A program made the translations under genes and the position numbers. A stretch of DNA of 64,000 bases from an uncultured Candidatus Binatia bacterium (GTDB lineage Bacteria; Desulfobacterota; Binatia; Bin18). The notes beneath the pieces are model-generated. The model ran no database searches and had not been told where the DNA came from. It was given only the letters and a program-made list of their open reading frames with translations. The stretch is from assembly GCA_965200965.1 (NCBI GenBank), contig OZ241744.1, positions 224,001 to 288,000 of the forward strand, read 5' to 3'. Of the stretch, positions 1 to 64,000 are shown piece after piece. How positions within the stretch are numbered: position 1 is the stretch's first letter; each line of letters starts with the position of its first letter.

Positions 1-28
1 ACGGGGCGATGGGCACACGGGGGAACGC

Positions 29-1378
29 TTGTTTGGCACCGACGGGATTCGGGGGGTGGCCAACATTGAGCCGATGACGGCCGAAACGGCGCTGCGGCTC
101 GGACGAGCGCTGGCCTATGTCTTTCGTAATACCCCGGGGCGGCATAAAATTCTGATTGGCAAGGACACCCGTTTGTCGGGCTATATGCTTGAGACCGCCC
201 TGGCGTCCGGCATCTGTTCGATGGGCGTTGATGTGCTCTTGGTCGGGCCTCTTCCAACTCCTGGGATTGCCTTTCTGACCCGCAGCCAGCGGGCCAATGC
301 CGGGGTGGTAATCTCTGCCTCGCATAATCCGTTCCAGGATAATGGGGTCAAAATTTTTTCGCGGGATGGGTTCAAGTTGCCCGACAGCATCGAAGATATC
401 ATCGAAGGGCTGGTCATAGGCGACAAGATTAACCATTTGCGGCCCACCGCAACCGCTATCGGCAAAGCCCTCCGGATAGATGATGCCCTAGGGCGCTACA
501 GCGCCTTTGCCAAGACTACTTTTCCGCGTGAGTTGACCCTGGACGGGGTCAAAATCGTCATCGACTGCGCCAACGGCGCAGGCTACAGAGTGGCTCCCGA
601 AGTCTTGACCGAACTGGGTGCACAGGTGACCGCGATCGGGGTTGAACCGGACGGGGAGAATATCAACGCTGACTGTGGGGCGCTCCACCCCTACCACGCA
701 CAACGCTTGGTCCGAGAGACTGGGGCAGACATCGGGCTGGCCCTTGACGGCGATGCCGACCGGGCCGTCCTGGTTGACGAGACCGCCGAGATTGTCGATG
801 GTGACGCTATCCTGGCCATTGCTGCCGAGGAAAAGCTGCGCACCGGAAAACTCCCGTATAAGACCCTGGTGGCAACCGTGATGAGTAATCTCGGCCTTGA
901 GATGGCGCTGCGCCGGATGGGCGGACAGTTGGTCCGCACCCCGGTCGGTGACCGTTATGTGGTCGAAGCGATGCGGCGGGGGGGGTATGTGCTGGGCGGA
1001 GAGCAGTCCGGGCATGTTGTTTTCCTGGACACCAATACGACCGGAGACGGTCTGATTACCTTTCTGTCGATCTTGGCCATCATGGTTCAGCGCCAACAGC
1101 CACTGTCCGAACTCAAGCGCATTATGCCGCACTACCCGCAACACCTCAGCAATGTCAGGGTGCGTGAGCGGCGCGACTTGGCCCGCGTCGAACCGATTGC
1201 TCTGACCATTGAGCGGGTAACTAAAGCGCTGGGCGACTCCGGCCGCCTGCTGGTGCGCTACTCGGGGACCGAACCCTTGGTCAGGGTCATGGTCGAAGGA
1301 ACAGACGAGAGCCTGGTGCGTGGTTGCGCTGAGGAAGTGGCCGACGCGGTGCGGACACATTTGGGCGTGTCAGAGTAG
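29..1378 (+). CDS. glmM: Phosphoglucosamine mutase (true start probably upstream of the window; the frame is open to the edge)
   Basis: FGTDGIRG N-terminus, SASHNP catalytic serine loop, DGDADR metal loop, GGEQSGH and RYSGTEP motifs. Confidence 0.97.
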
Positions 1379-1384
1379 GACAGC

Positions 1385-2995
1385 GTGACGTATCTGGTGA
1401 CCAGCCAACAGATGCGTGAGCTCGACCGGCTCACCATTGAACGCTACGGCACGCCGGGTCGGGTGCTCATGGAGCGGGCCGGAGCCGGGGCAACGGCCCA
1501 CTTGCTTGCGGCGTTTCCGCAGCTCCTGAGCGACAAAAAGCACGCTGCCGTCTTGGTGCTGGCCGGCAAGGGCAATAACGGCGGTGACGGCTTTGTCATG
1601 GCCCGCCTCCTCAAAAAACACGGCCTCGCCTGCGAGGTCGTCTTGGCTGCTAAGCGGGCGGCCGTGAGCGTCGATGCGCGCCGCCCTATGCTGGCCTTTG
1701 CCCGCGGCCGTGGGCGGATCACCGAATTGACGCAGCCGGACCAGCTGTCGCTGGTCCGGGACAAACTGAGGAGCTGTTGTGTGGTCGTTGATGCCCTGCT
1801 GGGGACCGGCCTCAACGCGCCGGTCCGGGGGCTGGCTGCCGAGCTGATTACGCTGGTCAATGCCAGCGGCCGGCCGGTGGTCGCGGCTGATATTCCGTCC
1901 GGCTTAGACGCCGACCGTGGACAGCCTCTAGGGACCGCGATTCGGGCCCAGCTGACCGCCACGTTTGGCTATCCCAAGCTCGGCCTGAGCCTGTATCCGG
2001 GGTTGAATTATGTCGGCCGTCTGGTCGTCGTCGATATCGGGATTGCGCCTGAGGCCTTGGACACAGTCCGGCCGATGGTGGGTCTGCTGAGTCCTCAAAC
2101 AGTAGCTCATCTCCTCCAGCCACGTCAGCCCGAGTCACACAAGGGCAGCTTTGGACACCTGTTGGTCCTGGCCGGTGCCCGCGGCAAGAGCGGTGCCGCA
2201 CTGTTGGCCGCCTCGGCCGGCCTGCGGGTTGGAACCGGTCTGGTAACGCTGGCCGGACCTGAGTCCCTCGTGCCGGTCTTTTCTTCAGCCCTGCTTGAAG
2301 CCATGACGGTCGGCCTGCCCGAACGCGCCGACGGCAGCCTGCGGATGACAGCAAAAGCACTGCACGCGCTGCTCCTGGATAGGACCGCCATCGCGTTTGG
2401 ACCAGGTATTAGCGTCTCGGTCGACACGCTCAGGCTGACCCGCTGGTTGCTCAAGCAGAGCGAAGTGCCGCTCCTGATTGACGCCGACGGCCTGAACTGT
2501 GTGGCAGCCCAGCCCGACATGCTGAGGGCGGCGTCGCAGCCGGTCGTACTGACCCCGCATCCGGGCGAAATGGCGCGGCTGATCGGCACGGGCACGGCTG
2601 AGGTCCAGGCCAGGCGGCTTGAGATCGCCCGCAGTTTTGCCGGCCACTCCGGGTGTTATGTCGTCCTGAAAGGCGCGCGGACGGTGGTTGCCGCTCCTGA
2701 CGGCTGGGCCTGGATCAATCCGACCGGCAACCCTGGTATGGCCAGCGGCGGTATGGGCGACGCCCTGGCCGGCATCATCGGCGGCCTTCTGGCCCAGGGC
2801 TATCAACCGGCCGAGGCGTGTCAGTTAGGCGTCTTTGTCCACGGCAGCGCCGGTGACTTGGCGGTCCAGGAGATTGGACCGGTCGGGATACTGGCCCGAG
2901 ATGTTATTGACCGGCTGCCGCGCTCACTCCAGTCGCTCTCGGCTGTTCAGACCGACCGTGTCCCGTCCACCGTCCAGACGGTGCTTCAGCCATGA
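1385..2995 (+). CDS. nnr: Bifunctional NAD(P)H-hydrate epimerase/dehydratase (YjeF)
   Basis: GKGNNGGDG, DALLGTG and DIPSG (YjeF_N); HKGSFG, DADGL, TPHPGEM and GGMGD (carbohydrate kinase-like domain). Confidence 0.95.
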   Translation: MTYLVTSQQMRELDRLTIERYGTPGRVLMERAGAGATAHLLAAFPQLLSDKKHAAVLVLAGKGNNGGDGFVMARLLKKHGLACEVVLAAKRAAVSVDARRPMLAFARGRGRITELTQPDQLSLVRDKLRSCCVVVDALLGTGLNAPVRGLAAELITLVNASGRPVVAADIPSGLDADRGQPLGTAIRAQLTATFGYPKLGLSLYPGLNYVGRLVVVDIGIAPEALDTVRPMVGLLSPQTVAHLLQPRQPESHKGSFGHLLVLAGARGKSGAALLAASAGLRVGTGLVTLAGPESLVPVFSSALLEAMTVGLPERADGSLRMTAKALHALLLDRTAIAFGPGISVSVDTLRLTRWLLKQSEVPLLIDADGLNCVAAQPDMLRAASQPVVLTPHPGEMARLIGTGTAEVQARRLEIARSFAGHSGCYVVLKGARTVVAAPDGWAWINPTGNPGMASGGMGDALAGIIGGLLAQGYQPAEACQLGVFVHGSAGDLAVQEIGPVGILARDVIDRLPRSLQSLSAVQTDRVPSTVQTVLQP

Positions 2996-3486
2996 ATGCC
3001 AGCCTGACTGTGCGAACTGTCAGTCCCCAACAGACCCGAGCGCTCGGCCGGGAGGTCGGCCAGAGCTTATTGCCCGGAGCCATTGTTGGCCTTGAGGGTG
3101 ACCTGGGGGTTGGCAAAACCTGTTTTGTGAAGGGCTTGGCCACCGGCCTGGGGCTTGACGGCGACGAGATCGCCAGCCCCACCTTTACTCTTATCGCCGA
3201 GCATTATAGGGGGAAGGCTGCGCTGTTCCATATTGACCTGTACCGTTTGGAGGGCCTTGGGGCCGAGGATATGGAGGAGCTGGGGGTTGAGGAGTATCTG
3301 TTTGGCCGGGGGGTGAGCGTGGTTGAGTGGTTTCGGTTTCTCCCGGCCGAGTTGCTTGAGGAGTATCTGCTGGTGTCCTTGCGCTTTGGGCCGGCTGATG
3401 TCCGAATGCTTACGCTGACGGCGTATGGTGAGCCTTACCGACACTTGATACGCCGGCTTGAAGAAGCCTGCCGTTTTTCCTGCTGA
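2992..3486 (+). CDS. tsaE: tRNA threonylcarbamoyladenosine biosynthesis ATPase
   Basis: GDLGVGKT Walker A, SPTFTL, HIDLYRL, VVEW; follows nnr. Confidence 0.95.
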
Positions 3487-3497
3487 AGACAGATCAC

Positions 3498-4712
3498 ATG
3501 CTTATTGTTCAGAAATACGGCGGAACATCGATCGGCTCGCCTGACCGAATTAAAGCGGTCGCCCAGCGGATCGCCGAAACCCGGAACGCTGGCCACCGGG
3601 TCGCGGTGGTGGTGTCTGCCATGAGCGGTGAGACCGACCGGCTGTTGGGCTTGGCTAGGCAGGTGACACAGCGGCCCGACGCCCAGGCCAGCGATCTCCT
3701 GGTTTCAACCGGAGAACAAGTCACCGTGGCCCTGCTGTCTATGGCTCTGAAAGACATGGGCTATCCGACCCAACCGCTGCTCGGCCATCAGGTCGCAATT
3801 ACCACCGATAGCGCCTTTGGCCGGGCGCGGATCCAGCGCATCGCAACCGAGCGTCTGACCGGCGTGCTCAACAGCGGTGCCATCGTCGTGGTGGCCGGCT
3901 TTCAGGGGGTTGACGCCGCCGACAACATCACCACCCTGGGCCGGGGCGGGTCAGATACCTCGGCAGTGGCTATTGCGGCTGTGACCCGGGCCGATGTATG
4001 CGAGATTTACACCGATGTGGACGGCGTGTATACCGCGGACCCGCGCCTCTGTCCCAACGCCCGCAAGCTTCGGCGCATCTCCTACGACGAGATGCTTGAA
4101 TTGGCCAGCCTGGGAGCAAAAGTTTTGCAGATCCGGGCGGTTGAGTTTGCCAAACGCCATCAGGTAGCGGTCCATGTCCGGTCGAGCTTTGCGCCGGACA
4201 CCGGAACGTTTTTGGTCGAAGAGGAGCCGAGTATGGAAGATGTGATCGTCTCAGGCGTGACATCTGACCTGAACCAAGCCAAAATTACCCTACAGCAGGT
4301 TCCCGACCGGCCAGGTCTGGCGGCCAAGTTGTTTACCCCGATTGCCGATGACAATATTGTGGTCGATATGATCATCCAAAACGCCAGCGCTGAGGGCTAT
4401 ACCGACCTGACCTTTACCGTACCCCAAGACGACGTGCAAAGGGCGCTGAGCCGGGTTGAATCCATTGCCGAAGAGATTCAGGCCGGCGGGGTGACGTTCG
4501 ACCCGCAGGTCGCCAAGGTGTCTATCGTCGGCCTCGGCATGCGCAGCCATGCCGGGGTGGCGTCGCGCACGTTTCAGGTCTTGGCCGGCGAGGGGATCAA
4601 CATCCAGATGATTTCGACCTCAGAGATTAAAATTTCCATTGTCATTGAGGCCAAATACCGCGAGCTGGCCGTCCGCGTCTTGCACGACGAGTTTATCGCC
4701 CCGGCCCAGTAA
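3498..4712 (+). CDS. lysC: Aspartate kinase
   Basis: [24 protein letters not shown], two ACT domains, STSEIKIS. Confidence 0.96.
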
Positions 4713-4739
4713 AGCGCACCTGCTTCTCAGAGGTTCACC

Positions 4740-6356
4740 ATGCAACGCATAGTCCTATACGATACCACCCTGCGTGACGGCTGCCAGTCCGAAGACGTGG
4801 CCTTTACTCTGGAAGATAAGCTGTTGGTCGCCCAACAGCTGGACAATTTCGGCATTCGCTACATTGAGGGCGGCTGGCCTGGCTCTAACCCGCGCGACGA
4901 AGAGTTTTTTAGCGCGGTCAAAAAGCTGTCTCTCAAACAGGCCAGAATTGCCGCCTTTGGCTCCACCCGTCGGGCCACTATCGCGGCCGCCGATGACCTG
5001 AATATCCGCTTGTTGCTCCAAGCCGGGACCCCGGTCGTCACCATCGTCGGCAAGACCTGGGATCTGCATGTCCGAGACGATCTGCGGATTTCACAACAGG
5101 CCAACCTTGACGTCATTGGCGACTCGATTGCCTATCTCAAGACCCGCGTGGATGAGGTCTTTTTTGACGCCGAGCACTTTTTTGACGGCTATCGGGCCAA
5201 CCCCGACTATGCCCTGGCCTGCCTGAAGGTGGCTGCCGAAGCCGGGGCCGATGTGCTGGTCTTATGTGATACACGCGGGGGCAGCATGCCGCACGAGGTT
5301 CAGGAGTTGACCCAGGCAGCCGCCCGGCTGGGGAGCCGCCTGGGCATTCACTGCCACAACGACTGCGAGCTGGCCGTTGCCAACTCGCTGGCCGGCGTAG
5401 AGGGCGGAGCCAGTCAAGTACAGGGCACGATTAACGGTTTTGGCGAGCGGTGCGGCAACGCCAACCTGTGCTCAGTCGTCCCGAATCTCCAGCTCAAACT
5501 CGGCTACCAGTGTGTCAGCCCGGACCAGCTCAAGACTCTGCCGACGGTGTCCCGCACGGTGTACGAACTGGCCAATATCGAACCCCACAAACGCCAAGCC
5601 TATGTTGGTGCCAGCGCCTTTGCCCATAAGGGCGGGCTGCACGTCGCCGCGGTCCAAAAAAACCGCCAGACCTACGAACATATCGATCCCGAGCTGATCG
5701 GCAACCACCAGCGCGTCCTGGTCTCTGACTTGTCGGGCCGCAGCAATGTGATCTACAAAGCCAGGCAGTTCGGGCTTGACGTGGACAATACCGACCCCGC
5801 GGTCAAAACGATTCTGCGCGAGGTCAAACAGCTCGAAAACGCCGGCTTCCAGTATGAGGGGGCTGACGCATCGTTTGAGTTGCTGATGCAAAAAGCGTTG
5901 AACGGCAAGGTGCGCCACTTCCGTTTGATCGGCTTTCGGGTGATTGATGAGAAGCGCAAAGAGGACGAGCTCTCCCTGTCTGAGGCCACGATCATAGTCG
6001 AAGGCCCGGACGGGGCGGTTGAGCATACCGCGGCCCAGGGCAACGGGCCGATTAACGCCCTTGACCGCGCGCTGCGCAAAGCCCTGACCCAGTTCTATCC
6101 CCAGCTCGAAACAATGGAGCTGCTCGACTACAAGGTCCGGGTCCTGGGCGGAGACGCCGGAACCGGGGCAACGGTGCGGGTATTGATTGAATCCGGGGAC
6201 GAACACAGCAAATGGGGAACGGTCGGGGTGTCGCCAAATGTGATTGAGGCCAGCTGGCAGGCGCTGGTTGATAGCATTGAGTACAAACTGTACAAAGATA
6301 AAAAGCGCACAGGCGAACCCGTGCCAGCCGAGGGGCCCGCTCCGTCGCGGGCCTGA
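4740..6356 (+). CDS. cimA: Citramalate synthase (LeuA/CimA family)
   Basis: DTTLRDG, IEGGWPGSNP, FDAEHFFDG, HCHND, FAHKGGLH; usual position after lysC. Confidence 0.9.
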   Translation: MQRIVLYDTTLRDGCQSEDVAFTLEDKLLVAQQLDNFGIRYIEGGWPGSNPRDEEFFSAVKKLSLKQARIAAFGSTRRATIAAADDLNIRLLLQAGTPVVTIVGKTWDLHVRDDLRISQQANLDVIGDSIAYLKTRVDEVFFDAEHFFDGYRANPDYALACLKVAAEAGADVLVLCDTRGGSMPHEVQELTQAAARLGSRLGIHCHNDCELAVANSLAGVEGGASQVQGTINGFGERCGNANLCSVVPNLQLKLGYQCVSPDQLKTLPTVSRTVYELANIEPHKRQAYVGASAFAHKGGLHVAAVQKNRQTYEHIDPELIGNHQRVLVSDLSGRSNVIYKARQFGLDVDNTDPAVKTILREVKQLENAGFQYEGADASFELLMQKALNGKVRHFRLIGFRVIDEKRKEDELSLSEATIIVEGPDGAVEHTAAQGNGPINALDRALRKALTQFYPQLETMELLDYKVRVLGGDAGTGATVRVLIESGDEHSKWGTVGVSPNVIEASWQALVDSIEYKLYKDKKRTGEPVPAEGPAPSRA

Positions 6357-6381
6357 ACAGACTGATTTTTCCCGGCTTTCC

Positions 6382-6963
6382 ATGCTTCGACGGACATACG
6401 ACTGGGTCCTCGGCTGGGCTGACCATCGCTATGGCGGCTTGGCCCTGCTGCTGTTCGCTTTTGTCGAGTCGTCCTTCTTTCCCATTCCGCCTGATGTGCT
6501 GCTGATGGCCCTGGCCCTGGGCAAACCAGGGGCGGCTTTTCGGTTTGCCCTGCTCTGTTCGGTCGGCTCTGTTGCCGGCGGGTTGGGCGGCTATCTGATC
6601 GGCTGGCTCTTGATGGACGCGATCGGTCGGCCGATCATTGAACTATATAACGCTCAGGCCGCGTTTGCCGAGGTGCAGCAGCGATTCACCGACTATGGGG
6701 GCTGGGCCGTTGCCATTGCCGGCTTTACGCCTATTCCGTACAAGGTATTCACCATTGCCGCGGGAGCAACCCAGATGTCGCTGACGATCTTTGTGATTGC
6801 TTCGAGCCTGAGCCGCTCGGCCCGTTTTTTCCTGGTGAGCGGCCTGATCTATTACTACGGCCCGACCATCACGACCTTCATTGACAAATACTTCAACATC
6901 CTGACAATAGTCTTTACGATTCTGGTGCTGCTCGGATTTGTGGTTCTGGGCTGGTCCGGCTAG
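6382..6963 (+). CDS. YqaA/DedA-family membrane protein
   Basis: ESSFFPIPPD and GFTPIPYKVF motifs; ATG at 6382 chosen over the longer track ORF. Confidence 0.88.
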   Translation: MLRRTYDWVLGWADHRYGGLALLLFAFVESSFFPIPPDVLLMALALGKPGAAFRFALLCSVGSVAGGLGGYLIGWLLMDAIGRPIIELYNAQAAFAEVQQRFTDYGGWAVAIAGFTPIPYKVFTIAAGATQMSLTIFVIASSLSRSARFFLVSGLIYYYGPTITTFIDKYFNILTIVFTILVLLGFVVLGWSG

Positions 6964-7000
6964 AGAATGGGAGAGCAGCGGTGAGAGTGAAGGAGTGGCG

Positions 7001-7708
7001 GTGCGGAGGCGGGTGGTTCTCGGGCTGGGGCTTATGCTGCTGTGGTGTGTGGGCCTGACGGCCTGCTCACGCGGGGCCAGACAGTTGGTTCATACTGTTC
7101 GACCGGGTGACACCCTGTCTGCTATCGGTGTGCGCTACGGCGTCCCCTTTCAGGACATTTCCCGGCTGAATGATCTTGCAGACCCGGATAAAATTGAGGC
7201 CGGTCAACGCCTGCGTATCCCCCACGGCGGGACCGACTCGCGCACAAGCGGCCGTCGCCAGTTGGCCGGCCGGGCCGTAAAGCAAAAGCCCGGCTCGCCC
7301 CGGCCGGCCCCGACCACGGGCCGTTTTCTCTGGCCGACCACAGGCGTGTTGACCTCTCGATTCGGGCCACGCAACAACAGCTTTCATGACGGGATTGACA
7401 TTGCTGCTCCGGTCGGCACCCCGGTCGTGGCCGCCGCTCCAGGCGAAGTCATCTACAGTGGAGAGTTGCGCGGCTATGGGAAGGTCATTATTGTGCGGCA
7501 CGGCAATGGCTATGCCTCGGTGTATGCCCACAACAGCACCCACTATGTGAAACAGGGCCAGTTCGTGAAACAGGGCCAGCGGATCGCCGCGGTCGGCAAG
7601 ACCGGACGGGCCACCGGCCCCAACTTGCATTTTGAGATCCGACGCCATAATAAACCCCGGAATCCGCTCAAACTCTTGCCCTCGAACCGTCAGGTCGTCG
7701 GCAGATAA
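7001..7708 (+). CDS. LysM + M23 peptidase lipoprotein (NlpD-like)
   Basis: Lipobox LTAC, LysM (HTVRPGDTL), M23 motifs HDGID and HFE; AGGAG at 6991. Confidence 0.9.
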   Translation: MRRRVVLGLGLMLLWCVGLTACSRGARQLVHTVRPGDTLSAIGVRYGVPFQDISRLNDLADPDKIEAGQRLRIPHGGTDSRTSGRRQLAGRAVKQKPGSPRPAPTTGRFLWPTTGVLTSRFGPRNNSFHDGIDIAAPVGTPVVAAAPGEVIYSGELRGYGKVIIVRHGNGYASVYAHNSTHYVKQGQFVKQGQRIAAVGKTGRATGPNLHFEIRRHNKPRNPLKLLPSNRQVVGR

Positions 7709-7724
7709 CGCGCCGGAGACCGCC

Positions 7725-8240
7725 ATGCTTGACCTCAAAGCTTATATCCGCAGCATCCCGGATTTTCCCAAACCGGGTATTGTGTTCCGTGACATCACCC
7801 CCCTGCTGGCCAACGGTTCAGCTTGGCGGGCGTGTATTGATCGCTTGGCCGAGCGCTATCAGAACCGGGTTGATACGGTCGTGGGGATAGAGGCGCGCGG
7901 CTTCCTGGTCAGCACCGCGCTCGCCTATAGCCTGGGCTGCGGCCTGGCACTGGTGCGCAAGCCCGACAAGCTGCCGGCGGCAACATTTGCGGCCAACTAT
8001 GAGTTGGAATACGGCACCGACCGCTTAGAGATCCACCAGGACGCGTTTACGTCCGGCAGTCGCGTCGTGCTGGTTGACGATCTGTTGGCCACCGGCGGCA
8101 CAGCCCGGGCTGCGCTGCAACTCATCCGTCAACTCCGCGGCGAGGTGATAGAAGTCGCCTTTCTGGTTGAACTGGCCACTTTGGGTGGCCGTCAGCATCT
8201 CGCCCCGCATGAGGTGTTTGCGCTGATGGAGTTCAATTAG
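7725..8240 (+). CDS. apt: Adenine phosphoribosyltransferase
   Basis: IPDFPKPGIVFRDITPLL, GIEARGF, LEYGTD, VDDLLATGGT. Confidence 0.96.
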   Translation: MLDLKAYIRSIPDFPKPGIVFRDITPLLANGSAWRACIDRLAERYQNRVDTVVGIEARGFLVSTALAYSLGCGLALVRKPDKLPAATFAANYELEYGTDRLEIHQDAFTSGSRVVLVDDLLATGGTARAALQLIRQLRGEVIEVAFLVELATLGGRQHLAPHEVFALMEFN

Positions 8241-9217
8241 CCGGTCCGCCCGCGACGCTCTGCCCGATCCTCCACCAAGCGGGCGCGCAGCGCCGCAATG
8301 TGGCCCGGCGTGGTCCGACAACAACCGCCGATCAGCGCCGCTCCGGCTTGCCGCCAAGTCCGAGCCGCGGCCGCAAAGTCAACCTCCAGGAGCGACGCGC
8401 CCCACCGTCGAGTCTGCCTGTCATAGCCCTGGGCACAGTTGGGGTAGACGATAAGCGGTTTGGCAGTGACCCCGCGGAGCGTCTCAAGCAGGGGCAAAAC
8501 AGCGCTTGGGGAGGAGCAGTTTACGCCCAGCGCGACCACCTGGGGAAGGTCAACAAACGGGGCCAGGGCTTCCGCCAGCGGCGTGCCGTCACTGAGGTGG
8601 CGTCCATCCCGACAGCTAAAGCTGACCCAGGCCGGGCGGCCGGGCGTTTCGCACAGCAGGCCGGCCAGCGCCCGCGCCTCAAGCACGCAGGGAATCGTCT
8701 CGCAGGCCAGCAGGTCGGCCCGACTAGCAGCCAACACCGACCAGCGTGGCCGATGAAAATCGAGTAGTTCGTTCTCGCTCAGGCCGTACCTGCCGGTGTA
8801 CTCAGACCCGTCGGCCCGATAGGCACCGCAGGGGCCGATACTGGCCGCAACCAGCGGTCGCAGGCGGCCGGGTCGATTGTCGGCCTTGGACCAAAACGCC
8901 TCGCGCGCGTTCAGGGCCAACTCGACCGATGTGCGGAGCAGCGCGACGGCGTGGCTGTGGCTATAGCCATGCTCCACAAAGCCGGGCAGGCTGGCCTGAT
9001 AACCGGCCGTGATGATGCAGTCGGCACCGGCCGCCAAGTAGTCGGCATGGACCTGTTGAATAGCCTCGGGCGCGGTGTCTAACAGGCGGGCCGACCACAG
9101 CCCATCAATGAGTTGATGGCCGCGCGCTTCAAGTTCGGTTGCCAGCCCACCGTCGATAATCAGGACGCCGTTGCGGGCCAAAAAGGGCGTCAGCAGTGAG
9201 TCTGGAGGGGAAGGCAC
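8237..9217 (-). CDS. mmuM: Homocysteine S-methyltransferase
   Basis: DGGLATELE, WSA, ADGSEYTG, CETIP, GVNC and GGCC zinc ligands. Confidence 0.92.
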   Translation of the reverse strand: MPSPPDSLLTPFLARNGVLIIDGGLATELEARGHQLIDGLWSARLLDTAPEAIQQVHADYLAAGADCIITAGYQASLPGFVEHGYSHSHAVALLRTSVELALNAREAFWSKADNRPGRLRPLVAASIGPCGAYRADGSEYTGRYGLSENELLDFHRPRWSVLAASRADLLACETIPCVLEARALAGLLCETPGRPAWVSFSCRDGRHLSDGTPLAEALAPFVDLPQVVALGVNCSSPSAVLPLLETLRGVTAKPLIVYPNCAQGYDRQTRRWGASLLEVDFAAAARTWRQAGAALIGGCCRTTPGHIAALRARLVEDRAERRGRTG

Positions 9218-9336
9218 GGATGACCTGAACAGTGCTGGACAGAATTTGAAGCCCTACACGCTGAGGGTCTGGATCCCTCGCCGGGTTCTTCGTATCATAG
9301 CCGGGCGTCACCCACAACGGATGAAGGGCTGTCTGT

Positions 9337-9552
9337 CATGACGGGCGGGTGGTGAAGGCTCTGGCCGACGGGGTGCTTGTCATGGACCGGGGCCGTAGTG
9401 TGGAACGCGGCCCAGCCGACAAGGTCCTGACCCGTCCCCAGTACGCCTGCACCGAGCGGCTCGTGGCCGCTGTTCCCCAACTTGACCCGGGTTTGGCTGA
9501 CCGGGATGATGGCCGACCGCTCGAGTGCATGAATCACCCCCAGAAAGGATAG
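9337..9552 (+). pseudogene. C-terminal remnant of a peptide ABC transporter ATPase
   Basis: Reads HD..VVKALADGVLVMDRGRSVERGPADKVLTRPQ...ERLVAAVP (H-loop plus oligopeptide ATPase tail); in-frame stop just upstream; no Walker A. Confidence 0.65.
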
Positions 9553-9562
9553 GCGCTCGACT

Positions 9563-10426
9563 GTGGCCTACTTCCTCCTCATCGCTGTCGTCAGCCTGTG
9601 GGCCGGGAATTTCCCGGCCGGAAAGTTTGCCCTGACCCTGGTCGGAACCTTCACCCTGATGGCTATCCGGACAATATTCGGTGCCCTGGCCCTCAATCTC
9701 TTGGGCCGTCAGTCAAACCCGGACTGGTGGCGTGAAATCCGTACAGACCCCAAGAGCAGTCTCATCATGGCCTGCACCGGGGTCCTGGCTTCGGGCGGGC
9801 TGTTCTATGCCGGGCTGAAGATGACGTCGTCGTCCAACGCTGGCATCCTGGCCGCGGCCACGCCGATCTGGGTGACCCTGCTGTCGTGGCTGTTTTTGAG
9901 GGAGAAACTCAGCCTGCTCAATGGTGCCGGAGTCGTCCTGTCCTGGGTCGGCTTGGTAGCCATCATATGTCAAGGTTCGCTAGCCAATCTGCTCCGACGC
10001 TCGTTCAACTGGGGCGACATGCTGATTCTGGTCGGCCAGATCAACTGGGCGGTGTATACCGTCTATAGCCGGGTTGCCCTGCGCCAGCGCTCGCCTACCG
10101 CGGCGACGGCCAGCGCCTACCTAGTCAGCGCGGTCGCCCTGCTCCCGGTCTTTTTCTTTGAGGAGCCCGTACAACCGGCCTTTGAGTTCAGTCCGATTTT
10201 GCTCGTCGCCGTCGCCTATTTGTGTGTCCTGTCGCCCCTGACCAATCTGTTATACTATCAAGCCCTGACGCATATCAGTCCCCATCGGGCGGCCGTGTTC
10301 ATGAACCTCATTCCGATCATCGTGCTGGTGTTTTCTGCCGTTTTTCTTGGCGAGCAGATCACCGCTGTGCATGTGTGGGGAACCCTCTTCGTGATTGGCG
10401 GGGTACTGATGACGACCCAACGCTGA
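9563..10426 (+). CDS. DMT/EamA-family transporter
   Basis: About 10 hydrophobic segments, two EamA repeats (FLREK, FLGEQI). Confidence 0.9.
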   Translation: MAYFLLIAVVSLWAGNFPAGKFALTLVGTFTLMAIRTIFGALALNLLGRQSNPDWWREIRTDPKSSLIMACTGVLASGGLFYAGLKMTSSSNAGILAAATPIWVTLLSWLFLREKLSLLNGAGVVLSWVGLVAIICQGSLANLLRRSFNWGDMLILVGQINWAVYTVYSRVALRQRSPTAATASAYLVSAVALLPVFFFEEPVQPAFEFSPILLVAVAYLCVLSPLTNLLYYQALTHISPHRAAVFMNLIPIIVLVFSAVFLGEQITAVHVWGTLFVIGGVLMTTQR

Positions 10427-10513
10427 GCTGCGTCGCCGTTTTCCCGATTGATTTCTTCTTCCTGCTGAGATATCTGGCTGGGGTGACGACCGACCGTCTT
10501 GTCCGAGGAAGCC

Positions 10514-11155
10514 ATGCAGGAACCGTCCCGCGCTGTTGAGCTCAGCCACAAGACGCGGCCGGGAAAGACGACCCGGACGCGCCTGATCAAAGGCACAGCC
10601 ATATTCTTGCTGTTCGTCTTTGCTACCTCCGCCCTCCAGGGCAACTTGGCGAGCGCTCTGGTGTGGATGAGCGGCGGGCTTGGTATCTGGATTGTGTGGA
10701 AGAGCTACACCCGCCAGCGTGAGCGGAGCGAGCGGCTGCACGAACTCGACATCATGTCGGACGCCGCGTTTTCCCGCCACGCGGCCGAGCTGTTGCGGGC
10801 CCAGGGCTATGCGGTCACTCCGCTGGTCCGCTCTCGTCCGCCGGGGGCCGATTTCCTGTTGACCCGGGGCGCTGAACGGCGGCTGGGGCGGGTGTGCCGA
10901 CACCCCCGACCGCTCACAGACACGGTGGTCATTGAGGCACTGACCGCTGGCCACGCCCAGGGCTGTGACGGCGTGCTGGTCCTGGCCAACCAGCCGTTCA
11001 GCCTCCGCGCCCGGACGCTGGCCCGACGTGAGGGTTGTGTCCTGATCGATCGTGAGACCCTGGCCACGCTGGTCAGTCAGTATCGCCAGGGCCACCGGGT
11101 ATTGGCCTTTCAGTCTCTCCACCAGGGCCGCGGCCGGCGTCGGAGACACCCCTGA
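10514..11155 (+). CDS. Membrane-anchored Mrr-like restriction endonuclease-fold protein, catalytic motif degenerate
   Basis: Two N-terminal TM segments, then F..AELLRAQGY...GAD...FS..AR..A...VLIDRETL pattern of Mrr_cat; QxK motif absent. Confidence 0.65.
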   Translation: MQEPSRAVELSHKTRPGKTTRTRLIKGTAIFLLFVFATSALQGNLASALVWMSGGLGIWIVWKSYTRQRERSERLHELDIMSDAAFSRHAAELLRAQGYAVTPLVRSRPPGADFLLTRGAERRLGRVCRHPRPLTDTVVIEALTAGHAQGCDGVLVLANQPFSLRARTLARREGCVLIDRETLATLVSQYRQGHRVLAFQSLHQGRGRRRRHP

Positions 11156-11175
11156 GCGGCGCGGAGAGAGGCCAG

Positions 11176-11718
11176 ATGCTCACCTTCGTTACTGCCAATG
11201 CCGCCAAAGCCGCCGAGCTTGAACGCCTGCTCGGTCGGGCGGTGGCCCACCAGCCGCTCCACCTGGACGAAATACAGGCCGTTGAGCTCGAGCCGGTCGT
11301 ACGGCATAAAGCCGCCCAGGCCTACAGCGCTCTCCGCCGTCCGGTCCTGGTTGAGGATACCGGCTTGGCCTTTGCAGCCTGGAACGGCCTGCCTGGTGCC
11401 CTCATCGCCTGGTTTGTGCGCGGTCTGGGCAACGAGGGCCTGTGTCGCCTGCTGGACAGCCACCGTGCGGCAACCGCGACAACTCTGTTCGGCTACCACG
11501 ATGGAAGCGCCTGCCAAGTGTTTGCCGGCAGCGTCTCGGGCACTATTGTCGCCTCCCCGCGCGGCAGGCACGGCTTTGACTGGGACGCGATCTTTCAACC
11601 CTGTGGCAGCGCCCACACCTTTGCCGAGTTGAGCGCTGCGGACAAAGACCGCTTTTCGATGCGACGGCTGGCCCTGGAGCAGATGCTCCGTTCAGGACTG
11701 GTGTCGGACTGCGCTTGA
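11176..11718 (+). CDS. Ham1/ITPase-family non-canonical purine NTP pyrophosphatase
   Basis: VTANAAK, LDEIQ, VEDTGL, GLPG, FDWD, terminal SMR. Confidence 0.88.
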   Translation: MLTFVTANAAKAAELERLLGRAVAHQPLHLDEIQAVELEPVVRHKAAQAYSALRRPVLVEDTGLAFAAWNGLPGALIAWFVRGLGNEGLCRLLDSHRAATATTLFGYHDGSACQVFAGSVSGTIVASPRGRHGFDWDAIFQPCGSAHTFAELSAADKDRFSMRRLALEQMLRSGLVSDCA

Positions 11719-11723
11719 GTCGC

Positions 11724-12758
11724 ATGGCCCACGCCTCTTCCCAACTCCTGTCCGAGATGTTGCCCCGGGTCAGTCGCTCCTTCTCTCTGAGCCTGCGTAT
11801 CCTGCCGCCCAGCCTGCGCCCAGCGCTGGGCCTGGCCTACCTGTTCTGCCGCGCCGCGGATACGATCGCCGATACCGCGCTGCTGCCCCCAAGCCAACGC
11901 CTGGAGCAGCTTGAGCGCTATCGTCTGGCTTTTTCTCAGGACGATTTCAGCCTGCTGTCGGCCCTTCAGCACCAAGTGGGAGAGCGCCAGCACGGCGCTG
12001 CCGAGCGCGAGTTGCTGCTGAGCCTCGGGGCCTGCTTTGATCTGTTGTCCGGGCTTGGAGCAGACGATCAAGGCCGGATTCGTGAGCTGGTTCTAACCCT
12101 CACCCACGGCATGCAGATGGACCTCACGGTCTTTCCGGCTGAAGATGAGGCGGGCGGCCGCGTGGCCGCGCTCGGCTCCCGGCGCGATCTCGACCGGTAC
12201 ACCTATTATGTAGCCGGCTGTGTCGGCGAGTTCTGGACCAAGACCGCGGTCGCCCACCGTCCGGCCCTGCGCACTTGGCCGCTTGCGGTCATGGCCGAGT
12301 GCGGCGTCCGCTTTGGCAAAGGCTTGCAGTTGACCAACATCTTGCGCGACCTGGCCCACGACCTGCGTCTGGGTCGGTGTTATCTACCCCACGAAGACCT
12401 GGACCGGCTGGGGGTGAGACCCGAGGACTTACTCAAGCCGGCCAGTCTCAGCCGGATACAGCCCTTGCTTGACGAGTTGCTCGACCTGACCCTGGCCCAC
12501 TATCAGGCCGGTTGGCGCTACACCCTGGCGATTCCGCGGCGAGAATGGCACCTCCGCTTGGCCTCCGCCTGGCCGCTGCTGATCGGCGGCTCGACCCTCA
12601 GCCGCCTGCGAGGGTCGTGTCGGCTGCTTGACCCCGCCGTCCGGCTCAAAATCACACGCTCCCAGGTGTACGGGATCGTGCTGCGCTCCCTCCTCGGGGT
12701 ATGGTCCAACCGCGCCCTGCGACACCAGTACACCCGCCTCCGCGACAGACACCGCTGA
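11724..12758 (+). CDS. Squalene/phytoene synthase family protein
   Basis: VSRSF, Asp-rich DTIAD and NILRDLAHD, YTYYVAGCVG, GRCYLP. Confidence 0.88.
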   Translation: MAHASSQLLSEMLPRVSRSFSLSLRILPPSLRPALGLAYLFCRAADTIADTALLPPSQRLEQLERYRLAFSQDDFSLLSALQHQVGERQHGAAERELLLSLGACFDLLSGLGADDQGRIRELVLTLTHGMQMDLTVFPAEDEAGGRVAALGSRRDLDRYTYYVAGCVGEFWTKTAVAHRPALRTWPLAVMAECGVRFGKGLQLTNILRDLAHDLRLGRCYLPHEDLDRLGVRPEDLLKPASLSRIQPLLDELLDLTLAHYQAGWRYTLAIPRREWHLRLASAWPLLIGGSTLSRLRGSCRLLDPAVRLKITRSQVYGIVLRSLLGVWSNRALRHQYTRLRDRHR

Positions 12759-12930
12759 GGGTCACGATAGCACCACCCCCGCAAGTACCCCGCACCTTGC
12801 CCGACTATTTACCCAACACAACAATCTTGCTAGCGTTCTGGGTGCCTTGAATCCGGGCCTCTACTCGGTCGTTCTCAACCTCACGTCTCTGCTATGCGGG
12901 GGCCGGAGCAAGGCGAGTTCTGGAGGAATT

Positions 12931-13725
12931 ATGTCATATCATCGAGCGCTATGTGTTGTGACAGGTGTCGCCGGGCTGGTGTGGACAAGTTGCACCCCAA
13001 CCATGCCGCCCCGGACGCGGACAGTCTCGGCCCCACAGCTGAGCTGTGAGCAGGCCAACCGCCTGGCCTACCGGGCGGTCCAGATCCTCGGCCATCCGGT
13101 GGAGTCGGTCTCGGTTGCCACCCCCGGCTCACCCGGCCATATTGTCGCCGGCAAGAATACCGAGGCGCGCCAGGGCGAGGGCGGCAGAGTCACCATCACC
13201 TGCGGGGCCAACGGGGCCACTGTCGTGCCCGAACGGGGCGGGGTGGCGGTCCCGTCGCTGATCGGTGCGGCGGAACGGCCCGGCGGCTTTCATAACAATT
13301 TTGCCCGGACCTTTGGCATCCTGGCCACCAACCAGGAGGCGCATGCGCAGCAAGGCCCCAAGGGCGGGCTGAATATGACCCTGAGGCCCTTTGACGGCTT
13401 TGAGTCACAGATTGAACTCGGCGCAGACCTGCCGGCCAGCGGTATCCTGCCGGTCAAGGTTGAAATCCACAACAACACCCCACGCCCGTATGGGATCGAG
13501 TTGGACAAGGTCTATCTGCGGGCTGCCGGCGGGGGGCGGGTCACGCCGGTGGCCGCGCCGCCGGCCGGCCAGGTCAAGGCCCTGCACGTCGATACCCTTC
13601 AGCCGGGCCAGCAGGTGAGCGGCTTTCTGTTCTATCCGATGGGGGCCTACAGTTCGGCCAGTACGATCCTGATTGACAAAGAGAATAACGAGCGCGAAGG
13701 CTTCTCGATTCAGTTTGAGCAGTAG
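12931..13725 (+). CDS. Hypothetical exported protein or lipoprotein
   Basis: GGAGG RBS, ATG at 12931, hydrophobic signal ending in WTSC. Confidence 0.7.
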   Translation: MSYHRALCVVTGVAGLVWTSCTPTMPPRTRTVSAPQLSCEQANRLAYRAVQILGHPVESVSVATPGSPGHIVAGKNTEARQGEGGRVTITCGANGATVVPERGGVAVPSLIGAAERPGGFHNNFARTFGILATNQEAHAQQGPKGGLNMTLRPFDGFESQIELGADLPASGILPVKVEIHNNTPRPYGIELDKVYLRAAGGGRVTPVAAPPAGQVKALHVDTLQPGQQVSGFLFYPMGAYSSASTILIDKENNEREGFSIQFEQ

Positions 13726-13731
13726 CCCCTG

Positions 13732-13992
13732 CTAGAGCAGCTTCACCACGGCGGCGATCAGGCTGACTGCGACCACCATCATACTCCCCAGGCGCGGGCT
13801 GAGACGGTATTCCAGGTCTTTCAGGCTTCGCTCCAGGTCGTCTGTGGTGACAAGCCGGTCAGTGACCAATTCAGAAATGGCTTGGGCCTGGACCTCAGCC
13901 TGCTCTTCGGGCATACCGACAGGCGTGGATTTTTTCACAGAGGCGTGGGTATCAAAGACACTGGCGGAGAGTATAGGCGGACGGCGCGTCAT
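13732..13992 (-). CDS. DUF1640/CCDC90-like small coiled-coil membrane protein
   Basis: FDTH...GMPEEQAE...LVTTDDL...LEYRL followed by a C-terminal TM helix. Confidence 0.7.
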   Translation of the reverse strand: MTRRPPILSASVFDTHASVKKSTPVGMPEEQAEVQAQAISELVTDRLVTTDDLERSLKDLEYRLSPRLGSMMVVAVSLIAAVVKLL

Positions 13993-15180
13993 TCACAATG
14001 GCTTGACCGCTGGCCTGCGTCGCAGCGCGTCCCAGGCCGAGGCCCCGGCCCCCAGCAGACTAATCCCCGCGGCGCACAAAAAGGTGACGGCAAAATTAGT
14101 CGCCTCCAGGACGAGGCCCAGCCCGATGGAGCTCAGGCCGACTCCGACATCAAACGCGCCCATCAGGGTGGCCAGGGCCGGGCCGCGATCGTGGTTGGTT
14201 GAGCGATCGACCACCTGGGCCATGAGTGCCGGCTGTACGCCGCCAAAGCCGAAGCCCTGCAGGACGGCCGCGCTCAGCATCCCGAACCGGCTGCTTGACA
14301 GGGCCAGGGTGGTCATGGCCACGGCCAGCAGCACCATGCCGGGGATAATCACGGTCGGCCGTCCAAAGCGGTCTGACAGCCGGCCGGCAAAGGGCCGTGA
14401 GATTACCACCGCAATGGAATAGACGGTAAAGAACAGGCCCGGGTTGCCGAGCTGGTGGGCCTGGACAAACAGGGGCAGAAAGGACACCACCGTGCCAAAG
14501 GTCATGGTCATGCAGGCCGCGATCAGGCCCGGAAACAGGGCCGAGCGGCTGAACAGGGGCGGGCGGGCGGTGGGGGCGTGGGGCGAGGCCGGAGGGCGGT
14601 GGGGTTCGCGCAGCAGCAGGGTGAGCAGGAAGCTGGCCAGGGCTAGGCCCGAGGCCAGCCAGAACAGCTTGATAAAGCCGATCGTGCCGACCAGATAGGC
14701 ACCGAGGGCCGGGCCGATGGTCATCGACAAGTTCAGCGCCATGCCGTAATAGCCCATGGCTTCGCCCCGCCGGGAGGGCGGGGACAGGTCGGCCACAAAC
14801 ACGCTGGAGGCGGTGGTGTAGATGGCGATGCCGATGCCGTGAAAAAAGCGCAGCCCCAGCATGACCGACACCGAGCCGACCAGGGTGTACAGGGCCGGAG
14901 CCAGGAAGTAGATGCAGGTGCCGAGGCTCAGCCCGCTTTTGCGGCTCCACACGGAAACCAGCTGGCCCGACAGGGGCCGGGTCAGGACCGCGGAGATGGC
15001 AAACGCGCCCATAATCATGCCGACCTGGGATTCCGCCCCGCGCAATTCCTGGACGACGAACAGCGGCAGCACCGCAAACAGCAGGAACATGCTGCCCGAA
15101 AACAGAAACGCGCCTACGCACAGCAGTACATAATTGCGGGTGAACAGGGTAGCTTGGGGGGTCGGGTCCTGGGCTGACAT
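13993..15180 (-). CDS. MFS transporter
   Basis: 12-TM pattern, GRLSDRFGR motif A, RFFHGIG, RRGEAMG. Confidence 0.92.
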   Translation of the reverse strand: MSAQDPTPQATLFTRNYVLLCVGAFLFSGSMFLLFAVLPLFVVQELRGAESQVGMIMGAFAISAVLTRPLSGQLVSVWSRKSGLSLGTCIYFLAPALYTLVGSVSVMLGLRFFHGIGIAIYTTASSVFVADLSPPSRRGEAMGYYGMALNLSMTIGPALGAYLVGTIGFIKLFWLASGLALASFLLTLLLREPHRPPASPHAPTARPPLFSRSALFPGLIAACMTMTFGTVVSFLPLFVQAHQLGNPGLFFTVYSIAVVISRPFAGRLSDRFGRPTVIIPGMVLLAVAMTTLALSSSRFGMLSAAVLQGFGFGGVQPALMAQVVDRSTNHDRGPALATLMGAFDVGVGLSSIGLGLVLEATNFAVTFLCAAGISLLGAGASAWDALRRRPAVKPL

Positions 15181-15183
15181 CTC

Positions 15184-17073
15184 TCAGGCTGCCCGTTTCC
15201 CAGCCCCATGTGCAGCCCAGTTGGCCGGCCGGCTGGGCGTGGTCGGCGGCTCCAGACCGGTCTCGTGTTTGCAACGGGCCAGCAGCTCGGGCAGCGGAGG
15301 ACCGAAGTCAAAGGTTTGGAGTTCGCCCCGCTGCTGGGCCAGCTGTTGTCGCAGCCGCCGGGTGGCGTCGTGATCGACCTGGCCGGTGTCTGGCGCGAGG
15401 ACGATGCCGTACTCGCGCCGAGCTTTGTCAGCGGATACCAGCCCGCGCACTACGTCAAGGCGGACTGTCTCGGCCTGTCGTTGCAGCGGGTCTCCCCAGC
15501 CCCCGCCGCCGGCAGTCTGGTAGATCAATTGGTCACCGGGCGCAACCTTGATCTGGTCGCACTTGGAGGGCAGGACTTCTTGGCTGCCGCTGGCGCGCAT
15601 CAGAATTTTTTTGGACCGCATGCCAGGCTTGCCGCCCAGGATACCCCACGGCGGGGTCAGCCAGCGGTCGTCGTGAATGGCGATCTCGCCCGGCTCCAGA
15701 AAGGTATACCATTTGTCAATGCCGTTGCCCCCGCGGTGCAGACCGGCCCCGCCCGAGTCCGTCACCGAGGCATAACGATCAACCCGCAGTGGGCAGTAGC
15801 TCTCCAGATACTCGGTCGGGATGTTGGTGAACAGCGGCCACCACGAATGGCCGTCAAGGCCGTCGCCGATGGGCCGGCCGGGGATGCCGCCGTAGCCGAT
15901 CTCCATGATGAAGAAGAACTCCCCCTTGTTGTCGGTGCCGCTGTAGAGCAGGTGGGGACTGGTGCCGTAGCCGGCCGCGGTGGTCAGCTCGGGGCTTTTC
16001 TGGCCGAGGCAGCCGCTCATCACGTCAAACAGCCGGGCCAGGGTGTGGGTACGGCAGCCGAGCGGGGCCGGGAAGGTGGGGTGGAGCAGGGAGCCGTCGG
16101 GCAGCCGGGCCTCGATCAGGTCGTAGAAGCCATCGTTGAACAGAATCTGGGGGTCATAGACCATAATCAGGTAGACGCCGATGAACATCTTGAACATGCC
16201 TTCGTTCAGGTAGAAGTTGATCGGCCCCGCGGCTTGGGGGTCTGTCCCGGTCCAGTCAAAAACCGCCCGGTCGCCCTCGCGCCAGATGGTGAGTTTCATT
16301 TTGAACGGACCGTTGCCCAGCCCGTCGTCGTCAACATAGTCCTCAAAGGACTGCGGCTCGGTTGAGATATTGCGCCTGATGAGTGTCTGCATGGCCCGCC
16401 GGGTGCGGTCAAGGAGAGCTTGGCAGGCGGCCAGATAGGTGTCGCGGCCAAAGCGCTGGCACAGCTCTTTGATCCGCTGTTCCGCGGTCTTGCAGCCGGC
16501 CACAATCCCCATCAGGTCGGAGCGGTTCATGACCGGGAGGCGCACATTGTTGAGGATCAGGTTCAGGATGTCCTCGTTCAACTCACCCTTCTCAAACAGC
16601 TTGACCGGTGGGATGCGCAGCCCCTCGCCAAAGATCGATGTCGCGTTGGTCGGAAAGGAGCCGGGCAGCGGGCCGCCGACATCCATCTGGTGGCCGAACA
16701 TGGAGGTCCAGCCGATCAACTCGTCGCCGTCAAAGACCGGGACCAGGATCAGAAAGTCGTTGAGGTGTGAGATCGCCCCGCCGCACAGATAGGGGTCGTT
16801 GAGCAGGATGACATCGCCGGGGTAGAGCGGGCGGTCAAAGCGGTCCATCATCTCCCGGATATACGAGCCGAACTGCCCGACGACCATGCGCCCGGTGGGG
16901 TCGCAGATCATGGGAAACTCGTCGTGCTGCTCGCGGATGACGGGCGACATGGCGGTGCGGTACAGCACCGCGTCCATCTCGTAGCGATAGTTCTTGAGCG
17001 CGCTCTCAATGATGTCGAGCGTGACCGGGTCAAGCTCCCGGTCTGGAATAGGGGCGATATTCACGCCGCGCAT
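15184..17073 (-). CDS. Hydantoinase B/oxoprolinase family subunit
   Basis: RTAMSPVIRE, NDPY..GG..HLND, HQMDVGG, EGLRIPP, DSGGAG.HRGG, TAGGGGWGDP. Confidence 0.93.
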   Translation of the reverse strand: MRGVNIAPIPDRELDPVTLDIIESALKNYRYEMDAVLYRTAMSPVIREQHDEFPMICDPTGRMVVGQFGSYIREMMDRFDRPLYPGDVILLNDPYLCGGAISHLNDFLILVPVFDGDELIGWTSMFGHQMDVGGPLPGSFPTNATSIFGEGLRIPPVKLFEKGELNEDILNLILNNVRLPVMNRSDLMGIVAGCKTAEQRIKELCQRFGRDTYLAACQALLDRTRRAMQTLIRRNISTEPQSFEDYVDDDGLGNGPFKMKLTIWREGDRAVFDWTGTDPQAAGPINFYLNEGMFKMFIGVYLIMVYDPQILFNDGFYDLIEARLPDGSLLHPTFPAPLGCRTHTLARLFDVMSGCLGQKSPELTTAAGYGTSPHLLYSGTDNKGEFFFIMEIGYGGIPGRPIGDGLDGHSWWPLFTNIPTEYLESYCPLRVDRYASVTDSGGAGLHRGGNGIDKWYTFLEPGEIAIHDDRWLTPPWGILGGKPGMRSKKILMRASGSQEVLPSKCDQIKVAPGDQLIYQTAGGGGWGDPLQRQAETVRLDVVRGLVSADKARREYGIVLAPDTGQVDHDATRRLRQQLAQQRGELQTFDFGPPLPELLARCKHETGLEPPTTPSRPANWAAHGAGKRAA

Positions 17074-17077
17074 GGCA

Positions 17078-17127
17078 GTGCTCCTCTGTGTCTGGCTGTC
17101 CTAGCAGATGGGGCGCGTGGGGGGAAG
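17078..17127. repeat. 50-bp direct repeat, copy 1 (contains the hydantoinase B RBS)
   Basis: GTGCTCCTCTGTGTCTGGCTGTCCTAGCAGATGGGGCGCGTGGGGGGAAG; matches 19914-19963 with 2 mismatches. Confidence 0.92.
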
Positions 17128-17232
17128 GAAGCGCCGCCTGGCGTCCCTGTATCGCTCAGCATCAGCCGTCTTCAATACAGGGGTTCGTGTTCAGGGCTAT
17201 ACCGGACTCTCCATAGTCTCGGTCCGTTGGCT

Positions 17233-17559
17233 CTAAGCGTCTTTGCCTGCGGTCCGTCGGATCAATTCTTTCAGGGCCATGATGGTTTCTTCATGGCGGT
17301 GCTGCTGGGTGGCCATGCTCTCTTGGTGGCGGTGCTGCTGGGCGGTCATACTCTCTTCATGGCGGTGCTGCTGTAGGGCGTTCTGGGCGTCCCGGCTCGA
17401 ATTGCTCTTGTTCATCATCCGCAGACCCCAGGCGATGAGCAAGCATTGGGACATACCGACTCCCAGGGCGACCCAGTCGCCGGCAGACATCCCGGGGCTG
17501 GCCATCGTCTCCAGGGCGGTGACGGCTCGTTGAGCGAGGGCGAGATATGGTTCATCCAT
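17233..17559 (-). CDS. Small single-TM protein with three 11-aa repeats
   Basis: GAGGA RBS, TM segment WVALGVGMSQCLLIAWGL, QQHRH(E/Q)E repeats. Confidence 0.65.
   Translation of the reverse strand: MDEPYLALAQRAVTALETMASPGMSAGDWVALGVGMSQCLLIAWGLRMMNKSNSSRDAQNALQQHRHEESMTAQQHRHQESMATQQHRHEETIMALKELIRRTAGKDA
17275..17373. repeat. Three tandem 33-bp coding repeats
   Basis: On the minus strand CAGCAGCACCGCCA recurs with a 33-bp period. Confidence 0.9.
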
Positions 17560-17741
17560 GTGGCTGGCTTTCCTCTTGAGGTACACATTTCGTCAAGGCA
17601 GACCGTCCCCCCATGTCCGCAGTCATTTTGATTCCTGGCAATTGAATCCTCTCCGTGGCGAACTGCGTCCGGGATTTTTGCATCCTGGAGGCTGCTCATA
17701 ACCGCTCTGTACGGCACGGTATTGCAGTCAGGAGAAGCCCG

Positions 17742-18379
17742 CTACAGGTTCAGGAGTTGCTTCTTTTTGGCCTGAAACTCCTCTTCGCTGATGATCCCGC
17801 GGGTCCGCAATGAGGCAAGTTTCTCCAGCTCGTCCAGTGCTGATACTGGAGTTGCTACGAGTAGGGCTGACGGCGGGCTGTGCTCAGGCTGCGTCACAGG
17901 TTGGTCCTTCTGGTGGTCCTTCAGAGAGGGGGTGTCTGGGATAGTTTAGGTTCTTCGGAAGCCGCCGCCGGAATGGGTGCGGGTGCTGGAGCAGAGTCAA
18001 GGGCGCGAGGTCCCTCCTCTGAAAGTAAACCTGTTGGTCCAGTTTCGATAACAGTCTCGTCTTTCAAGAAGAAACCCAGCAAGCGCGCCCCTGCCGCCCC
18101 GATACTCCCAAGGACGAGGAGGGCTGCAACGCTCAGGTCTGGACTATCGATTGCCACGACTAATATCAGAGCGATCCAGGAAAAAGCGAAGTACCGCGTT
18201 ATATTCCAGCTTCGTCCGCCTCTACGCTCCTCGCCCGTTTTCAAATTACGGACAGACAAGTATACTGGAACCACAGCAACCGCGAGCAAGAATGATCCCA
18301 GCCCCATGCGTTGTTTTTCCGTGCATACACGTCCCAGCCTATCCATAGTCGCAATAAGGAGTGCAATAATCAAAGGCAT
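17742..18379 (-). pseudogene. Membrane protein with C-terminal SHOCT domain, split by a frameshift near 17930
   Basis: ORF 18379-17921 (TM segments plus Pro/Ala linker) stops; the alternate frame continues to LDELEKLASLRTRGIISEEEFQAKKKQLLNL* ending at 17742. Confidence 0.7.
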
Positions 18380-18404
18380 ACTCTGCTCCTTCCATGTGAG
18401 AGCA

Positions 18405-19298
18405 CTAATCTCGCCCCAGTACCTGTTGAACTGCCAATCCTCTGGCTGTGGCGGTGTCCCAGAGGTGTTTTTGAGTTATAGCAATTTCTTTTGCCTTTGC
18501 CGCGGCGGCGGTTGCCTGCTCGGCCACGAATTGACTGATCTGGACGACACTGACGCTCTTCGTCGCCCTGTTGGCGAGAACGCCAACGGTGAGGCCGACT
18601 AATACGCCTGCGCCTGCTGGACCCCCAGCGGTTCCGACGAGTGCAACTGCCCCCAGAGTTGCCCCGGAGACAAGAGCGCCTTTGAGGTGACCGTCAACAA
18701 ACTCTGCATACTCGCCCATCTGATGGGCTTTGTGAAAGGCTTTGGCCAAGCCCACGATGGTCACGACTATCAGCAGCGGGTTCCCGCTGATGGTGGCGGA
18801 TATTCCCATGCTGCCGACGAGTCTGGAAAAGGATTCAGTATCAGCCCGATTCCAGTTGAGAGCCAGGGAGACGATACCGATTGTGCTGCCCAGCAGTTCG
18901 GCGGCATCGTAGGTATTCAGATCGGAAAACCAGCCTTTGGGGATATGGAAAGTCGAGTTCAGGCTTTCGGCTACTTGATCGAAGGTTGACTTGTCCCAAG
19001 TCGCCAGCGGGAGTCCCCTGGGAGTAGTCCCGTCTCTGAGGAGACCCTGAATAGTTCCCCAGGCTTCCTGTATGATGCTGTCATCGGATGAGGCCCCTCG
19101 GGCGGCGTTGAAGGCCCCGGCAATGGTATGCCCTCCGTCGAACAGCCTGTGGTTGCCGCCGCCTAGGTGCGTTCCTGCGTACCCAGCGTCCATTGCCTTG
19201 TCATAAATGGTTGCGCCCCCTTTGGCCATATTCTGTAGCAAATCATTCAGGTCTTTGGACAGGCTGCTGGCTAACAGCCCTTGGGTAGTCTCCAGCAA
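18405..19298 (-). CDS. Hypothetical protein (HRLFDGGH motif, hydrophobic C-terminus), probably the 3' part of a frameshifted gene starting at 19867
   Basis: Frame is open upstream of the TTG and reads SSVADALLETTQ, continuing naturally from KKLRDAT of the upstream ORF. Confidence 0.65.
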   Translation of the reverse strand: MLETTQGLLASSLSKDLNDLLQNMAKGGATIYDKAMDAGYAGTHLGGGNHRLFDGGHTIAGAFNAARGASSDDSIIQEAWGTIQGLLRDGTTPRGLPLATWDKSTFDQVAESLNSTFHIPKGWFSDLNTYDAAELLGSTIGIVSLALNWNRADTESFSRLVGSMGISATISGNPLLIVVTIVGLAKAFHKAHQMGEYAEFVDGHLKGALVSGATLGAVALVGTAGGPAGAGVLVGLTVGVLANRATKSVSVVQISQFVAEQATAAAAKAKEIAITQKHLWDTATARGLAVQQVLGRD

Positions 19299-19867
19299 TG
19301 CATCGGCAACGGAGCTGTTGCATCCCGGAGTTTCTTGGAATTCGTCCTCAGGTGTTCCGCCACGGCACCCGTTGCCTGTGACGCCTTTTGAGAAGCATCC
19401 TGAACGGAACCGGTGACTGAGGACGCGGCGTCTGCAATTTTCCTGGAGCCGATTTGCACTCGTTCCGAGGCCGTATCCGATACCTTTTTGGAAGTGTCAC
19501 GGGCAGAATCCGCAACCGAAGAAGCGAGACCTCGCATTTTCCCAAGGCCGGCCGAACCTGTGGCAATAGCCGACGAGGCGGTATCCACGCTTTTTTTGGA
19601 AGTGTCCTTTACCTTGCCAGCCCATTGCGTAATTTTGCCGAACCTGTTGTTTTTGCCAGCCTCTTGGGGCGGGATTTCACACTGCATTGTTTTCGCCTGA
19701 TATTCGTCAGGCACACCATCCAGAACCATCGCCAGGTAAGTGTCGGTGATGTTTTCTTCCAACTCTTCCAGCGTCTTGCCCCGGGCCGTAATCTCAGGAT
19801 GTTCAAGGAGCTTGCCGAACCAGCATATTTCCGACTGCCAATAGATCAGGGTAAACTGCATTTTCAT
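19271..19867 (-). CDS. HicB-like antitoxin domain fused to a Ser/Ala/Thr-rich helical region
   Basis: LIYWQSE..WFGKLLEHPEITARGKTLEELEENITD pattern typical of short HicB proteins. Confidence 0.7.
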   Translation of the reverse strand: MKMQFTLIYWQSEICWFGKLLEHPEITARGKTLEELEENITDTYLAMVLDGVPDEYQAKTMQCEIPPQEAGKNNRFGKITQWAGKVKDTSKKSVDTASSAIATGSAGLGKMRGLASSVADSARDTSKKVSDTASERVQIGSRKIADAASSVTGSVQDASQKASQATGAVAEHLRTNSKKLRDATAPLPMHCWRLPKGC

Positions 19868-19913
19868 GTCTGCTCTCTCGTCACGCTTGGCCGGAGCAGG
19901 ATATCGGTGGGCG

Positions 19914-19963
19914 GTGCTCCTCTGTGTCTGGCTGTCCTGGCAGATGGGGTGCGTGGGGGGAAG
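19914..19963. repeat. 50-bp direct repeat, copy 2
   Basis: GTGCTCCTCTGTGTCTGGCTGTCCTGGCAGATGGGGTGCGTGGGGGGAAG. Confidence 0.92.
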
Positions 19964-19979
19964 CCGGCGGCTTGAGGGA

Positions 19980-20672
19980 TTACTCGGCCTCAAGCGGCGT
20001 CAGTTCGTCCGCGGCCGGCGGGCGGGTCGTCCACAGCCGGCCGGATTCGAGCGCAAACCACCAGCCGTGCAGGCTCAGTGTGCCGCCGGCGATGCGGTCG
20101 CTGATCCAGGGATAGGTGCGGAGGTTGTGAAGAGAGTGCAGGACGGCTTGGCGCTCAACCAGTGGGGCGTAGGCCGGCAGCCCCTCTGCGCTGACGTTTT
20201 TTGCGGGGTCGGCGGCCAGCCGTCTTAGCACCTGCTCGCAGACATCGCCGGCCAGGCTGAGCCACGCGCCGACGCATTCCAGTGCGGGCGCTCTGCCGGC
20301 GGCAGTGTCAATCAGGGCGCGGATGCCGCCGCAGTGGGAGTGGCCGAGCACGACGATGTGCGAGACCTTGAGGACTTTTACACCGTATTCGAGGGCCGCG
20401 CGCACGCCCTGGCCCAGGCTGTCGCCCGGGTCATAGGCCGGTGCCAGGTTGGCGATATGGCGCACGACAAACAGCTCGCCGGGCTGTGCGCCACACAGCA
20501 GGGCCGGGTCAACGCGCGAGTCGCTGCACCCGATCATCAGCACCTGGGGCTGCTGGCCGGCGGCCAAACGGGGCATGGGGCCGCCGGCCCCGTATTCGTT
20601 CTTACGAAAGGCCAGTGCTCCGGCCACGAGGTCGGCCAGTGGGCCGGGGAAGGGGGGGGTGTCTGAAGTCAT
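19980..20672 (-). CDS. Beta-class carbonic anhydrase
   Basis: GQQP, CSDSRV, PGELFVVR, GHSHCGG zinc motifs. Confidence 0.93.
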   Translation of the reverse strand: MTSDTPPFPGPLADLVAGALAFRKNEYGAGGPMPRLAAGQQPQVLMIGCSDSRVDPALLCGAQPGELFVVRHIANLAPAYDPGDSLGQGVRAALEYGVKVLKVSHIVVLGHSHCGGIRALIDTAAGRAPALECVGAWLSLAGDVCEQVLRRLAADPAKNVSAEGLPAYAPLVERQAVLHSLHNLRTYPWISDRIAGGTLSLHGWWFALESGRLWTTRPPAADELTPLEAE

Positions 20673-20732
20673 GCAGAACTCGTAGTGCCTGGTTGTCCAG
20701 GGATTGTTGGCGTCAGAGCGGGGGAGGGGGGG

Positions 20733-20842
20733 GGTACCAGCGCTTCTTTCTCTCCTTGCGCCACTGCCAGAGCGGATGTCCGCGCCTCCACTCGGACACG
20801 CCAAGGTACCAGCGCTTCTTTCTCTCCTTGCGCCACTGCCAG
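20733..20842. repeat. Two identical 38-bp direct repeats separated by 34 bp
   Basis: GGTACCAGCGCTTCTTTCTCTCCTTGCGCCACTGCCAG at 20733-20770 and 20805-20842. Confidence 0.92.
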
Positions 20843-20862
20843 GGAGCCTGCAATTGTCCCCA

Positions 20863-22914
20863 TCACGCCTGCGGCCGAATCAAGATGTTGGCGTAGCGAT
20901 CAAACGCAGCCGTGAAGTGGGGCAGGACGACGGTGGTGGAGTCCATTTCGGTGACAATGGCCGGGCCGGTGATCCGGTTGCCGGGCTTGAGCTTGGCCCG
21001 ATCGTAGATCGGGGTGGGCAGAAAATCGTCGTCAAAATAAGTCCGCTGCTCGTCGGTCTGGGCGTGGGCCGCGTCCGGGCCGTCAATGGCCGCGGCGCTC
21101 AGGCTGAGGCGTGCCCCTTTGCCTAGGGCCACGGCCCGCAGGTTGACGATTTCGCAGGCCACGTCCAGCCGGAAGCGGTACAACTGTTCGTGCAGGGCGT
21201 GGAAGCGGTCGGCCAATATCCCGGTCCCGTGGGCGTGCAGGTCTTCGATCGTCATGGCAATTGGCAGCTCATAGCCCTGGCGGAAATAGCGCATGTCGGC
21301 GTTATAGAAGATGTCCTGCTGGGAGCGGGGGATGCCCTCACGCTCAAGCCAGCCGGCGGCCTCGTCGCCGAGTTCCTGGAGCATCTGTTCGACCTCGGTC
21401 GCCGGCAGTTGCTCCAGAGTCCGCAGCACGGTCCGGGCGAACTCTTCACGGTAGTCGGAGCACACGTCGCCGGTGGCGCACAACACCCCGGGTGCCGGCG
21501 GGATGATGACCGGGAAGGTGCCGATCAGGCTGGCCACGGCGTTAGCGTGTAGCGGGCCGGCCCCGCCAAACGCCACCAGGGCAAAATCGCGCGGGTCATA
21601 CCCGCGCTGGACCGAGACCAGCCGCAGCGCGCCGTGCATGTTCTCGTTGACAATATCTATAATGCCCTGGGCAGCTTGGTAGACATCCAGGCCGAGGCTG
21701 CGGCCCACGGTCTCGACCGCGGCCCGGGCCGCAGCTTCGTCCAGGCGCATTTCACCGCCCAGCAGTTGCGGCGGCAGATGGCCGAGCACGACATTGGCGT
21801 CGGTCACGGTTGGCTGGCTTCCGCCCCGGCCGTAGCAGGCCGGGCCCGGGTCGGCCCCGGCGCTCTGTGGGCCGACCCGCAGGGCTTGGGTAATCTCCGG
21901 CACATGGGCAATTGAGCCGCCGCCGGCCCCAATGCTGCGCACATCAACCGAGGGAACTTTGATCGGAAAATAGCCCAGGGTAGTCTCGCGGGCGATGGTC
22001 TGCGTCCCGTCCTGGCACAGGGCCACATCGGTTGAGGTGCCGCCCATGTCCAGGGTCAGGATATTGTCAAAGCCGGCCGTGGTGGCGGTGAACAGCGCCC
22101 CGGCAACCCCGCCGGCCGGACCGGACATGACAGCGTAGACCGGGCGTTCCTGGGCCATGCGCAGGGTCATCAGGCCGGCGTCAGAGCGCAGGATATTGAC
22201 CTCGGCGCGCAGGCCGTGGTCGTTCAACTGCTGGGCGAAGTTCCGCAGGTAGACCGCGACGCTGGGCCGGACATACGAGTTCATCACCGCGGTCAGCGCT
22301 CGCTCATACTCCCGGAACTCGGGCAGGACCTCAGACGAAGCGGTGACCGGCAGCTCGGGGAACATCTCCTGGGCAATGGTCTTGATCCGCTGCTCATGGG
22401 TCTGATTGGTGTAGGAGTTAATCAGCGAGACGGTCAGGGCCTCAATACCCTGGCCGACCAACTTGCGCAGCGTGTCGCGTAAGGCCGCCTCATCCAGCGC
22501 GGTGACGATGTGGCCGCGGGTATCGATCCGCTCCCTGGCCTCACGGGTGTATTCAATCGCCGCCGGCGGCTCGGGCTTCTGCATGATGATCCAGCCGGCC
22601 AGCGGGCCGGGCGTCCACGAGCGGGCCAAGTGCAGAATCTGGCGGAAGCCCTCGGTCGTAATCAGGCCGACCCGGGCACCCTTGCCCTCCAGGACCGCGT
22701 TGGTCGCTACCGTCGTACCATGCATGATGTGGCTGATCTGGGCCGCGGAGATATCGGCCGCTCGACACACCTTGTCAATCCCGGCCAGCACCCCGGCCGA
22801 CGGATCCGTCGGGGTTGACGGGGTCTTGGCCCGTACTTGGCGGCCGGTGTAGTGGTCAAAAAGCAGCAGGTCGGTGAAGGTGCCGCCAACATCAACGCCG
22901 AGGGTCACAGGCAT
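20863..22914 (-). CDS. Hydantoinase A/oxoprolinase family subunit (ATP-binding)
   Basis: GVDVGGTFTD, HGTTVATN, SGPAGG, DMGGTSTD, GAGGGSIA, FGGAGPLH. Confidence 0.94.
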   Translation of the reverse strand: MPVTLGVDVGGTFTDLLLFDHYTGRQVRAKTPSTPTDPSAGVLAGIDKVCRAADISAAQISHIMHGTTVATNAVLEGKGARVGLITTEGFRQILHLARSWTPGPLAGWIIMQKPEPPAAIEYTREARERIDTRGHIVTALDEAALRDTLRKLVGQGIEALTVSLINSYTNQTHEQRIKTIAQEMFPELPVTASSEVLPEFREYERALTAVMNSYVRPSVAVYLRNFAQQLNDHGLRAEVNILRSDAGLMTLRMAQERPVYAVMSGPAGGVAGALFTATTAGFDNILTLDMGGTSTDVALCQDGTQTIARETTLGYFPIKVPSVDVRSIGAGGGSIAHVPEITQALRVGPQSAGADPGPACYGRGGSQPTVTDANVVLGHLPPQLLGGEMRLDEAAARAAVETVGRSLGLDVYQAAQGIIDIVNENMHGALRLVSVQRGYDPRDFALVAFGGAGPLHANAVASLIGTFPVIIPPAPGVLCATGDVCSDYREEFARTVLRTLEQLPATEVEQMLQELGDEAAGWLEREGIPRSQQDIFYNADMRYFRQGYELPIAMTIEDLHAHGTGILADRFHALHEQLYRFRLDVACEIVNLRAVALGKGARLSLSAAAIDGPDAAHAQTDEQRTYFDDDFLPTPIYDRAKLKPGNRITGPAIVTEMDSTTVVLPHFTAAFDRYANILIRPQA

Positions 22915-23117
22915 GGGAGAATCCGGAAAGCGCAAAACTGGTCTGGCATCGCATTCCCTTGCGTCGCACCAGACATGCGCTTATAGCCTGTCCGGCCGGG
23001 AAGAACAATGCGGAGGAGGCCGCGACAGAGTGCCCCTGATGACGGAAGGGCGGGCATGTGCTAGCCAGACAGGGCGAGCTGTGCGCCACCCCTATCTTGC
23101 TCAGAGGAGGACAGCGT

Positions 23118-24332
23118 ATGAAATTCAATCTGTTCCTGCTGCCGACTATCCCGGCCACATTTGAAGAGCGTGAGAAACTCCGGCCGATCGGGCGCAATAA
23201 CGACAAATATCAGGACCTCCTCAAAGAGGTCCGGGATATTGCCCGGATGGCCGAAGACCTGGGCTTTGACGCACTGTCCACCACCGAGCACCATTTTCAC
23301 TCAGAGGGCTATGAAGCCTCAATTGCCCCGCTGCTGCTGTACACTGACTTGGCCGCCCGGACCGAGCGCATCAAGTTTGCCTCGCTGGGACTTGTCCTGC
23401 CGACCTGGGACCCGATTCGGGTGGCCGAAGAGATTGCGGTCCTGGATCACCTGACCAAGGGCCGCTTTGTGGCCGGTTTTGCCCGGGGCTATCAGGACCG
23501 CTGGACGAATGTGCTCGGCCAGCACTATCACGTCACTGGCGCGCCGATGGATGGCTCGGAGGTTGATGCCCACAACAGAGCGGTCTTTGAAGAGGTCTTC
23601 AAGATCATGAAGATGGCCTGGACCCAGGAGTCGATCCGCTTCAAGACCAAGTATTACGAGGTCCCGGCCCCCTACGAACACGGCATCCAGCGTTGGCCAG
23701 TAGCCAAAAACTGGACCGCCAAATATGGGGCTGAGGGCGAGGTGGATGAGCATGGGGTGGTGCAGCGCATCTGTGTTGTGCCCAAGCCCTACACCCAGCC
23801 CCACCCGCCGATCTGGCAGCCCTTCTCGGTCAGCGAAAAAACGATCCGCTGGTGCGCGGCCGAGCATATCGTGCCCTGGATTCTGATTGCCCACCCGCCG
23901 TCGTTCCGCGATCTGTGCGAAGCCTACCGCGACGAAGCGGCCAAGGCCGGCCGTCAACTGGCCCTCGGCGAGAGCGTAGGGGCTTTCCGCTCGGTCCATC
24001 TCGGCGATTCCTACACCGAGGCCTACTCTTTGGGCGCGGCCTGTCAGGGGGCCGGCTTTATTGAGTATTTCTCCGGGTTCGGTTTCTTTGAAGCCTACCG
24101 CTTCCCCGGCGAGACGACCCCGGTGCCCACCACCTTTGAGCGCATGGTTGAGTCCAAGTACGCTCTGGTCGGCACGGTAGACACCGTCAAGCGTGAGCTT
24201 GAGGCCCTGTACAAGAACAGCAAGGTGGAGTGGTTCGGCTGGTTCTTTGACCAGGGCCTGATGCCCTGGGACGAGACCAAGCGTCAGTTGGAGATTTTCG
24301 GCAAGGAGATTCTGCCCGAGTTCAGGGACTAA
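23118..24332 (+). CDS. Luciferase-like (LLM) flavin-dependent oxidoreductase
   Basis: AEDLGFD, TEHHF, PIRVAEEIAVLDHLTKGR, PKPYTQPHPPIW; GGAGG RBS. Confidence 0.92.
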   Translation: MKFNLFLLPTIPATFEEREKLRPIGRNNDKYQDLLKEVRDIARMAEDLGFDALSTTEHHFHSEGYEASIAPLLLYTDLAARTERIKFASLGLVLPTWDPIRVAEEIAVLDHLTKGRFVAGFARGYQDRWTNVLGQHYHVTGAPMDGSEVDAHNRAVFEEVFKIMKMAWTQESIRFKTKYYEVPAPYEHGIQRWPVAKNWTAKYGAEGEVDEHGVVQRICVVPKPYTQPHPPIWQPFSVSEKTIRWCAAEHIVPWILIAHPPSFRDLCEAYRDEAAKAGRQLALGESVGAFRSVHLGDSYTEAYSLGAACQGAGFIEYFSGFGFFEAYRFPGETTPVPTTFERMVESKYALVGTVDTVKRELEALYKNSKVEWFGWFFDQGLMPWDETKRQLEIFGKEILPEFRD

Positions 24333-24371
24333 GATCAGTTGGTCAGGCTTCCTGTCCCAGCAGGCAGAGGG

Positions 24372-25313
24372 CTAACGCCGCGTAATTTTAGGACCGACAT
24401 ATACAACATACAGTGGTCCGTCCGCAGTGACGGGCCACGAAAAATGAATGCGGAGCGGGGGACGACGGGAATTGACCTTCCCGTGCCAAGGGCAGAACAA
24501 AGACTTAAATGTCAGTTCTCTTCGGAAATCATTCTTCTCGGTTTCCGATGAATCAGAAAACCACGCTCTTTCTCCGGTGAAGTATTCTTCGTAGAGCCTA
24601 TGTCCTTCACTGGTGCGATTCCCCTCTGCATCAAAGCACATCTTGAGATGGTCTAGCGTCTGGAGACGGTCGAGTATGTCTTGGGCGGCTTTACGGACGA
24701 AGGGGTGTCCCTGAAGGCGCTCAAAGCAATCTGAGCAAAACACTAGTCTCGTACAGCGAGCCTTTGACACGTCCGCCAACATGGCCCACGACGTGATTGG
24801 AGCGGGGGCGGCATATAAGGCGGCTTCCAGTGCATCGGCGTCCCGATAGTTGGCGACTTTGACCGTCTCCGCTTCTTCGTCGCTCCTCCACCATTTCACC
24901 ACGGCAGGGGAGAAGTCCCACGAAGACGGAATCAGACTCACCAGACTGGTTTTGATCCCGTCCAGGCAGCGATATGCCGCCTCTCCGACAGCGGTGTCAG
25001 TAACGACTGTTCCGTTGCATTCGAGGTATTGATCGGGGCTATGCCTCAGCTGGTCATCGTCCCAGAACGGCCCGCGGCGGGTCCACCACGACATCACGGA
25101 GCGTTGTTCATCTCTGGTCAAGTGCTGAATCGCCCGCGACAGCGGCATTTCTGGGGCTACCTGAACGGTCGAGAGCGTTCTGTGACAATAGAGTTCGCTC
25201 CCATACCGTTGCGCCGTTTTGCGGATAACCATAACCCGTTTAAGCGCAGTGCAGAACTCGTCAAGATCGTGAAACTGTCCGTGGATTGACAGATCGTTGA
25301 CCAGGAGTTCCAC
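24372..25313 (-). CDS. Putative defence effector (Menshen NsnC-like; RelE-like C-terminus inferred)
   Basis: GTG overlaps the stop of the upstream ATPase; C-terminal WHGK...LRIHFSW...LYVVYVG; third gene of the DUF262/DUF3696 triplet. Confidence 0.6.
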   Translation of the reverse strand: MELLVNDLSIHGQFHDLDEFCTALKRVMVIRKTAQRYGSELYCHRTLSTVQVAPEMPLSRAIQHLTRDEQRSVMSWWTRRGPFWDDDQLRHSPDQYLECNGTVVTDTAVGEAAYRCLDGIKTSLVSLIPSSWDFSPAVVKWWRSDEEAETVKVANYRDADALEAALYAAPAPITSWAMLADVSKARCTRLVFCSDCFERLQGHPFVRKAAQDILDRLQTLDHLKMCFDAEGNRTSEGHRLYEEYFTGERAWFSDSSETEKNDFRRELTFKSLFCPWHGKVNSRRPPLRIHFSWPVTADGPLYVVYVGPKITRR

Positions 25314-26446
25314 TATGAATCCCACCCCGCGAAGTAGGTCATATCCTTGTCGAACTGATCGAAGAACCCCTGCGGCCAAGGGTCAATGTTGCCTGTTCTA
25401 TCCAGGAAGGGGCTCACCACTTGCGGGCCATCGTCTTCCCGCGATTGAAAGAAATGAATCGAAACCTGCTCGGCTGGCAACCGGCCCGCTTTGACCGCAC
25501 GCCGAATGCCGTTCAGTATATGGTCGCTGTGGGTTTCCAGAATGACTTGGACCCCCGCTTGGGCGACATCTGCCAAAAACTGTCCCATTAGTGCTTGTCC
25601 GGCAGGATGGAGATGGACCTCCGGGTTTTCGATCAGCAGGATGCCCTCGCGGTTTATCGACAGAGCCGCAACTACGATAGGCAAAACCTGGGTAAGCCCG
25701 AATCCTGTATGGGCAGGACGGTGGAAGTCGGTCTCGTTGGAAGTGCGAATCCCCAGTGTAACAGCGTTCGCGTGAGGGACGGGAGTGAGCTCCAGGCGAC
25801 ATCCGGGGAAGAACATCTGCATCCGCGCCTCCACTTGTCGAAGCAGTCCTCTGTTCGGAACATCCGGTAATGCAAGCGTTTCGCAGATGTGTTCGTCGCG
25901 TTTGGAATACAAGACGCTTACCGCCCGTTCTCCAGACGCTCCCACCACCGGCGTAACCCGCAAATCGTCCATTTTGTACACCTCCCGTGGGCCAAGCCTC
26001 TCCGCTGTGAGATAGGTCAGATTTCTCAGACGCTCGGCTAGAGAAGGTGGCGTATCGGACGGAAGCAGGTAATGAAGCTGTGTCGGAGCATCTGTTTTCT
26101 GGCTGGCCGTGACTACGCGCTTGACGGCCATAGACATTTCTGAACGCTCGCCCATGAAGAGCCATTGATAGGGGGTCTCTCCGTCCACTAAGCCGATCTC
26201 GCAACTCTGCCGACCGTGTACTTGGTCCACGATATCGGATACGGCACCGAGTTGAACGGCCTCGCCGTTAAGGATGAGGCGTAGTGACCATTCGCGGTCA
26301 CGCATTGTCTGGTGCAGCAAGACAACAGCCTGAAGTACCGAAGATTTTCCCGAGGCGTTAGTGCCTGACAACAAGGTCAACGGAGACAAGGGAAGATGAA
26401 GCCGTTCGAAACATTTGAAATGTCGCAAGTCAAGCTGGGTAAGCAC
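25313..26446 (-). CDS. ABC/AAA_21 ATPase with DUF3696 (Menshen NsnB-like)
   Basis: FKCF, GTNASGKS Walker A, GFGLTQVLP signature, IENPEVHLHP, ETHSDH, WPQGFFDQ. Confidence 0.88.
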   Translation of the reverse strand: MLTQLDLRHFKCFERLHLPLSPLTLLSGTNASGKSSVLQAVVLLHQTMRDREWSLRLILNGEAVQLGAVSDIVDQVHGRQSCEIGLVDGETPYQWLFMGERSEMSMAVKRVVTASQKTDAPTQLHYLLPSDTPPSLAERLRNLTYLTAERLGPREVYKMDDLRVTPVVGASGERAVSVLYSKRDEHICETLALPDVPNRGLLRQVEARMQMFFPGCRLELTPVPHANAVTLGIRTSNETDFHRPAHTGFGLTQVLPIVVAALSINREGILLIENPEVHLHPAGQALMGQFLADVAQAGVQVILETHSDHILNGIRRAVKAGRLPAEQVSIHFFQSREDDGPQVVSPFLDRTGNIDPWPQGFFDQFDKDMTYFAGWDS

Positions 26447-27539
26447 CAAACACCCCCTTGAACATCGCAGTGGCGGTGGAAAACCGGGACCGAACTTGCC
26501 GAGAAGAATTTGGGCCATATGTGATGGCTTTTACAAACTCCTCGTGGTCGTCCATCAGCGAGTAGAATGCGTTTCTGAGGGCCTCTGCGTGAGACTTGAC
26601 TATCTCTTCCGGGTATCGTGACAACCCGGTTGACATCACGTCCCAAAGCGAGGCGTTCAGAACACTCCGTTTATCTTGTCTGTTTTGGTGTTTCCTGAAC
26701 GCATGACGGTCGAAGATTTCGTAGTTATTTGCGAGACTTCTCCGAAACTCATCCGACAGGTGCGACAGAGCACTCTGATTCAGAGTGTTCATTTTCTTGA
26801 GCGCTTGCGCGAGAAAATCGTCCATGTCCCCTTTGTATTCTTCGACAGGAAGGAGCTGGAATGCACAAAATCTGTTGACGAATTCACGGTCACGCATCGT
26901 TTGTCTGTTCAGGCTACGGCCTGTAGCTTGCGAGAAAATTTCTGTGGTCGTCTCGGTTTTGAGGAAACGAGTCGCCTGACCCATGTACAGGCTATTACGC
27001 ATTTGCTGCCGGCTAAGGGGAATTCCACCGTTCACACGCTCAAAAATGTCCAAGCGGGCCCGGTCCGGTACCTTGGCATCCATAATGTAGAAGATCAGAT
27101 TGCAATCCTCGATACGGTTTTGGAGCCTGGGCGATAGATCACGAAATTGCTTGTTGTTTAGTTCATTCTTGCTAGGAATTGATAGGCGTAACTCGTCATC
27201 GACGAAGCGCTTGAAGGTGAACAGGCGTTGTAAACCGTCTACGACTACCATTCGCCCTTGGTCGTCCTCTGCCAAATAGAAAACCGGCAGGGGAATACGC
27301 ATCAACACGGACTCAATGAGCTTGATCTGTTTGTCTTCCGGCCAGATAAAGTCTCGTTGAAATTCCGGGTCCATGATGTAAGCGCCTTGCCCAATTCTTC
27401 GCATAACATCGTAAATTGTGCGATTTTCCTGACGGATTAACACCGTGTCTATCGGATAATCGGAGTCCTCCGGCGAAACGTCATCCTTATCGCCAAGACC
27501 CTCGGGTTCCTCTGGAGTAATATCGGGTTGTTCAGTCAT
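26430..27539 (-). CDS. DUF262 (ParB/GmrS-like) protein (Menshen NsnA-like)
   Basis: PEFQRDFIW, LIESVLMRIPLP, VDGLQRL, IFERVNGG. Confidence 0.9.
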   Translation of the reverse strand: MTEQPDITPEEPEGLGDKDDVSPEDSDYPIDTVLIRQENRTIYDVMRRIGQGAYIMDPEFQRDFIWPEDKQIKLIESVLMRIPLPVFYLAEDDQGRMVVVDGLQRLFTFKRFVDDELRLSIPSKNELNNKQFRDLSPRLQNRIEDCNLIFYIMDAKVPDRARLDIFERVNGGIPLSRQQMRNSLYMGQATRFLKTETTTEIFSQATGRSLNRQTMRDREFVNRFCAFQLLPVEEYKGDMDDFLAQALKKMNTLNQSALSHLSDEFRRSLANNYEIFDRHAFRKHQNRQDKRSVLNASLWDVMSTGLSRYPEEIVKSHAEALRNAFYSLMDDHEEFVKAITYGPNSSRQVRSRFSTATAMFKGVFGAYPA

Positions 27540-27592
27540 TTTTCGGTCCTTTCTCGAGCTTCCTGCATAATAGATGCCTTTGGATTCTCCCG

Positions 27593-28069
27593 CTACCCCT
27601 GCCACCGATTCCTCTTCTCCGTCATAGCAGCTTCCATATGATGGGCTTTGCGTAAGGCTGGCAGTATCGGTCCCGGGTTGGCCACGATCGCGCCACCCGG
27701 GGTTGCAGGCGACCCCGGCAGCCCGCTGCCAGCCTCCTCACGCAGGCGCTCAATCAGGCTGACCGCCTGTGCGGTGCGACCGTTGGCCAGCAGGGCCAGG
27801 GCGAGCAAACGTAAGCCGCGCGGGGTGGCCTGAAGCTGACAGGCAGCCTCGGCCCAGGCCAGGGCTTCGGCAGCCCGGTCTCCGTCACACAGGGCTTGGC
27901 GTGCCTGTTCACGGAACTGCCAGGCTCGTGCCGCCAAGCGCATGAGCGGGTCCAGATCGGTCCCACACCGGGCGCAGACAGCCGTCCCGCGCCACGCCGC
28001 CCGGCAGGTCGGGCAGTGCGCCTCTGGCAGTGATGAACGCTGAACAGGTGAGGGCGTGGGGTCTGACAT
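27593..28069 (-). CDS. Zinc-ribbon plus TPR-like small protein
   Basis: CPTC..CARCGTDL followed by Ala/Leu-rich helical repeats. Confidence 0.72.
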   Translation of the reverse strand: MSDPTPSPVQRSSLPEAHCPTCRAAWRGTAVCARCGTDLDPLMRLAARAWQFREQARQALCDGDRAAEALAWAEAACQLQATPRGLRLLALALLANGRTAQAVSLIERLREEAGSGLPGSPATPGGAIVANPGPILPALRKAHHMEAAMTEKRNRWQG

Positions 28070-28076
28070 GACGGGG

Positions 28077-29945
28077 CTAGGCTTCTTCAACATAAAACAC
28101 CAGATCGGTGAGCTGGACGGTGGCCATGTGGAGGTGATTCCAATCCTGCATCCTCAGCGCCTCCTCAATCTGTTGGTGCAGCCCGAGCGCCTCGTGTCGG
28201 TCTTCGGGCGTCATGCTGTCCAGCAGCCGACGGCTGCGCTCTAACAGGCGGCCGGCGGCAAACACCTGTTGGCGCAGCGCTTGGTTTTCGTGGTCCTGGG
28301 CGGTTTCTGGAAACGGGAACGATGGTCTTGTTTGGCCTTGGTGGTTATTATCGTTCGCCTGTGTCGCCGGCTCAGTCTGGCCGGAAGGCGTCCCCTCCTG
28401 CTCGAAGGCTTCGACCGCAGCGGCGCGGTCTTGGGCTAAGACCGCGTGCATACGCTGGCGGGCCCGGGCCAGCTCTTCGGCCGACATGGCGGTCGTCGCA
28501 CCCTCAATCGTAATGTGCCGGGCCAAGCCGGTGCGCTTCTCAATCGCGGTGACTTTCAGAATCCCGTCCAGATCAAGCTCCATACGACACAGCACCTCAT
28601 TGCCGGCCGGCACGCGGGACAGCCCTTCCATGCAGAAGCGACCGACCAAAATGTTGTTTAAGGCGTCCGGGTCGTCGCCCTGATAGACCGACACCTGCCA
28701 GTCAGTTTGCTCGTCAAGCATCGTGTGATAGGAGTCGGTGCGGCTGACCGGCAGGGGAGTGTTGCGCCGGATAATCGGGTGGTAGCAGTGTTCATACGGC
28801 CGGCCGTCAAGCACACCGAGGTGCGACGGACCAAAAGAGTAGGGCGAGATATCGACCAGAATCCGATCTATATTGTGGCCGGCGAGGCGGGCACCTAACA
28901 CACCAGCCCCAAAGGCGACACACAGCTCGGGCTGGAGGTCCTGGTGGGGGACGAGGCCGGTCTTGTCCTCGATCAGCTGGGCTGCCAGCGGCGTGCGGCT
29001 CGCGCCACCGACGAGCAGCACCTCGTCAATCTGCTCTGGCTGCTTCCCCGCGTCGCTCAGCGCCCGGTACACGCTGTCCAGGGTGGTTTCCAGCAGAGGC
29101 TGGATCAGCCCTTCGTACTCCGCCCGGGAAATTTCCACATCAAGGTGGACCGGGACGCCGTTGCGTTCGGCCAGGTGCTCTTCCCGAATGTAGGCGTAGG
29201 GCGCAAAGCTCAGGCGTTGTTTGGCCTCCTCAACCGTATACAACAGGCGGGTCATGGCGGTGGGGTCGGCTCGCAGGTCTGGGCCGCCCGACTCGACAAA
29301 CCGGTCGTGGACCCAGTCCAACAAGCGCTGGTCAAAATCATCGCCACCCAGATGGTTGTTGCCGTGGGTGGCGATGACCTCGGTGATCTCGTCCTGGACC
29401 TGAACCAGAGACACATCAAACGTCCCGCCGCCCAAGTCATAAATCAGGACCGTGCGGTCTCCCCGCCGGTCGGTGCCATAGGCCAGGGCTGCGGCGGTCG
29501 GTTCATTCAGGAGGCGGACGACATCGAGACCGGCGATGTGGCCGGCGTCGCGGGTGGCCTGGCGTTGAGCGTCGGAGAAATAGGCCGGCACGGTGATAAC
29601 CGCCCGGGAGAGTGACCGGCCCAGGACTGTCTCGGCGCGTGTTTTGAGGCCGTGCAGGATCAGGGCTGAGATTTCCGGCGGGGTATAGCTGTGCTGGCCC
29701 AGTACGAGTAGTTGGGTGGAGCCCATCAGGCGTTTGACCGATTTCACCGTCCGGTCTGGATAGAGGGGGTATTGATTCCGGGCCGGGCTGCCGACCAGGA
29801 CCCGGTTGTCTGGGGCGAGGCCGACGACTGAGGGCATGATCCGCTCGCCATTGACGGCCAACACCTGGACCTTGTCGCCGACAATGGCCGCGACCTCGGA
29901 GTTGGTCGTGCCCAGGTCAATGCCGAGGATAATGTCGTGTGTCAT
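28077..29945 (-). CDS. Specialised Hsp70-family chaperone (not housekeeping DnaK)
   Basis: GIDLGTTNS, TVPAYF, EPTAAA, YDLGGGTFD, LVGGASRTP, linker ILVDI, substrate-binding domain. Confidence 0.93.
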   Translation of the reverse strand: MTHDIILGIDLGTTNSEVAAIVGDKVQVLAVNGERIMPSVVGLAPDNRVLVGSPARNQYPLYPDRTVKSVKRLMGSTQLLVLGQHSYTPPEISALILHGLKTRAETVLGRSLSRAVITVPAYFSDAQRQATRDAGHIAGLDVVRLLNEPTAAALAYGTDRRGDRTVLIYDLGGGTFDVSLVQVQDEITEVIATHGNNHLGGDDFDQRLLDWVHDRFVESGGPDLRADPTAMTRLLYTVEEAKQRLSFAPYAYIREEHLAERNGVPVHLDVEISRAEYEGLIQPLLETTLDSVYRALSDAGKQPEQIDEVLLVGGASRTPLAAQLIEDKTGLVPHQDLQPELCVAFGAGVLGARLAGHNIDRILVDISPYSFGPSHLGVLDGRPYEHCYHPIIRRNTPLPVSRTDSYHTMLDEQTDWQVSVYQGDDPDALNNILVGRFCMEGLSRVPAGNEVLCRMELDLDGILKVTAIEKRTGLARHITIEGATTAMSAEELARARQRMHAVLAQDRAAAVEAFEQEGTPSGQTEPATQANDNNHQGQTRPSFPFPETAQDHENQALRQQVFAAGRLLERSRRLLDSMTPEDRHEALGLHQQIEEALRMQDWNHLHMATVQLTDLVFYVEEA

Positions 29946-30675
29946 AGTCCTTGTCAGCGTCTTTCTCCGCGGTTTCTCCTGTCCCACTCCTCGCGACCTG
30001 GACCTCGGCAAAACGCAGGACTTGGCCGTTACAGGTGTAGCCGGGACGGATGACTGTGAGCACCGTGCCGGAGGCTGCGGCGGTAGTGTGACTGACCGCG
30101 GCCACCCGCATCAGATTAGGATTGAACGCCGCGTTGAGACACCTGATCTCGTACACATCCAGCCGTCGCAGCAGATCGTCGAGCCGTTCCTGGGCCAGCT
30201 GTGTGCCTTTGACGAGGGCTTCAAGCACCGGACGTTGGCCGAGCCGGGCGCGCAGCCCGCGGAGGCTGGCGAGCCGCCGCTCGGCCTCGGCCAGATTGCG
30301 GCTCAGGTGGTCGCGGACCTCAAGCAATTCGGAGACGAGTTCGGTACGCGCCTCGCGCCGTGCCCGGCCCAGTTGGCGGACCAAGTCCTGGCCGGCGGCC
30401 GCCGGCTCGCCGTGGGTGGTCGGCCCGGTCAGTCTGTCCAGGGCTTGGCCGAGTTCGGCGTGTAGCCGGTTGGTAGCCCGGCCTTGCAGTTGGGTTTCGC
30501 GGGTCAGCGCGCTTAACTGTCCGAGCACGGAAAACAGGTCGGGGGCTGGATCAGGCGAGGCCATACTGTCGGGGGCCAAGCCCGGGGGGGCTGGCTCTGC
30601 CCGGTCGAGCTCGTCAAGCCAGGCGTGAACGGTTTCAATGAGGCGCTGGCGACGGTCTGGAGCGCATCCGCTCAT
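29917..30675 (-). CDS. GrpE-like nucleotide exchange factor
   Basis: Coiled coil, then FNPNLM..V...GTVLTVIRPGY..NGQVLRFAEVQV; ATGA overlap with the upstream gene. Confidence 0.82.
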   Translation of the reverse strand: MSGCAPDRRQRLIETVHAWLDELDRAEPAPPGLAPDSMASPDPAPDLFSVLGQLSALTRETQLQGRATNRLHAELGQALDRLTGPTTHGEPAAAGQDLVRQLGRARREARTELVSELLEVRDHLSRNLAEAERRLASLRGLRARLGQRPVLEALVKGTQLAQERLDDLLRRLDVYEIRCLNAAFNPNLMRVAAVSHTTAAASGTVLTVIRPGYTCNGQVLRFAEVQVARSGTGETAEKDADKDYDTRHYPRH

Positions 30676-33128
30676 CGTCCTGACTCCCGCAGGATATGCA
30701 GCCACGGCCCCGGGCCGACGTGCCGGCGTTCGTCCGGCATGAGAGCAAGCAGGTCCTCAACCCGGGCCAGTGGAGGCGGACCGAACAGGCGAGAGGCGAG
30801 CCGTTTGTCGGCATCCTGAATCGCCTCATACGCCTCCCGAATCTGGGCAAAGCCCCGCGGGTCTCGGTCCGGCGGAGAGCGTCTGAGCGCACGGAGATAG
30901 GCTGCCCGAACGGTCTCATCGTCGGCGCTGTCTTCAATATCGAGAACGGTAAAAGGGCTGAGCAGAGGCGTACTTTCCAGCGCAAGCGGGGAGAAAGCCC
31001 AAGGCAGGGCCTGGTGTGGCGCGGCCGGCTTGTGGGTGAACATCTGGCCGGGTCGGTGGGCCTGCAAGCACGGCGGCCTCGGGTGGCGGCGTTCGACCTC
31101 AAGCGTCAGGTCTATTTGCGCTTGGCTGGGCGGCCGCTTATCGTGCCGGCCGCCGGGTGCCAAGGCACCCAGGGCCAGTGCGGCCTGGCCGGCCACCTCC
31201 CCGTCCTGGGCTTGGCTGGCCAGCTCACGCGCCGCCCGCAGGCAGTTACGCGCGCGGCTTTGGTGAGGCTGGGCGAGCGAACCGCTCAGGCTTTGGCCGC
31301 GGGTCAGCAGAAAATGGCGCAGGTGAGGTTCTGGGGAGTCCAGCCCGTGACCGGCAGCGATATAGGTCAGGGCTGGCCGGCCGATGGCCAAGCCGCCGTA
31401 ACACAGGGCGTGCAGCTGAGCCACTGAGGCCCTATCCAGGTTTTTTTCAACTTGGCTGACAAAGCTGTCGGGTACGGCTAGTCGACGCTCCAACGCGCCA
31501 AACAGGGCGCAGACCCGCGCCAGCCCCTCGACCGCCTGTGGGGGCGAGACCCTGGCTGAGCACTGGGGCCGAGACACTTGGGTAATCTCACTCACCGCGG
31601 CGAGGATCAGGGCGTGCAGGGCCGGATTATTCACCGCGCCGGCTAGGGTTCGGGCCAGCGCTTGGGCGGCAGCGGTATCAGCCCTCTTGTGGGCCAGCGC
31701 CCAGTTGAGGGCCAGCAGATAGGCTCTGATATCGCCGTCGTTGGCCCGTGGCTCTTGGGCCAAGCGTTCCAGATCGGCTAGGGCCAGCCCGGATTTAGCG
31801 TCCTGAATCCGCCGCTCGGCGCTGGATAACAGGAGCCGAAACCGGCTGTGCTGCAGCTGGGGGTGGAGGCGATTGAGGGCTTCCGCTTTAGCCACAAAAC
31901 CGAGCGCTTTGCGGAGCGCGCCCCGCTTTTCCGCGGCCGCAATCAGGTAGAGCAGGGGCTCAAGGTCGTGCGGATAGGCGGCGTGCCAGACCTCGGCTTC
32001 GGCCTCGGCCCGCCTGCCGTCGCGCCGCTCGTAGTAGGCGAGCAGGGCACGAAAGACGCACGCTCCGAGTTGGGGTGAAACACCCCCGACGGCCTGACGC
32101 GCACGGTCAAGCAGGCCGGCCCGATCGAAGACGGCCGGCAGTTCGCCGGCGCGGATCACCCGCCGGAGTTGCTGTTCAGAAGCCAGACCGAGATCGTCCA
32201 GCATCTGGGGCCGATCGGACGGGAACAGCTCGCTCATACGCAGCAGAATATGAACGGTTTCTGGAGCGCTGGGCAACAGCCGACCTGCGGCGTGGGCCGC
32301 GCTGAGGTAGGTGTCCCACACCAGCAGCGCTCTGTCCCACTGGCTGTGCTCAAGGCTGAGGGCGGCAAGGCGCAGCATCTCGGGGTCAATGTTGTGGCGG
32401 CTGATGAGGTCTATGAGGCCGGCTGGCAGCCCCTCATTCCGCTGCCAGTGGTGGAACACCGTCCTGATAAATGTGTATCTGTGGTCGGTAGGAAGGGTGG
32501 CCAGCCACGGCAGGAGGTGGTGCAGGGCGCTCAAGGCTTGGTCTTCGTTGTGAGCGCTCAGCGCTTGGCCGAGCTGTCTGAGTTGACTGCGTCGGGCATG
32601 ATTGCCGGCGCTGACTCGCTCCAACAGGGCCGCTCGATGAGCACCGGGGTCGGGAACTCCTGCCTCAGCCGGGAACTCCGTTTTCCCCAGCAAGGCGCGC
32701 AGGATAGGGACCAAACGGCCCGGACCGGAATCGGCCGGTATACGCGCCAGATTGGCTTCGGCCAGCTGATCGGCGCGTCGATAGAACGCGTCAAGCGCGC
32801 GGATGAGTAACTTCCAGGGTGCCAGTGGGGATTGGCGCGGAATAGTGTCCAGGCAGGCCAGGGTGCCTGTCGGCAGCGGAGCGGTGGTGACAGCCCTGAA
32901 CATCTGCCGAACGGTCCCTGCCTGGCGTCTCAGCGGGTGCTCAGCCGGCAGGTCGGCTAACTGGCCCGGGTCGGTCAGCCGGTATTGGATACGGGCTTCC
33001 AGTTCACGGCGGCGGTCTGCCCGGGCGCTTGCCATCTGGCTGATCAGTGTGCTGAGGTCACGACTCGTGCGCCGGGCGAGCGGGGTCACAGGCTCACCAC
33101 AGCCAGTGCGTCTTTTTCGTTTGGCCAT
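30672..33128 (-). CDS. Large helical/TPR-like protein with C-terminal atypical J-domain
   Basis: Long Ala/Leu/Arg-rich helical body; C-terminal PFTVLDI...VRAAYLRALRRSPPDRDP..F..IREAYE. Confidence 0.72.
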   Translation of the reverse strand: MAKRKRRTGCGEPVTPLARRTSRDLSTLISQMASARADRRRELEARIQYRLTDPGQLADLPAEHPLRRQAGTVRQMFRAVTTAPLPTGTLACLDTIPRQSPLAPWKLLIRALDAFYRRADQLAEANLARIPADSGPGRLVPILRALLGKTEFPAEAGVPDPGAHRAALLERVSAGNHARRSQLRQLGQALSAHNEDQALSALHHLLPWLATLPTDHRYTFIRTVFHHWQRNEGLPAGLIDLISRHNIDPEMLRLAALSLEHSQWDRALLVWDTYLSAAHAAGRLLPSAPETVHILLRMSELFPSDRPQMLDDLGLASEQQLRRVIRAGELPAVFDRAGLLDRARQAVGGVSPQLGACVFRALLAYYERRDGRRAEAEAEVWHAAYPHDLEPLLYLIAAAEKRGALRKALGFVAKAEALNRLHPQLQHSRFRLLLSSAERRIQDAKSGLALADLERLAQEPRANDGDIRAYLLALNWALAHKRADTAAAQALARTLAGAVNNPALHALILAAVSEITQVSRPQCSARVSPPQAVEGLARVCALFGALERRLAVPDSFVSQVEKNLDRASVAQLHALCYGGLAIGRPALTYIAAGHGLDSPEPHLRHFLLTRGQSLSGSLAQPHQSRARNCLRAARELASQAQDGEVAGQAALALGALAPGGRHDKRPPSQAQIDLTLEVERRHPRPPCLQAHRPGQMFTHKPAAPHQALPWAFSPLALESTPLLSPFTVLDIEDSADDETVRAAYLRALRRSPPDRDPRGFAQIREAYEAIQDADKRLASRLFGPPPLARVEDLLALMPDERRHVGPGPWLHILRESGR

Positions 33129-33342
33129 GAAGCAATTCTTTAGCCGGTCCCCCGGCCTGGGTGCAAGATGAATGAGGAATATGGTGGTGGCGGTCATTGG
33201 CTTTGCCTACTGGTGGGACCGGCGGACCGTCATCTGGGAAGCGCGGCGGGAAGCGATTGAGTTTATAGAGAAAGAGGGCGTGTTGCGGCGTCTGCTTGAC
33301 GCCGGCCCAGGAAGACCCGCGGCTGGCCACTGCGCTCAAGCA

Positions 33343-34476
33343 CTATAATCTGCGCTGAGACGAAACCGCCTGGCGGGCGGCGGAGAGCGTGGCTACGACA
33401 TAGCCCTGCTGATCCTCGGTCAGTTCTGGATAGATGGGCAGGGCCAGAGATTCCCGAGCGGCCGCCTCAGCCTGTGGAAAATCACCTTCTCGATAGCCCA
33501 GCCGGGCAAAACACGCCTGGAGATGGAGCGGCCGTGGGTAATACACCGCGCTTGCTACCCCGTGGTGGTGTAAGAAGTGGCGCACCCGGTCGCGCTGCGG
33601 CAGCCGAATCGTAAATTGATGATAGGTATGACCGGGCACGTCCCGGGGCGTGGTGAGCCAGTCCAGGAGTCCCGCGGCCTCAAACAGCCGCCGATACCGG
33701 GCGGCATGGGCCCGCCGCTTGGCCGTCCAGGCCGCCACATAGGGCAGCTTCACCCGCAGGACCGCCGCCTGCAAGGCGTCCAGCCGGAAATTTCCACCAA
33801 GCACGGTGTAGTCGTCTTTCTGAGTGCTGCCGTGGACGCGCAGGCTGCGCAGGCTGTCGGCCAGCCGTCTATCATCGGTGACAACCATACCGCCGTCGCC
33901 AAAGGCACCTAGATTTTTGCTCGGAAAAAACGAAAAACAGCCCATTGCAGTATCCGTTCCAACGGGCCGGCCGTGTGGGTCGGTGGCACCGATGGCCTGA
34001 GCAGCGTCCTCGATAATTGGAATGTTGCGCGCGGCTGCCAGCCGCGCCATATCTTTTAGATCGACACACCGACCGTATAAGTGGACCGGGATGATCGCTT
34101 TTGTCCTGGCGCTGAGTGTAGCCGGGACCGCGCTGGGGTCGATATTGAAGGTCTGGGGGTCAATATCGACAAAGACCGGGCGGGCACCGAGCCGAGCGAT
34201 GACGCCGGCGGTGGCAAAAAACGAATACGGTGTTGTCACCACCTCGTCGCCCACTCTGACATCGAGCGCCATCAGGCCGGCCAGCAGGGCGTCGGTACCC
34301 GAAGACACGCCAACCCCAAAGCGGACCCCGCACAGGCCGGCTACATCCGCCTCCAGCGCCTCTACCTCTGGACCAAGGATAAAATGCTGCGCCTCACATA
34401 CCCGGTCAATCGCTGCCTGGATTTCAGACGCGATACCCGCGTACTGGGCTTTGAGGTCTACGAGTGGAATCTTCAC
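33343..34476 (-). CDS. DegT/DnrJ/EryC1/StrS-family sugar aminotransferase
   Basis: SSGTDAL, PVHLYG, EDAAQA, SFFPSKNLG (PLP lysine), GDGG, RLDALQAA, SLALP. Confidence 0.95.
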   Translation of the reverse strand: MKIPLVDLKAQYAGIASEIQAAIDRVCEAQHFILGPEVEALEADVAGLCGVRFGVGVSSGTDALLAGLMALDVRVGDEVVTTPYSFFATAGVIARLGARPVFVDIDPQTFNIDPSAVPATLSARTKAIIPVHLYGRCVDLKDMARLAAARNIPIIEDAAQAIGATDPHGRPVGTDTAMGCFSFFPSKNLGAFGDGGMVVTDDRRLADSLRSLRVHGSTQKDDYTVLGGNFRLDALQAAVLRVKLPYVAAWTAKRRAHAARYRRLFEAAGLLDWLTTPRDVPGHTYHQFTIRLPQRDRVRHFLHHHGVASAVYYPRPLHLQACFARLGYREGDFPQAEAAARESLALPIYPELTEDQQGYVVATLSAARQAVSSQRRL

Positions 34477-34509
34477 GGGGCGCTGCCGATCTTTTCTTCA
34501 GATAGGGGC

Positions 34510-35796
34510 TCAGGCTGGCGAGCTGACTGTGATCCTCTGTCGAAGCCGGCCTATCTCGCGCCAGAGCCTTTCAAAATCCCGGAGTGTGATTGGGCGGTAA
34601 TGGGCGAGTGTATTCCGAATCTCGCGTGTCAATTCCGCTGGCTGTAGTAGGGGTCGTTCCCTACGAAGAGAGCCACAGTTCCTGAAGAGGTGGACGAGAT
34701 GGCCCCATTGGCAGGCGAATGGACTGTCTCGGACTGCATCAGCTTCCTCCGCAATGTCTGGCGGACACCACCGCAACGGCCAGTCTTCCCCATACTGCTG
34801 ACTGAGATGGCGACAGATAGAAATCCTTATATCGTCAATCAAAGGAAGCGCGAGATTTGTTTGTCCACGCCACAAGCGGTGCTGCAAGTCTTCAGCGCGT
34901 CCCAACAGGGCCAGAGCGGCGGCGTGCAGCTCGGGGCCATATTCCGGCGTCCAATTGAGAACGCCGTGCGCCCACAATTGATGCCAACGGGACGGGGGGA
35001 GGTGAGGAGAATGTATGCCGGTGAGAGTGGGCAGAAAATCTTCAATGTCCCACGCTTGCAAGATGTCTGGTGTCCAGCCACGCTGTTCCCCGAATGCCTG
35101 CAAAAGAGGAAGAAGCTGCTCGCAGTCAAGGTGGAGACAGTCCCATAGATATTCAGCTAGAGCGATGTCGTTTCCCGTGATAGCCGGGACGAGATGTTCC
35201 CGCCAGCGGTGGAGAGGGGAGCATTGGCTGTCCGCGTTTTCCGAACGGCACAGTATCTGTATTTCCAAAGCTGAGGGAAGTCCCCACCAGTAATGTACCG
35301 AGAGATGGAGGTCGCTTTCAGGAACTCGGTCGGGGAGGGCAGGTCCCGGGGTGAAGATACTTAGGGCTGGAGGGTCAAAATTGCGATCAGAGAGACTTTT
35401 ACTGGTCTGTGTCCAGTCAAGGACAAACTTCACCCAAGTCTTTCGGTCAGGTTCGGGCAACTCTTCAAATCCTTTCAGATGGATTATCTGGGGCAAGTCC
35501 CCGGAAATCATCAGGTTTGCAACACTTCGGGGGCTTGAGGCTTCTGGCCATTGGACATCAAGCGCTTCGCCAAGAGCTATGACCGGACGCTCCTTGCTTG
35601 GCAGCTCCGGGAGCACAATTTCTTCAACATAGAAATCTTGCCGGAACAAGCGCCCTTCCAATGCGGGCCATAGGTCTATGGGTTCTGCCCCTGTTGGAAA
35701 GAGCACCAAGTGACTGCGCCTTGTAGAGAGGTCGTCAAACAGGGCATCCACAAACCGCTGAACGCTTGGTGCGTGCATAAGCGTATCTGTCAACAT
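34510..35796 (-). CDS. Hypothetical partner of the STAND-like ATPase, with C-terminal HEPN-like motif
   Basis: Starts 4 bp after the ATPase stop; IRNTLAH matches the R-x4-H pattern near the C-terminus. Confidence 0.65.
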   Translation of the reverse strand: MLTDTLMHAPSVQRFVDALFDDLSTRRSHLVLFPTGAEPIDLWPALEGRLFRQDFYVEEIVLPELPSKERPVIALGEALDVQWPEASSPRSVANLMISGDLPQIIHLKGFEELPEPDRKTWVKFVLDWTQTSKSLSDRNFDPPALSIFTPGPALPDRVPESDLHLSVHYWWGLPSALEIQILCRSENADSQCSPLHRWREHLVPAITGNDIALAEYLWDCLHLDCEQLLPLLQAFGEQRGWTPDILQAWDIEDFLPTLTGIHSPHLPPSRWHQLWAHGVLNWTPEYGPELHAAALALLGRAEDLQHRLWRGQTNLALPLIDDIRISICRHLSQQYGEDWPLRWCPPDIAEEADAVRDSPFACQWGHLVHLFRNCGSLRRERPLLQPAELTREIRNTLAHYRPITLRDFERLWREIGRLRQRITVSSPA

Positions 35797-35800
35797 GCGC

Positions 35801-38800
35801 TCAGAGGAAACGGAGGAGAGTTGGTTCGACAGAGAGCTGGCCGTCCTGCCGCTCAATGCAGCCGAGCCGTTGCAGGTATTCGATTGCAGTATCGCATTTG
35901 TCGGATGAGAGAACGGCAAGGCCATCGCTGTCTTGAATGTCTTGTGGATCAATCAACTCAACCGGAACTTCCGGCCCGTTTTTTTCGATGAATTTGAGAA
36001 TCCGACGCGCAGTGTCGTGAAGTCCCAAAGAGTTCCTGAATGTCCGAGAAAGTTCCGAAGACGGCTCTTCGAGCTCTTCGCTAATGGTCTCCGCAGCAGG
36101 GCGAGGATCGTCCTGGGTGCCGCAGCGCTCGAACAGAACATCTAAAAGATATGGCCAGCCGCCGGTGTTCTCCAAGACGGCGCGACACACATCGTCTGAG
36201 TCCATTTTCCTCTGTTGGTCTAAGCGTTGACGCAGGCCTGAGAGATTCCAGCGTCGGGGAAAGGTGACCACATCGACCTGATCCTCAATATCCCGGCGCT
36301 GCTGGCCTGGCAGAGAAAGCCAGTTCCAGGCCGCCCCTGGGTCAAAGATGAAGAGGAGGCGCAGCCAGCGTTTTTTGCTGCGCTGGTGAGCTTGACAGGC
36401 TTTATGAGCGGCTCTTACGCTCTCGAACAGAGCGGTGTTCGTTCCTCGAAAAGAACCGTATAAGATCAACCGCTCATGGTTTTTGTGGGAGGCTAAATAT
36501 TCCCTGATCCATTTTTCCAGCCTGGCGCTATCGAGCTCTGTTGGAGGGATTTCTTGACAGACCCCCTTAGCCTCCGGCAGCTCGGCCGGGATAAAGCTAC
36601 GGAAGGCCGCCTCGATATGAGCTAGCCCGAGAGTTTCAGAGGCAAAGACTAGACCAACACCAAAGCGAGCCGCGTTCAAACTGCGTCCCTGAGCGTAGGT
36701 TAAGGGACTATAATCTCGTCCCTGATTGTCGAGCAGGGCGTGGTGGCTATCGGCGTCAAACCGCTGCTCTGGTTCCTTCTCCGACAGGGCTAACAAGTGG
36801 TCTTCAATATCGGTTTCCGTACCAACGAGGCGCACGAGATTCGGACTGCGTAACCGATAGGAACCAGTGGCGTATCGGACCAGAACGCCTAACCCTGTCA
36901 TCTCATCCAAAAGACCTCTGAGTTGGTCGGAATCGACCTTGTTGAACCCTTTGGGCCACCAGTCCCGCACCAGTGCTGACAGGTCTGCCGGAGTGTAGGC
37001 TTGAGCATAGCCGTCCGATTGTTCAGTTTGGTCAAGAATCATAGCCCAAACTATTGCCTGATAGCGTGAATCAAGGGCCAGAGTCCATTCGAACCGTTCT
37101 CGGATTCTATCGCGCACCTGCGGTAGCAGATAGACTCGCTCCACATTGCTTTGGGCAATAGGATAGGGCGGGGACATACCCTGTTTCCGTAAGCGTTTGA
37201 GGAGTTCATCGCAGAAGAGTTGGATGAGGCCCGGATGATAGTTGGTGTAGGACAAAATCCGTAGGACCGTTCCAGGGGTGTCAAACCGATAGCCAAGAAC
37301 TTCAAGTGGCTCACGAATAAGCTGTTGAGCGACGGTCGGTTCCAAAGGGCCGACTAGCAGTGGGGTGCCGAAGTGAGCAAGGGGCTGATTGGGGATGCCT
37401 TGGAAGCGTTGGACGTTGTGCAGACCAGCAAAAACTACCTTGAAACGCCTGTCCGTGGCCTGCATAAGAGCTCGCAGACCTTCCACAACCTGGAAGCCAC
37501 CCTTGGCGTCAGCATCCAGAAAATTATCGGCTTCATCAAAGAGCATCAGGACCAGCCGTTCGGCCTTTGCTGCTATCGCCTCCCGAGCATGACGCTGCAC
37601 TTCTTCCGGTTTGTCCGTGGTAATTGCGCGTGGCAAAAGCTTGAGTTCCTTCAAGCCGTCCCGAACCTGTCCCCATAGGGTTTCTGGGGCAACTGAGTCC
37701 CCGATCAGCTTGATGTCTTCAACCCAGGCGTACCGCTGTCGTTCAGGATGGTGAAATTCACGGCGGACATGCTGCAAAAGGGCTGATTTGCCGAGTTGTC
37801 TGCCACCGTAAACAAGGCAGCTTCCAGAAGGCCGTTGCAGTTCCCGCACCATTGGACTACGGCCAAAAAACATTTCTGGTGGCACATTTCCGGCCTGGAA
37901 GGGTGTGTAGGGATTGACGGCGGAGAAGGGCAGCGTACACCGTAGAAAAACAGGCAAACGGGCATCGCGTTCTTGGGCCAGAAACACGAGCAGTATTTCG
38001 TCTAGGACAGCAACAGTGAGGTCCTCACTGCGAACTCTCCGGCTATAATCGCGTCGCTGACGCTCGGTCAAGCGACCCAGATAGAAAACAAGGACACTGT
38101 GGGTATCGAGGCGCAAGTCTCGCAACCAGGCACTTATTGTGTCAGCACCTGGCCTTTCCCATACACATACAATATCGTAGCGTCCGCTGGTTTGTGAGCC
38201 AAATTGAGGGATGGGTTTGGTCAGACCGCTGGCCGACATCCGAGCTTGAATATGCACCCATTCCGCGCCTCGTTGGATGTCGTCAAGAGATGGATCAGGT
38301 TCGAGACGAAAGCCCAGATATCGAAGCAAAACGGGAAGATTTTCCGAAATTCTTGGACCTCTGACTCTTCCTTGTTTCAAATCGGTCCAAGCTTTAATGG
38401 CTTGGATTGCCTCGTCACGGCGTCTTTCTGGCGTCTCACCAAATTTGATGCCCGCGATAGAGGAGCCACGCTTGATGTTTCTGCCAACCAGCCGCAGATT
38501 CATCCCTTGCCCTTGCAATGAGTCTACAAGCTGTGGCACAGCCTCAAGAAACTCCTGCAACGCATCACGACTCGACGGAGGAGAAAACAACTCTTCGTCA
38601 AGCTCTCCGCCCCCCTCAACAACTTCTGTGAGATGCGCCACACATTCCTCAGCAACCCTGGTCTCCCGACGGTCCAGACTGGATTGAACAAATTTCCCGA
38701 TATCTTCCAACTTGGCCGAATCAATCCGGTTGGCGAGGCGTGGCTTGAGCTCATCCCATTCTTTCTGGAATTCTTTCAGCCGCACATGACCAGCTTCTTC

Positions 38801-39061
38801 CAACTGCTTATTGATCCGTTTGAGTTGGTCGTGCTTTGGTCCGAAGTGTGGAATTGTATTGGCCTTCAGCGCTTCAATGATCCCTTCATACTCGGATCGC
38901 TCTCCCGCACTTATTCCGTCAACCTCAGCGTGTTCAATTGCGGCTCTGGTCTCTGATATAGCTGTCCGCAGCCCTTCCTGTGAGCCTTCTAATGCCTCCT
39001 GATATGCCTGACGTTTTACGGAATGATCGGGTTCATCAAAGGCGTCCAGCATTGTTTCCAC
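35801..39061 (-). CDS. STAND-like P-loop ATPase, 3' part of a large frameshifted gene
   Basis: NPY...MFFGR, GGRQLGKS Walker A, LMLFDEAD Walker B, TNYHPGLIQ; frame stays open upstream to about 39320. Confidence 0.85.
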   Translation of the reverse strand: METMLDAFDEPDHSVKRQAYQEALEGSQEGLRTAISETRAAIEHAEVDGISAGERSEYEGIIEALKANTIPHFGPKHDQLKRINKQLEEAGHVRLKEFQKEWDELKPRLANRIDSAKLEDIGKFVQSSLDRRETRVAEECVAHLTEVVEGGGELDEELFSPPSSRDALQEFLEAVPQLVDSLQGQGMNLRLVGRNIKRGSSIAGIKFGETPERRRDEAIQAIKAWTDLKQGRVRGPRISENLPVLLRYLGFRLEPDPSLDDIQRGAEWVHIQARMSASGLTKPIPQFGSQTSGRYDIVCVWERPGADTISAWLRDLRLDTHSVLVFYLGRLTERQRRDYSRRVRSEDLTVAVLDEILLVFLAQERDARLPVFLRCTLPFSAVNPYTPFQAGNVPPEMFFGRSPMVRELQRPSGSCLVYGGRQLGKSALLQHVRREFHHPERQRYAWVEDIKLIGDSVAPETLWGQVRDGLKELKLLPRAITTDKPEEVQRHAREAIAAKAERLVLMLFDEADNFLDADAKGGFQVVEGLRALMQATDRRFKVVFAGLHNVQRFQGIPNQPLAHFGTPLLVGPLEPTVAQQLIREPLEVLGYRFDTPGTVLRILSYTNYHPGLIQLFCDELLKRLRKQGMSPPYPIAQSNVERVYLLPQVRDRIRERFEWTLALDSRYQAIVWAMILDQTEQSDGYAQAYTPADLSALVRDWWPKGFNKVDSDQLRGLLDEMTGLGVLVRYATGSYRLRSPNLVRLVGTETDIEDHLLALSEKEPEQRFDADSHHALLDNQGRDYSPLTYAQGRSLNAARFGVGLVFASETLGLAHIEAAFRSFIPAELPEAKGVCQEIPPTELDSARLEKWIREYLASHKNHERLILYGSFRGTNTALFESVRAAHKACQAHQRSKKRWLRLLFIFDPGAAWNWLSLPGQQRRDIEDQVDVVTFPRRWNLSGLRQRLDQQRKMDSDDVCRAVLENTGGWPYLLDVLFERCGTQDDPRPAAETISEELEEPSSELSRTFRNSLGLHDTARRILKFIEKNGPEVPVELIDPQDIQDSDGLAVLSSDKCDTAIEYLQRLGCIERQDGQLSVEPTLLRFL

Positions 39062-39242
39062 AAAGCGATAGTCTTGTGCACCCAGCCAACTATCGAAAGC
39101 TGCCTGAAGGGAATGTTGCTCGGCGATTGCTTTGCAGAGCGTCGAAGCAACCCGGGGCAGGGCTGTGTGAGTGGGCTGTCCGCTGTCTTCCCGGGGAATT
39201 TTCGGGAGCCATAGCAGGAGCCTGCTGAGAGCGGTTGGGAGG

Positions 39243-41354
39243 CTATCGGTATTTCCATCGAACCACTCCTGCTGGCGAGTCGAAGGCTGAACAGGCTGTT
39301 CCGGTAAGCGTGTTTTGAAGTTGTTGGACCGAGCGGAGCAAACACTGGGCCGCAGCGCGAATCGGCTGAGGCTGGACTCGACTACTCAATTCTTGAAGGG
39401 CTTGGATGATTTCGGGGAGGGAACCCTGAATCTGCGAACGGACCTCGTTCGTCATCTGCGAGAAAGAGTCTTCTCCACTCTGAGGTTCCTGTTCGCGCTC
39501 AACGCATTCACACCAATGTCCGGCTAGGTCGCAGGCTTCTTGGACATTATGAACGATTTGCTTGAGCGCCGTTCCATCAATTCTTTGGGTTCCTCTAGCT
39601 ACCTTGTGGATATAGGTGGTGACATAATCATCTTTCTCCCACTGTTGCAGATTCTTGCGTACCTCATTGAGCCTCCTTTGATCGTTTTCTGTCACTGGGA
39701 AAAGAAAGGCATGCATAGCTCCGCCTGGAGCTGTCATGCGTCGCCATACATTGGAGGCTCGCTGGTATCCTGTCCGCCGCAGAGGTGCCTGTTCTAGCCA
39801 TCTTTTGGCTGCCTGCGTGGCTTCTTGGAGGGATGCTCTGTGCTGTTCTATATCGGCGACACCGAAGAGATCAGCCAGTCGTATAGACCTCCCCCAATTT
39901 GTGAACATTTTGATAGCGTCGACGACTCCGGCCAGATTCGGGCATATCTTAGGGACGCTGAGCCATGTCTGAATCCCCGTGCTCGGCGCGAGGAGACTGG
40001 CCCGCAAGGCTGCTGACAGGCCCAGAAGTTTCTGAGGCTCATCCTCAAATGGCCGGGCGTCCCTGATAATGTCTCTGAGATCATCAACAAAGGCTTGCGA
40101 ATTGGGCAAGAGTTGGCGAGCCGCCTGTACCGCGGCAATTAACTCGGGGGGGACGGGGCAGGGCTGGCCCAGCACCGGCCACGCCCGCGCCAGCCAATAG
40201 GCAGTGGGCAGTGTATCCTCGGCAATCAAGGTCCATAGGAGTTCTGTCCAATTTTTCGGGTCAGGAAAAGTCTGGAGTTGGCGGGCAATGGCTTGAATGT
40301 CGGGATTTTCGGTCCCGGGCAGGAAGATATCCGAAGGGGATATCCCTGATTTGTTGCTCTGGTCAGGATTGGGGTCGGATGGATGGAAGTTGTCAGGAGG
40401 TGATTCCTCTAGCCTGTTCTCGTCCATCTGAGACGAAGTTGCCCCGTTTTTTCCTTCTTCTTCGCGCCTCTCCTCTTGACCGGGTTCTGGCCTTTCCTCT
40501 CTCTCTGCCGGCGGCTCAGAAGAAGCGGATTCGGGAGCAAGGGAAGGCTCGAGCTTATCCGCTTGCAGAACTGTGGGGGTTCTCTCTGTTCCAGATGAAG
40601 GGGCAGCGGCTTCTTGGGGCAAAACTTGCTCAGGCTGTGGTAGCGGAACGGGCTTGTCGGACGTTTCTGAGCGAGATTTCGAGGGAGTGCCGGCGGCTCC
40701 GCCTCGGCCTGGTGTTCCTGTCCGTTGTGTGGCTGGGGAAGGCTGTTCGGAGGAGGGGATGAACAACTCGGTGAGGCGTTCATGGATTTTCGCAATCTCC
40801 TCCTCCAATTCCCCGGCCTTTTGGTCACGCAAATGCTTCTTAGCAAGCGTAGCAGGGCGAGGCTGTCGATCATACTTGTAGTACTCAAGCAGTAAGGAGC
40901 GGAACTGCTCCGTGCTTTGCATGGCGGTGGTTATGTGGGTCGTGGGACACCTCTCTGCCGCCCACTGAGAGACATCTCGCATGTCAAAAAACCCCAACAT
41001 TTCTCTTGCTTGGGGGGTGGTGAGATCGCCCAGCGCTTTTTGGAGGCGTCCCCGCTGGTCCCGACGCTCCTGTTGATTCTTCTCGTATAACTGCTGGAGT
41101 GTCTCCAGAAATTGAGGGATAGCTTCCCAGTCGGGAGCTGCCAGGGGTAATTCCTGAACCGTCTTGAGCAAGCCATTCCAGTCTATGCGCGGTTGGGGCA
41201 TCACTGTTTGTGGTTGCTCTTGAGATGCAGTTGCGGACGCCTGAGACGGGACTGAGCTTGATGGGGCTTTCATCGCCTCCCCTTTCTCTCTTCCAAGCCA
41301 AGAGAGCAGAGAGACTACACTTTTGTTCAGTGGTTCACAATACTTATGCCGCAT
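39243..41354 (-). CDS. Helical/low-complexity 5' part of the same large ATPase gene
   Basis: Coiled coils and a Pro/Ser/Glu-rich linker; overlaps the open upstream extension of the ATPase frame. Confidence 0.7.
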   Translation of the reverse strand: MRHKYCEPLNKSVVSLLSWLGREKGEAMKAPSSSVPSQASATASQEQPQTVMPQPRIDWNGLLKTVQELPLAAPDWEAIPQFLETLQQLYEKNQQERRDQRGRLQKALGDLTTPQAREMLGFFDMRDVSQWAAERCPTTHITTAMQSTEQFRSLLLEYYKYDRQPRPATLAKKHLRDQKAGELEEEIAKIHERLTELFIPSSEQPSPATQRTGTPGRGGAAGTPSKSRSETSDKPVPLPQPEQVLPQEAAAPSSGTERTPTVLQADKLEPSLAPESASSEPPAEREERPEPGQEERREEEGKNGATSSQMDENRLEESPPDNFHPSDPNPDQSNKSGISPSDIFLPGTENPDIQAIARQLQTFPDPKNWTELLWTLIAEDTLPTAYWLARAWPVLGQPCPVPPELIAAVQAARQLLPNSQAFVDDLRDIIRDARPFEDEPQKLLGLSAALRASLLAPSTGIQTWLSVPKICPNLAGVVDAIKMFTNWGRSIRLADLFGVADIEQHRASLQEATQAAKRWLEQAPLRRTGYQRASNVWRRMTAPGGAMHAFLFPVTENDQRRLNEVRKNLQQWEKDDYVTTYIHKVARGTQRIDGTALKQIVHNVQEACDLAGHWCECVEREQEPQSGEDSFSQMTNEVRSQIQGSLPEIIQALQELSSRVQPQPIRAAAQCLLRSVQQLQNTLTGTACSAFDSPAGVVRWKYR

Positions 41355-41555
41355 CGCTCATGTCAACTGCGTTCGCCGGCTGACCCAAGCGTAGCATTGA
41401 AAAGAGCGTGGGCATCTCATTGCTTTTCCAGGGTAAAATGCAAGAACGCAACACGCGTTCTCTGACGGCGTTTCTCTACAAGGGACAAGAAGGTCAGAGC
41501 CAATCCGCAAGCTCGTGTGAGCCAAAGAAAGCGTTACGGTGGCGATGTTGCGGGT

Positions 41556-44500
41556 CTAATAGCGCTTGCGCCAGATAATATCGGCGCTGCTGGAGCCTTT
41601 GGAGTTGGCGCTTGTCCGCAAATCGAGGTCAGGCGTAATCTCGTAGTCAATCGCCACTTCCTGGTCCTGTTCGCCGCCGATGCTGTGGGTGGCGGAAATG
41701 CGCGTTTTGCGGGTGAGCGCGCGCCCGAAGCCGATGTAGCCGCCGGAAAAATCCAGGCCACTCAGGTCAATGCCCAGGGCGTCCAGGCCAAGGACATCGG
41801 AAACCGATTGTCTGAGCTTTGCCGCGGCATAGCTGCTGGCCAGCGCCACGGCCTTTTGTTGCAGGTCAATCTCCTCGCCTTTATCCAGCGTGCTGGCGGG
41901 CTTGCCAAACAGCAACAGCGCCAAAATATCGGCCTGCTCCAAAGACGGCGTGCTGCGTAAATCCAGCGTCGGTGCCTCGCCCGTGCCGCCGACCACCGCG
42001 TCAACCACATAATCGTCATGGGTATATCGAGCGAGGATATCCAGCCGCGGATTCATCCGGGTCTCTTTGGCAAAGCTGATGGTTCCCCTGTTCAGGACGA
42101 ACCGACGACCCTGGAAGCCGGCCCAGCCGTCGGCCAGTTGAATAACCCCGGCGAGATACGGTGCCTCGTCCGGTTTTTTGATGACGGCGACCCCTCCGCC
42201 TACAGTGATATTGGCGCTTTGATGCTGGAGGCGGGCGGTGTGGCCTAGGTCCAGCGTCACGTCCAGGGCAAGAGTGTTCAGCCCCGCGGGGGAGCGGGCC
42301 GTCTCCGCGTCCGTCCCGCTGTGGTCGGGCTGGGGCGCGCCGGCACCCGGTTGCACGACAATAGTCTCATCGTGGTGCAAAGGCTGAGCCGAGAGAAACG
42401 ACAGTTCCGGGCGGAGCGTGGCCTGCCGTACGCTGATGTGGCCCTTGAGGTGTGGAGCGGTGAGCAGGCCGCTGGCCGTGAGTTGGCCGTCAACCTCGAC
42501 CCGGTACCGGTGGGTCCATATCGCCGGCCAGCCGTCTGCCGTAAAGCTCAAGTCCAGGGCTTGCGGCCGGTAATCCGCCAGTTCAATAAGCCCGACCCCG
42601 CTCAGGCTGCCGCCGCCGGCTGTGGCCGTTAGTTGGGTGATGTGGAGGTGCCGGGGGCTCAGGCGGCCTGTGAGGCTGATCGGACTCACGGCAAGTCCCA
42701 GCGGTTTGACTGTGGCCCGGCCATCTTTCAGGCCAAAAGTGCCGGTCAGCAGTGGTCTGTCGACCGGCCCGCTGGCGTCCAGATCGAGATGAAGCGTACC
42801 GGCGATGTCGTCCGCCACCCTGCCGCTGAACGCGTTGAGAGAGGCGAGGTTGAGGCCGTCTGAACGAATGCCCACATCCAGATCGCCGAGGACGGCGGCC
42901 CGAAGACCCCGGGCCCAGCCGAGCGACACGGGCAGGCTGCCGTCGGCGTGCAGGGCGTGGTTCTCGTCCTGATGAAAGATGAACTGAAGGCGGGCTTTTT
43001 TGTCTTGGTAGTGGATCGTGGCGCTCAAGCCTTGGTAGGTCTGACCGGCAATCTGGGCTTCGCGCACGGCTGTGCTGCCGGCGATGGACGGAGCCTCGGC
43101 AGTCCCGGCAATCTGGACATGGGCCGAGAACAGGCCGCGTATGCGCGGCTGGCGGGGCAGCAGGCCGGCGAGTTCTTTGAGCGAAACGTCTTGAATCTGG
43201 AGCTGCAAATCCTGGCGACCGGTCGTGGCCAGACTGCCCCGCAGGATGATCTGTTGATCTGGCTGGTCGTGTTTCGCCAGGGCAAAACGGTCAAGCTGGA
43301 TGCCGCCCGCCTGATAGTGAACCCTGGCCGCTTGGGTCAGCCGCCAGGTGCCGAGCGGCAGAGCCACAGACAACTCCTGGAGTTGGGCCACAATCCGCTC
43401 CGGCTCGGCTACAATGTGCGCCCGGAGACGGTGCTGACGCTCAGGGGTCTGCGTAGCGGTGAGGCGGAGATGCAGCCGGTGGTCCTGGCCGGCCTTGGAT
43501 TGGCCAGGAGCAAGTTGCACATCGCCGCGGAGCGTTTGCAGGGCAAGCCCGGCTTGGAGATCGCTCAGCCCGATAGTGAGGCTGGCCTGGGGCTGGGGCT
43601 GGCCAAGCCGCGTGGCGGTAAAGTCGATCGCGGCCGCGGCCAGCGACAACTCGGCCAGCCGTACAGCCTCGGCCCTGAGCTTGCCCTGGGTCCGAATGTT
43701 GCCCGGACGGCCCTCGGCCATTCCCTCCAGCGTGAGTCGCCCCGAGCCTTCCCGACCAGCTAGGCCCAACCAGGGGGAGAGCCGATCAATCTGGAGCGAG
43801 TAGGACAAACGGCTGCTGTGGTCAAGGGCCGTGTCCAACTCCCCGGCGATAGTCAGCCGGGCGTCCGGGGTGAGCAGCGTCGCCTCTGAGATGTGGACTT
43901 GTCCACCGACTATGCGGGCGACGAGCCGGCCGTGGGTGAGGTCCAGCCGGCCGAGCCGGGACGGCTGAAGCGTCATCTCTACTCGGGTGTTCAGGCTTGG
44001 CAGCGCGAGGCCGGTCCCCTGGAGTCTCCCGCGCAGTTTGAGTGCGCCGCTGATCACATCGTGTCCGGCCGCGGCCAGCCGGTCGGCGGCAAAGTTGAGG
44101 CTGTACTCGGGGGTTTCAGCCAAGGCCAGCCGGCCCTGCCAGGTGGCGTGGCCAAGGCCGCCGGTCAGCTCTCCGCTAAGCGTGGCCGTCCCGTTGGCCA
44201 GCCGAGCCTGAACCGAGACGGTTCCCAACTCGACCCCGGCTAACTGTAGCCTCTCGCCCCGAAGGTTTGTCTCGGCCTCAAGCGCAGACACGGCCGTGCC
44301 GACCCCACGGCCACGCAGGCTGCCGTGTATCAGCCCGCGGACACCGCCGAGCGTCTCGTCTGCCGTGTCCAGCAGCCGGGTCAGATCGACATGGGCCAGC
44401 CTCAGCGTTCCCTGATAGCGCGGGGGTTGCTGGCTGAGGTCAGCCTCGGCCTGGGCATCAAGCGTCGCCCCGGCCGTCTTGAGGTGCAGAGTCGCCTGCA

Positions 44501-45374
44501 AATCGCCCGGGCGGCCTGTGAGCTGCACCCGTCCTGCTATATCGTGCTTGAGTGGCAGCCCGGGCGCGAACTGGAGCACATCGGCCAGCCCGATTTTTTC
44601 CAGGCTGAGTTCAAGAGCAAGGCCGAGTTCGGCTGTGCCCACATTGCTGAGCTGGCCGGTCAGCCGAAGCCGGGAATGGTCTGTTGTGAGGCTGAGTTGG
44701 TGCAGCCGGACTGCGGGCGGGGCGGTGCCGTGGTGGTAGTGAGCAGTGGCTTCGACGCCCAGGGGCGGAATACCTTCGGCCAAGGCGTGCAGGCTCAGCT
44801 GACGGATGTCGACGTCAAGGCCGCTTGGAGTGATATCGAGCCGAGCGTCGAGACGCAGAGCGTTCAACTGACAGCTTTGGTCCCCGCGGCTCAGAGCGAT
44901 CCGCCCATTCTCTATGGTCAGGTTTTCCAGGCTGATGATGAGGCTCGGCGGGTTCCGCGGCCCCTCCTGGGTAGCTGACGAGACGGCTTCGAGCAGCTTG
45001 ACCCCGCCCCCGTCACTCTGGGCTATGCGCATAAACGGTCCGACGAGCGAGATGTCCGAGACCTCCAGCCGCTCCTTGAACAGGGACAGGAGCCGATACC
45101 GGGCGGTCAGCCGGGGAATGTGGATCAAGGTCTCGCCCCGGTGCTCAAGACGGAACTGATGCACAATCAGGGAACCCCACAGCGTGCCTTCAAGTCGCTC
45201 AAAGCTGAACTGTCCGACGAGGCTGGTGTTGAGGATGTCAAGAAGGTGCTGGCGGGCCAGGGTGCGAAACTGCTCAGTGCGCACAAACACCAAGCCGCTT
45301 ACCATGACCAGCCCGAGCAGCAGCCCGAGCAGCAACAGGCTCCGACGCAGGATTGTCCACACGGTCGCCATCAC
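41556..45374 (-). CDS. tamB: Translocation and assembly module TamB (AsmA/DUF490)
   Basis: N-terminal TM anchor, long beta-rich body, C-terminal GTGEAPTLDLRSTPSL...DILALLLFG. Confidence 0.85.
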   Translation of the reverse strand: MMATVWTILRRSLLLLGLLLGLVMVSGLVFVRTEQFRTLARQHLLDILNTSLVGQFSFERLEGTLWGSLIVHQFRLEHRGETLIHIPRLTARYRLLSLFKERLEVSDISLVGPFMRIAQSDGGGVKLLEAVSSATQEGPRNPPSLIISLENLTIENGRIALSRGDQSCQLNALRLDARLDITPSGLDVDIRQLSLHALAEGIPPLGVEATAHYHHGTAPPAVRLHQLSLTTDHSRLRLTGQLSNVGTAELGLALELSLEKIGLADVLQFAPGLPLKHDIAGRVQLTGRPGDLQATLHLKTAGATLDAQAEADLSQQPPRYQGTLRLAHVDLTRLLDTADETLGGVRGLIHGSLRGRGVGTAVSALEAETNLRGERLQLAGVELGTVSVQARLANGTATLSGELTGGLGHATWQGRLALAETPEYSLNFAADRLAAAGHDVISGALKLRGRLQGTGLALPSLNTRVEMTLQPSRLGRLDLTHGRLVARIVGGQVHISEATLLTPDARLTIAGELDTALDHSSRLSYSLQIDRLSPWLGLAGREGSGRLTLEGMAEGRPGNIRTQGKLRAEAVRLAELSLAAAAIDFTATRLGQPQPQASLTIGLSDLQAGLALQTLRGDVQLAPGQSKAGQDHRLHLRLTATQTPERQHRLRAHIVAEPERIVAQLQELSVALPLGTWRLTQAARVHYQAGGIQLDRFALAKHDQPDQQIILRGSLATTGRQDLQLQIQDVSLKELAGLLPRQPRIRGLFSAHVQIAGTAEAPSIAGSTAVREAQIAGQTYQGLSATIHYQDKKARLQFIFHQDENHALHADGSLPVSLGWARGLRAAVLGDLDVGIRSDGLNLASLNAFSGRVADDIAGTLHLDLDASGPVDRPLLTGTFGLKDGRATVKPLGLAVSPISLTGRLSPRHLHITQLTATAGGGSLSGVGLIELADYRPQALDLSFTADGWPAIWTHRYRVEVDGQLTASGLLTAPHLKGHISVRQATLRPELSFLSAQPLHHDETIVVQPGAGAPQPDHSGTDAETARSPAGLNTLALDVTLDLGHTARLQHQSANITVGGGVAVIKKPDEAPYLAGVIQLADGWAGFQGRRFVLNRGTISFAKETRMNPRLDILARYTHDDYVVDAVVGGTGEAPTLDLRSTPSLEQADILALLLFGKPASTLDKGEEIDLQQKAVALASSYAAAKLRQSVSDVLGLDALGIDLSGLDFSGGYIGFGRALTRKTRISATHSIGGEQDQEVAIDYEITPDLDLRTSANSKGSSSADIIWRKRY

Positions 45375-45386
45375 CCAGCAGAGTCC

Positions 45387-47273
45387 TCAGAAGAATTGTC
45401 CCACACTGAAATGCGGCTGCCAGAGATTATCATCAGAGGGCGGGTCAAAGGGGAAGCCCACCTGCAGCTGGATCGGGCCGAAGCGGGTAGCATAGCCAAG
45501 GCCAAAACCGGCGGCAAACCGCAGGGCATCAATCGAGATATCGTAAGCCCGGGCCTCAAGCTGACCGAAATCGACGAACACGGCCCCGCTTAGCGCCTTC
45601 CACACCGGGCGGCGGAGTTCTACCGATCCTTCGATCAGGCTCAGGCCGCCGAGCGGGTCGTCCGAGCGGCTCAGCGGTCCGAGGCGGCGACGACCGTACC
45701 CCCGCACACTTTTCTCGCCGCCGGCGTACAGGCGTTCGGAGAGGGGCAGGTTTGTCACCGGGCCAAAGGCATCGGCCAAGCCGACTTTGAGGCGGCTGGC
45801 CACCACCGTCTGCCAGCCGAGCGCATAGTATGTTTTGGCCTCGGTCGTCAGCGTATAAAAGTGGTAATCCGGGCTGCTGGTTTGCGCAAAGTTGAGCGAC
45901 ACCACGCTGCCCCGTTTGGGGTCCAGCCGGTCTGTGGTGGTGTCCCAGGCCAGTTCCAGGACGGGGCCAGAGAGCAGCCCCTCACGTTCAATGCCGCCGA
46001 GAGCGCGGATCGTTGACGGCGAGATATTATTCAGTCTGGCGAACTCCAGCCGGTAGCCGACAGCCCCGGACAGGTTGGAGGAGAAGCGGTGTTCGAGCCG
46101 GGGCCGAAAGCGGGTGTAGTTCAGCAGAAAGGTCTCTTCGTCTTCCTGGCCCTGGCTGAGGTCGAGAACCAGCCGAGCGCGTTTGGTCAGGAAATGGGGT
46201 TGGACGAGTTGCACCCCCAAGGAGCGGGTGATGGACGAGAATTTCAGCAGCACCGACAGACGCCGCCCGCCGCCAAGCCAGTTCCGGTGCTGCCATTCAA
46301 TATAGCCGCGGAACTCATCCTCAGTGCCATAGCCCAGACCGAGCTTGAAATCTCGTGGTGGGCCTTCCTTGACCCGTACCCGCAGCGGGACCACCCGGGG
46401 CCGGCCGTTGGATTGGGTCGGGGCAATCTGGACGGAATCAAACAGGCCCAAGTCCAGCAGGTTTTGGCGGGTCGCGTTCAGAGGCTGGAGAGAGAACTGC
46501 TGGCCGGGCAGGTAGGTGAAGTCCCGTCTGAGGAGTTGGGGGGCGATGCCTTCCAGACCCTCAATATGGGTCTGGCCGAAAACGGTCGGTGGGCCGGGAC
46601 GAATCCGGTAGCGCAGGTGGGCGGTTCGCTGGTCAAGGAGCAGTTCAGCCGCGCGCCTGACCTCGGTCCAGCCATAGCCGCGGTCAAGAAAAAATGTCTT
46701 GAGTTGGGCTGCGGCCGCCCGGTAGCCGTCCTCGGTAAAAATGTCACCCTGTTTGACTGGCAGGTCGGGGAGCCGGGTATCAGAGGGCGGCGCGTGTTGG
46801 TCTGGTTGGGAGGGCTGTCTATCAAGTTGAATATCCACCCGTCCGACCCGGATCGGCTCCCCCTCGTCAATACGAATACGGAGACTGAGCAGGCCGCCTG
46901 CACCGCGGTCCCAGAGACGTTTTTCCTGGCGGGTCAACTCGTAGTGCAGGGTCGCATGATAATAGCCGTGGGAGCGATACAGACGGGTCAGGCGCTTCAG
47001 ATCAAGGCTAAAGGCGACCGGATCAAACAGGGGGTGGGCGCGCCACGGCGTATACCACGGGCGGGCCTCGGTGGTCAGAGCCGCCCGCAACTCGGCTTTG
47101 GCGAGGCGCGTATGACCGGAAAAGCTCAGCCCGCCCAGCCGCCATTGCCGGGCCGGATCAAGGTCGTCAAGGGTGAGGGCAAAGGCCGGCGGAAACAGCC
47201 CGCCCACCAGCGTCGCCACCAGACAGACCAGCAGCAGCCGTCCCGGTGCTGTACACCCTCTTCGCGGATACAT
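45387..47273 (-). CDS. tamA: Omp85 outer-membrane protein, TamA/BamA family
   Basis: Signal peptide, POTRA repeats, HRNWLGGG, YAGGEKSVRGY, terminal GQFF; adjacent to tamB. Confidence 0.85.
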   Translation of the reverse strand: MYPRRGCTAPGRLLLVCLVATLVGGLFPPAFALTLDDLDPARQWRLGGLSFSGHTRLAKAELRAALTTEARPWYTPWRAHPLFDPVAFSLDLKRLTRLYRSHGYYHATLHYELTRQEKRLWDRGAGGLLSLRIRIDEGEPIRVGRVDIQLDRQPSQPDQHAPPSDTRLPDLPVKQGDIFTEDGYRAAAAQLKTFFLDRGYGWTEVRRAAELLLDQRTAHLRYRIRPGPPTVFGQTHIEGLEGIAPQLLRRDFTYLPGQQFSLQPLNATRQNLLDLGLFDSVQIAPTQSNGRPRVVPLRVRVKEGPPRDFKLGLGYGTEDEFRGYIEWQHRNWLGGGRRLSVLLKFSSITRSLGVQLVQPHFLTKRARLVLDLSQGQEDEETFLLNYTRFRPRLEHRFSSNLSGAVGYRLEFARLNNISPSTIRALGGIEREGLLSGPVLELAWDTTTDRLDPKRGSVVSLNFAQTSSPDYHFYTLTTEAKTYYALGWQTVVASRLKVGLADAFGPVTNLPLSERLYAGGEKSVRGYGRRRLGPLSRSDDPLGGLSLIEGSVELRRPVWKALSGAVFVDFGQLEARAYDISIDALRFAAGFGLGYATRFGPIQLQVGFPFDPPSDDNLWQPHFSVGQFF

Positions 47274-47516
47274 TTGCACCTCTTCATATACCCCGGACGA
47301 GCGTCTGTAAAGCGTGGTCAGGCCCCTCAGGCTTGCGGTCGGCGGGCGGGCTTTTGATAGACAGGACGGGACAAGACAGCCAACCACCATGATTGAGGAG
47401 ACTCATATCTCCGCGGGAAACGCAGAACCCGCCCACCACCAGGCTCCGGTACAGTTGGCGATGGGAGATGCCGGTTGGCTCCGGTTCCTGTTCCTGCTGA
47501 GCGACACCCCCGTTCG

Positions 47517-47735
47517 ATGATCTCCGTATTCTTCCTGCTGTCCCTTGCCCTCTATGCCTACGCCGTAGCCTGCATCTTCGTGCCGCTCTTCATGCTCGGG
47601 GTGCTCGCGTACGGTAAGGTCCCCCTCGTCTACAATCGTCAGGAATTACAGTTCTTGCCACCGTCAGATTTCGTCATTGTCAAATTTCGTGACTATAGCG
47701 TGGTGTACCGCCGCCATAGCGGCGACTCGGGGTAA
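47517..47735 (+). CDS. Small hydrophobic hypothetical protein
   Basis: 72-aa ORF with an N-terminal hydrophobic stretch; no recognisable motif. Confidence 0.3.
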   Translation: MISVFFLLSLALYAYAVACIFVPLFMLGVLAYGKVPLVYNRQELQFLPPSDFVIVKFRDYSVVYRRHSGDSG

Positions 47736-50240
47736 CTACTCGGGGGAGGCCCATTCCACCTCCCAGCCCCGGCCAGCCGCAGTGACCTGCCCGGTGCGGA
47801 GACGCGCCAGAGGGTAGGCGGGCAGCCGCACCGTCGCCAGACACTTGTCAGCAAACCGCGCCGCCTGCTGCACATGCGGCAGGCGGTGCCGCCACCGGTG
47901 GAAGCCGAAATCCAGGGCCGCAAACCCGAAGGGCCGCCGCGCAGCGGTCAGCACCGCCCGGTCCCGGGGGAAGACATGCAGGAAGAAGCGCCCCTGCGTG
48001 TCCGCCCGCTGACACCCCGCTTTGACATAGGTCAGGGTCCGCCCGTCCAGGTAGAGGGCAAAGTCAGAGCGGGCCACCGGCGGGGCCGCCACCGCTGCCC
48101 GGTATGTCGCCTCAAGCAGGTCGGTCGCGGTTACGCCAGCAGCCGACCACGCCAGGGCGACGTGCCAGCGATCCACTCCCTCGGGGACGAACAGGCGGGC
48201 TTCAAGGGTTTGGATCGGATAGGGGGGCAGTGTCCGCCGGATCAGACACGCCCCGTCAACGCGGACCCCGTAATCGGGAAAGATGAAGTTCAGGACCTCA
48301 GTGCCTGGCACTCGACGCCACGCGGGGCGGTCGGCAGCGGCAGCGTCAGCGTCAGCGGGGTCCACGGGCACGACATGGACCACGAAGCGCCCCCGCACAT
48401 CGGCCGGCCGGCAGGGGGCCTTCACCCAGGTCAGGGTGGTCCCCTCCAGGTACAGGTCGAACGCCGAGCGGAGGAGGGGCGGCCCGGCGGTGGTGGCCCG
48501 GTAGAGTTGCTGGTAGCGCTCGACGGTGGCCGCGTCCACCAGGGCCGGGTCGCTTGCGCTCACCGTGAGGATGGTGTTGTTGTAGACTTGGCGGGTGTAG
48601 ACAACGGGTGCGAAGGGGCGATCAAGGCTGTCTCTCCACCCAGTGAACACATGAGAGGTCACATGAAAGTCTCCCTCCTCCTCCATTCCGTCGGCGAAGA
48701 CAATGCGACGCCGGGCTGCCTTGGGAAGGATGTCCCAGTTCCTTATGTGACGGCCGGTGGGATGGCCATTGGGACGGCCCGACGCCAGAGAGACAGGTGA
48801 AGTGGGATAGCGCTGGAGCAGATATTCCAGCCCCTCCCGGTACACCGTCCCCCAGTAGTCCATGTCATACTGCCCACGCAGGTACTCGGGCGTACTCCGG
48901 TCCACCAGCCGGTTGAAATAGAGGTGCTGGTAGGGATGAAGCCCAACCATTTCGATGACCACGCCAGCCAGACCAGCTACGGCCAGGCCATAGACACCGG
49001 CCCGCAGGGCTGGCCAGCGGCATACGCCAGCCAGCCGCCGCAGACCGGCCACGGCCAGCAGACACAGCGGGGCGTAGAGGAAATACATCTGCCGCCAGTT
49101 GTGGTAGACGTTGGCATTGAGGACGATGACGGCCCCAACGGGCAGGAGCACACAGGCCACGAGCAGCCCCTCAAAGCGGGTGGTGGGGTTGCGGAGCCAC
49201 TCGCCGGGGTGGGTCAGAGTCTGCCGGAGCACACCAGCCGCCCCGATGAGGCTCAGCAGCAGCACGCCCGGCGGGGTGGTGATGGCCAGCCAGGTCGGAA
49301 TGTAGTGCGCCGGAAGGTCCGGCCAGCGGATGACCTCGCCTTGAAAGAGCATAGTAGGACGGTGAGAGTGCTGGGAGAGAACTGCAATCGCGTCAAGCAG
49401 CTCCAGCGGATTGCCCCACAGATAGGGCGAGACCGCATACAGCGTCAAGACACTGGCCAGCCCGAACACCCCCAGCGTCCTCCCCACCTGCCGCCGTTCC
49501 GCCCGATTTCCCGCTCGCACCCAATCCACTACCCGCATCACCATCACCGCCACAAACAATCCCCCGCCCATGATGCGTAAGTTCGTTGCGACCCCCACCC
49601 CTACCCCACACAGCGCATACGCCCCCACCCCCCCCCGCTGCCACGCCCGATGAATCAGGGCCAGACAGCCCAGGAAGGCCACCAGGAAGGGGATGTCCTT
49701 GGTGTTGACAAACGAGTGGGCATACAGCCGGGGATGGAGGACGAAGAGGCCGAGGGCCAGCAGGGCCAGCCAGCGGCTGCCGAACAGCCGGGCGGCCAGC
49801 CAGGCCGCGCCCCCGCCGCCGGCCAGAAAGCAGAGGTGGGTGAGCAGATGGCGGCTCAAGTAGATGGCGCGGCTGTCGGTGAGGCCGAGCAGCCGCTCAA
49901 CCAGGACCAACGGCACTTCGAAGACAATGCCGTAGTAGCGGTTGTGGGGGGGACCGGGGGGGCGCAGGGTCTCGGTGTCGCCCAGCGCATAGGCGATTGC
50001 CGCCTGGCCGATCCCGTGTTGCTCCTTCTCGTCCCACCCCACCCCGTAATCGTCAAGGACGGCCAGGCCCACCACGGCCAGCACCGCCAGGGCCAGCAGG
50101 ACACTGTGGGCGGCCACGAAGGCCACCGCCGCCGTGGACCAGCGGCCCACGGACCGGGGGACAGAGGTCACGATGAGCCTGCCCAGGTGGGCGGCCATGG
50201 AGGTGCCGCCAGCCGTGCCCCGAATGTCAGCCGGCCTCAA
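47736..50240 (-). CDS. GT-C fold (ArnT/PMT-like) membrane glycosyltransferase, copy 1
   Basis: DDYGVGWDE after TM1, multiple TM segments, HPRLYAHSF.NTKD, WRQMYF, duplicated C-terminal domain. Confidence 0.8.
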   Translation of the reverse strand: MRPADIRGTAGGTSMAAHLGRLIVTSVPRSVGRWSTAAVAFVAAHSVLLALAVLAVVGLAVLDDYGVGWDEKEQHGIGQAAIAYALGDTETLRPPGPPHNRYYGIVFEVPLVLVERLLGLTDSRAIYLSRHLLTHLCFLAGGGGAAWLAARLFGSRWLALLALGLFVLHPRLYAHSFVNTKDIPFLVAFLGCLALIHRAWQRGGVGAYALCGVGVGVATNLRIMGGGLFVAVMVMRVVDWVRAGNRAERRQVGRTLGVFGLASVLTLYAVSPYLWGNPLELLDAIAVLSQHSHRPTMLFQGEVIRWPDLPAHYIPTWLAITTPPGVLLLSLIGAAGVLRQTLTHPGEWLRNPTTRFEGLLVACVLLPVGAVIVLNANVYHNWRQMYFLYAPLCLLAVAGLRRLAGVCRWPALRAGVYGLAVAGLAGVVIEMVGLHPYQHLYFNRLVDRSTPEYLRGQYDMDYWGTVYREGLEYLLQRYPTSPVSLASGRPNGHPTGRHIRNWDILPKAARRRIVFADGMEEEGDFHVTSHVFTGWRDSLDRPFAPVVYTRQVYNNTILTVSASDPALVDAATVERYQQLYRATTAGPPLLRSAFDLYLEGTTLTWVKAPCRPADVRGRFVVHVVPVDPADADAAAADRPAWRRVPGTEVLNFIFPDYGVRVDGACLIRRTLPPYPIQTLEARLFVPEGVDRWHVALAWSAAGVTATDLLEATYRAAVAAPPVARSDFALYLDGRTLTYVKAGCQRADTQGRFFLHVFPRDRAVLTAARRPFGFAALDFGFHRWRHRLPHVQQAARFADKCLATVRLPAYPLARLRTGQVTAAGRGWEVEWASPE

Positions 50241-52783
50241 GAGCGTGCTCCCGATGAGGCCGGAACGGGCCAGCCCACCTGATCGGCCACAGGAAATTCA
50301 ACTGCCCAGACCGGCTTCTCGCTGGCGACCTGCCCGGTGCGGAGCCGTGCCAGAGGATAGGCGGGCAGCCGCACCGTCGCCAGACACTTGTCAGCAAACC
50401 GCGCCGCCTGCTGCACATGCGGCAGGCGGTGCCGCCACCGGTGGAAGCTGAAATCCAGGACCGCAAACCCGAAGGGCCGCCGCGCAGCGGCCAGCACGGC
50501 CCGGTCCCGGGGGAAGACATGCAGGAAGAAGCGCCCCTGCGTGTCCGCCCGCTGACACCCCTCTTTGACATAGGTCAGGGTCCGCCCGTCCAGGTAGAGG
50601 GCAAAGTCAGAGCGGGCCACCGGCGGGGCCGCCACCGCTGCCCGGTATGTCGCCTCAAGCAGGTCGGTCGCGCGCACGCCAGCAGGTGCCAAGTCAATGC
50701 TTACTCTCCAAAGATCGGGTCCCCCGGGGACGAACAGGCGGGCTTCAAGGGTTTGGATCGGATAGGGGGGCAGTGTCCGCCGGATCAGACACGCCCCGTC
50801 AACGCGGACCCCGTAATCGGGAAAGATGAAGTTCAGGACCTCAGTGCCTGGCGTTCGCCGCCACGCGGGGCGGTCGGCAGCGGCAGCGTCAGCGGGGTCC
50901 ACGGGCACGACATGGACCACGAAGCGCCCCCGCACATCGGCCGGCCGGCAGGGGGCCTTCACCCAGGTCAGGGTGGTCCCGTCCAGGTACAGGTCGAACG
51001 CCGAGCGGAGGAGGGGCGGCCCGGCGGTGGTGGCCCGGTAGAGTTGCCGGTAGCGCTCGGCGGTGGCCGCATCCACCAGAGCGGGGTCGCTCGCGCTCAC
51101 CGTGAGGATGGTGTTGTTGTAGACTTGGCGGGTGTAGACAATGGGTGCGAAGGGGTGATCAAAGCGGTCTCCCCACCCAGTGAACACATGAGAGGTCACA
51201 TAAAAGTCCCCCTCCTCCTCCATTCCGTCGGCGAAGACAATGCGACGCCGGGCTGCCTTGGGCAGGATACCCCGGTTCATGGTGTACTGGATGCCGGGAC
51301 GGCCGCTGGGACGGCTCGGCACTAGAGAGACGGGTGAGGCGGGATAGCGCTGAAGCAGATATTCCAGCCCCTCCCGGTACGTCTGTGAGCGGTACGCTTC
51401 GTAGTACTGCCCACGCAGGTACTCGGGCGTGTTCCGGTCCACCAGCCAGTTGAAATAGACATACTGATGAGGATGAATCCCAACCATTTCGATGACCACG
51501 CCAGCCAGGCCAGCCATGGCCAGGCCATAGACACCGGCCCGCAGGGCCGGCCAGCGGCACACGCCAGCCAGCCGCCGCAGACCAGCCACAGCCAGCAGAC
51601 ACAGCGGGGCGTAGAGGAAATACATCTGCCGCCAGCCGTTGTGGACATTGGCATTGAGGACGATGACGGCCCCAACGGGCAGGAGCACGCAGGCCACGAG
51701 CAGGCCCTCAAAGCGGGTGGTGGGGTTGCGGAGCAGCTCGCCGGGGTGGGTCAGAGTCCGCCAGAGCACGCCAGCCGCCCCGATGAGGCTCAGCAGCAGC
51801 ACGCCCGGCGGGGTGGTGATGGCCAGCCAGGTCGGAATGTAGTGCGCCGGAATAGCCGGCCAGTGGATGAGTTCGCCTTGAAAGAGCATAGTAGGACGGT
51901 GAGGGTGCTGGGAGAGAACCGTGAATGTTTCGACCACCTCCAGGGGATTGCTCCACAGATGGGGCGAGACCGCATACAGCGTCAAGACACTGGCCAGCCC
52001 GAACACCCCCAGCGTCCTCCCCACCTGCCGCCGTTCCGCCCGATTTCCCGCCCGCACCCAATCCACCACCCGCATCACCATCACCGCCACAAACAATCCC
52101 CCACCCATGATGCGTAAGTTCGTTGCGACCCCCACCCCCACCCCACACAGCGCATACGCCCCCACCCCCCCCCGTTGCCACGCCCGGTGAATCAGGGCCA
52201 GACAGCCCAGGAAGGCCACCAGGAAGGGGATGTCCTTGGTGTTGAAAAACGAGTGGGCATACAGCCGGGGATGGAGGACGAAGAGGCCGAGGGCCAGCAG
52301 GGCCAGCCAGCGGCTGCCGAACAACCGGGCGGCCAGCCAGGCCGCGCCCCCGCCGCCGGCCAGAAAGCAGAGGTGGGTGAGGAGATGGCGGCTCAAGTAG
52401 ATGGCGCGGCTGTCGGTGAGACCCAGCAGCCGCTCAACCAGCACCAGCGGTACTTCGAAGACAACGCCGTAGTAGCGGTCATAGGGAGGGAGACCGGGGG
52501 GCGCGTGCAGGGTCTCGGTGTCGCCTAGCGCATAGGCGATTGCCGCCTGGGTAATTCGGCGTTGGGCTGTCTCGTCCCACCCCACCCCGTAATCGTCAAG
52601 AACGGCCAAGCCCACCACGGCCAGCACCGCCAGGGCCAGCAGGACACTGTGGCGGGCCACGAAGGCCACCGCCGCCGTGGACCAGCGGCCCACGGACCGG
52701 GGGACAGAGGTCACGATGAGCCTGCCCAGGTGGGCGGCCATGGAGGTGCCGCCAGCCGTGCCCCGAATGTCAGCCGGCCTCAA
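50237..52783 (-). CDS. GT-C membrane glycosyltransferase, copy 2
   Basis: Same motifs as copy 1. Confidence 0.8.
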   Translation of the reverse strand: MRPADIRGTAGGTSMAAHLGRLIVTSVPRSVGRWSTAAVAFVARHSVLLALAVLAVVGLAVLDDYGVGWDETAQRRITQAAIAYALGDTETLHAPPGLPPYDRYYGVVFEVPLVLVERLLGLTDSRAIYLSRHLLTHLCFLAGGGGAAWLAARLFGSRWLALLALGLFVLHPRLYAHSFFNTKDIPFLVAFLGCLALIHRAWQRGGVGAYALCGVGVGVATNLRIMGGGLFVAVMVMRVVDWVRAGNRAERRQVGRTLGVFGLASVLTLYAVSPHLWSNPLEVVETFTVLSQHPHRPTMLFQGELIHWPAIPAHYIPTWLAITTPPGVLLLSLIGAAGVLWRTLTHPGELLRNPTTRFEGLLVACVLLPVGAVIVLNANVHNGWRQMYFLYAPLCLLAVAGLRRLAGVCRWPALRAGVYGLAMAGLAGVVIEMVGIHPHQYVYFNWLVDRNTPEYLRGQYYEAYRSQTYREGLEYLLQRYPASPVSLVPSRPSGRPGIQYTMNRGILPKAARRRIVFADGMEEEGDFYVTSHVFTGWGDRFDHPFAPIVYTRQVYNNTILTVSASDPALVDAATAERYRQLYRATTAGPPLLRSAFDLYLDGTTLTWVKAPCRPADVRGRFVVHVVPVDPADAAAADRPAWRRTPGTEVLNFIFPDYGVRVDGACLIRRTLPPYPIQTLEARLFVPGGPDLWRVSIDLAPAGVRATDLLEATYRAAVAAPPVARSDFALYLDGRTLTYVKEGCQRADTQGRFFLHVFPRDRAVLAAARRPFGFAVLDFSFHRWRHRLPHVQQAARFADKCLATVRLPAYPLARLRTGQVASEKPVWAVEFPVADQVGWPVPASSGARS

Positions 52784-55326
52784 GAGCGTGCTCCCGATGA
52801 GGCCGGAACGGGCCAGCCCACCTGATCGGCCACAGGAAATTCAACTGCCCAGACCGGCTTCTCGCTGGCGACCTGCCCGGTGCGGAGCCGTGCCAGAGGA
52901 TAGGCGGGCAGCCGCACCGTCGCCAGACACTTGTCAGCAAACCGCGCCGCCTGCTGCACATGCGGCAGGCGGTGCCGCCACCGGTGGAAGCTGAAATCCA
53001 GGACCGCAAACCCGAAGGGCCGCCGCGCAGCGGCCAGCACGGCCCGGTCCCGGGGGAAGACATGCAGGAAGAAGCGCCCCTGCGTGTCCGCCCGCTGACA
53101 CCCCTCTTTGACATAGGTCAGGGTCCGCCCGTCCAGGTAGAGGGCAAAGTCAGAGCGGGCCACCGGCGGGGCCGCCACCGCTGCCCGGTATGTCGCCTCA
53201 AGCAGGTCGGTCGCGCGCACGCCAGCAGGTGCCAAGTCAATGCTTACTCTCCAAAGATCGGGTCCCCCGGGGACGAACAGGCGGGCTTCAAGGGTTTGGA
53301 TCGGATAGGGGGGCAGTGTCCGCCGGATCAGACACGCCCCGTCAACGCGGACCCCGTAATCGGGAAAGATGAAGTTCAGGACCTCAGTGCCTGGCGTTCG
53401 CCGCCACGCGGGGCGGTTGGCAGCGTCAGCGGGGTTCACGGGCACGACATGGACCACGAAGCGCCCCCGCACATCGGCCGGCCGGCAGGGGGCCTTCACC
53501 CAGCTCAAGGTGGTCCCGTCCAGGTACAGGTCGAACGCCGAGCGGAGGAGGGGCGGCCCGGCGGTGGTGGCCCGGTAGAGTTGCCGGTAGCGCTCGGCGG
53601 TGGCCGCATCCACCAGGGCCGGGTCGATCGCGCTCACCGTGAGGATGGTGTTGTTGTAGACTTGGCGGGTGTAGACAATGGGTGCGAAGGGGTGATCAAA
53701 GCGGTCAAGCCACGCGCTGAACATGTGATTGGTCACATAAAAGTCCCCCTCCTCCTCCATTCCGTCGGCGAAGACGATACGGTTCCGGTCCGCCTTGGGA
53801 AGGATGCCCCGGTTCCTTATATAATGGCCGGCGGGGCGGGCATTGGGACGGCCCGGTGCCAGAGAGACGGGTGAGACGGGTTGGCGCTGGAGCAGATATT
53901 CCAGCCCCTCCCGGTACGTTGTCCCCCAGTAGTCCATGTCATACTGCCCACGCAGGTACTCGGGCGTACTCCGGTCCACCAGCCGGTTGAAATAGAGGTG
54001 CTGGTAGGGATGAAGCCCGACCATTTCGATGACCACGCCAGCCAAGCCAGCCACGGCTAGGCCATAGACACCGGCCCGCAGGGCGGGCCAGCGGCACACG
54101 CCAGCCAGCCGCCGCAGACCGGCCACGGCCAGCAGACACAGCGGGGCGTAGAGGAAATACATCTGCCGCCAGCCATTATAGACATTGGCATTGAGGACGA
54201 TGACGACCCCAACGGGCAGGAGCACGCAGGCCACGAGCAGGCCCTCAAAGCGGGTGGTGGGGTTGCGGAGCCACTCGCCGGGGTGGGTCAGAGTCTGCCA
54301 GAGCACACCAGCCGCCCCGATGAGGCTCAGCAGCAGCACGCCCGGCGGGGTGGTGATGGCCAGCCAAGTCGGAATGTAGTGGGCCGGAATGGCCGGCCAG
54401 TGCACGACCTCGCCTTGAAAGAGCCTAGAACCCATGTGAGGATACTGGGAGAAAACCGTAAACGTTTCGACCACCTCCAAGGGATTGCTCCACAGATGGG
54501 GCGAGACCGCATACAGCGTCAAGACACCGGCCAGCCCGAACACCCCCAGCGTCCTCCCCACCTGCCGCCGTTCCGCCCGACTCCCCGCTCGCACCCAATC
54601 CACCACCCGCATCACCATCACCGCCACAAACAATCCCCCACCCATGATGCGTAAGTTCGTTGCGACCCCCACCCCCACCCCACACAGCGCATACGCCCCC
54701 ACCCCCCCCCGCTGCCACGCCCGGTGAATCAGGGCCAGACAGCCCAGGAAGGCCACCAGGAAGGGGATGTCCTTGGTGTTGACAAACGAGTGGGCATACA
54801 GCCGGGGATGGAGGACGAAGAGGCCGAGGGCCAGCAGGGCCAGCCAGCGGCTGCCGAACAGCCGGGCGGCCAGCCAGGCCGCCCCCCCGCCGCCCGCCAG
54901 AAAGCAGAGGTGGGTGAGGAGATGGCGGCTCAAGTAGATGGCGCGGCTGTCGGTGAGACCCAGCAGCCGCTCAACCAGCACCAGCGGCACTTCGAAGACA
55001 ACGCCGTAGTAGCGGGTGTTGGCATGGACGGGGGCCAGCAGGGTCTCGGTGTCGCCCAGCATGTAGTTGACCGCCGCCTGGGCAATTCGGCGCTGCATTG
55101 TCTCGTCCCACGCCACCCCGTAATCGTCAAGGACGGCAAGGCCCACCACGGCCAGAACCGTCAGGGCCAGCAGGACACTGTGGGCGGCCACGAAGGCCAC
55201 AGCCGCCGTGCGCCAGCGGCCCACGGACCGGGGGACGGAGGTCACGATGATCCTGCCCAGGTGGGCGGCCATGGAGGTGCCGCCAGCCGGCTCGGCAGCC
55301 GTACCCCGAATGTCGGCGGGCCTCAA
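52780..55326 (-). CDS. GT-C membrane glycosyltransferase, copy 3
   Basis: Same motifs; DDYGVAWDE. Confidence 0.8.
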   Translation of the reverse strand: MRPADIRGTAAEPAGGTSMAAHLGRIIVTSVPRSVGRWRTAAVAFVAAHSVLLALTVLAVVGLAVLDDYGVAWDETMQRRIAQAAVNYMLGDTETLLAPVHANTRYYGVVFEVPLVLVERLLGLTDSRAIYLSRHLLTHLCFLAGGGGAAWLAARLFGSRWLALLALGLFVLHPRLYAHSFVNTKDIPFLVAFLGCLALIHRAWQRGGVGAYALCGVGVGVATNLRIMGGGLFVAVMVMRVVDWVRAGSRAERRQVGRTLGVFGLAGVLTLYAVSPHLWSNPLEVVETFTVFSQYPHMGSRLFQGEVVHWPAIPAHYIPTWLAITTPPGVLLLSLIGAAGVLWQTLTHPGEWLRNPTTRFEGLLVACVLLPVGVVIVLNANVYNGWRQMYFLYAPLCLLAVAGLRRLAGVCRWPALRAGVYGLAVAGLAGVVIEMVGLHPYQHLYFNRLVDRSTPEYLRGQYDMDYWGTTYREGLEYLLQRQPVSPVSLAPGRPNARPAGHYIRNRGILPKADRNRIVFADGMEEEGDFYVTNHMFSAWLDRFDHPFAPIVYTRQVYNNTILTVSAIDPALVDAATAERYRQLYRATTAGPPLLRSAFDLYLDGTTLSWVKAPCRPADVRGRFVVHVVPVNPADAANRPAWRRTPGTEVLNFIFPDYGVRVDGACLIRRTLPPYPIQTLEARLFVPGGPDLWRVSIDLAPAGVRATDLLEATYRAAVAAPPVARSDFALYLDGRTLTYVKEGCQRADTQGRFFLHVFPRDRAVLAAARRPFGFAVLDFSFHRWRHRLPHVQQAARFADKCLATVRLPAYPLARLRTGQVASEKPVWAVEFPVADQVGWPVPASSGARS

Positions 55327-57800
55327 GAGCGTGCTCCCGATGAGGCTGGAACGGGCCAGCTCACCTGATCGGCCACAGGAAATTCAACTGCCCAGATCGG
55401 CTTCTCGCTGGCGACCTGCCCGGTGCGGAGCCGTGCCAGAGGATAGGCGGGCAGCCGCACCGTCGCCAGACACTTGTCAGCAAACCGCGCCGCCTGCTGC
55501 ACATGCGGCATGTAGTGCCGCCACCAGTCAAAACCAAAATCCAGGACCGCAAACCCGGCTGGCCGCCGTGCAGCGGTCAGCACGGCCCGGTCCCGGGGGA
55601 AGACATGCAGGAAGAAGCGCCCCTGCGTGTCCGCCCGCTGACACCCCGCTTTGACATAGGTCAGGGTCCGCCCCTCCAGGTACAGGGCAAAGTCAGAGCG
55701 GGCCACCGGCGGGGTCGCCACCGCTGCCCGGTATGTCGCCTCAAGCAGGTCGGTCGCACGCACGCCAGCAGCCGACCACGCCAGGGCGACATGCCAGCGA
55801 TCCACGCCCCCGGGGGTGATCAGGCGGGCTTCAAGGGTTTGGATCGCATAAGGGGGAAGCGGGCACCGGATCAGACACGCCCCGTCAAGGCGGACCCCGT
55901 AATCGGAAAAGCCGAAGTTCAGGATTTCAATGCCTGGCCCCGACCGCCACGCAGGGCGGTCGGCAGCGGCAGCGGGGTCCACGGGCACGACATAGACCAC
56001 GAAGCGCCCCCGCATGTCGGCCGGACGGCAGGGCACCTTCACCCAACTCAAGGTGGCCCCCTCCAGGTACAGGTCAAACGCCGAGCGGAGGAGGGGTGGC
56101 TTGGCGGTGGTGGCCCGGTAGAGTTGCCGGTAGCGCTCGGCGGTGGCCGCATCCACCAGGGCCGGATCGCTCGCGCTCACCGTGAGGATGGTGTTGTTGT
56201 AGACTTGACGGGTGTAGACAAGGGGTGCGAAGGGGAGATCACGGCTCTTGTCCCACGGGCTGAACATGTGATCGGTCACATAAAAGTCCCCCTCCTCCTC
56301 CATTCCGTCGGCGAAGACAATGCGACGCCGGTCCGCCTTGGGAAGGCTACCCCAGTTCCGTATTTGATAGGCGGTGGGACGGCCGCTGGAATGGCCCGGC
56401 ACCAGGGAGACGGGTGAGGCGGGATAGCGCTGGAGCAGATATTCCAGCCCCTCCCGGTACGCCGTCCCCCAGCGTCCCTCGTCATACTGCCCACGCAGGT
56501 ACTCGGGCGTGTGCCGGTCCACCAGCCGGTTGAAATAGAGGTGCTGGTAGGGATGAAGCCCCACCATTTCGATGACCACGCCAGCCAGGCCAGCTACGGC
56601 CAAGCCATAGACACCGACCCGCAGGGCCGGCCAGCGGCACACGCCAGCCAGCCGTCGCAGACCGGCCACGGCCAGCAGACACAACGGAGCGTAGAGGAAA
56701 TACATGTGCCGCCAGTTGTTATAGACATTGGCATTGAGGATGATGACGGCCCCAACGGGCAGGAGCACGCAGGCCACGAGCAGGCCCTCAAAGCGGGTGG
56801 TGGGGTTACGGAGCCACTCGCCGGGGTGGGTCAGAGTCTGCCGGAGCACACCAGCCGCCCCGATGAGGCTCAGCAGCAGCACGCCCGGCGGGGTGGTGAT
56901 GGCCAGCCAAGTCGGAATGTAGTGGGCCGGAATGGCCGGCCAGTGAATTGCTTCGCCTTGAAAGAGCATAGTAGGACGGTGAGAGTGCTGGGAGAGAACT
57001 GCAATCGCGTCAAGCAGCTCCAGTGGATTGCCCCACAGATAGGGCGAGACCGTATACAGCGTCAAGACACTGGCCAGCCCGAACACCCCTAGCGTCCTCC
57101 CCACCTGCCGCCGTTCCGCCCGATTTCCCGCTCGCACCCAATCCACCACCCGCCCCCCCACCACCGCCACAAACAATCCCCCGCCCATGATGCGTAAGTT
57201 CGTTGCGACCCCCACCCCCACCCCACACAGCGCATACGCCCCCACCCCCCCCCGCTGCCACGCCCGGTGAATCAGGGCCAGACAGCCCAGGAAGGCCACC
57301 AGGAAGGGAATGTCCTTGGTGTTGAAAAACGAGTGGGCATACAGCCGGGGATGGAGCACGAAGAGGCCGAGGGCCAGCAGGGCCAGCCAGCGGCTGCCGA
57401 ACAGCCGGGAGGCCAGCCAGGCCGCGCCCCCGCCGCCGGCCAGAAAGCAGAGGTGGGTGAGCAGATGGCGGCTCAAGTAGATGGCGCGGCTGTCGGTGAG
57501 ACCCAGCAGCCGCTCAACCAGCACCAGCGGCACTTCGAAGACAACGCCGTAGTAGCGGTCGGAGGGGGGACCGGGGGGGCGCAGGGTCTCGGTGTCGCCC
57601 AGCGCATAGGCGATTGCCGTCTGGGCAATTTGGTGCTGGGCTGTCTCGTCCCACGCCACCCCGTAATCGTCAAGGACGGCCATGCCCACCACGACCAGGA
57701 CGGCCAGGGCCAGCGGGATACTGTGGGCGGCCACGAAGGCCACCGCCGCCGTGCACCAGCGGCCCACGGACCGGGGGACAGAGGGACGCCCGCTTGTCAT
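55323..57800 (-). CDS. GT-C membrane glycosyltransferase, copy 4
   Basis: Same motifs; MTSGRP-type N-terminus. Confidence 0.8.
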   Translation of the reverse strand: MTSGRPSVPRSVGRWCTAAVAFVAAHSIPLALAVLVVVGMAVLDDYGVAWDETAQHQIAQTAIAYALGDTETLRPPGPPSDRYYGVVFEVPLVLVERLLGLTDSRAIYLSRHLLTHLCFLAGGGGAAWLASRLFGSRWLALLALGLFVLHPRLYAHSFFNTKDIPFLVAFLGCLALIHRAWQRGGVGAYALCGVGVGVATNLRIMGGGLFVAVVGGRVVDWVRAGNRAERRQVGRTLGVFGLASVLTLYTVSPYLWGNPLELLDAIAVLSQHSHRPTMLFQGEAIHWPAIPAHYIPTWLAITTPPGVLLLSLIGAAGVLRQTLTHPGEWLRNPTTRFEGLLVACVLLPVGAVIILNANVYNNWRHMYFLYAPLCLLAVAGLRRLAGVCRWPALRVGVYGLAVAGLAGVVIEMVGLHPYQHLYFNRLVDRHTPEYLRGQYDEGRWGTAYREGLEYLLQRYPASPVSLVPGHSSGRPTAYQIRNWGSLPKADRRRIVFADGMEEEGDFYVTDHMFSPWDKSRDLPFAPLVYTRQVYNNTILTVSASDPALVDAATAERYRQLYRATTAKPPLLRSAFDLYLEGATLSWVKVPCRPADMRGRFVVYVVPVDPAAAADRPAWRSGPGIEILNFGFSDYGVRLDGACLIRCPLPPYAIQTLEARLITPGGVDRWHVALAWSAAGVRATDLLEATYRAAVATPPVARSDFALYLEGRTLTYVKAGCQRADTQGRFFLHVFPRDRAVLTAARRPAGFAVLDFGFDWWRHYMPHVQQAARFADKCLATVRLPAYPLARLRTGQVASEKPIWAVEFPVADQVSWPVPASSGARS

Positions 57801-60148
57801 TGAGAGACTCCCGGCAGGGGCCGCCCAGCCCCGGCTCGCTCCGGTAATGCCACGTCCATCTCCCAGCCCCGGCCAGCCTCAGTGACCTGCCCCGTGCGGA
57901 GCCGCACCGGAGGATAGGCCGGCAGCCGCAGCGTCGCCAGACACCTGTCAGCAAACCGCGCCGCCTGCTGCACAGGCGACATGTGGTGCCGCCACCGTTG
58001 GAAGCCGAAATCCAGGACAGCAAACCCGAAGGGACGCTGAGTAGCAGCCAGTACTGGCGAGGCCGCCACCACCGCCCGGTACGTCGCCTGAAGCAGGTCG
58101 GTCGCGCGCACGCCAGCAGGTACCAAGTCAATGGTTACTCTCCAAAGATCGGGTCCCCCGGGGACATGCAGGCGGGCTTCAAGGGCGTGGATCGGATAGG
58201 GGGGCAGTGTCCGCCGGATCAGACACGCCCCGTCAACGCGGACCCCGTAATCGGAAAAGTCGAAACGCAGGATCTCACGGCCTGACTCCTGCAGCCACGC
58301 GGGGCGGTCGGCAGCGTCAGCGGGGTCCACGGGCACGACCTCGACCGCGAAGCGCCCCCGCACATCGGCCGGCCGGCAGGGGGCCTTCACCCAGGTCAGG
58401 GTGGTCCCCTCTAGGTACAGGTCGAACGCCGAGCGAAGGAGGGGCGGCCCGGCGGTGGTGGCCCGGTAGAGTTGCCGGTAGCGCTCGACGGTGGCCGTGT
58501 CCACCACGGCCGGGTCGATCGCGCTCACCGTGAGGATGGTGTTGTTGTAGACTTGGCGGGTGTAGACAACGGGTGCGAAGGGGCGATCAAAGCGGTCTCC
58601 CCACCCAGTGAACGCACGAGAGGTCACATAAAAGTCCCCCTCCTCCTCCATTCCGTCGGCGTAGACAATGCGACGCCGGGCTGCCTTGGCAAGAATGTCC
58701 CGGTTCCTTACTTGATAGCCGGTGGGACGGCCGCTGGGACGGTCCGGCACTAGAGAGATGGGTGAGGCGGGATAGTGCTGGAGCAGATATTCCAGCCCCT
58801 CCCGGTACGCCGTCTCCCAATAGTCCATCTGGTACTGCCCACGCAGGTACTCGGGCGTACTCCGGTCCACCAGCCGGTTGAAATAGAGGTACTGATGGGG
58901 ATGAATCCCAACCATTTCGATGACCACGCCAGCCAGGCCAGCCACGGCCAGGCCATAGACACCGGCCCGCAGGGCCGGCCAGCGGCACACGCCAGCCAGC
59001 CGCCGCAGACCGGCCACGGCCAGCAGACACAGCGGGGCGTAGAGGAAATACATCTGCCGCCAGCCGCCGTAGACGCTGGCATTGAGGACGATGACGGCCC
59101 CAACGGGTAGGAGCACACAGGCCACAAGCAGGCCCTCAAAACGGGTGGTGGGGTTGCGGAGCAACTCGCCAGGGTGGGTCAGCCCCCGCCGGAGCACGCC
59201 AGCCGCCCCGATGAGGCTCAGCAGCAGCACGCCCGGCGGGGTGGTGATGGCCAGCCAGGTCGGAATGTAGTGCGCCGGAATGGCCGGCCAGCGGATAACC
59301 TCGCCTTGAAAGAGCATAGTAGGACGGATGGGGTGCTGGGAGAGGACTGCAATCGCGTCAAGCAGCTCCAGCGGATTGCCCCACAGATAGGGCGAGACCG
59401 CATACAGCGTCAAGACACTGGCCAGCCCGAACACCCCCAGCGTCCTCCCCACCTGCCGCCGTTCCGCCCGACTCCCCGCCCGCACCCAATCCACTACCCG
59501 CATCACCATCACCGCCACAAACAATCCCCCGCCCATGATGCGTAAGTTCGTTGCGACCCCCACCCCCACCCCACACAGCGCATACGCCCCCACCCCCCCC
59601 CGCTGCCACGCCCGGTGAATCAGGGCCAGACAGCCCAGGAAGGCCACCAGGAAGGGGATGTCCTTGGTGTTGAAAAACGAGTGGGCATACAGCCGGGGAT
59701 GGAGCACGAAGAGGCCGAGGGCCAGCAGGGCCAGCCAGCGGCTGCCGAACAGCCGGGAGGCCAGCCAGGCCGCACCCCCGCCGCCAGCCAGAAAGCACAG
59801 GTGGGTGAGCAGATGGCGGCTCAAGTGGATAGCACGGCTGTCGGTGAGACCCAGCAGCCGCTCAACCAGGACCAGCGGCACTTCGAAGACAACGCCGTAG
59901 TAGCGGTTGTGGGGGGGACTGGGGGGGCGCAGGGTCTCGGTCTCGCCCAGCGCATAGGCGATTGCCGCTTGGCCAATCCCACGTTGATACTCCTCGTCCG
60001 GCCCCACCCCGTAATCATCAAGGACGGCTAGGCCCACCACGGCCAGCACCGCCAGGGCCAGCAGGACACTGTGGCGGGCCACGAAGGCCACCGCCGCCGT
60101 GCCCCAGCCGGCCACGGACCGGGGAACGGAGGGACGCCCGCTGGTCAT
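57797..60148 (-). CDS. GT-C membrane glycosyltransferase, copy 5 (~41-aa in-frame deletion in the second C-terminal domain)
   Basis: DDYGVGPDE; AASPVLAATQRPF replaces the longer segment seen in the other copies. Confidence 0.8.
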   Translation of the reverse strand: MTSGRPSVPRSVAGWGTAAVAFVARHSVLLALAVLAVVGLAVLDDYGVGPDEEYQRGIGQAAIAYALGETETLRPPSPPHNRYYGVVFEVPLVLVERLLGLTDSRAIHLSRHLLTHLCFLAGGGGAAWLASRLFGSRWLALLALGLFVLHPRLYAHSFFNTKDIPFLVAFLGCLALIHRAWQRGGVGAYALCGVGVGVATNLRIMGGGLFVAVMVMRVVDWVRAGSRAERRQVGRTLGVFGLASVLTLYAVSPYLWGNPLELLDAIAVLSQHPIRPTMLFQGEVIRWPAIPAHYIPTWLAITTPPGVLLLSLIGAAGVLRRGLTHPGELLRNPTTRFEGLLVACVLLPVGAVIVLNASVYGGWRQMYFLYAPLCLLAVAGLRRLAGVCRWPALRAGVYGLAVAGLAGVVIEMVGIHPHQYLYFNRLVDRSTPEYLRGQYQMDYWETAYREGLEYLLQHYPASPISLVPDRPSGRPTGYQVRNRDILAKAARRRIVYADGMEEEGDFYVTSRAFTGWGDRFDRPFAPVVYTRQVYNNTILTVSAIDPAVVDTATVERYRQLYRATTAGPPLLRSAFDLYLEGTTLTWVKAPCRPADVRGRFAVEVVPVDPADAADRPAWLQESGREILRFDFSDYGVRVDGACLIRRTLPPYPIHALEARLHVPGGPDLWRVTIDLVPAGVRATDLLQATYRAVVAASPVLAATQRPFGFAVLDFGFQRWRHHMSPVQQAARFADRCLATLRLPAYPPVRLRTGQVTEAGRGWEMDVALPERAGAGRPLPGVSQ

Positions 60149-62281
60149 TGAGGGACTCCCGGCAGGGGCCGCCCCGCCCCGCCTCGCTCCGGCAACGCCA
60201 CGTCCACCGCCCAGCCCCCGCCCGCCTCAGCGACCTGCCCGGTGCGGAGACGCGCCAGAGGATAGGAGGGCAGTTGTACCGTCGCCAGACACTTGTCAGC
60301 AAACCGCGCCGCCTGCTGTACATGCGAAATGTCATGCCGCCACCAGTCAAAACCGAAATCCAGGACCGCAAACCCCAAGGACCGCCGCGCAGCGGCCAGC
60401 ACCCCCCGGTCCCGGGGGAAGACCTCCAGGAAGAAGCGCCCCCGCGTGTCCGCCGGCTGACACCCCGCTTTGACATACGTCAGGGTCCGCCCCTCCAGGT
60501 ACAGGGCAAAGGCAGAGCGGGCCACCGGCGGGGCCGCCACCACCGCCCGGTACCGCGCCTCAAGCAGGTCGGTCGCACGCACGCCAGCAGCCGACCACGC
60601 CAGGGCAACGTGCCAGCGATCCACGCCATCGGGGGCGACCAGGCGGGCTTCAAGCGTTTGGATCGCATAGGGAGGCAGCGGGGGCCGGAGCAGACACGTC
60701 CCGTCAAAGTGGACCCCGTAATCGAAAAAGTCGAAATGCAGGATTTCAATGCCTGGCCCCGGCCGCCACCCGGGGCGGTCGGCAGCGGCAGCGGGGTCCA
60801 CGGGCAGGACATAGACCACGAAGCGCCCCCGCACATCGTCCACGCGGCAGGGGGCCTTCGCCCAGCCCAAGGTGGCCCCGTCCAGGTACAGGTCGAACTC
60901 TGAGCGGAGGAGAGGCGGCCCGGCGGTGGTGGCCCGGTAGAGTTGCCGGTAGCGCTCGGCGGTGGCCGCCAGCCGGTTGAAATAGAGGTGCTGGTAGGGA
61001 TGAAGCCCAACCATTTCGATGACCACGCCAGCCAGGCCAGCTACGGCCAGGCCATAGACACCGGCCCGCAGGGCCGGCCAGCGGCACACGCCGACCAGCC
61101 GCCGCAGACCGGCCACGGCCAGCAGACACAACGGGGCGTAGAGGAAATACATGTGCCGCCAGCCGTCGTAGACATTGGCATTGAGGACGATGACGGCCCC
61201 AACGGGCAGGAGCACACAGGCCACGAGCAGCCCCTCAAAGCGGATGGTGGGGTTGCGGAGCAACTCGCCGGGGTGCGTCAGAGTCTGCCAGAGCACACCA
61301 GCCGCCCCGATGAGGCTCAGCAGCAGCACGCCCGGCGGGGTGGTAATGGCCAGCCAGGTCGGAATGTAATGCGCCGGAAGGTCCGGCCAGCGGATGACCT
61401 CGCCTTGAAAGAGCATAGGAGGACGGCGAGGGTGCTGGGAGAGGACTGCAATCGCGTCAAGCAACTCCAAGGGATTGCCCCACAGATAGGGCGAGACCGC
61501 ATACAGCGTCAAGACACTGGCCAGCCCGAACACCCCCAGCGTCCTCCCCACCTGCCGCCGCTCCGCCCGACTCCCCGCCCGCACCCAATCCACCACCCGC
61601 ATCACCACCACCGCCACAAACAATCCCCCGCCCATGATGCGTAAGTTCGTTGCGACCCCCACCCCCACCCCACACAGCGCATACGCCCCCCCCCCCCCGC
61701 TGCCACGCCCGGTGAATCAGGGCCAGACAGCCCAGGAAGGCCACCAGGAAGGGAATGTCCTTGGCGTTGAAAAACGAGTGGGCATACAGCCGGGGATGGA
61801 GGACGAAGAGGCCGAGGGCCAGCAGGGCCAGCCAGCGGCTGCCGAACAACCGGGAGGCCAGCCAAGCCGCGCCCCCACCGCCGGCCAGAAAGCAGAGGTG
61901 GGTGAGGAGATGGCGGCTCAAGTAGATGGCGCGGCTGTCGGTGAGACCCAGCAGCCGCTCAACCAGGACCAGCGGCACTTCGAAGACAACGCCGTAGTAG
62001 CGGTTGTGGAGGGGACCGGTGTCGCGCAGGGTCTCGGTGTCGCCCAGCGCATAGGCGATTGCCGCTTGGCCTCTCCCACGTTGCGACCCCACGTTCCACG
62101 CCACCCCGTTCCTATATTCCCGATCCCCGTCCCACAACACCCCGTAATCGTCAAGAACGGCCAAGCCCACCACGGCCAGCACCGCCAGGGCCAGCAGGAC
62201 ACTGTGGCGGGCCACGAAGGCCACCGCCGCCGTGCCCCAGCCGGCCACGGACCGGGGAACGGAGGGACGCCCGCTGGTCAT
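60145..62281 (-). pseudogene. GT-C glycosyltransferase copy 6, frameshifted at a G13 tract and internally deleted
   Basis: C13 at 61686-61698 versus C5-A-C9 in intact copies; two ORF halves; YFNRL joined directly to AATAERY. Confidence 0.8.
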
Positions 62282-64000
62282 TGAGAGACTCCCGGCAGAG
62301 GCCGCCCAGCCCCGCCTCGCTCCGGCAACGCCACATCCACCGCCCAGCCCCGGCCCGCCTCAGCGACCTGCCCGGTGCGCAGCCGTGCCAGAGGATAGGC
62401 GGGCAGCCGTACCGTCGCCAGACACTTGTCAGCAAACCACGCCGCCTGCTGTACATGCGAAATGTCATGCCGCCACCAGTCAAAACCGAAATCCAGGACC
62501 GTAAACCCCAAGGACCGCCGCGCAGCGGCCAGCACCGCCCGGTCCCGGGGGAAGACATGCAGGAAGAAGCGCCCCTGCGTGTCCGCCCGCTGACACCCCG
62601 CTTTGACATACGTCAGGGTCCGCCCCTCCAGGTACAGGGCAAAGGCAGAGCGGGCCACCGGCGGGGCCGCCACCACCGCCCGGTACCGCGCCTCAAGCAG
62701 GTCGGTCGCACGCACGCCAGCAGCCGACCACGCCAGGGCAACGTGCCAGCGATCCACGCCCCCGGGGGCGATCTGGCGGGCTTCAAGCGTTTGGATCGCA
62801 TAGGGGGGCAGCGGATGCCGGATCAGACACGCCCCGTCAAGGTGGACCCCGTAATCGGAGAAGTCGAAATGCCGGATCTCACGGGCTGGCCCCGGCCGCC
62901 ACCCGAGGCGGTCGGCAGCGGCAGCGGGGTCCACGGGCATGACATAGACCACGAAGCGCCCCCGCACATCGGCCGGCCGGCAGGGGGCCTTCACCCAGGT
63001 CAGGGTGGTCCCGTCCAGGTGCAGGTCGAACGCCGAGCGGAGGAGGGGCGGCCTGTCTGTTGTGGTCCGGTAGAGCTGTTGGTAGCGCTCGGCGGTGGCC
63101 GCATCCACCAGGGCCGGGTCGATCGCGCTCACCGTGAGGATGGTGTTGTTGTAGACTTGGCGGGTGTAGACAATGGGCATGAAGGGGCGATCACGGCTGT
63201 CTCTCCACCCTCCGATCATACGACTGGTCAGAGAAAAGTCCCCCTCCTCCTCTATTCCGTCGGCGTAGACAATGCGACGCCGGGCTGCCTTGGGAAGGAT
63301 GTCCCGGTTCCTTATGTGATTGCCGGTGGGATGGCCAGCGGGACGGCTCGACGCCAGAGAGACAGGTGAAGTGGGATAGCGCTGGAGCAGATATTCCAGC
63401 CCCTCCCGGTACGTTGTCCCCCAGTAGTCCATGTCATACTGCCCACGCAGATACTCGGGCGTGTGCCGGTCCACCAGCCGGTTGAAATAGAGGTGCTGAT
63501 GGGGATGAAGCCCGACCATTTCGATGACCACGCCAGCCAGGCCAGCCACGGCCAAGCCATAGACACCGGCCCGCAGGGCGGGCCAGCGGCATACGCCAGC
63601 CAGCCGCCGCAGACCAGCCACGGCCAGCAGACACAGCGGGGCGTAGAGGAAATACATCTGCCGCCAGCCATTGTTGACATTGGCATTGAGGACGATGACG
63701 GCCCCAACGGGCAGGAGCACGCAGGCCACGAGCAGGCCCTCAAAGCGGGTGGTGGGGTTGCGGAGCCACTCGCCGGGGTGGGTCAGAGTCTGCCAGAGCA
63801 CGCCAGCCGCCCCGATGAGGCTCAGCAGCAACACGCCCGGCGGGGTGGTGATGGCCAGCCAGGTCGGAATGTAGTGCGCCGGAATGGCCGGCCAGCGGAT
63901 GACCTCGCCTTGAAAGAGCATAGGAGGACGGGTAGGGTGCTGGGAGAGGACTGCAATCGCGTCAAGCAGTTCCAGCGGATTGCCCCACAGATAGGGCGAG
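62278..64000 (-). CDS. GT-C membrane glycosyltransferase, copy 7 (5' end outside the window)
   Basis: Frame open to the window edge; same motifs as the other copies. Confidence 0.8.
   Translation of the reverse strand, partial: SPYLWGNPLELLDAIAVLSQHPTRPPMLFQGEVIRWPAIPAHYIPTWLAITTPPGVLLLSLIGAAGVLWQTLTHPGEWLRNPTTRFEGLLVACVLLPVGAVIVLNANVNNGWRQMYFLYAPLCLLAVAGLRRLAGVCRWPALRAGVYGLAVAGLAGVVIEMVGLHPHQHLYFNRLVDRHTPEYLRGQYDMDYWGTTYREGLEYLLQRYPTSPVSLASSRPAGHPTGNHIRNRDILPKAARRRIVYADGIEEEGDFSLTSRMIGGWRDSRDRPFMPIVYTRQVYNNTILTVSAIDPALVDAATAERYQQLYRTTTDRPPLLRSAFDLHLDGTTLTWVKAPCRPADVRGRFVVYVMPVDPAAAADRLGWRPGPAREIRHFDFSDYGVHLDGACLIRHPLPPYAIQTLEARQIAPGGVDRWHVALAWSAAGVRATDLLEARYRAVVAAPPVARSAFALYLEGRTLTYVKAGCQRADTQGRFFLHVFPRDRAVLAAARRSLGFTVLDFGFDWWRHDISHVQQAAWFADKCLATVRLPAYPLARLRTGQVAEAGRGWAVDVALPERGGAGRPLPGVSQ

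Follow-up and report, generated by a model that had tools for sequence, protein, structure and literature searches.

A conserved second Hsp70 gene cassette with a TPR scaffold and an HPD-less J protein in several bacterial phyla

Gene content of the locus

The window analysed here, a stretch of 64,000 nucleotides from an uncultured Candidatus Binatia bacterium, carries a cassette of five parts, namely a TPR scaffold, a small J protein, a GrpE, an Hsp70 and a zinc-ribbon-TPR protein (Table 1). As an earlier sequence-only reading of this DNA had described, four genes are packed tightly on one strand and their minus-strand open reading frames overlap or abut; the scaffold-J and GrpE genes share an ATGA overlap, the GrpE and Hsp70 genes overlap by 29 nt, and the Hsp70 and zinc-ribbon genes abut. 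The same reading had named a TPR-J fusion, which is present here but is specific to this species, its relatives having five separate genes. It had also named a complete private chaperone cycle; genes for Hsp70, GrpE and a J-like protein are indeed there, but the completeness of the cycle is our inference, because the J motif reads PPD and not HPD. Promoter and terminator counts did not rise above chance, and a search for CIRCE-like repeats gave none.

The cassette lies roughly where it had been placed, between a STAND pair and a Menshen-like triplet, except that a DegT aminotransferase gene and a 480-aa gene intervene on the STAND-like side. PADLOC identified the triplet as NsnA, NsnB and NsnC of Menshen. 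In the supposed pair only the 1086-aa open reading frame has STAND/AAA matches, all of them weak and below cut-off, and the two are probably one split gene, because the closest relative (G007) has a single frame of 1705 codons.

Table 1. Coordinates in the window of the cassette genes, their domains and the neighbouring genes.
Feature	Position	Strand	Remarks
Menshen NsnA-NsnB-NsnC, outside cassette	24372..27539	minus	PADLOC E 6e-114, 1e-104, 2e-113
Zinc-ribbon and short TPR protein	27593..28069/28093	minus	CxxC-CxxC ribbon and TPR helices; alignment A4 (56 orthologues)
Hsp70, 622 aa	28077..29945	minus	Pfam HSP70 E 3.3e-131
Dedicated GrpE-like nucleotide exchange factor	29917..30675	minus	Pfam GrpE E 3.2e-21
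Fused TPR scaffold and J gene, 818 aa	30672..33128	minus	J domain C-terminal
J-like domain	30672..30959	minus	PPD replacing HPD; in-frame fusion to scaffold here
TPR/alpha-solenoid scaffold	30960..33128	minus	residues 1-722 of the fused 818-aa protein
Resident DegT/DnrJ aminotransferase, neighbour	33343..34476	minus	Pfam E 1e-109
Split STAND-like ATPase gene and 480-aa gene, outside cassette	34478..41552	minus	GC3 0.54-0.58

Distribution and conservation

The cassette is a conserved second Hsp70 set that is found in several bacterial phyla. Its five parts stand in order at 44 of the 62 cassette-type loci, in six lineages, and most of the other loci are either cut by contig ends or missing the zinc gene alone. 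Presence follows genera, with the cassette in 8/8 genomes of this genus and 0/28 of genus g8. The dN/dS of all five parts is 0.15-0.33 in three congener pairs, which indicates purifying selection, codon use is host-like, and the GC3 is 0.72-0.77. The idea that the scaffold is hypervariable through positive selection does not hold within the genus, where its dN/dS is 0.29-0.31.

Cassettes were also located, via their Hsp70, on cyanobacterial plasmids; presence in the Nostocaceae is patchy (25/121 genomes), and several copies are broken or interrupted. Searches of plasmids for the scaffold, of phage records for the J protein and of viral contigs for the Hsp70 motif gave no match. We found no published description of the cassette, which is apparently undescribed in the literature.

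The Hsp70

The Hsp70 of the window has intact catalytic and allosteric residues, an 8-aa insertion in loop L1,2 and a tryptophan at the position of DnaK V436, where a larger residue is reported to lower peptide affinity 40-fold (PMC8215388), and it ends in a C-terminal L-x-D-L-x-F-Y helix. Of 53 cassette Hsp70s, 52-53 retain D8, K70, E171, D194, T199, D201, P143, F146, R151, L391 and D393, none varies at L391, E217 or V218, which contact J, and the GrpE-signature loop has the DnaK length in 52 of them.

That this is a specialised Hsp70, distinct from the housekeeping dnaK, had been proposed from the sequence and is borne out by family cut-offs, trees and a separate grpE-dnaK-dnaJ. It fails the DnaK equivalog cut-offs (481 vs 648 and 472 vs 823 bits). 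In the phylogeny that had been suggested as a check, the cassette Hsp70s do not group with canonical DnaK: together with HscC they occupy a side of their own, separated from DnaK and HscA (SH-aLRT 99), and a FastTree tree also separates them from DnaK, the divergent actinomycete row L041 being omitted from the former tree and ignored in the latter. Nor is the window Hsp70 the sole genomic copy, as canonical grpE-dnaK-dnaJ and hscA/hscB are encoded elsewhere in this genome; a DnaK-like match of at least 54% identity is found in 48 of 50 other cassette genomes.

The J protein and its fusion to the scaffold

In relatives the J protein is the product of a separate gene and has about 97 aa; the domain here matches Pfam DnaJ at E 1.4e-5, below the cut-off. 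The HPD motif is found in none of 65 locus-derived J proteins, 50 of which have PPD, PPE or SPE and 15 PAH, with six motifs read by eye. Our statements on the motif rely on this locus-based census and not on a second one of 150 proteins (138 PPD/PPE), which is partly circular because the query itself was a PPD protein.

The J residues that face Hsp70 (A-Y, P, F, I-R-x-A-Y) are strongly conserved, and the motif is paired with Hsp70 position 167, PAH going with Q167 (15/15) and acidic motifs with R/K (47/47), although this co-change counts as a single event because it maps to one cyanobacterial clade. The D35-R167 contact has been described as a key J-Hsp70 salt bridge, with a known suppressor pairing, and in simulations an H33A J protein retains binding yet blocks stimulation (PMC13012618), while a 2026 review names HPE as the only tolerated variant of HPD (PMC13254874). 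Because H33A blocks stimulation and only HPE is tolerated, the cassette J may be inactive.

The scaffold-J fusion is confined to this species and came about via stop-codon loss: at the junction, the TAG stop of two relatives (G004 and G006) reads TGG here, and the J start ATG reads CTG. Only two of 121 scaffold sequences are fused, P0001 and P0005, which are 98% identical. An assembly error was rejected, the fusion being intact in contigs of three studies and the junction being without indel or stop in runs X6, X7 and X11. A search for longer or fused J forms returned none, but as P0005, a known fusion, escaped it too, it carries no information.

The scaffold, GrpE and zinc-ribbon-TPR proteins

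The earlier suggestion that the large helical protein is fit for client recruitment is supported by its likeness to a TPR solenoid. The AF2 model is all-helical (mean pLDDT 81.5), the top Foldseek matches are TPR solenoids (Ctr9, TTC7B and Naa15, at low TM scores) and TPR_19 is found in 19/43 scaffold orthologues; by profile-profile comparison the scaffold is orthologous across phyla (E 3e-38 and 1e-10). Every one of the 65 loci with J has a gene upstream of it on the same strand, which exceeds 450 aa in 62. The scaffold here is without an N-terminal repeat unit of about 100 aa and a C-terminal tail, both of which are present in relatives outside the clade, and since it is the most conserved N-terminal unit that has been lost in this genus, the copy here may be functionally reduced.

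A Q-x-[DENS]-L-F tail ends 9/62 scaffolds against 1/643 flanking proteins (p 2e-9), a comparison in which the pattern was picked after the tails were seen and related scaffolds are not independent. The tail, which is absent from the window's scaffold and from 53/62 scaffolds, agrees with the clamp motif QL(S/D)LF as reported (PMC9690074) and hints that such scaffolds may act at DNA-bound complexes.

The cassette GrpE scores under every NCBIfam GrpE cut-off, and a second, canonical grpE adjoins dnaK in this genome. In the zinc-ribbon-TPR protein, cysteines C5, C8, C18 and C21 are invariant (56 orthologues), and the copy here has a C-terminal extension of about 45 aa toward the Menshen insertion. 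Its AF2 model (pLDDT 94.9) has generic TPR fold matches, with Z up to 11.5, and its top sequence matches are the TPRs of Hop, Tom70, Hip and CHIP (E 1e-3 to 2e-2). EEVD-type binding was rejected, as these matches are weak and generic and the clamp residues unconserved; a weak ToxA_N Pfam match (E 1.5e-3, under the cut-off) was put down to a chance similarity of helices. Complex prediction for the Hsp70 SBD/lid with the zinc protein scored 0.02 against a mark of 0.32, and we count it neither for nor against such a contact. The zinc gene and the Hsp70 C-terminal motif were lost together at 7 loci, which is a single event because these map to one cyanobacterial clade.

Genomic neighbourhood

Menshen and the STAND-like genes each form a low-GC insertion of their own, on either side of a resident block. 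The Menshen genes have a GC3 of 0.57-0.61 and are missing from the same site in G004, where tamB is followed by degT after about 230 nt, so that the STAND-side insertion is absent as well; both are missing beside the cassette in 4/5 informative congeners. The conservation of degT beside the cassette does not extend beyond G000, G007 and G004. The sequence-only reading had put the cassette inside a defence island, a placement that does not hold, since the flanks are separate insertions and the cassette is host-like and fixed in the genus. Its defence context is accidental.

In a test set beforehand, defence linkage of homologous cassettes was looked for and none was found: PADLOC matches occur at 11/65 cassette loci vs 5/20 control regions (Fisher p 0.51), a control set small enough for a weak defence enrichment to be still compatible, and, per protein, at 15/294 in cassette flanks (121 scanned) vs 6/113 in controls. 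None of the four cassette proteins matched a PADLOC family at E 0.01, and a conserved neighbourhood partner was likewise not found, as no sixth gene recurs among 643 clustered flank proteins. Related cassettes thus have no measurable link to phage defence.

Comparison with known Hsp70 systems

The HscC-DjlB/DjlC system of E. coli (ybeQ-ybeR-djlB-ybeT-ybeU-djlC-hscC) likewise has a specialised Hsp70, private J partners with an altered HPD and repeat proteins in the locus. Further likenesses are the deletion of DnaK 76-101 in the NBD (53/53 cassette Hsp70s), which is not diagnostic of HscC because it is also found in 6/22 DnaKs; the L1,2 insertion (+8 in 52/53, +4 in HscC); and the shared side of the tree (99% branch), where HscC is one sequence on a long, unsure branch. 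A search of 58 genomes for further HscC-like sequences returned two cassette Hsp70s only. The cassette differs from HscC in having 1) a linked grpE and a DnaK-length exchange loop, a contrast that leans on a review because the 6-residue gap of HscC in one alignment becomes a length of 20 in another; 2) a J protein of about 97 aa with PPD/PPE/PAH, against 475-483 aa and HPE in DjlB/DjlC; and, 3) an Hsp70 of 622 aa here vs 556, with an unlike gene order and an SBD identity of 35%.

Like DnaK-DnaJ-GrpE, the cassette combines Hsp70, J and GrpE in one operon with conserved catalytic and linker residues, but its Hsp70 is a separate clade, scores under the DnaK cut-offs and coexists with a true dnaK, and the cassette has two extra TPR genes and no class A/B DnaJ. 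HscA-HscB is similar in that its Hsp70 is client-specific, and in this lineage the cassette Hsp70 shares with it a bulky residue at V436, W here against M in HscA; however, HscA needs no GrpE, adjoins isc genes and forms a separate clade. P58(IPK)/DNAJC3 has the layout of the fused protein here, with a TPR solenoid first and the J domain at the C-terminus, and it appears among the scaffold Foldseek matches at rank 34 (E 1.8e-3, TM 0.14), which is only a generic TPR likeness; the J here is without HPD and the fusion here is recent. The GAP1-N2 conflict systems have been described as conserved neighbourhoods that hold Hsp70, GrpE and J/TPR fusions, including FNIII-DnaJ/TPR, mainly in Actinobacteria and Firmicutes (PMC7159879). 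No recurring GTPase, GAP1-N2 or FNIII neighbour was found here among 643 clustered flank proteins or among 288 scanned with Pfam.

Proposed function

We propose, as a reading that we hold to be somewhat probable, that the cassette is an accessory, insulated and client-specific Hsp70 remodelling machine rather than cargo of the defence insertions next to it. Its scaffold and J are best read as a split TPR-J co-chaperone. The TPR scaffold would bind one native client complex, with the small J protein working beside its C-terminus, which on our proposal would be why the fusion is tolerated here. The J protein would dock on its own Hsp70 via the retained acid-R167 contact and trigger ATP hydrolysis without His33, the lack of which would prevent cross-talk with DnaK. 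The private GrpE would then reset the Hsp70 nucleotide state, and the zinc-ribbon-TPR protein may have an auxiliary role, perhaps at the C-terminal helix of the Hsp70. The weakest step is the client, for which our best guess, itself doubtful, would be a nucleic-acid-bound protein complex, for example on the DNA sliding clamp. A bolder form of the proposal, which we think rather unlikely, is a fourth bacterial Hsp70 machine, in which the His-less J would activate only its own Hsp70 by an orthogonal code and the clamp-tailed scaffold would bring it to DNA-bound complexes for dismantling, as DnaK does at phage and plasmid replication initiators.

If the cassette were instead a chaperone-based anti-phage or conflict module, its scaffold would sense a phage protein or control a neighbouring defence complex via Hsp70. 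Menshen and the STAND-like gene flank the cassette both here and in G007, toxin-antitoxin pairs, IS elements or NACHT genes occur in some flanks, and the Nostocaceae patchiness (25/121), the cyanobacterial plasmid location and the broken or interrupted copies would fit; Hsp70 and GrpE are reported from GAP1-N2 conflict loci (PMC7159879) and an NLR-like protein is reported to sense phage via DnaJ (PMC12169576). We nevertheless consider this improbable, as flank PADLOC matches are no commoner than in controls per protein or locus, no cassette gene matches PADLOC, no partner gene recurs, the insertion sites are empty in G004, the Menshen genes of G007 have a 1.4-kb deletion next to an intact cassette, and the cassette is fixed in the whole genus, its scaffold being under purifying selection (dN/dS 0.29-0.31).

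It is also improbable that the scaffold is itself the client, an 800-aa solenoid that does the cellular job once folded or activated by the private Hsp70, J and GrpE. It is always co-encoded directly upstream of J, and a J fused in cis to its client would be likewise tolerable, but TPR solenoids do not usually need an Hsp70 of their own in order to fold. Moreover, TPR-plus-J is a known co-chaperone layout, described as the DnaJ-TPR class (PMC10410713), and P58IPK is among the fold matches. We give still less weight to a pseudo-J, like Pam16 and type IV JDPs, that is structural or inhibitory, with the Hsp70 a regulated holdase or ATP switch free of J stimulation: HPD is absent in 65/65 and His33 is described as essential (PMC13254874, PMC13012618), yet the Hsp70-facing J residues are strongly conserved, L391, E217 and V218 of the Hsp70 do not vary, and its R167 changes in step with the J acid. 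If the set were a general stress chaperone, redundant with DnaK and backing it up, the three canonical parts and the intact ATPase residues would be accounted for, but this is very improbable given an SBD only 30% identical to DnaK, the tryptophan at V436, a J without a client-binding domain and the obligate linkage of two unrelated TPR genes.

Bacterial Hsp70 paralogues besides HscA have been termed 'dark matter' (PMC13580251), and whether HPD-less J domains are accidental or selected has been termed enigmatic (PMC13254874); a large JDP survey is described as having dropped HPD-less sequences from its main set (PMC10410713). The cassette presents a conserved HPD-less J protein that is encoded together with its likely cognate Hsp70 and an exchange factor, so that the question of selection or accident reduces to a simple ATPase assay. 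To this the window contributes a natural scaffold-J fusion, which, if the cassette were a fourth Hsp70 machine, would offer a minimal version of it that is ready to be tested.

The cassette and its carriers

The sequence-only reading had placed four tightly packed genes on one strand, and we were able to confirm four minus-strand ORFs in which neighbours overlap or abut (see table); PADLOC matched none of the four proteins. The window DNA is contained in datasets that include sponge metagenomes and its homologues carry the labels Deltaproteobacteria and Candidatus Binatia, among other names, thus the host is probably a sponge-associated member of the Binatia.

Features of the window and of related cassette loci (L005, L013 and L045)
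Feature	Position	Strand	Details
Cassette	27593-33128	minus	
First cassette ORF		minus	C-terminal Pfam DnaJ, E 1.4e-5, under the cut-off
Second cassette ORF		minus	Pfam GrpE
Third cassette ORF		minus	Pfam HSP70
Fourth cassette ORF		minus	CxxC-CxxC ribbon and weak TPR matches
Upstream of cassette			DegT aminotransferase, 480-aa gene and two ORFs (Pfam scan)
STAND-like ORFs	35801-41354	minus	Probably one gene of ~1,900 aa, split in the window
Membrane-protein array	47736-64000	minus	At least five tandem paralogues, ~780-850 aa; PMT_2 glycosyltransferase-like match in the first (E 3e-6)
Low-GC segment	17233-19993		Unannotated genes (108, 152, 297 and 240 aa) from hydantoinase genes to a carbonic anhydrase-like gene; short tandem QQHRH-type repeats in the 108-aa ORF
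Menshen deletion, congener G007	L005:8632-9419		1.4 kb internal; nsnA loses its end and nsnB most of its length
SIR2-domain protein, same family (G023)	L013:7660-9516		PADLOC Aga_SIR2, E 3e-31; three genes upstream of cassette
Genes after a Thiocapsa cassette	L045:2432-8405	as cassette	Uncharacterised 610-675-aa gene and 1383-aa SNF2 helicase with DpdE/ZorD-like PADLOC matches; also at L080

The proposed TPR-J fusion is true of the window species, but its relatives encode a separate J protein of ~97 amino acids. The TAG stop of the scaffold in the congeners G004 and G006 is TGG in the window, where the position of the J start codon reads CTG. Only two of 121 scaffold sequences, the window's own (P0001) and a 98%-identical copy (P0005), carry the J, and the junction is free of indels and stops in contigs of three studies, one of which may be the source study of the window DNA. 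In most of the window's genus the scaffold has lost ~100 N-terminal residues and its C-terminal tail.

The five-part cassette is real. Species-representative genomes scanned for an Hsp70 motif gave at least 120 matches, and the 80 loci with flanks obtained comprise 16 ordinary clostridial dnaK operons, two that are unrelated or cut, and 62 of cassette type. The order scaffold, J, GrpE, Hsp70, zinc-ribbon-TPR is found in 44 of these 62 among the matches listed (43 by script and one duplicate of a relative's locus); the other 18 are cut by a contig end (10), cyanobacterial and devoid of the zinc gene (five), or broken or rearranged (three). Carriers belong to the window's family, the alpha-, beta- and gammaproteobacteria, Acidobacteria, Planctomycetota, Desulfobacterota and Cyanobacteria, the last including plasmids, on which the genes are annotated simply as TPR, DnaJ-domain, GrpE and Hsp70 family proteins. 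The scaffolds form three groups, which profile comparison connects at E 3e-38 and 1e-10; the two that lie farthest apart match each other directly only weakly (E 0.002).

In four Nostocales loci (L032, L054, L092, L097) unrelated genes, up to ~6 kb in L092, lie between grpE and hsp70, and operon continuity is therefore not obligatory there. In the gammaproteobacterial L050 a single frame of 796 aa encodes both GrpE and Hsp70, through true fusion or faulty assembly. A cassette of proteobacterial/Desulfobulbales type on a 5.7-kb contig (L073) comes from a bin titled Promethearchaeota, through transfer or bin contamination.

Relation to known Hsp70 systems

The window genome encodes grpE-dnaK-dnaJ and hscA/hscB at other positions, and the cassette Hsp70 scores below the DnaK model cut-offs. 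Two trees, one of 84 sequences and one of 40, separate the cassette Hsp70s from DnaK and HscA; the window's Hsp70 is not the housekeeping DnaK. E. coli HscC falls on the cassette side, on a long branch of unsure placement. A DnaK-like match of at least 54% identity is present in 48 of 50 other cassette genomes, the best in the remaining two (2.0 and 2.5 Mb) reaching just 40-43%. The cassette resembles HscC/HscA-type specialised systems in its working, but departs from the HscC features given in the accessible part of PMC8215388 in GrpE and partner type, and it also differs from the GAP1-N2 Hsp70/GrpE loci as covered in the accessible part of PMC7159879. No description of it was found in the literature searched, the main text of papers with partial coverage of subscription journals.

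Genomic surroundings

The cassette had been read as part of a defence island. PADLOC confirms the suggested Menshen-like triplet, NsnABC, downstream. Of the suggested STAND pair both ORFs are present, but weak STAND/AAA matches occur in just one; G007, the closest congener, has one 1705-codon frame in place of the two, followed by a frameshift, and strain X11, from one sequencing run, has several indels within the gene. This gene, which has no PADLOC match and only weak nSTAND matches, possibly encodes an unlisted defence ATPase in decay; the 480-aa gene (weak HEPN_Swt1 match, E 0.009) lies behind it. The membrane-protein array is repeated in G007 too.

The STAND-like and Menshen flanks of the cassette are separate low-GC insertions. 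The cassette has a GC3 of 0.72-0.77, like resident genes, and the STAND-like block and Menshen 0.54-0.61. Both sites are empty in G004 (upstream, tamB to degT, ~230 nt; downstream, zinc gene to monooxygenase, ~700 nt), and among five congeners with sufficient flank the inserts occur in G007 alone, where Menshen is internally deleted and the cassette whole. An Hsp70 orthologue is present in all seven other genomes of the window's genus, 14 of 55 genomes in the family (0 of 28 in another genus, g8) and 25 of 121 Nostocaceae yielded the J, and dN/dS is 0.15-0.33 across all five parts.

Nor was enrichment with defence genes seen elsewhere. The three nearest genes per side of 65 non-redundant loci encode 294 proteins, and Pfam on 288 of them gave mainly metabolic and housekeeping functions; some of the rest were toxin-antitoxin, IS and NACHT genes. 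PADLOC (E 1e-25; 121 unannotated or suspect flank proteins) gave 15 single matches, not system calls, at 11 loci, a lower bound because 173 flank proteins lay outside the scan; the small control, 20 regions at round coordinates in cassette-bearing genomes (113 proteins) scanned with PADLOC alone, gave six matches in five regions. No PADLOC excess beside cassettes was seen by proteins (15/294 vs 6/113, p 1.0) or by loci (11/65 vs 5/20, p 0.51). Cassettes may have a weak bias toward variable regions. The defence surroundings in the window are accidental and the cassette is not defence cargo.

Structural features and proposed mechanism

Catalytic, allosteric and linker residues of the cassette Hsp70 are kept in 52-53 of 53 sequences, which have an exchange loop of DnaK length and an 8-residue insertion in loop L1,2; eight of the 53, in the window lineage, have Trp at V436 (DnaK numbering). 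None of 65 cassette J proteins has HPD, the canonical motif whose His33 is held essential for J function, with HPE as sole tolerated variant, in the accessible parts of PMC13254874 and PMC13012618. J motif and Hsp70 residue 167 are paired, PAH with Q167 (15/15) and an acid with R/K (47/47); the joint change of the J acid and R167, a single-clade event, is what would be expected of a J that has kept canonical docking. The zinc protein is modelled as a ribbon and a short TPR, and its gene and the Hsp70 C-terminal L-x-D-L-x-F-Y are both absent from seven cyanobacterial loci, of one clade, and both present in 64.

The scaffold model is an all-alpha TPR solenoid devoid of an enzyme fold. Scaffold ends are basic, and a clamp-type terminal motif, by a consensus taken from the accessible part of PMC9690074, closes nine of 62 scaffolds among the matches listed, in four lineages, against one of 643 controls; the window's scaffold lacks it. 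These ends and the motif are the sole lead to the client. We propose that scaffold and J together act as a split TPR-J co-chaperone: they would pass a single client to the private Hsp70, and a private GrpE would reset that Hsp70.

Follow-up and report, generated by a model that had tools for sequence, protein, structure and literature searches.

What does a gene for a giant ATPase, followed at once by a partner gene, do between two housekeeping genes of an uncultured Candidatus Binatia bacterium? The locus lies in a window of 64,000 nucleotides (contig OZ241744.1, positions 224,001 to 288,000), and the original prediction, made from the letters alone, took it for a sensor and an RNase effector in a defence island. 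Our analysis gives a probability of roughly 0.6 that the two genes, which encode a giant STAND ATPase and a partner predicted to be an inactive STAND with a likely HEPN domain, and form a conserved and likely mobile pair, work as an abortive anti-phage system. The features of the locus are listed in Table 1.

Table 1. Features of the locus and its flanks (positions in the window)
Feature	Position	Strand	Remarks
tamB, upstream flank, outside the unit	41556..45374	-	
Sigma-70-like promoter consensus TTGACA-18-TATTGT	41337..41366	-	Some 64 nt before the likely start codon, across the first ATG
Giant ATPase, 5' part, about 658 codons	39300..41273	-	dN/dS 0.34-0.48
One extra base breaking the reading frame in this strain	39299..39300	.	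In X1, X2; not in X3, X4, X7, X8, X9, X12
Long helical region, residues 1-315 of the 1168-aa 3' frame	38363..39298	-	AlphaFold2, mean pLDDT 86.3
Conserved alpha/beta domain, residues 316-461 of the 3' frame	37925..38362	-	AlphaFold2 model
Intact STAND/ORC-Cdc6-type AAA+ module	36773..37924	-	Walker A 37807-37784, Walker B DE 37537-37532, TNYHP 37246-37232
Second, degenerate STAND module and stop codon	35801..36772	-	ASETLGL at the Walker A position, TGGWP at the TNYHP position
Partner residues 1-300, inactive STAND/ORC-Cdc6-type module without Walker A	34897..35796	-	
Partner residues 301-428, all-helical, likely HEPN domain	34510..34896	-	RNTLAH at 34617-34600
DegT/DnrJ aminotransferase, downstream flank, outside the unit	33343..34476	-	

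Frames of the giant gene and the break in this strain

The giant gene consists of two minus-strand ORFs (39243-41354 and 35801-39061) that overlap in different frames, the second (3') frame being open from 39385. As had been proposed, the two are joined across one frameshift, which is a single extra base, and the peptides quoted for the junction, LQNTL and LPEQPVQPSTRQQEWFDG...YRFVETML, are present in the two frames. In five close homologues of full length, the alignment covers both frames and passes from one to the other at about 39285-39340. The proposed length of about 1850 aa holds when counted from the ATG at 41354 (1,850 aa), but residue 1 of three homologues aligns at the ATG at 41273, which is the likely gene start and would give an intact product of 1,823 aa. 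Between 33000 and 42000 one sigma-70-like site was found and 2.7 are expected by chance, so only the position of this site is suggestive.

To figure out the origin of the extra base, we compared eight sequencing runs at contig level, where rare alleles would stay hidden. It turned out that the contigs of both runs of one sample carry the base, X1 at depth 42 (identical to the window, and maybe its source) and X2 at depth 5.7 (no difference from the window), while it is missing from the six runs of four other studies. The frameshift is a genuine mutation of this strain, and an assembly artefact was rejected as its cause on this comparison; the copy of the giant ATPase in this strain is therefore probably non-functional. 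That the break is itself functional, through programmed frameshifting or as a split gene that still works, or else a sequencing artefact, is very improbable. All ATPase modules lie in the 3' frame, which stays open for 86 codons 5' of the break, and a separate start at 39061/39052 could still give these modules in this strain; the extra base lengthens a one-base run to two. However, the agreement within the sample against the other studies speaks against both, and the five close homologues read through the break point as one protein.

Predicted domains of the two proteins

The 5' part of the giant contains a conserved block (residues 31-180), a variable low-complexity linker (181-324) and a second conserved block (325-659). 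Of 240 homologues, 110 have a further block of about 170 aa at the N-terminus, which the giant of the window lacks. In the 3' frame, the strand-helix order of residues 316-461 may resemble a dead restriction-nuclease fold. Such a reading was supported neither by Pfam on 62 members nor by the Atlas search, and the segment had no Pfam or PDB profile match.

The next segment carries the intact module that had been noticed at the outset, in which Walker A GGRQLGKS, Walker B D591/E592 and most of TNYHP are invariant in all 88 sequences (88 of 88). The second, degenerate module is in register with the first, with a weak hhalign E of 0.024, and Walker A is absent from it in 88 of 88. The placement of the giant within the STAND clade by fold search, together with its intact Walker motifs, agrees with the proposed STAND NTPase. 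The two best matches in this search are stand-alone archaeal ATPases, then come plant NLRs, and the best structural matches include ORC/Cdc6, MuB, TnsC and BrxC. No repeat-type sensor was found in the giant, for which the structure model spans the 3' frame and Pfam shows no repeat or effector domain.

The partner is a protein of 428 aa, which starts at ATG 35796, 4 nt past the giant stop, as first described, and its RNTLAH motif lies 29 residues from the end. This R-x4-H motif is of the HEPN type and conserved: R394 and H399 are invariant in 52 of 52 partners, and the pattern is kept in 188 of 188 partners and in another set of 57 of 57. The HEPN_Swt1 match to the window partner (E 0.007) is below the cut-off, and matches in 8 of 52 and 13 of 114 members, of which the best has E 2e-5 and 25.3 of 27.5 bits, do not reach the Pfam cut-off either. 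Besides, the Atlas cluster match of the partner is labeled "putative Swt1-like HEPN" at 0.96. The fold search of the whole partner, whose lists were dominated by the AAA+ part, gave no HEPN chain, and searching solved structures by sequence yielded no helpful match, be it with P0001, the partner or its profile, the 316-461 domain or the last domain. A Walker A pattern occurs in only 1 of 188 partners. By prediction, an inactive STAND module makes up most of the protein and is joined by a likely HEPN RNase domain, so that the notion of an RNase effector stands for the motif but not for a stand-alone RNase.

Profile-profile comparison of the N-terminal part of the partner with the two giant STAND modules was not significant (E 0.18 and 0.19) and gives no support for an origin of the partner by duplication. 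Predicting a complex of giant residues 462-1168 with partner residues 1-292 gave a score of 0.01. In both proteins the most conserved positions are catalytic-type residues, and dN/dS is 0.22-0.48 across all parts of the pair.

Linkage, spread and surroundings of the pair

For the linkage of the two genes, we collected 85 loci, from 5 genomes and the best 80 of 545 metagenome hits, which form 68 groups at 90% identity. The co-occurrence check came out positive: the partner lies directly downstream of the giant in 79 of the 85 loci, and in 79 of the 80 with room for it, since five of the six exceptions are contig ends and the other is a chimeric gene (L068). Likewise, the partner adjoins the giant in 5 of 5 loci on viral contigs. 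Among 350 genomes of another phylum (centre excluded), one has the partner, and the same one has the giant, adjacent to it. At eight distant plasmid loci, taken from 25 plasmid records, of which seven bear the annotation "RNaseH domain-containing", the partner is present in five; its absence from L112, L113 and L118 indicates that the giant can exist alone. A tblastn search with the single partner sequence returned no plasmid record, and profile searches did find plasmids. In total, the profile of the partner gave hits to 1,521 proteins clustered at 50% (969 of them at E ≤1e-10), and scoring 7,996 candidates for the giant yielded 1,063 homologues. No third gene is conserved, the largest neighbour cluster covering 5 of 68 locus groups. 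Giant and partner thus form a conserved two-gene unit.

Such near-obligate linkage with an antitoxin-first gene order would also suit a toxin-antitoxin or guard system, in which a constitutively toxic HEPN partner is held by the giant ATPase and freed on infection. HEPN toxins are common in toxin-antitoxin systems according to PMC3710099, and the 1086-aa 3' ORF could still be made here and keep the partner inhibited. The distribution of breaks makes this explanation unlikely. Read from split hits, 7 of 85 loci have a broken giant, against 1 broken partner in 79, although some giant-gene breaks may be assembly errors and 7:1 is near the length ratio of giant to partner. Run X4 has a different break from that of the window, with one base lost at 37279, inside the ATPase, and no indel listed in the partner (one contig, depth 12). 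Because giants have been broken independently beside an intact partner in the window, X4 and L001, an activator fits better than an antitoxin. These natural frameshifts show the unit being lost in close relatives from sponge-associated samples.

The unit has a GC content of 54.8%, ten points lower than the flanks (64.6% and 64.8%), as had been suspected. Its neighbours in the window are the housekeeping genes tamB and a DegT aminotransferase, which does not agree with a defence island. The full-length pair occurs in 2 of 7 congeners, and a distant match was found in one more family member among 40 relatives. Of the five congeners that have no pair, four (all but G001) give a view of the tamB-degT interval, which is without the pair in each of them (4 of 4), tamB being 0.1-0.2 kb from degT in G002 and G004 and separated from it by only a Uma2-type gene in G003 and G006. 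L001 and L004, both labelled Candidatus Binatia, have the gene order of the window, and the own genome contains no paralogue. The unit is likely mobile.

RNase-kinase pairs for RNA processing exist, and they are brought to mind by partners with an extra C-terminal P-loop kinase (AAA_33) in three alphaproteobacterial loci. Together with the housekeeping flanks in the window, these partners might point to a non-defence RNA-processing or stress module. We regard it as quite improbable, for the pair is very patchy (1 of 350 genomes in one phylum, 2 of 7 congeners), low in GC, repeatedly broken, and found on plasmids and viral contigs.

The expected enrichment near defence genes was examined in the relatives. 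We scanned 189 of 201 neighbour ORFs (12 flank genes or duplicates were left out), dropped the 6 of L068, and scored the rest by hand, not blind, at E ≤1e-12, with 120 genes at 20 hand-spaced sites of the own genome alone as controls. Defence- or conflict-type Pfam domains were found in 30 of 183 neighbour genes and 6 of 120 control genes (Fisher p 0.003), while per locus the difference was not significant, both for any defence-type neighbour (20 of 55 against 4 of 20, p 0.26) and for a strict defence set (11 of 55 against 2 of 20, p 0.49). The enrichment is suggestive, being significant per gene but not per locus. Selected co-directional neighbours match DndH/Mad7, DruF/DruL, PglZ with DrmD, HmaB with a PLD helicase, and E1-E2/JAB.

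At seven loci (L020, L021, L028, L057, L058, L065 and L072) the pair is co-directional in or beside type I R-M, BREX-related, Dnd or Druantia loci. This could mean a DNA-loading backup, whose ATPase would build up on DNA that is invading or damaged, or on a restriction or BREX-related machine that has stalled, and would set off the RNase once first-line restriction has failed. ORC/Cdc6, MuB, TnsC and BrxC among the best structural matches would fit, as would the pPIWI-RE fusions of L111 and L116 and the proposal of inactive STANDs as nucleic-acid receptors in PMC8195603. We consider it improbable all the same: no third gene is conserved, most loci, the window included, have no such system next door, and plant NLRs come right after the two top matches, both stand-alone archaeal ATPases.

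Proposed mechanism and comparison with known systems

For the abortive anti-phage system, we propose that the long N-terminal region of the giant is the sensor, either for a molecule of the invader or for harm done to a protein of the host. Assembly would then be driven by ATP bound at the single intact module, and the dead modules of giant and partner may join it like active and inactive ORC/Cdc6 subunits. HEPN RNases are known to cut as dimers; the assembly would bring two HEPN domains together, and these could cut tRNA, rRNA or mRNA and arrest the cell. Without the giant the partner is likely inactive, so that what this strain carries in its broken allele is likely a silent loss that is tolerated. 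An anti-phage role of the pair, which we infer, is likely. From the predicted sensor and RNase effector there remain the conserved unit, the STAND ATPase, the HEPN-type motif and the defence neighbours in relatives, while the partner, the island and the layout turned out differently. Clean controls are at hand in Walker A, R394/H399, the partner alone and the natural broken alleles.

The closest design is the nSTAND2 operon (Kaur, Iyer, Burroughs, Aravind 2021, PMC8195603), described as a computationally predicted, mobile, two-gene counter-invader system with an upstream active STAND and a downstream STAND that has eroded NTP motifs and is fused to HEPN or GT4. Both nSTAND2 proteins are predicted to have an arginine finger and to build a toroidal hetero-multimer. 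The pair of the window likewise has two adjacent STAND genes, one of them eroded, and an inactive STAND fused to a likely HEPN (profile matches below the cut-off). Its sequence family is another one: PF20702 hits 0 of 52 and 0 of 114 partners, and the nSTAND2 consensus words occur in 1, 2 and 0 of 188. The HEPN members of nSTAND2 have the architecture nSTAND2+wHTH+TPRs+HEPN with 532-636 aa among the rows listed, whereas the partner has 428 aa and no TPRs, its model running from the STAND-like residues 1-300 straight to the last helical domain; in addition, the upstream protein of the pair has a second, dead STAND. No named system was matched, as proposed, but the design had been predicted in 2021, in a different sequence family. 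The pair is a real, widespread and unnamed family, a variant of a computationally predicted design, and offers a testable example of an "active STAND plus inactive STAND-HEPN" class that we found only as the 2021 prediction.

The giant resembles Avs1-21 and bacterial NLR-like proteins, a group marked by direct binding of a phage protein, as a large STAND-clade ATPase with a defence-associated context. In Avs proteins a single chain has the effector at its N-terminus and a repeat sensor at its C-terminus, as stated in a 2026 STAND survey (10.64898/2026.01.04.697583), whose 589 clades may include this family. The Avs/NLR-like layout does not apply here: the C-terminal 323 aa of the giant are a degenerate STAND and no repeat sensor, and the likely effector is on a separate STAND-HEPN protein. 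Different from BREX BrxC/BrxB and BREX-related (BR) systems, whose core joins PglZ or a nuclease-helicase with a methyltransferase and a BrxC/DUF499 ATPase, the unit has no PglZ, methyltransferase or helicase, and none lies near that of the window; BrxB is without the C-terminal helical bundle and HEPN of the partner, and the pair is not described in section 35 part 1 of PMC12839542. HINPO (HEPN, ParA-inactive nucleotidyltransferase, ORC-CDC6/STAND; 10.64898/2026.10.19.760177) also links a HEPN gene to an ORC-CDC6/STAND ATPase, while the pair has no ParA or nucleotidyltransferase, no gene in between, and its HEPN downstream and fused to an inactive STAND. The Swt1-like HEPN family (PMC3710099) is the best recurring Pfam match (partner residues about 320-420, scores below the cut-off). 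Its bacterial members are fused to STAND or DUF499 ATPases, and the fusion and operon of the pair were not found in the sections covered; nor was any STAND fusion in those of PMC3702460. Parts of PMC10853773 were also used in this comparison.

No named-system match was found with PADLOC 2.0 (2023 library): the window proteins had a best E of 0.009, without an Avs profile match or a Brx profile hit to giant or partner, 0 of 14 partners matched, and 12 giants gave only three hits near E 1e-3 and MzaA, the latter lying over the sigma-70 part of P0410. Neither protein is covered by any PADLOC or NCBIfam model. In the literature within reach, where most subscription papers were outside and the 2026 STAND survey is possibly relevant, no description of the family or its sigma-70/pPIWI-RE fusions was found. 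Should the pair prove to be a defence system, current catalogues are missing something widespread.

The fusions suggest a tentative, rather doubtful extension, namely a pair acting as a bacterial immune receptor, whose three STAND modules, one ATP-competent and two dead, would assemble and switch on the HEPN RNase, and whose giant would have an exchangeable input slot at its N-terminus. In relatives, this slot might be filled by a whole sigma-70 factor, a whole pPIWI-RE Argonaute-like module or an IF2 N-terminal domain. Sigma-70 domains occur in 44 of the best 120 homologues above 2,044 aa (hand count; confirmed on 4), and the species-named ones are cyanobacterial. The giants of L111 and L116, on alphaproteobacterial plasmids, contain all three pPIWI-RE Pfam domains at the N-terminus and have partners with the added P-loop kinase, and P0322 has an IF2_N domain within the variable linker. 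If true, bacteria would have in this pair an equivalent of the plant NLRs that carry integrated decoys, and a path from guide-based nucleic-acid sensing to STAND-triggered cell arrest. The partner is absent from the single sigma-70 fusion locus examined, which limits the decoy idea. Comparing the natural sigma-70 and pPIWI-RE variants makes the ATPase trigger directly testable. In a quick tree of 46 hand-picked rows with midpoint root, which claims no order of events, a starred branch has the sigma-70 fusions on one side, and the two pPIWI-RE fusions fall together with the unfused L115.

Domains joined to the giant ATPase

A complete pPIWI-RE module (X, MID and RNaseH) forms the N-terminus of the giant STAND-type ATPase at two plasmid loci (L111 and L116), where the protein reaches 3,100-3,256 aa. 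In both loci, a gene coding for roughly 1,130 aa stands before the fused giant, and the partner, which bears an added P-loop kinase, comes after it.

One clade, which is cyanobacterial wherever a species name is given, carries a full sigma-70 (regions 1.2, 2, 3 and 4) within the giant ATPase (single homologues P0366, P0391 and P0410, and plasmid locus L113). At L113, the partner's place after the giant is taken by a PLD-SNF2 helicase.

Two further variants were found in single homologous proteins. Residues 528-577 of P0322 match the IF2 N-terminal domain (E 3.4e-9), which is located in the variable linker. P0325, a close homologue of 3,003 aa, has about 970 additional N-terminal residues (1-975), for which there was no Pfam match.

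Coordinates of the fused giants and of the slot around the pair
Feature	Coordinates	Further loci
Region of giant with pPIWI-RE module	L111:2296-13251	
Region of giant with pPIWI-RE module	L116:1702-13142	
Sigma-70-bearing giant	L113:4645-11514	
tamB-degT slot margins around pair	window 34477-34509 and 41274-41555	L004, L126, L127

Divergence of the giant in the window

Compared with the Candidatus Binatia locus L001, the giant shows a dS of 0.29-0.41, well above the 0.19 of the flanks. Sequencing runs also differ within the gene: one base is missing at window 37279, within the ATPase, in run X4, and the contig of runs X7 and X8 lacks 48 bases of the variable linker with the frame kept (window 40788-40835).

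Genomic surroundings

Between tamB and degT lies a small variable slot, which may be empty or contain a Uma2-type gene only, the pair only or both. Downstream of degT (window 27593-33197), genes for an 841-aa protein with TPR/DnaJ domains, for GrpE, for Hsp70 and for a protein with zinc ribbon and TPR form a cluster that is largely present in L001 too and is a putative second-type chaperone locus. At 47736-64000 of the window, a PMT_2 glycosyltransferase-like gene comes first, past which AT skew is strongly positive (maximum 0.41) and GC is 65-71%. At plasmid locus L115 (4518-17658), a WYL gene adjoins the pair on the upstream side, with E1-E2/JAB-like and patatin genes downstream.

Follow-up and report, generated by a model that had tools for sequence, protein, structure and literature searches.

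Why should a bacterium carry a head-to-tail series of long membrane-protein genes that are nearly uniform except in a few loops? This question is raised by a 64,000-nucleotide stretch (the window) from the genome of an uncultured, sponge-dwelling Candidatus Binatia bacterium, of which positions 47736-64000 are occupied by such genes. A sequence-only reading had taken them for GT-C glycosyltransferase paralogues with different acceptor specificities.

Organization of the arrays

Positions 47736-64000 hold seven co-oriented minus-strand units, namely five complete ORFs (783-848 aa), one frameshifted unit and one truncated by the window. The features referred to below are as follows.

41556..47390, minus strand: tamA (Omp85/POTRA) and tamB; downstream flank, the same in the congener G007; by the comparisons made, outside the system
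47736..50240, minus strand: predicted GT-C copy A1_13, which closes array 1; 834 aa from a TTG start; Ig-like domain twice at the C-terminus; PF13231 at 27.9 bits (cut-off 26.1)
50237..52783, minus strand: predicted GT-C copy A1_12; 848 aa; TTG start
52780..55326, minus strand: predicted GT-C copy A1_11; 848 aa; TTG start; 676 identical nt of the 3' part in common with A1_12
52780..52783, minus strand: TTGA junction; in sequence it matches the close of array 2 together with the start (5' end) of the GT4 gene behind it
55323..57800, minus strand: predicted GT-C copy A1_10; 825 aa; reference copy, used for folding
55365..56153, minus strand: C-terminal Ig/FN3-like domain of A1_10 (~130 aa), present twice; two conserved Cys; outside any Pfam family
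56217..56492, minus strand: HV5, HV6 and HV7 in the first periplasmic alpha/beta domain of A1_10; length-variable
56706..56732, minus strand: HV4, predicted external loop 5 of A1_10, immediately ahead of the conserved W-R-x-x-Y motif (Arg364)
56937..57017, minus strand: HV3, predicted external loop 4 of A1_10
57555..57662, minus strand: HV1 and HV2, external loop 1 of A1_10; invariant Asp51 (57648-57650) lies within HV1
57797..60148, minus strand: predicted GT-C copy A1_09; 783 aa; part of the second Ig-like domain deleted
60145..62281, minus strand: predicted GT-C copy A1_08, frameshifted (ORFs 61457-62281 and 60145-61668); long HV1 insertion; without the first periplasmic domain
61686..61698, minus strand: G13 run at the A1_08 frameshift; G9-T-G5 at the same place in intact copies
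62278..64000, minus strand: predicted GT-C copy A1_07; 824 aa; cut by the window end, with its start outside at 64752

Six further copies follow beyond A1_07, up to window-equivalent position 81618. Array 1 comprises 13 units (genome 271.7-305.6 kb), of which the seven in the window are the end, and a second set of 13 units, array 2 (genome 1131.8-1165.2 kb), lies 860 kb from array 1. The proposed multi-copy expansion is therefore borne out, and seven or more co-oriented copies are indeed present, seven in the window and 13 in the array; the uniform size of ~2.5 kb is not, because the C-terminal domain repeats 0-4 times and unit length varies from 1.7 to 3.7 kb. Nor are all units intact: the core is kept in 23 of the 26, four are frameshifted and several carry deletions. 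Each start had been described as overlapping the previous stop by 4 bp in ATGA or TTGA, and this holds at every internal junction of both arrays (20 ATGA and 4 TTGA, n=24), where a ribosome-site-like word (GGGAG, GGGGG or GGGCG) stands ~8 nt upstream and starts are coupled.

Pairwise DNA identity among the 26 copies is 86-97%, and exact shared stretches reach 869 nt with a median of 117 nt; the array is therefore not one copy assembled many times. In 4/4 public read runs the unique flank contig ended at the array edge and the array broke into short pieces, some of them copy-specific and at about flank depth. No read-assembled piece spans the array, so copy order is without confirmation from read data. 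An assembly artefact is ruled out by copy divergence, by the copy-specific pieces at flank depth and by counterparts in a second assembly. The family takes up ~2% of this 3.6-Mb genome and >3% in a congener.

Predicted fold and family identity

The array proteins are predicted to be GT-C-fold membrane glycosyltransferases. The AlphaFold2 model of A1_10 (pLDDT 77.7, but <50 at residues 41-48, 359-362, 415-441 and 514-519, so that several loops have low confidence) contains 11 long helices. The predicted architecture is a GT-C portion with 11 membrane helices, a periplasmic alpha/beta domain and then 0-4 Ig-like domains, with loop topology read from helix order, not from coordinates. VIA-align matched the model to AglB (3waj; Z 22.2, 423 aligned, rmsd 6.5), ALG12 (9s6t; Z 22.2, 421 aligned, rmsd 4.6) and ArnT (5ezm; Z 19.5, 347 aligned, rmsd 4.5, 17% identity). 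STT3 (Z 22), Pmt4 (Z 19.9) and Emb and Aft structures (Z 13-17) were likewise among the fold matches. All of the top 39 hits of the structure comparison were GT-C-fold proteins, as was every one of 19 Foldseek matches at E<=0.001, and PF13231 (PMT_2) exceeded its curated cut-off of 26.1 in 5/5 complete window copies (27.9-30.9 bits). The sequence-only reading had named three outcomes that would overturn it, and none arose in the assemblies and read pieces covered here; one of them was the lack of a predicted GT-C fold, and the fold predicted is GT-C.

The putative catalytic and motif residues are nearly invariant among 209 family members (D45 in 206, D51 in 206, N160 in 209, D163 in 209, R203 in 209, W363 in 208 and R364 in 200). 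PMC7801869 gives the GT-C motifs as an acidic residue in EL1, an Asp in EL2, a basic residue in EL3 and RxxY in EL5, and places the acceptor and donor sites in EL1, EL2 and EL4. The conserved residues of the family fit the EL1/EL2/EL3/EL5 motifs described there, with the equivalence of D51 to ArnT D55 (PMC7801869) set by position after helix 1, not by residue-level superposition.

A match to ArnT or GT83 was not found at the level of sequence: two copies searched gave no NCBIfam family, the family profile aligned weakly to E. coli ArnT (probability 16%, 140 columns), and structural identity was the 17% given above. A PDB sequence search with the profile returned 0 matches at E<=1. Pfam PMT (PF02366) was found in 0/5 window copies and is present in the precomputed annotation of some homologues of 39-53% identity. 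The WWDYG motif is the mark of the oligosaccharyltransferase (AglB/PglB/STT3) soluble domain; it is absent from the 23 aligned copies, which instead have a variable Y-x-M-D-Y-W segment (HV5) after the last helix. As to an ArnT-type context, the genome encodes LpxC, a DegT-type aminotransferase lies 13 kb from array 1, and there is no arn cluster among the annotated neighbours, the only genes covered. The family is expanded in Chloroflexota, which are not known to have lipid A.

The tail domain query gave no Pfam family (2/115 members had a spurious-looking subtilosin match) and no ESM Atlas match. Its best Z among 48,161 chains was 7.5, with none at Z>=8, and thus only a generic Ig/FN3-like sandwich can be claimed. 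The domain is fused also to other GT-Cs, arylsulfotransferases, SGNH and Wzy_C proteins, and is an unclassified module common to several kinds of extracytoplasmic tailoring enzyme. This repeated domain, the second array, the recombination between copies and the spread across phyla all lay outside the earlier reader's view.

Variation is concentrated in seven loops

Variation among copies is concentrated in seven predicted periplasmic loop segments (HV1-HV7), and the core is near uniform. For the 23 copies of this genome (G000), dN and dS were 0.244 and 0.260 in the loops versus 0.028 and 0.097 in the scaffold, that is, a dN/dS of ~1 versus 0.3, in loop windows chosen from amino-acid variability, where dS is also raised, and by pairwise counting, which is crude on recombining copies. 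The same windows on 41 copies of G007 gave a loop dN/dS of 1.04 (HV5, 1.94) versus 0.50. The near-invariant TM scaffold with differing sequences, as first described, is thus supported. A loop dN/dS near 1 is also expected from relaxed constraint. At family-tolerant sites, within-genome diversity was 0.30 for periplasmic versus 0.055 for membrane/cytoplasmic positions, the direction was the same in 6/6 genome groups, and the same loops are variable in unrelated lineages. The most variable residues (50, 53 and 54) flank the invariant Asp51. Because variation flanks putative catalytic residues and is enriched in the periplasm after controlling for family-wide tolerance, we infer that the copies may have different acceptor specificities.

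A DGR was rejected as the source of this variation: the one PF00078 match in the genome is split by a stop and far from both arrays, and the variation is not adenine-specific (loop variable fraction by majority base: A 37/64, G 59/110, C 56/116, T 36/67). The vls/pilS layout is one of silent cassettes. An arrangement of truncated, unexpressed donors with one expression site is not what the gene structure shows here: 23/26 units have a full core and coupled starts. Three of the 26 units are frameshifted at the same G tract; the A1_08 counterpart in the second assembly, P0028, is in frame, and the tract is absent from all 18 G007 copies examined. Runs of >=12 G/C number 15 genome-wide, so that a consensus error is possible at the tract.

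Recombination, strains and species

Near-site incompatibility was 0.451 versus 0.551 after permutation (0/1000 permutations as low), and the nearest-neighbour copy changes segment by segment: the copies are recombinant mosaics. By sequence match, array 1 took its TTGA junction from the last part of array 2. A second conspecific assembly (a contig of 3,603,827 bases) holds 22 family proteins, none identical to a copy in G000. P0011 carries the HV5 of another copy, and P0003 and P0021 are mosaics. Fifteen of the 22 are >=95% identical to a particular copy, and turnover is therefore slow, not a rapid switch.

In the congener G007 the same two loci carry at least 48 copies, some of them broken, and the N-terminus of the first gene is common to the G000 and G007 arrays. 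In the tree, the G000 copies (23 tips, support 0.83) and the G007 copies (21 tips, support 1.0) form separate clades; each genome's copies are homogenised as one clade despite the shared loci, which is concerted evolution. Four other congeners (G001, G002, G003 and G006) gave no family match, and the system is therefore dispensable in the genus. Copy number thus ranges from zero in these four to a ~two-fold difference between the carriers, and no fixed orthologous array was seen across species; it is the presence of such an array in distant relatives that the sequence-only reading had listed as contrary to its proposal. The 31-33 kb pheS-tamA interval of G005 and G006 was considered as another array and ruled out, as it holds unrelated cargo. 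Clusters of at least three copies occur in 10 further genomes of three other phyla, and the family is found in cells with very different envelopes.

Genomic context

Array 2 lies within a surface-glycan gene cluster in both G000 and G007. Its neighbours include GT4, Wzy_C/O-antigen-ligase-like, WcaJ-like, SGNH, carbamoyl-, sulfo- and methyltransferase genes, and in G007 a GT2 of polyprenyl-phosphate type lies 5 kb away. No glycan genes or donor synthase/flippase genes adjoin array 1, and no GtrA was found among the scanned neighbours. An unlinked UbiA/DprE1/DprE2-like donor cassette at 789-797 kb holds two other GT-Cs with the same tail domain. Arylsulfotransferases bearing the same C-terminal domain stand between the copies in Spirochaetia and at one Dehalococcoidia locus; neighbours in other phyla are heterogeneous, and among 118 neighbours from 23 loci there was no consistent acceptor gene. 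Promoter-like sites inside the array numbered 0 versus 1.4 expected, and no recombinase was found among annotated flanks. Phage carriage was rejected (101 viral-contig stretches matched a pattern, 0 confirmed), and plasmids gave one distant single match (27% identity, without the tail).

Discussion

Taken together, we consider it somewhat more probable than its negation that the two arrays are recombining tandem families of predicted GT-Cs, likely a panel of inner-membrane tailoring enzymes for surface glycans or glycoproteins. Each array would be one translationally coupled operon, so that several copies are made at once. The donor would be a polyprenyl-phosphate monosaccharide, with a pentofuranose from the UbiA/DprE1/DprE2-like cassette or a hexose from the GT2 as candidates. 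The seven loops would shape the acceptor pocket round fixed catalytic residues, and each enzyme would transfer the lipid-linked sugar to its own, slightly different position on a glycan or glycoprotein of the cell surface. The scaffold may be kept uniform by unequal crossing-over and by gene conversion, acting inside each array and from one array to the other; the same exchanges may alter the number of copies and domains and, on a time scale from strains to species, yield new combinations of loops. Homogenisation of the loops themselves may be opposed by selection for a diverse surface, with phages or the sponge host as the most plausible agents.

It is conceivable, but unlikely, that all copies catalyse one reaction, multiplied by tandem duplication and gene conversion for dosage or neutrally, with loops that are merely tolerant. 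The overall loop dN/dS of ~1, not clearly above it, the frameshifted, deleted and (in G007 too) broken units and the unstable copy number among congeners would all suit such an expansion; against it, equally family-tolerant membrane/cytoplasmic sites are five-fold less variable within a genome, the most variable residues flank Asp51, and the same pattern recurs in separate expansions of three other phyla. A detoxifying repertoire, in which one donor and many acceptor pockets serve to glycosylate extracytoplasmic small molecules or peptides such as host or competitor metabolites, seems to us a little less probable again. GT39-type GT-Cs mannosylate glycopeptide antibiotics, as PMC12049478 describes, and the interleaved same-tail arylsulfotransferases and the very different envelopes of carriers agree with that possibility, whereas the surface-glycan setting of array 2 in both species and the presence of the tail on SGNH and Wzy_C proteins, which act on glycans, do not.

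Programmed variation, with position-dependent or phase-variable cassettes of which one or a few are on and with poly-G slippage or rearrangement as the switch, is improbable. Three units are frameshifted at one G tract that is in frame in a second-assembly counterpart, and with no internal promoter-like sites expression could fall with distance; yet the tract is absent in G007 and may be a consensus error, annotated flanks have no recombinase, and the copies are full length, have their own start signals and mostly persist between strains. We give least credence to the view that the proteins are non-catalytic receptors on a GT-C scaffold, which would bind or sense through variable surfaces formed by the loops and the Ig-like repeats. 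Receptor families are indeed called to mind by loops that vary strongly on a constant frame and by Ig/FN3-like repeats of varying number, but among 209 members the putative catalytic and lipid-phosphate-binding positions hardly vary, no cytoplasmic output domain is present, and the cell has LpxC and TamAB, so that a protein of its inner membrane would not be exposed on the outside.

A panel of surface-tailoring enzymes has relatives in several known systems. Compared with the GT-C superfamily (ArnT, PMT/TMTC, ALG12, AglB/STT3 and mycobacterial Aft/Emb), the array proteins have the same predicted fold, the same order of helices and loops, the acidic residues of EL1 and EL2, the basic residue of EL3 and the RxxY of EL5; they are set apart by an identity to solved members of 8-17%, by a repeated, unclassified tail of Ig-like type and by recombining copies that number 26 to 48+ in a genome. 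Mycobacterial embCAB likewise consists of tandem GT-C paralogues with C-terminal beta-sandwich domains. However, embCAB is a cluster of three old, fixed orthologues, whereas the array copies are young, have been homogenised within each genome and do not pair as orthologues across species. In GtrABC, the Citrobacter pentofuranose systems and TfpW pilin arabinosylation, the GT-C decorates a polymer or protein of the surface with a monosaccharide from a lipid carrier, and such side-chain addition alters phage recognition, according to PMC11194591 and 10.1101/150227. These systems have one or a few GT-Cs beside their own donor genes; in the present case amplification and shuffling affect the GT-C only, array 1 is without adjoining donor genes, and viral contigs yielded no relative.

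Outside this superfamily, trypanosomatid UGT arrays (PMC5853035) and the vertebrate UGT1 variable-exon cluster (PMC1885805) are also tandem enzyme families with variable acceptor-binding parts, but they are eukaryotic nucleotide-sugar enzymes of another fold, and the arrays here repeat whole genes and involve no splicing. Bacterial gene-conversion antigenic-variation arrays (the subject of a review, PMC4534519) likewise alternate conserved blocks with variable segments exchanged between copies; here, however, the variable molecule is a predicted enzyme and not an antigen, copies are full length and coupled, and exchange appears slow. No description of these arrays was found in the papers searched, where a mention in a supplementary enrichment table could have been missed; the nearest remark, in PMC6306507, counts GT83 with the GT families of highest abundance in sponge Chloroflexi.

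More tentatively, and with the odds against it, sponge symbionts of several phyla may share and repeatedly expand an antibody-like GT-C repertoire. Dozens of co-expressed enzymes would have a fixed catalytic frame and seven specificity loops reshuffled by gene conversion, a common Ig-like domain would dock them together with sulfo- and acetyltransferases on one surface target, and the product would be a glycan code that differs from strain to strain and is read by phages or by the sponge. The system would have gone unseen because short-read assemblies break at these arrays.

In the arrays nature offers a set of GT-C variants with differences confined almost wholly to the loops that surround the active site, useful material for working out what determines acceptor specificity. 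They also touch on how a sponge tells its symbionts from food bacteria and how dense symbiont populations face phage, questions in which surface glycans are prime suspects and for which one surface-enzyme family with separate expansions in unrelated lineages is a testable target.

Results

The sequence-only reading had claimed at least seven head-to-tail, co-oriented copies, and seven minus-strand units were found. Extending the count along the source genome G000, a single contig of 3,620,516 bases, showed these to be the end of a 13-unit array 1 flanked by pheS/pheT and tamA/tamB, and revealed another 13-unit array elsewhere.

Window 47736-64000, minus strand: seven units of array 1
G000 1131.8-1165.2 kb: array 2, 13 units

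A protein of more than 500 aa with a complete core is encoded by 23 of the 26 units. Three units are frameshifted, all at one G tract; A2_02 (unit 2 of array 2), which belongs to the 23, has a frameshift close to the C-terminus. At internal junctions, the start overlaps the preceding stop as ATGA (n=20) or TTGA (n=4). A sigma-70 scan of 47000-64000 found no promoter-like sites versus 1.4 expected, which would be weakly compatible with one coupled operon.

DNA identity among copies is 86-97%, a divergence that rules out assembly duplication of one copy. A second conspecific assembly (contig of 3,603,827 bases) has at least 22 family proteins listed; 15 of these 22 are at least 95% identical to one G000 copy, none matches one fully, and the remaining seven lack a close intact counterpart in G000. 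Part of the window is present in 17 of 18 listed public runs and half or more of its words in 10, four of them labelled sponge metagenome. In four runs examined, the unique flank formed one contig ending at 47813-47844, and the array was fragmented into pieces of 100-300 bases, of which some matched the flank in depth and others far exceeded it (depths that do not equal copy numbers); no piece spanned the array.

All five complete window copies passed the Pfam PMT_2 cut-off. The AlphaFold2 model of the reference copy A1_10 (70-sequence alignment, pLDDT 77.7, pTM 0.66) contains 11 long helices, a periplasmic alpha/beta domain and two beta-sandwiches. All 19 of its Foldseek matches at E<=0.001 were GT-C-fold proteins, as were the 39 best VIA-align rows (VIA-align Z: AglB 22.2, ALG12 22.2, STT3 22.0, Pmt4 19.9, ArnT 19.5), so that the predicted structure, together with PMT_2, supports the proposed GT-C identity. 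PDB sequence-level and NCBIfam searches gave no match to the family, and its profile alignment to ArnT was weak. D45, D51, N160, D163, R203, W363 and R364 are each conserved in 200-209 of 209 family members. PMC7801869 locates GT-C catalytic and lipid-phosphate residues in external loops, and the conserved residues sit in the matching loops, an equivalence by position only.

The Ig-like C-terminal domain (tail) is predicted as a ~130-aa helix-plus-beta-sandwich (pLDDT 90.2) with only generic Ig/FN3-like structural matches (best Z 7.5), and a Pfam search with it returned no family. It occurs 0-4 times per array copy in G000 and on three further GT-C-like genes there; elsewhere, arylsulfotransferases, SGNH and Wzy_C proteins carry it, and it also forms stand-alone repeats, up to 10 times. 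Tail-fused arylsulfotransferases interleave with GT-C copies in stretches L032, L036, L048 and L073 (Spirochaetia, Dehalococcoidia). Tandem runs of other tail-bearing membrane-protein families, one beginning with a DDAFISFRY motif, occur in L023 (G014, same family as G000), L030 (the congener G004) and L094 (a Dehalococcoidia genome), suggesting array expansion in several of these families.

The near-invariant transmembrane scaffold described earlier held in the 23 intact copies: it is nearly frozen, and seven segments (HV1-HV7) differ in sequence and length. Placed by helix order, HV1 and HV2 lie in external loop 1, HV3 in loop 4, HV4 in loop 5 and HV5-7 in the periplasmic domain. Pairwise dN/dS among these copies was 0.94 for loops (dN 0.244, dS 0.260) and 0.28 for scaffold. 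The segment windows, picked from G000 variability and used unchanged on 41 copies of the congener G007, gave 1.04 (range 0.54-1.94) versus 0.50 for scaffold. In 10 other groups, the variability profile correlates with the G000 profile (rho 0.19-0.55). A DGR was ruled out by the absence of adenine bias and of a DGR-type reverse transcriptase; the genome's sole reverse-transcriptase match (L096:1048-2421, G000 2405 kb) is interrupted by a stop and appears Abi-like.

Among the G000 copies (204 informative sites), site pairs within 60 nt were incompatible less often than permuted ones (0.451 vs 0.551), and each copy's nearest neighbour shifts segment by segment, often into the other array. A1_03 and A2_10 have 869 identical bases in common, the second-assembly counterpart of A1_13 has the HV5 of A1_06, and proteins P0003 and P0021 of that assembly are mosaics. 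The TTGA junction, present in four copies of array 1, matches the array 2 end together with a deleted version of the adjoining GT4 gene's 5' end, and the ATGA junction matches the array 2 leader; thus, array 2, which lies in the glycan locus, was the source of these junctions. One unit per array, A1_08 (window 60145-62281) and A2_11 (G000 1135967-1138112), is frameshifted with a common long HV1 insertion and identical loss of the periplasmic domain, suggesting that a copy moved between arrays.

Family matches were found in 5 of 31 related genomes. G007 carries 21 copies between pheS and tamA and at least 27 more at a second locus, where the assembly breaks. No array adjoins pheS or tamA in the congeners G002, G004, G005 and G006, and G003 contigs break in this interval. 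Cargo in the interval (L112-L116) varies across the genus: G000 and G007 have arrays of 34-51 kb there, G005 and G006 have unrelated genes over 31-33 kb, and G004 has 5 kb; a long CRISPR array with cas genes lies near pheS in G002 (L119:3297-8979). A FastTree phylogeny was built from 168 of the 209 cores, with every other copy from G007 and Dehalococcoidia A/B omitted. In it, G000 and G007 copies formed separate clades, copies of the two G000 arrays intermixed, and the 13 copies taken from G014 branched far off. Scaffold dS between G000 and G007 was 0.585 versus 0.15-0.23 for seven single-copy neighbours. Turnover of the family has therefore outpaced that of the genome; either sweeps of different old copies or import could be the route. 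Copies in closely related genome pairs correspond one-to-one, indicating slow turnover.

Of 201 genomes sampled across the phylum, 4 matched, two of them only distantly. Across GTDB, 153 stretches encode family relatives; 23 of the 64 loci kept have at least three copies and come from 10 genomes belonging to Spirochaetia, Chloroflexota and Gammaproteobacteria, and Latescibacterota, Nitrospirales and Longimicrobiales have one or two. Together these lineages make up a typical set of sponge symbionts, with habitat not stated in record titles.

Array 2 adjoins carbamoyltransferase, GT4, Wzy_C, WcaJ-like, SGNH, methyl- and sulfotransferase genes, and its G007 locus has a polyprenyl-phosphate-type GT2, a deacetylase and a GNAT gene. 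Other stretches are as follows.

L108:9112-16834 (G000 789-797 kb): UbiA-type phosphoribosyltransferase, DprE2-like SDR and DprE1-like oxidase flanking two tail-bearing GT-C genes
L106:3785-11591 (G000 1118.8-1126.6 kb): repeated paralogous SGNH/GDSL-like proteins beside array 2
L027 (G014): tandem SGNH/GDSL-like proteins, three tail domains each
Window 24372-41354: island-like, lower GC; GmrSD-N, AAA_15/DUF3696, Hsp70-like, DnaJ-domain, HEPN and STAND-like NTPase genes

In G007, a single 1705-aa frame corresponds to window 39243-41354 and 35801-39061; the gene at 35801-41354 may therefore be split in G000.

Discussion

We consider it somewhat probable that the arrays encode a set of periplasm-facing enzymes that tailor a surface glycan or glycoprotein and have been diversified by gene conversion. 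This reading draws on the glycan context of array 2, the L108 cassette and comparison systems. Judged from its genes, the cassette is likely a polyprenyl-phospho-pentofuranose side-chain system and may provide a lipid-linked pentofuranose. It can be likened to the systems with such a supply summarised in PMC11194591; 10.1101/150227 reports that TfpW-dependent pilin arabinosylation blocks phages.

Loop-focused variation suggests selection favouring diversity close to the putative active site; alternatively, relaxed constraint plus escape from homogenisation may explain the dN/dS near 1 and raised dS. The related idea that the copies raise the dosage of one reaction, their loops being merely tolerant, is unlikely. 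It fits loop dN/dS near 1. Against it stands within-genome diversity at sites tolerant across 47 outside representatives, which was 0.298 on the periplasmic side versus 0.055 in membrane/cytoplasmic parts; the difference had the same direction in 6 of 6 genome groups and also when external loops were taken alone (these sites are not independent, so p-values are overstated). Glycosylation of small molecules seems still less probable next to the surface-glycan genes at array 2. We give little credence to programmed switching and least to a non-catalytic receptor, which would suit the variable loops but is opposed by near-universal conservation of the putative catalytic positions. Lipid A is an unlikely acceptor for the family as a whole, since the family is expanded in Chloroflexota, which are not known to have lipid A; G000 itself has LpxC.

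Our literature search found no account of such GT-C arrays. Taken together, the arrays are a real and, on that search, undescribed form of a known kind of enzyme, with an unusual evolutionary architecture and a proposed function in tailoring the cell surface.

Follow-up and report, generated by a model that had tools for sequence, protein, structure and literature searches.

The window, meaning the whole stretch of 64,000 nucleotides that was analysed, raises the question of why a sponge-associated bacterium (genome G000) should carry 26 near-identical copies of one membrane GT-C glycosyltransferase, and whether the short sites at which they differ are under diversifying selection. Positions 47,736 to 64,000 hold the distal half of array A, a tandem run of 13 GT-C genes (Table 1), with seven copies, of which five are whole, one is frameshifted and one is cut at the window end; the rest of that gene and six more copies continue up to genome position 305,645. 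A second 13-gene GT-C array (array B) lies 0.83 Mb away within a surface-glycan locus. The upstream flank of array A is pheS/pheT, and both of its flanks are identical in kind in a sister species (G007), where these two loci together carry approximately 50 copies. Within a genome (26 to 50 copies), identity among the copies is approximately 88 % and 79 %, and the arrays are purely GT-C. Antigenic variation of the pilE/pilS or vlsE type combines a single expression site with partial cassettes that are silent. That pattern was not found here, where the GT-C part is whole in 22 of the 26 copies and stop codons overlap the start of the next gene, the 13 genes of each array being translationally coupled. 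The frameshifted copy A08 has an in-frame orthologue in a second strain (P0028), and the G run at its frameshift site is interrupted in 22 of the 26 copies. The pure-G form was not seen in contigs of four sequencing runs, and in three of these only the interrupted form spans the site; contigs drop rare variants. In all eight comparisons with sequencing runs, the short-read contigs matched more than one paralogue.

Table 1 Features of array A and its downstream flank. Positions are those of the window; residue numbers refer to copy A10
Feature	Position	Strand	Remarks
tamA + tamB	41556..47390	-	Downstream flank of array A
GT-C copy A13	47736..50240	-	Last gene of array A; 834 aa; 2 C-terminal repeats; PF13231 27.9 bits (cut-off 26.1)
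GT-C copy A12	50237..52783	-	848 aa
GT-C copy A11	52780..55326	-	848 aa
GT-C copy A10	55323..57800	-	825 aa; PF13231 30.9 bits; residue-number reference
Two two-cysteine Ig/FN3-like beta-sandwich repeats of A10	55365..56132	-	0-4 per copy; no Pfam family
Patch P7 (res 499-524)	56229..56306	-	Indel-rich periplasmic-domain loop
Patch P6 (res 466-486)	56343..56405	-	Indel-rich loop after first strand of periplasmic domain
Patch P5 (res 439-448)	56457..56486	-	Start of periplasmic domain
Patch P4 (res 357-365, EL5)	56706..56732	-	Precedes W363-R364 and Y367; variable, dN/dS>1 signal absent
Patch P3 (res 265-287, EL4)	56940..57008	-	Follows H272
Patch P2 (res 73-82, EL1 loop before R82)	57555..57584	-	With indels
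Patch P1 (res 49-60, EL1)	57621..57656	-	Surrounds invariant D51
GT-C copy A09	57797..60148	-	783 aa; part of second repeat deleted
GT-C copy A08	60145..62281	-	Frameshift at G run; insertion after catalytic Asp; without periplasmic domain
Pure 13-G run of A08	61686..61698	-	Frameshift site
GT-C copy A07, 3' part	62278..64000	-	Gene runs on past window

Copy A10 has 11 predicted transmembrane (TM) helices, a periplasmic alpha/beta domain and two beta-sandwich repeats. Its best Foldseek match is ArnT (E 2e-5), a GT-C fold, and structural comparison gave Z scores of 21 to 25 to ALG12 (Z 24.7, rmsd 4.8, 428 aligned), AglB, STT3, Pmt and ArnT (5f15; Z 21.7, rmsd 5.8, 410 aligned), which places the protein in the GT-C membrane fold. 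Two copies score above the gathering cut-off of Pfam PF13231 (Table 1). No NCBIfam family, the curated ArnT (GT83) model included, matched any of the four proteins searched at E<=1, and a profile search of PDB sequences returned no match. Among 116 copies from seven genomes, D45, D51, K162, D163, R203 and W363 are almost or fully fixed (D51 in 115, D163 and R203 in all 116), and R364 is present in 112; an acidic residue in EL1, an Asp in EL2, a basic residue in EL3 and an Arg before TM10 are all in place. D51, H272 and R364 match GT-C catalytic or donor-binding residues described in PMC7801869, the equivalence to ArnT residues being by loop position and without superposition. The copies are thus predicted to be inner-membrane GT-C glycosyltransferases, which would transfer a sugar from a polyprenyl-phosphate carrier to a surface glycan in the periplasm. 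Of 55 members of the C-terminal repeat, 54 matched no Pfam family and one gave a stray match, and there was no Atlas match; the best structural match of the repeat (Z 7.9) was to generic Ig-like folds, and no carbohydrate-binding family was prominent.

An earlier note on this DNA had listed 22 motifs at which the copies vary, all of which were legible by eye in the minus-strand open reading frames, and had claimed that differences cluster at short sites while TM helices stay almost unchanged. Both claims held when heterozygosity was computed across those 22 of the genome's 26 copies whose GT-C part is intact. Of 528 aligned residues 325 are invariant, the lag-1 autocorrelation of heterozygosity is 0.578 (at most 0.144 in 2000 shuffles), and seven patches (111 of 553 residues) contain 61 % of pairwise amino-acid differences. 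Mean heterozygosity rises from 0.026 in TM helices and 0.057 in cytoplasmic loops to 0.155 in external loops and 0.298 in the periplasmic domain, and sites of at least 0.6 number 0 of 242 in TM or cytoplasmic segments versus 38 of 271 in external ones. The note's patches are real, but its list omitted residues 73-82 (EL1) and 265-287 (EL4), and the C-terminal repeats vary too (mean variability 0.18, against 0.41 in patches). All patches are extracytoplasmic in the predicted 11-TM topology, as the note had supposed, and the sites of highest variability lie next to invariant catalytic residues, with D51, H272 and R364, equated with GT-C residues by loop position, directly beside patches; in three dimensions the patches may come together at the substrate cavity.

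The same positions vary in other genomes. Site variability in G000 correlates with that in G007 (rho 0.53; 52 high sites in common, 17 expected) and with that in the arrays of five other genomes (rho 0.37-0.43). The same positions are variable in lineage-specific expansions of three phyla, which are taken to be separate because six of eight genome sets are monophyletic.

The copies are gene-conversion mosaics. Four-gamete incompatibility rises from 0.37 at distances below 30 nt to 0.53-0.56 at longer ones (0 of 200 permutations), copies in array A resemble those in array B as much as those of their own array, and the nearest-neighbour copy switches segment by segment. Between strains, 83 of 102 differences are residues present in another paralogue.

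Tree-based dN/dS was left aside because recombination saturates beyond approximately 30 nt, and a tree-free, site-independent codon likelihood of the form used in genomegaMap was applied, calibrated by simulation. A pN/pS of 1.4, obtained from sites chosen and tested in one species, was set aside as circular. The indel-free site test gave strong evidence of dN/dS above 1 in G007 (2dl 61.5, 0 of 115 null simulations as high) and modest evidence in G000 (10.3, 3 of 116). Under this test, which ignores multi-base changes and is anticonservative (false sites in the nulls numbered as many as 10 for G000 and 9 for G007), dN/dS exceeded 1 in each species at residues 54, 274 and 277, and in G007 also at residues 50, 53 and 57 (P1). 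On cross-validation, sites variable in G000 had an omega of 2.2-4.0 in G007 (2dl 14-23 vs omega=1); in reverse, sites variable in G007 had an omega of 0.90-1.08 in G000, not above 1. The diversifying selection suggested in the earlier note therefore finds support at residues 50-57 and 274-277, but not at every patch it named: at residues 361-362, the patch before the WR motif, the posterior was never above 0.7, and at residue 442 it was only 0.72, in the sister species. For the indel-rich patches P6 and P7 the result is alignment-dependent.

We consider it somewhat better than an even chance that the 26 copies form a recombining GT-C repertoire, in which the patches are the specificity-setting loops of surface-glycan enzymes. 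Gene conversion would hold the scaffold uniform and reshuffle the loops, selection would probably favour novel loop residues, and copies may differ in acceptor or linkage; phages or glycan recognition by the sponge may drive the diversification.

An unlikely contender is neutral: outer loops would be tolerant of change, gene conversion would homogenise the scaffold and skip diverged stretches, and the patches would be a self-reinforcing by-product. Synonymous diversity is raised in patches too (pS 0.18-0.27 vs 0.10-0.16 outside), a pattern that would arise if conversion simply passed over diverged stretches, and theta is raised with it. Second-strain orthologues mostly keep their patches: of the 102 differences counted across 16 pairs of close orthologues, only 13 lie in patches, versus 61 % of those between paralogues, and both the omega of about 1 in the reverse cross-validation and the marginal G000 test fit such an account. 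The G007 signal, however, is far outside the nulls, residues 54, 274 and 277 recur in both species, and the most variable sites adjoin invariant catalytic residues, while cytoplasmic loops, which should tolerate change as well, have no site of 0.6 or above in either species.

It is rather doubtful that the copies are protein O-glycosyltransferases of the PMT or TfpW kind, each fitted to different secreted or pilus proteins through loops that read peptide acceptors. The PF13231 match and the Pmt and oligosaccharyltransferase structures among the best fold matches agree with this, as does TfpW, which according to bioRxiv 2020.04.19.049825 has 11 TM helices and a periplasmic C-terminus and uses D-Araf. 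Against it, no acceptor gene lies beside the arrays, the context is one of polysaccharide synthesis and GtrB-type genes, and the Glu after the catalytic Asp varies (17/22 copies in G000, 37/41 in G007 and 1/13 in the genome G014). A strict Asp-Glu motif is a mark of protein O-mannosyltransferases (GT39), and a Glu-to-Ala mutant of Streptomyces Pmt still complements (PMC8698208). Far less probable is that the protein is itself a target, such as an inner-membrane receptor for phage DNA entry, with enzyme specificity unchanged: all variation faces outward and a few sites have dN/dS above 1, but a receptor would not be concealed by keeping 26 to 50 versions at once, the variable sites cluster closely around the catalytic residues and not on the distal surface, and the distal repeats vary less than the patches. 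Hypermutation by a diversity-generating retroelement (DGR), hinted at by Asn codons beside His, Asp, Gly and Tyr codons at residue 361, and an assembly artefact, for which the flagged 5.74 % contamination of G000 might speak, are both rejected, since columns whose majority base is adenine are not preferentially variable within the patches (A 45/61, C 66/99, G 70/100, T 38/58), patches change less than the framework between two strains, the lone reverse transcriptase (a PF00078 match) is split by a stop and lies approximately 1.2 Mb or more from either array with no DGR context, other species carry the arrays, and in a second assembly 16 copies differ from G000 copies by no more than 12 residues, with pieces recovered in four runs from three studies. 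On mechanism the note's likening of the patches to CDR loops fails, given the lack of an adenine bias and of a DGR-type reverse transcriptase.

For the favoured reading of a surface-glycan repertoire, the neighbouring genes suggest what is transferred. Beside array B are a WcaJ-type priming transferase, an O-antigen ligase domain, a GT4 and a carbamoyltransferase, and because array B lies in this surface-glycan locus the acceptor would be LPS O-antigen or another envelope glycan. At C1:789-797 kb are a phosphoribosyltransferase (above the NCBIfam cut-off) and DprE1- and DprE2-like genes, beside which two other GT-Cs share the same C-terminal repeat. This polyprenyl-phosphoribose synthase and DprE1/E2 (below actinobacterial cut-offs) lie 0.33-0.5 Mb from the arrays, and the DprE1/DprE2 pathway is encoded by G000, G007 and G014. 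Array B is headed by what remains of a GtrB-type gene, only fragments being present in G000 and G007. With that pathway intact and the GtrB-type gene only a remnant, the donor here is probably polyprenyl-phosphate-arabinofuranose or -ribofuranose, judging from gene content. It would not be constant across the family, as DprE1 occurs in 8 of 17 other carriers and the phosphoribosyltransferase in 12 of 17; an intact GtrB-type gene is found in all five carriers without either, and in L085 and L086 an intact GtrB-type synthase adjoins the GT-C gene.

Among known systems, the three-component Gtr modification of O-antigen (GtrABC, Salmonella/Shigella; GT136 pentofuranose systems, PMC11127046) is alike in that a GT-C enzyme takes its sugar, as predicted here, from a polyprenyl-phosphate carrier on the periplasmic side; the family is accompanied by GtrB-type or phosphoribosyltransferase/DprE genes, and diversity arises by recombination, as it does in PMC3688519, which gives 1-4 gtr operons of divergent families in Salmonella. 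Here there are instead 26-50 copies in pure GT-C arrays, with no match to the GtrA flippase family (PF04138) in G000 and no intact GtrB beside the GT-C genes in G000 or G007; the synthase with DprE1/E2 of the pentofuranose three-component system (GT136/DPA type) is present in G000. ArnT (GT83) and the PMT_2 clan (Pmt, ALG9/12, STT3, TMTC) share the 11-TM core, the EL1 Asp, EL2 Asp, EL3 basic residue and EL5 Arg-x-x-Tyr, and the periplasmic alpha/beta domain, but identity is 9-17 %, and the unnamed repeats and the multicopy state with variable loops set the present family apart. TfpW (Pseudomonas aeruginosa) and the mycobacterial Emb/Aft arabinofuranosyltransferases are likewise GT-Cs supplied by the DprE1/DprE2 pathway; their roles are fixed and they occur singly or in small clusters, and TfpW ends in TPRs. 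The tandem lpl clusters of S. aureus, as presented in PMC2568036, similarly have conserved stretches as crossover sites, reshuffled variable regions and strain-dependent copy content, but encode lipoproteins with two variable ends, whereas here an enzyme has seven internal patches and exchange runs between two distant arrays. Literature listings, searched outside subscription journals and supplements, yielded no publication that deals with this family or array.

The determinants of acceptor and linkage specificity in GT-C enzymes are difficult to investigate, since the members known so far are less than 20 % identical to one another. If the copies do form such a repertoire, dozens of predicted co-expressed GT-Cs would amount to a natural mutational scan of GT-C specificity, and because their differences are nearly confined to a small number of loop residues near catalytic ones (54, 274 and 277 above all), natural swap pairs would test specificity directly. 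It is a tentative further possibility that sponge symbionts of several phyla separately built combinatorial glycosyltransferase repertoires, in which selection would diversify the active-site loops, gene conversion would shuffle them and a G run would turn some copies off, so that every strain would have a surface-glycan code of its own, serving in phage defence or in host recognition. For the way in which surfaces vary within dense populations of sponge symbionts, the arrays are a concrete candidate.

The GT-C glycosyltransferase copies of the source genome (G000, a single contig, C1, of 3.62 Mb, in which the window occupies 224,001-288,000) lie in two arrays, the distal part of array A being held by the window. 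Within the arrays each stop overlaps the start of the next gene. The gene junctions are of two types, one at window 50237-50240, 52780-52783 and 55323-55326 and the other at 57797-57800. One tail type always stands ahead of a longer leader in the following gene, so the exchange unit may cover adjacent genes, as in the lpl cluster of S. aureus, which has a similar mode of evolution (PMC2568036). The analysed set comprised 22 of the 26 G000 copies, those with a whole GT-C part, leaving out A08, B10 and B12 (frameshifts) and B11 (without C-terminal repeats). The sister species G007, labelled Ca. Binatia and of the same genus, carries, again at these two loci, about 50 copies, of which 42 passed the filter and 41 were taken into the likelihood tests. 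Separately, a defence-like cluster, partly of low GC, is found at window 24372-39061 and contains GmrSD, an AAA ATPase with DUF3696, Hsp70, DnaJ-domain genes, a STAND-like NTPase and a weak HEPN match.

Coordinates of the arrays and associated features
Feature	Location	Details	Method
GT-C genes of the finding	window 47,736 to window end	seven, minus strand	ORF calls
Array A	C1:271,736-305,645	13 genes between pheS/pheT and tamA/tamB	tblastn + ORF calling
Array B	C1:1,131,749-1,165,380	13 genes	tblastn + ORF calling
GtrB-type gene fragments	L006:2170-2742 and L027:17795-18079	head of array B, both species	
Phosphoribosyltransferase (polyprenyl-phosphoribose synthase), DprE1- and DprE2-like genes	L007:6112-13834 (C1:789-797 kb)	G000, intact locus	
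Pure G runs of 13, 15, 14 and 12	window 61686-61698; C1:1,164,626; 1,137,514; 1,133,725	in place of an interrupted run	

The earlier note had described discrete hypervariable patches that may converge on an extracytoplasmic pocket, and both the clustering of the variation, which far exceeds that of shuffled controls, and its outward-facing position in the predicted topology were borne out. The same places are variable in G000 and G007 (rho 0.53 for site variability), whose copies are 70% alike in DNA between the species versus 92% and 86% within them. In five further genomes (5-24 copies each) patch heterozygosity is 0.42-0.51, against 0.17-0.26 outside the patches, and the genome sets are monophyletic in 6 of 8 cases, the exceptions being two Spirochaetia sets. 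Numbered after the 825-residue copy A10, D45, D51, D163, R203, W363 and Y439 are fixed or almost fixed, and the neighbouring positions 50, 53, 54, 274 and 277 show as many as 12 different residues in a genome.

Sites picked in G000 and tested in G007 gave a pN/pS of 1.25 and a likelihood omega of 2.2-4.0, and sites picked in G007 and tested in G000 gave 1.01 and 0.9-1.1, a mixed outcome of the cross-validation; the remaining sites are under purifying selection (omega 0.27-0.33). The site-mixture test under four codon-frequency models yielded 2dl values of 8-21 in G000 and 57-100 in G007. Because null simulations showed this test to be generous, it was rerun on 435 indel-free sites, with multi-base changes outside the model, giving 61.5 in G007 (0 of 115 nulls, maximum 19.4) and 10.3 in G000 (3 of 116 nulls), with residues 54, 274 and 277 flagged in both species. 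From the cross-validation and the indel-free test, therefore, the diversifying selection that had been proposed for the patches in general is well supported at P1 (residues 49-60, external loop EL1) and P3 (265-287, EL4) in G007 and plausible at these two in G000; it is unproven at the other patches, and at the EL5 patch preceding WR (P4, 357-365) the signal is absent from the site test.

The copies score only slightly over the PF13231 cut-off, and no NCBIfam family was found for them. The structure model (mean pLDDT 79.6) matches GT-C enzymes, with ArnT as the top Foldseek match, and structural matches were obtained to ALG12 (Z 24.7, rmsd 4.8, 428 aligned) and ArnT (Z 21.7, rmsd 5.8, 410 aligned). 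Eleven TM helices with arginine-rich inner loops were read off the predicted model, followed by a periplasmic alpha/beta domain and then 0-4 two-cysteine beta-sandwich copies. By loop position, D51, R82, D163, R203 and H272 would correspond to ArnT D55, K85, D158, K203 and H267, and R364 and Y367 to the EL5 arginine and Y345; the substrate cavities are built by EL1, EL2 and EL4 (PMC7801869). Membership tests place the arrays' family outside both ArnT and the GtrABC system, and in working mode it is likened to the periplasmic glycan modification of Gtr or GT136 (PMC11127046; PMC3688519).

A retroelement as the source of the variation was rejected. The copies are mosaics in which incompatibility reaches a plateau beyond 30 nt and the nearest-neighbour copy shifts along the gene; likeness is 91.4% across the arrays versus 91.5% and 91.8% within them, and a periplasmic-domain segment is identical in A03 and B09. 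In a second assembly of the species, whose longest contig measures 3,603,827 and which was compared as proteins only, 16 of 22 copies differ from a G000 copy by 12 residues or fewer. Of the 102 differences within these pairs, 83 involve a residue that some other paralogue also has and only 13 lie in patches, under a filter that itself discards patch swaps; over all 20 rows with fewer than 45 differences, 68 of 199 (34%) lie in patches, still below the 61% among paralogues. In this comparison three copies are chimeric and two are without a close partner. The scaffold is thus converted often, and each copy mostly keeps its patch set, with an occasional swap; the sets may be preserved by selection or by the identity requirement of conversion. 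The pure G runs of four copies are in frame at 15 and out of frame at 13, 14 and 12; the in-frame run was found again in the second strain, in which the A08 orthologue is in frame. Phase variation at the runs is possible, as is long-read homopolymer error. The sole PF00078 match of the genome is a reverse transcriptase interrupted by a stop (L008:1048-2421; C1:2,405 kb).

No description of the family or its arrays was found in the literature searched. Matches occur in 4 of 40 relatives searched, and named carriers include Spirochaetia, Gammaproteobacteria, Caldilineaceae, Latescibacteria and Gemmatimonadota; among sequencing runs stating a habitat, the best-matching are sponge metagenomes. The congeneric genome G004 (L012, L017) has fragmented copies only and no DprE1 match, and a gammaproteobacterial genome of 1.8 Mb (G045, L052-L072) has at least 24 copies. 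Array B is neighboured by WcaJ-type, GT4, O-antigen-ligase-like, SGNH and carbamoyltransferase genes. Adjoining it are four SGNH-like paralogues with membrane anchors (L003:2261-6416 and 10149-11591; C1:1,117,261-1,126,591), which likewise combine conserved scaffolds with variable stretches, and similar genes adjoin the array of G007. In both species array B is headed by a broken GtrB-type gene, the end of the G000 fragment being fused to the common tail of the arrays. The phosphoribosyltransferase-DprE locus of G000 holds two other GT-Cs with the same C-terminal repeat. DprE1 is also present in G007 and in another genome, G014 (13 of 41 genomes overall). Of 17 other carriers, 8 have DprE1 and 12 have the synthase; in the five that have neither, an intact GtrB-type gene adjoins a member of the family or a gene with the repeat. 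The likeliest donor in G000 is a pentofuranose, an alternative being offered by the GT2 at C1:625,365, and across its carriers the family seems to take either donor type, pentofuranose or GtrB-type.
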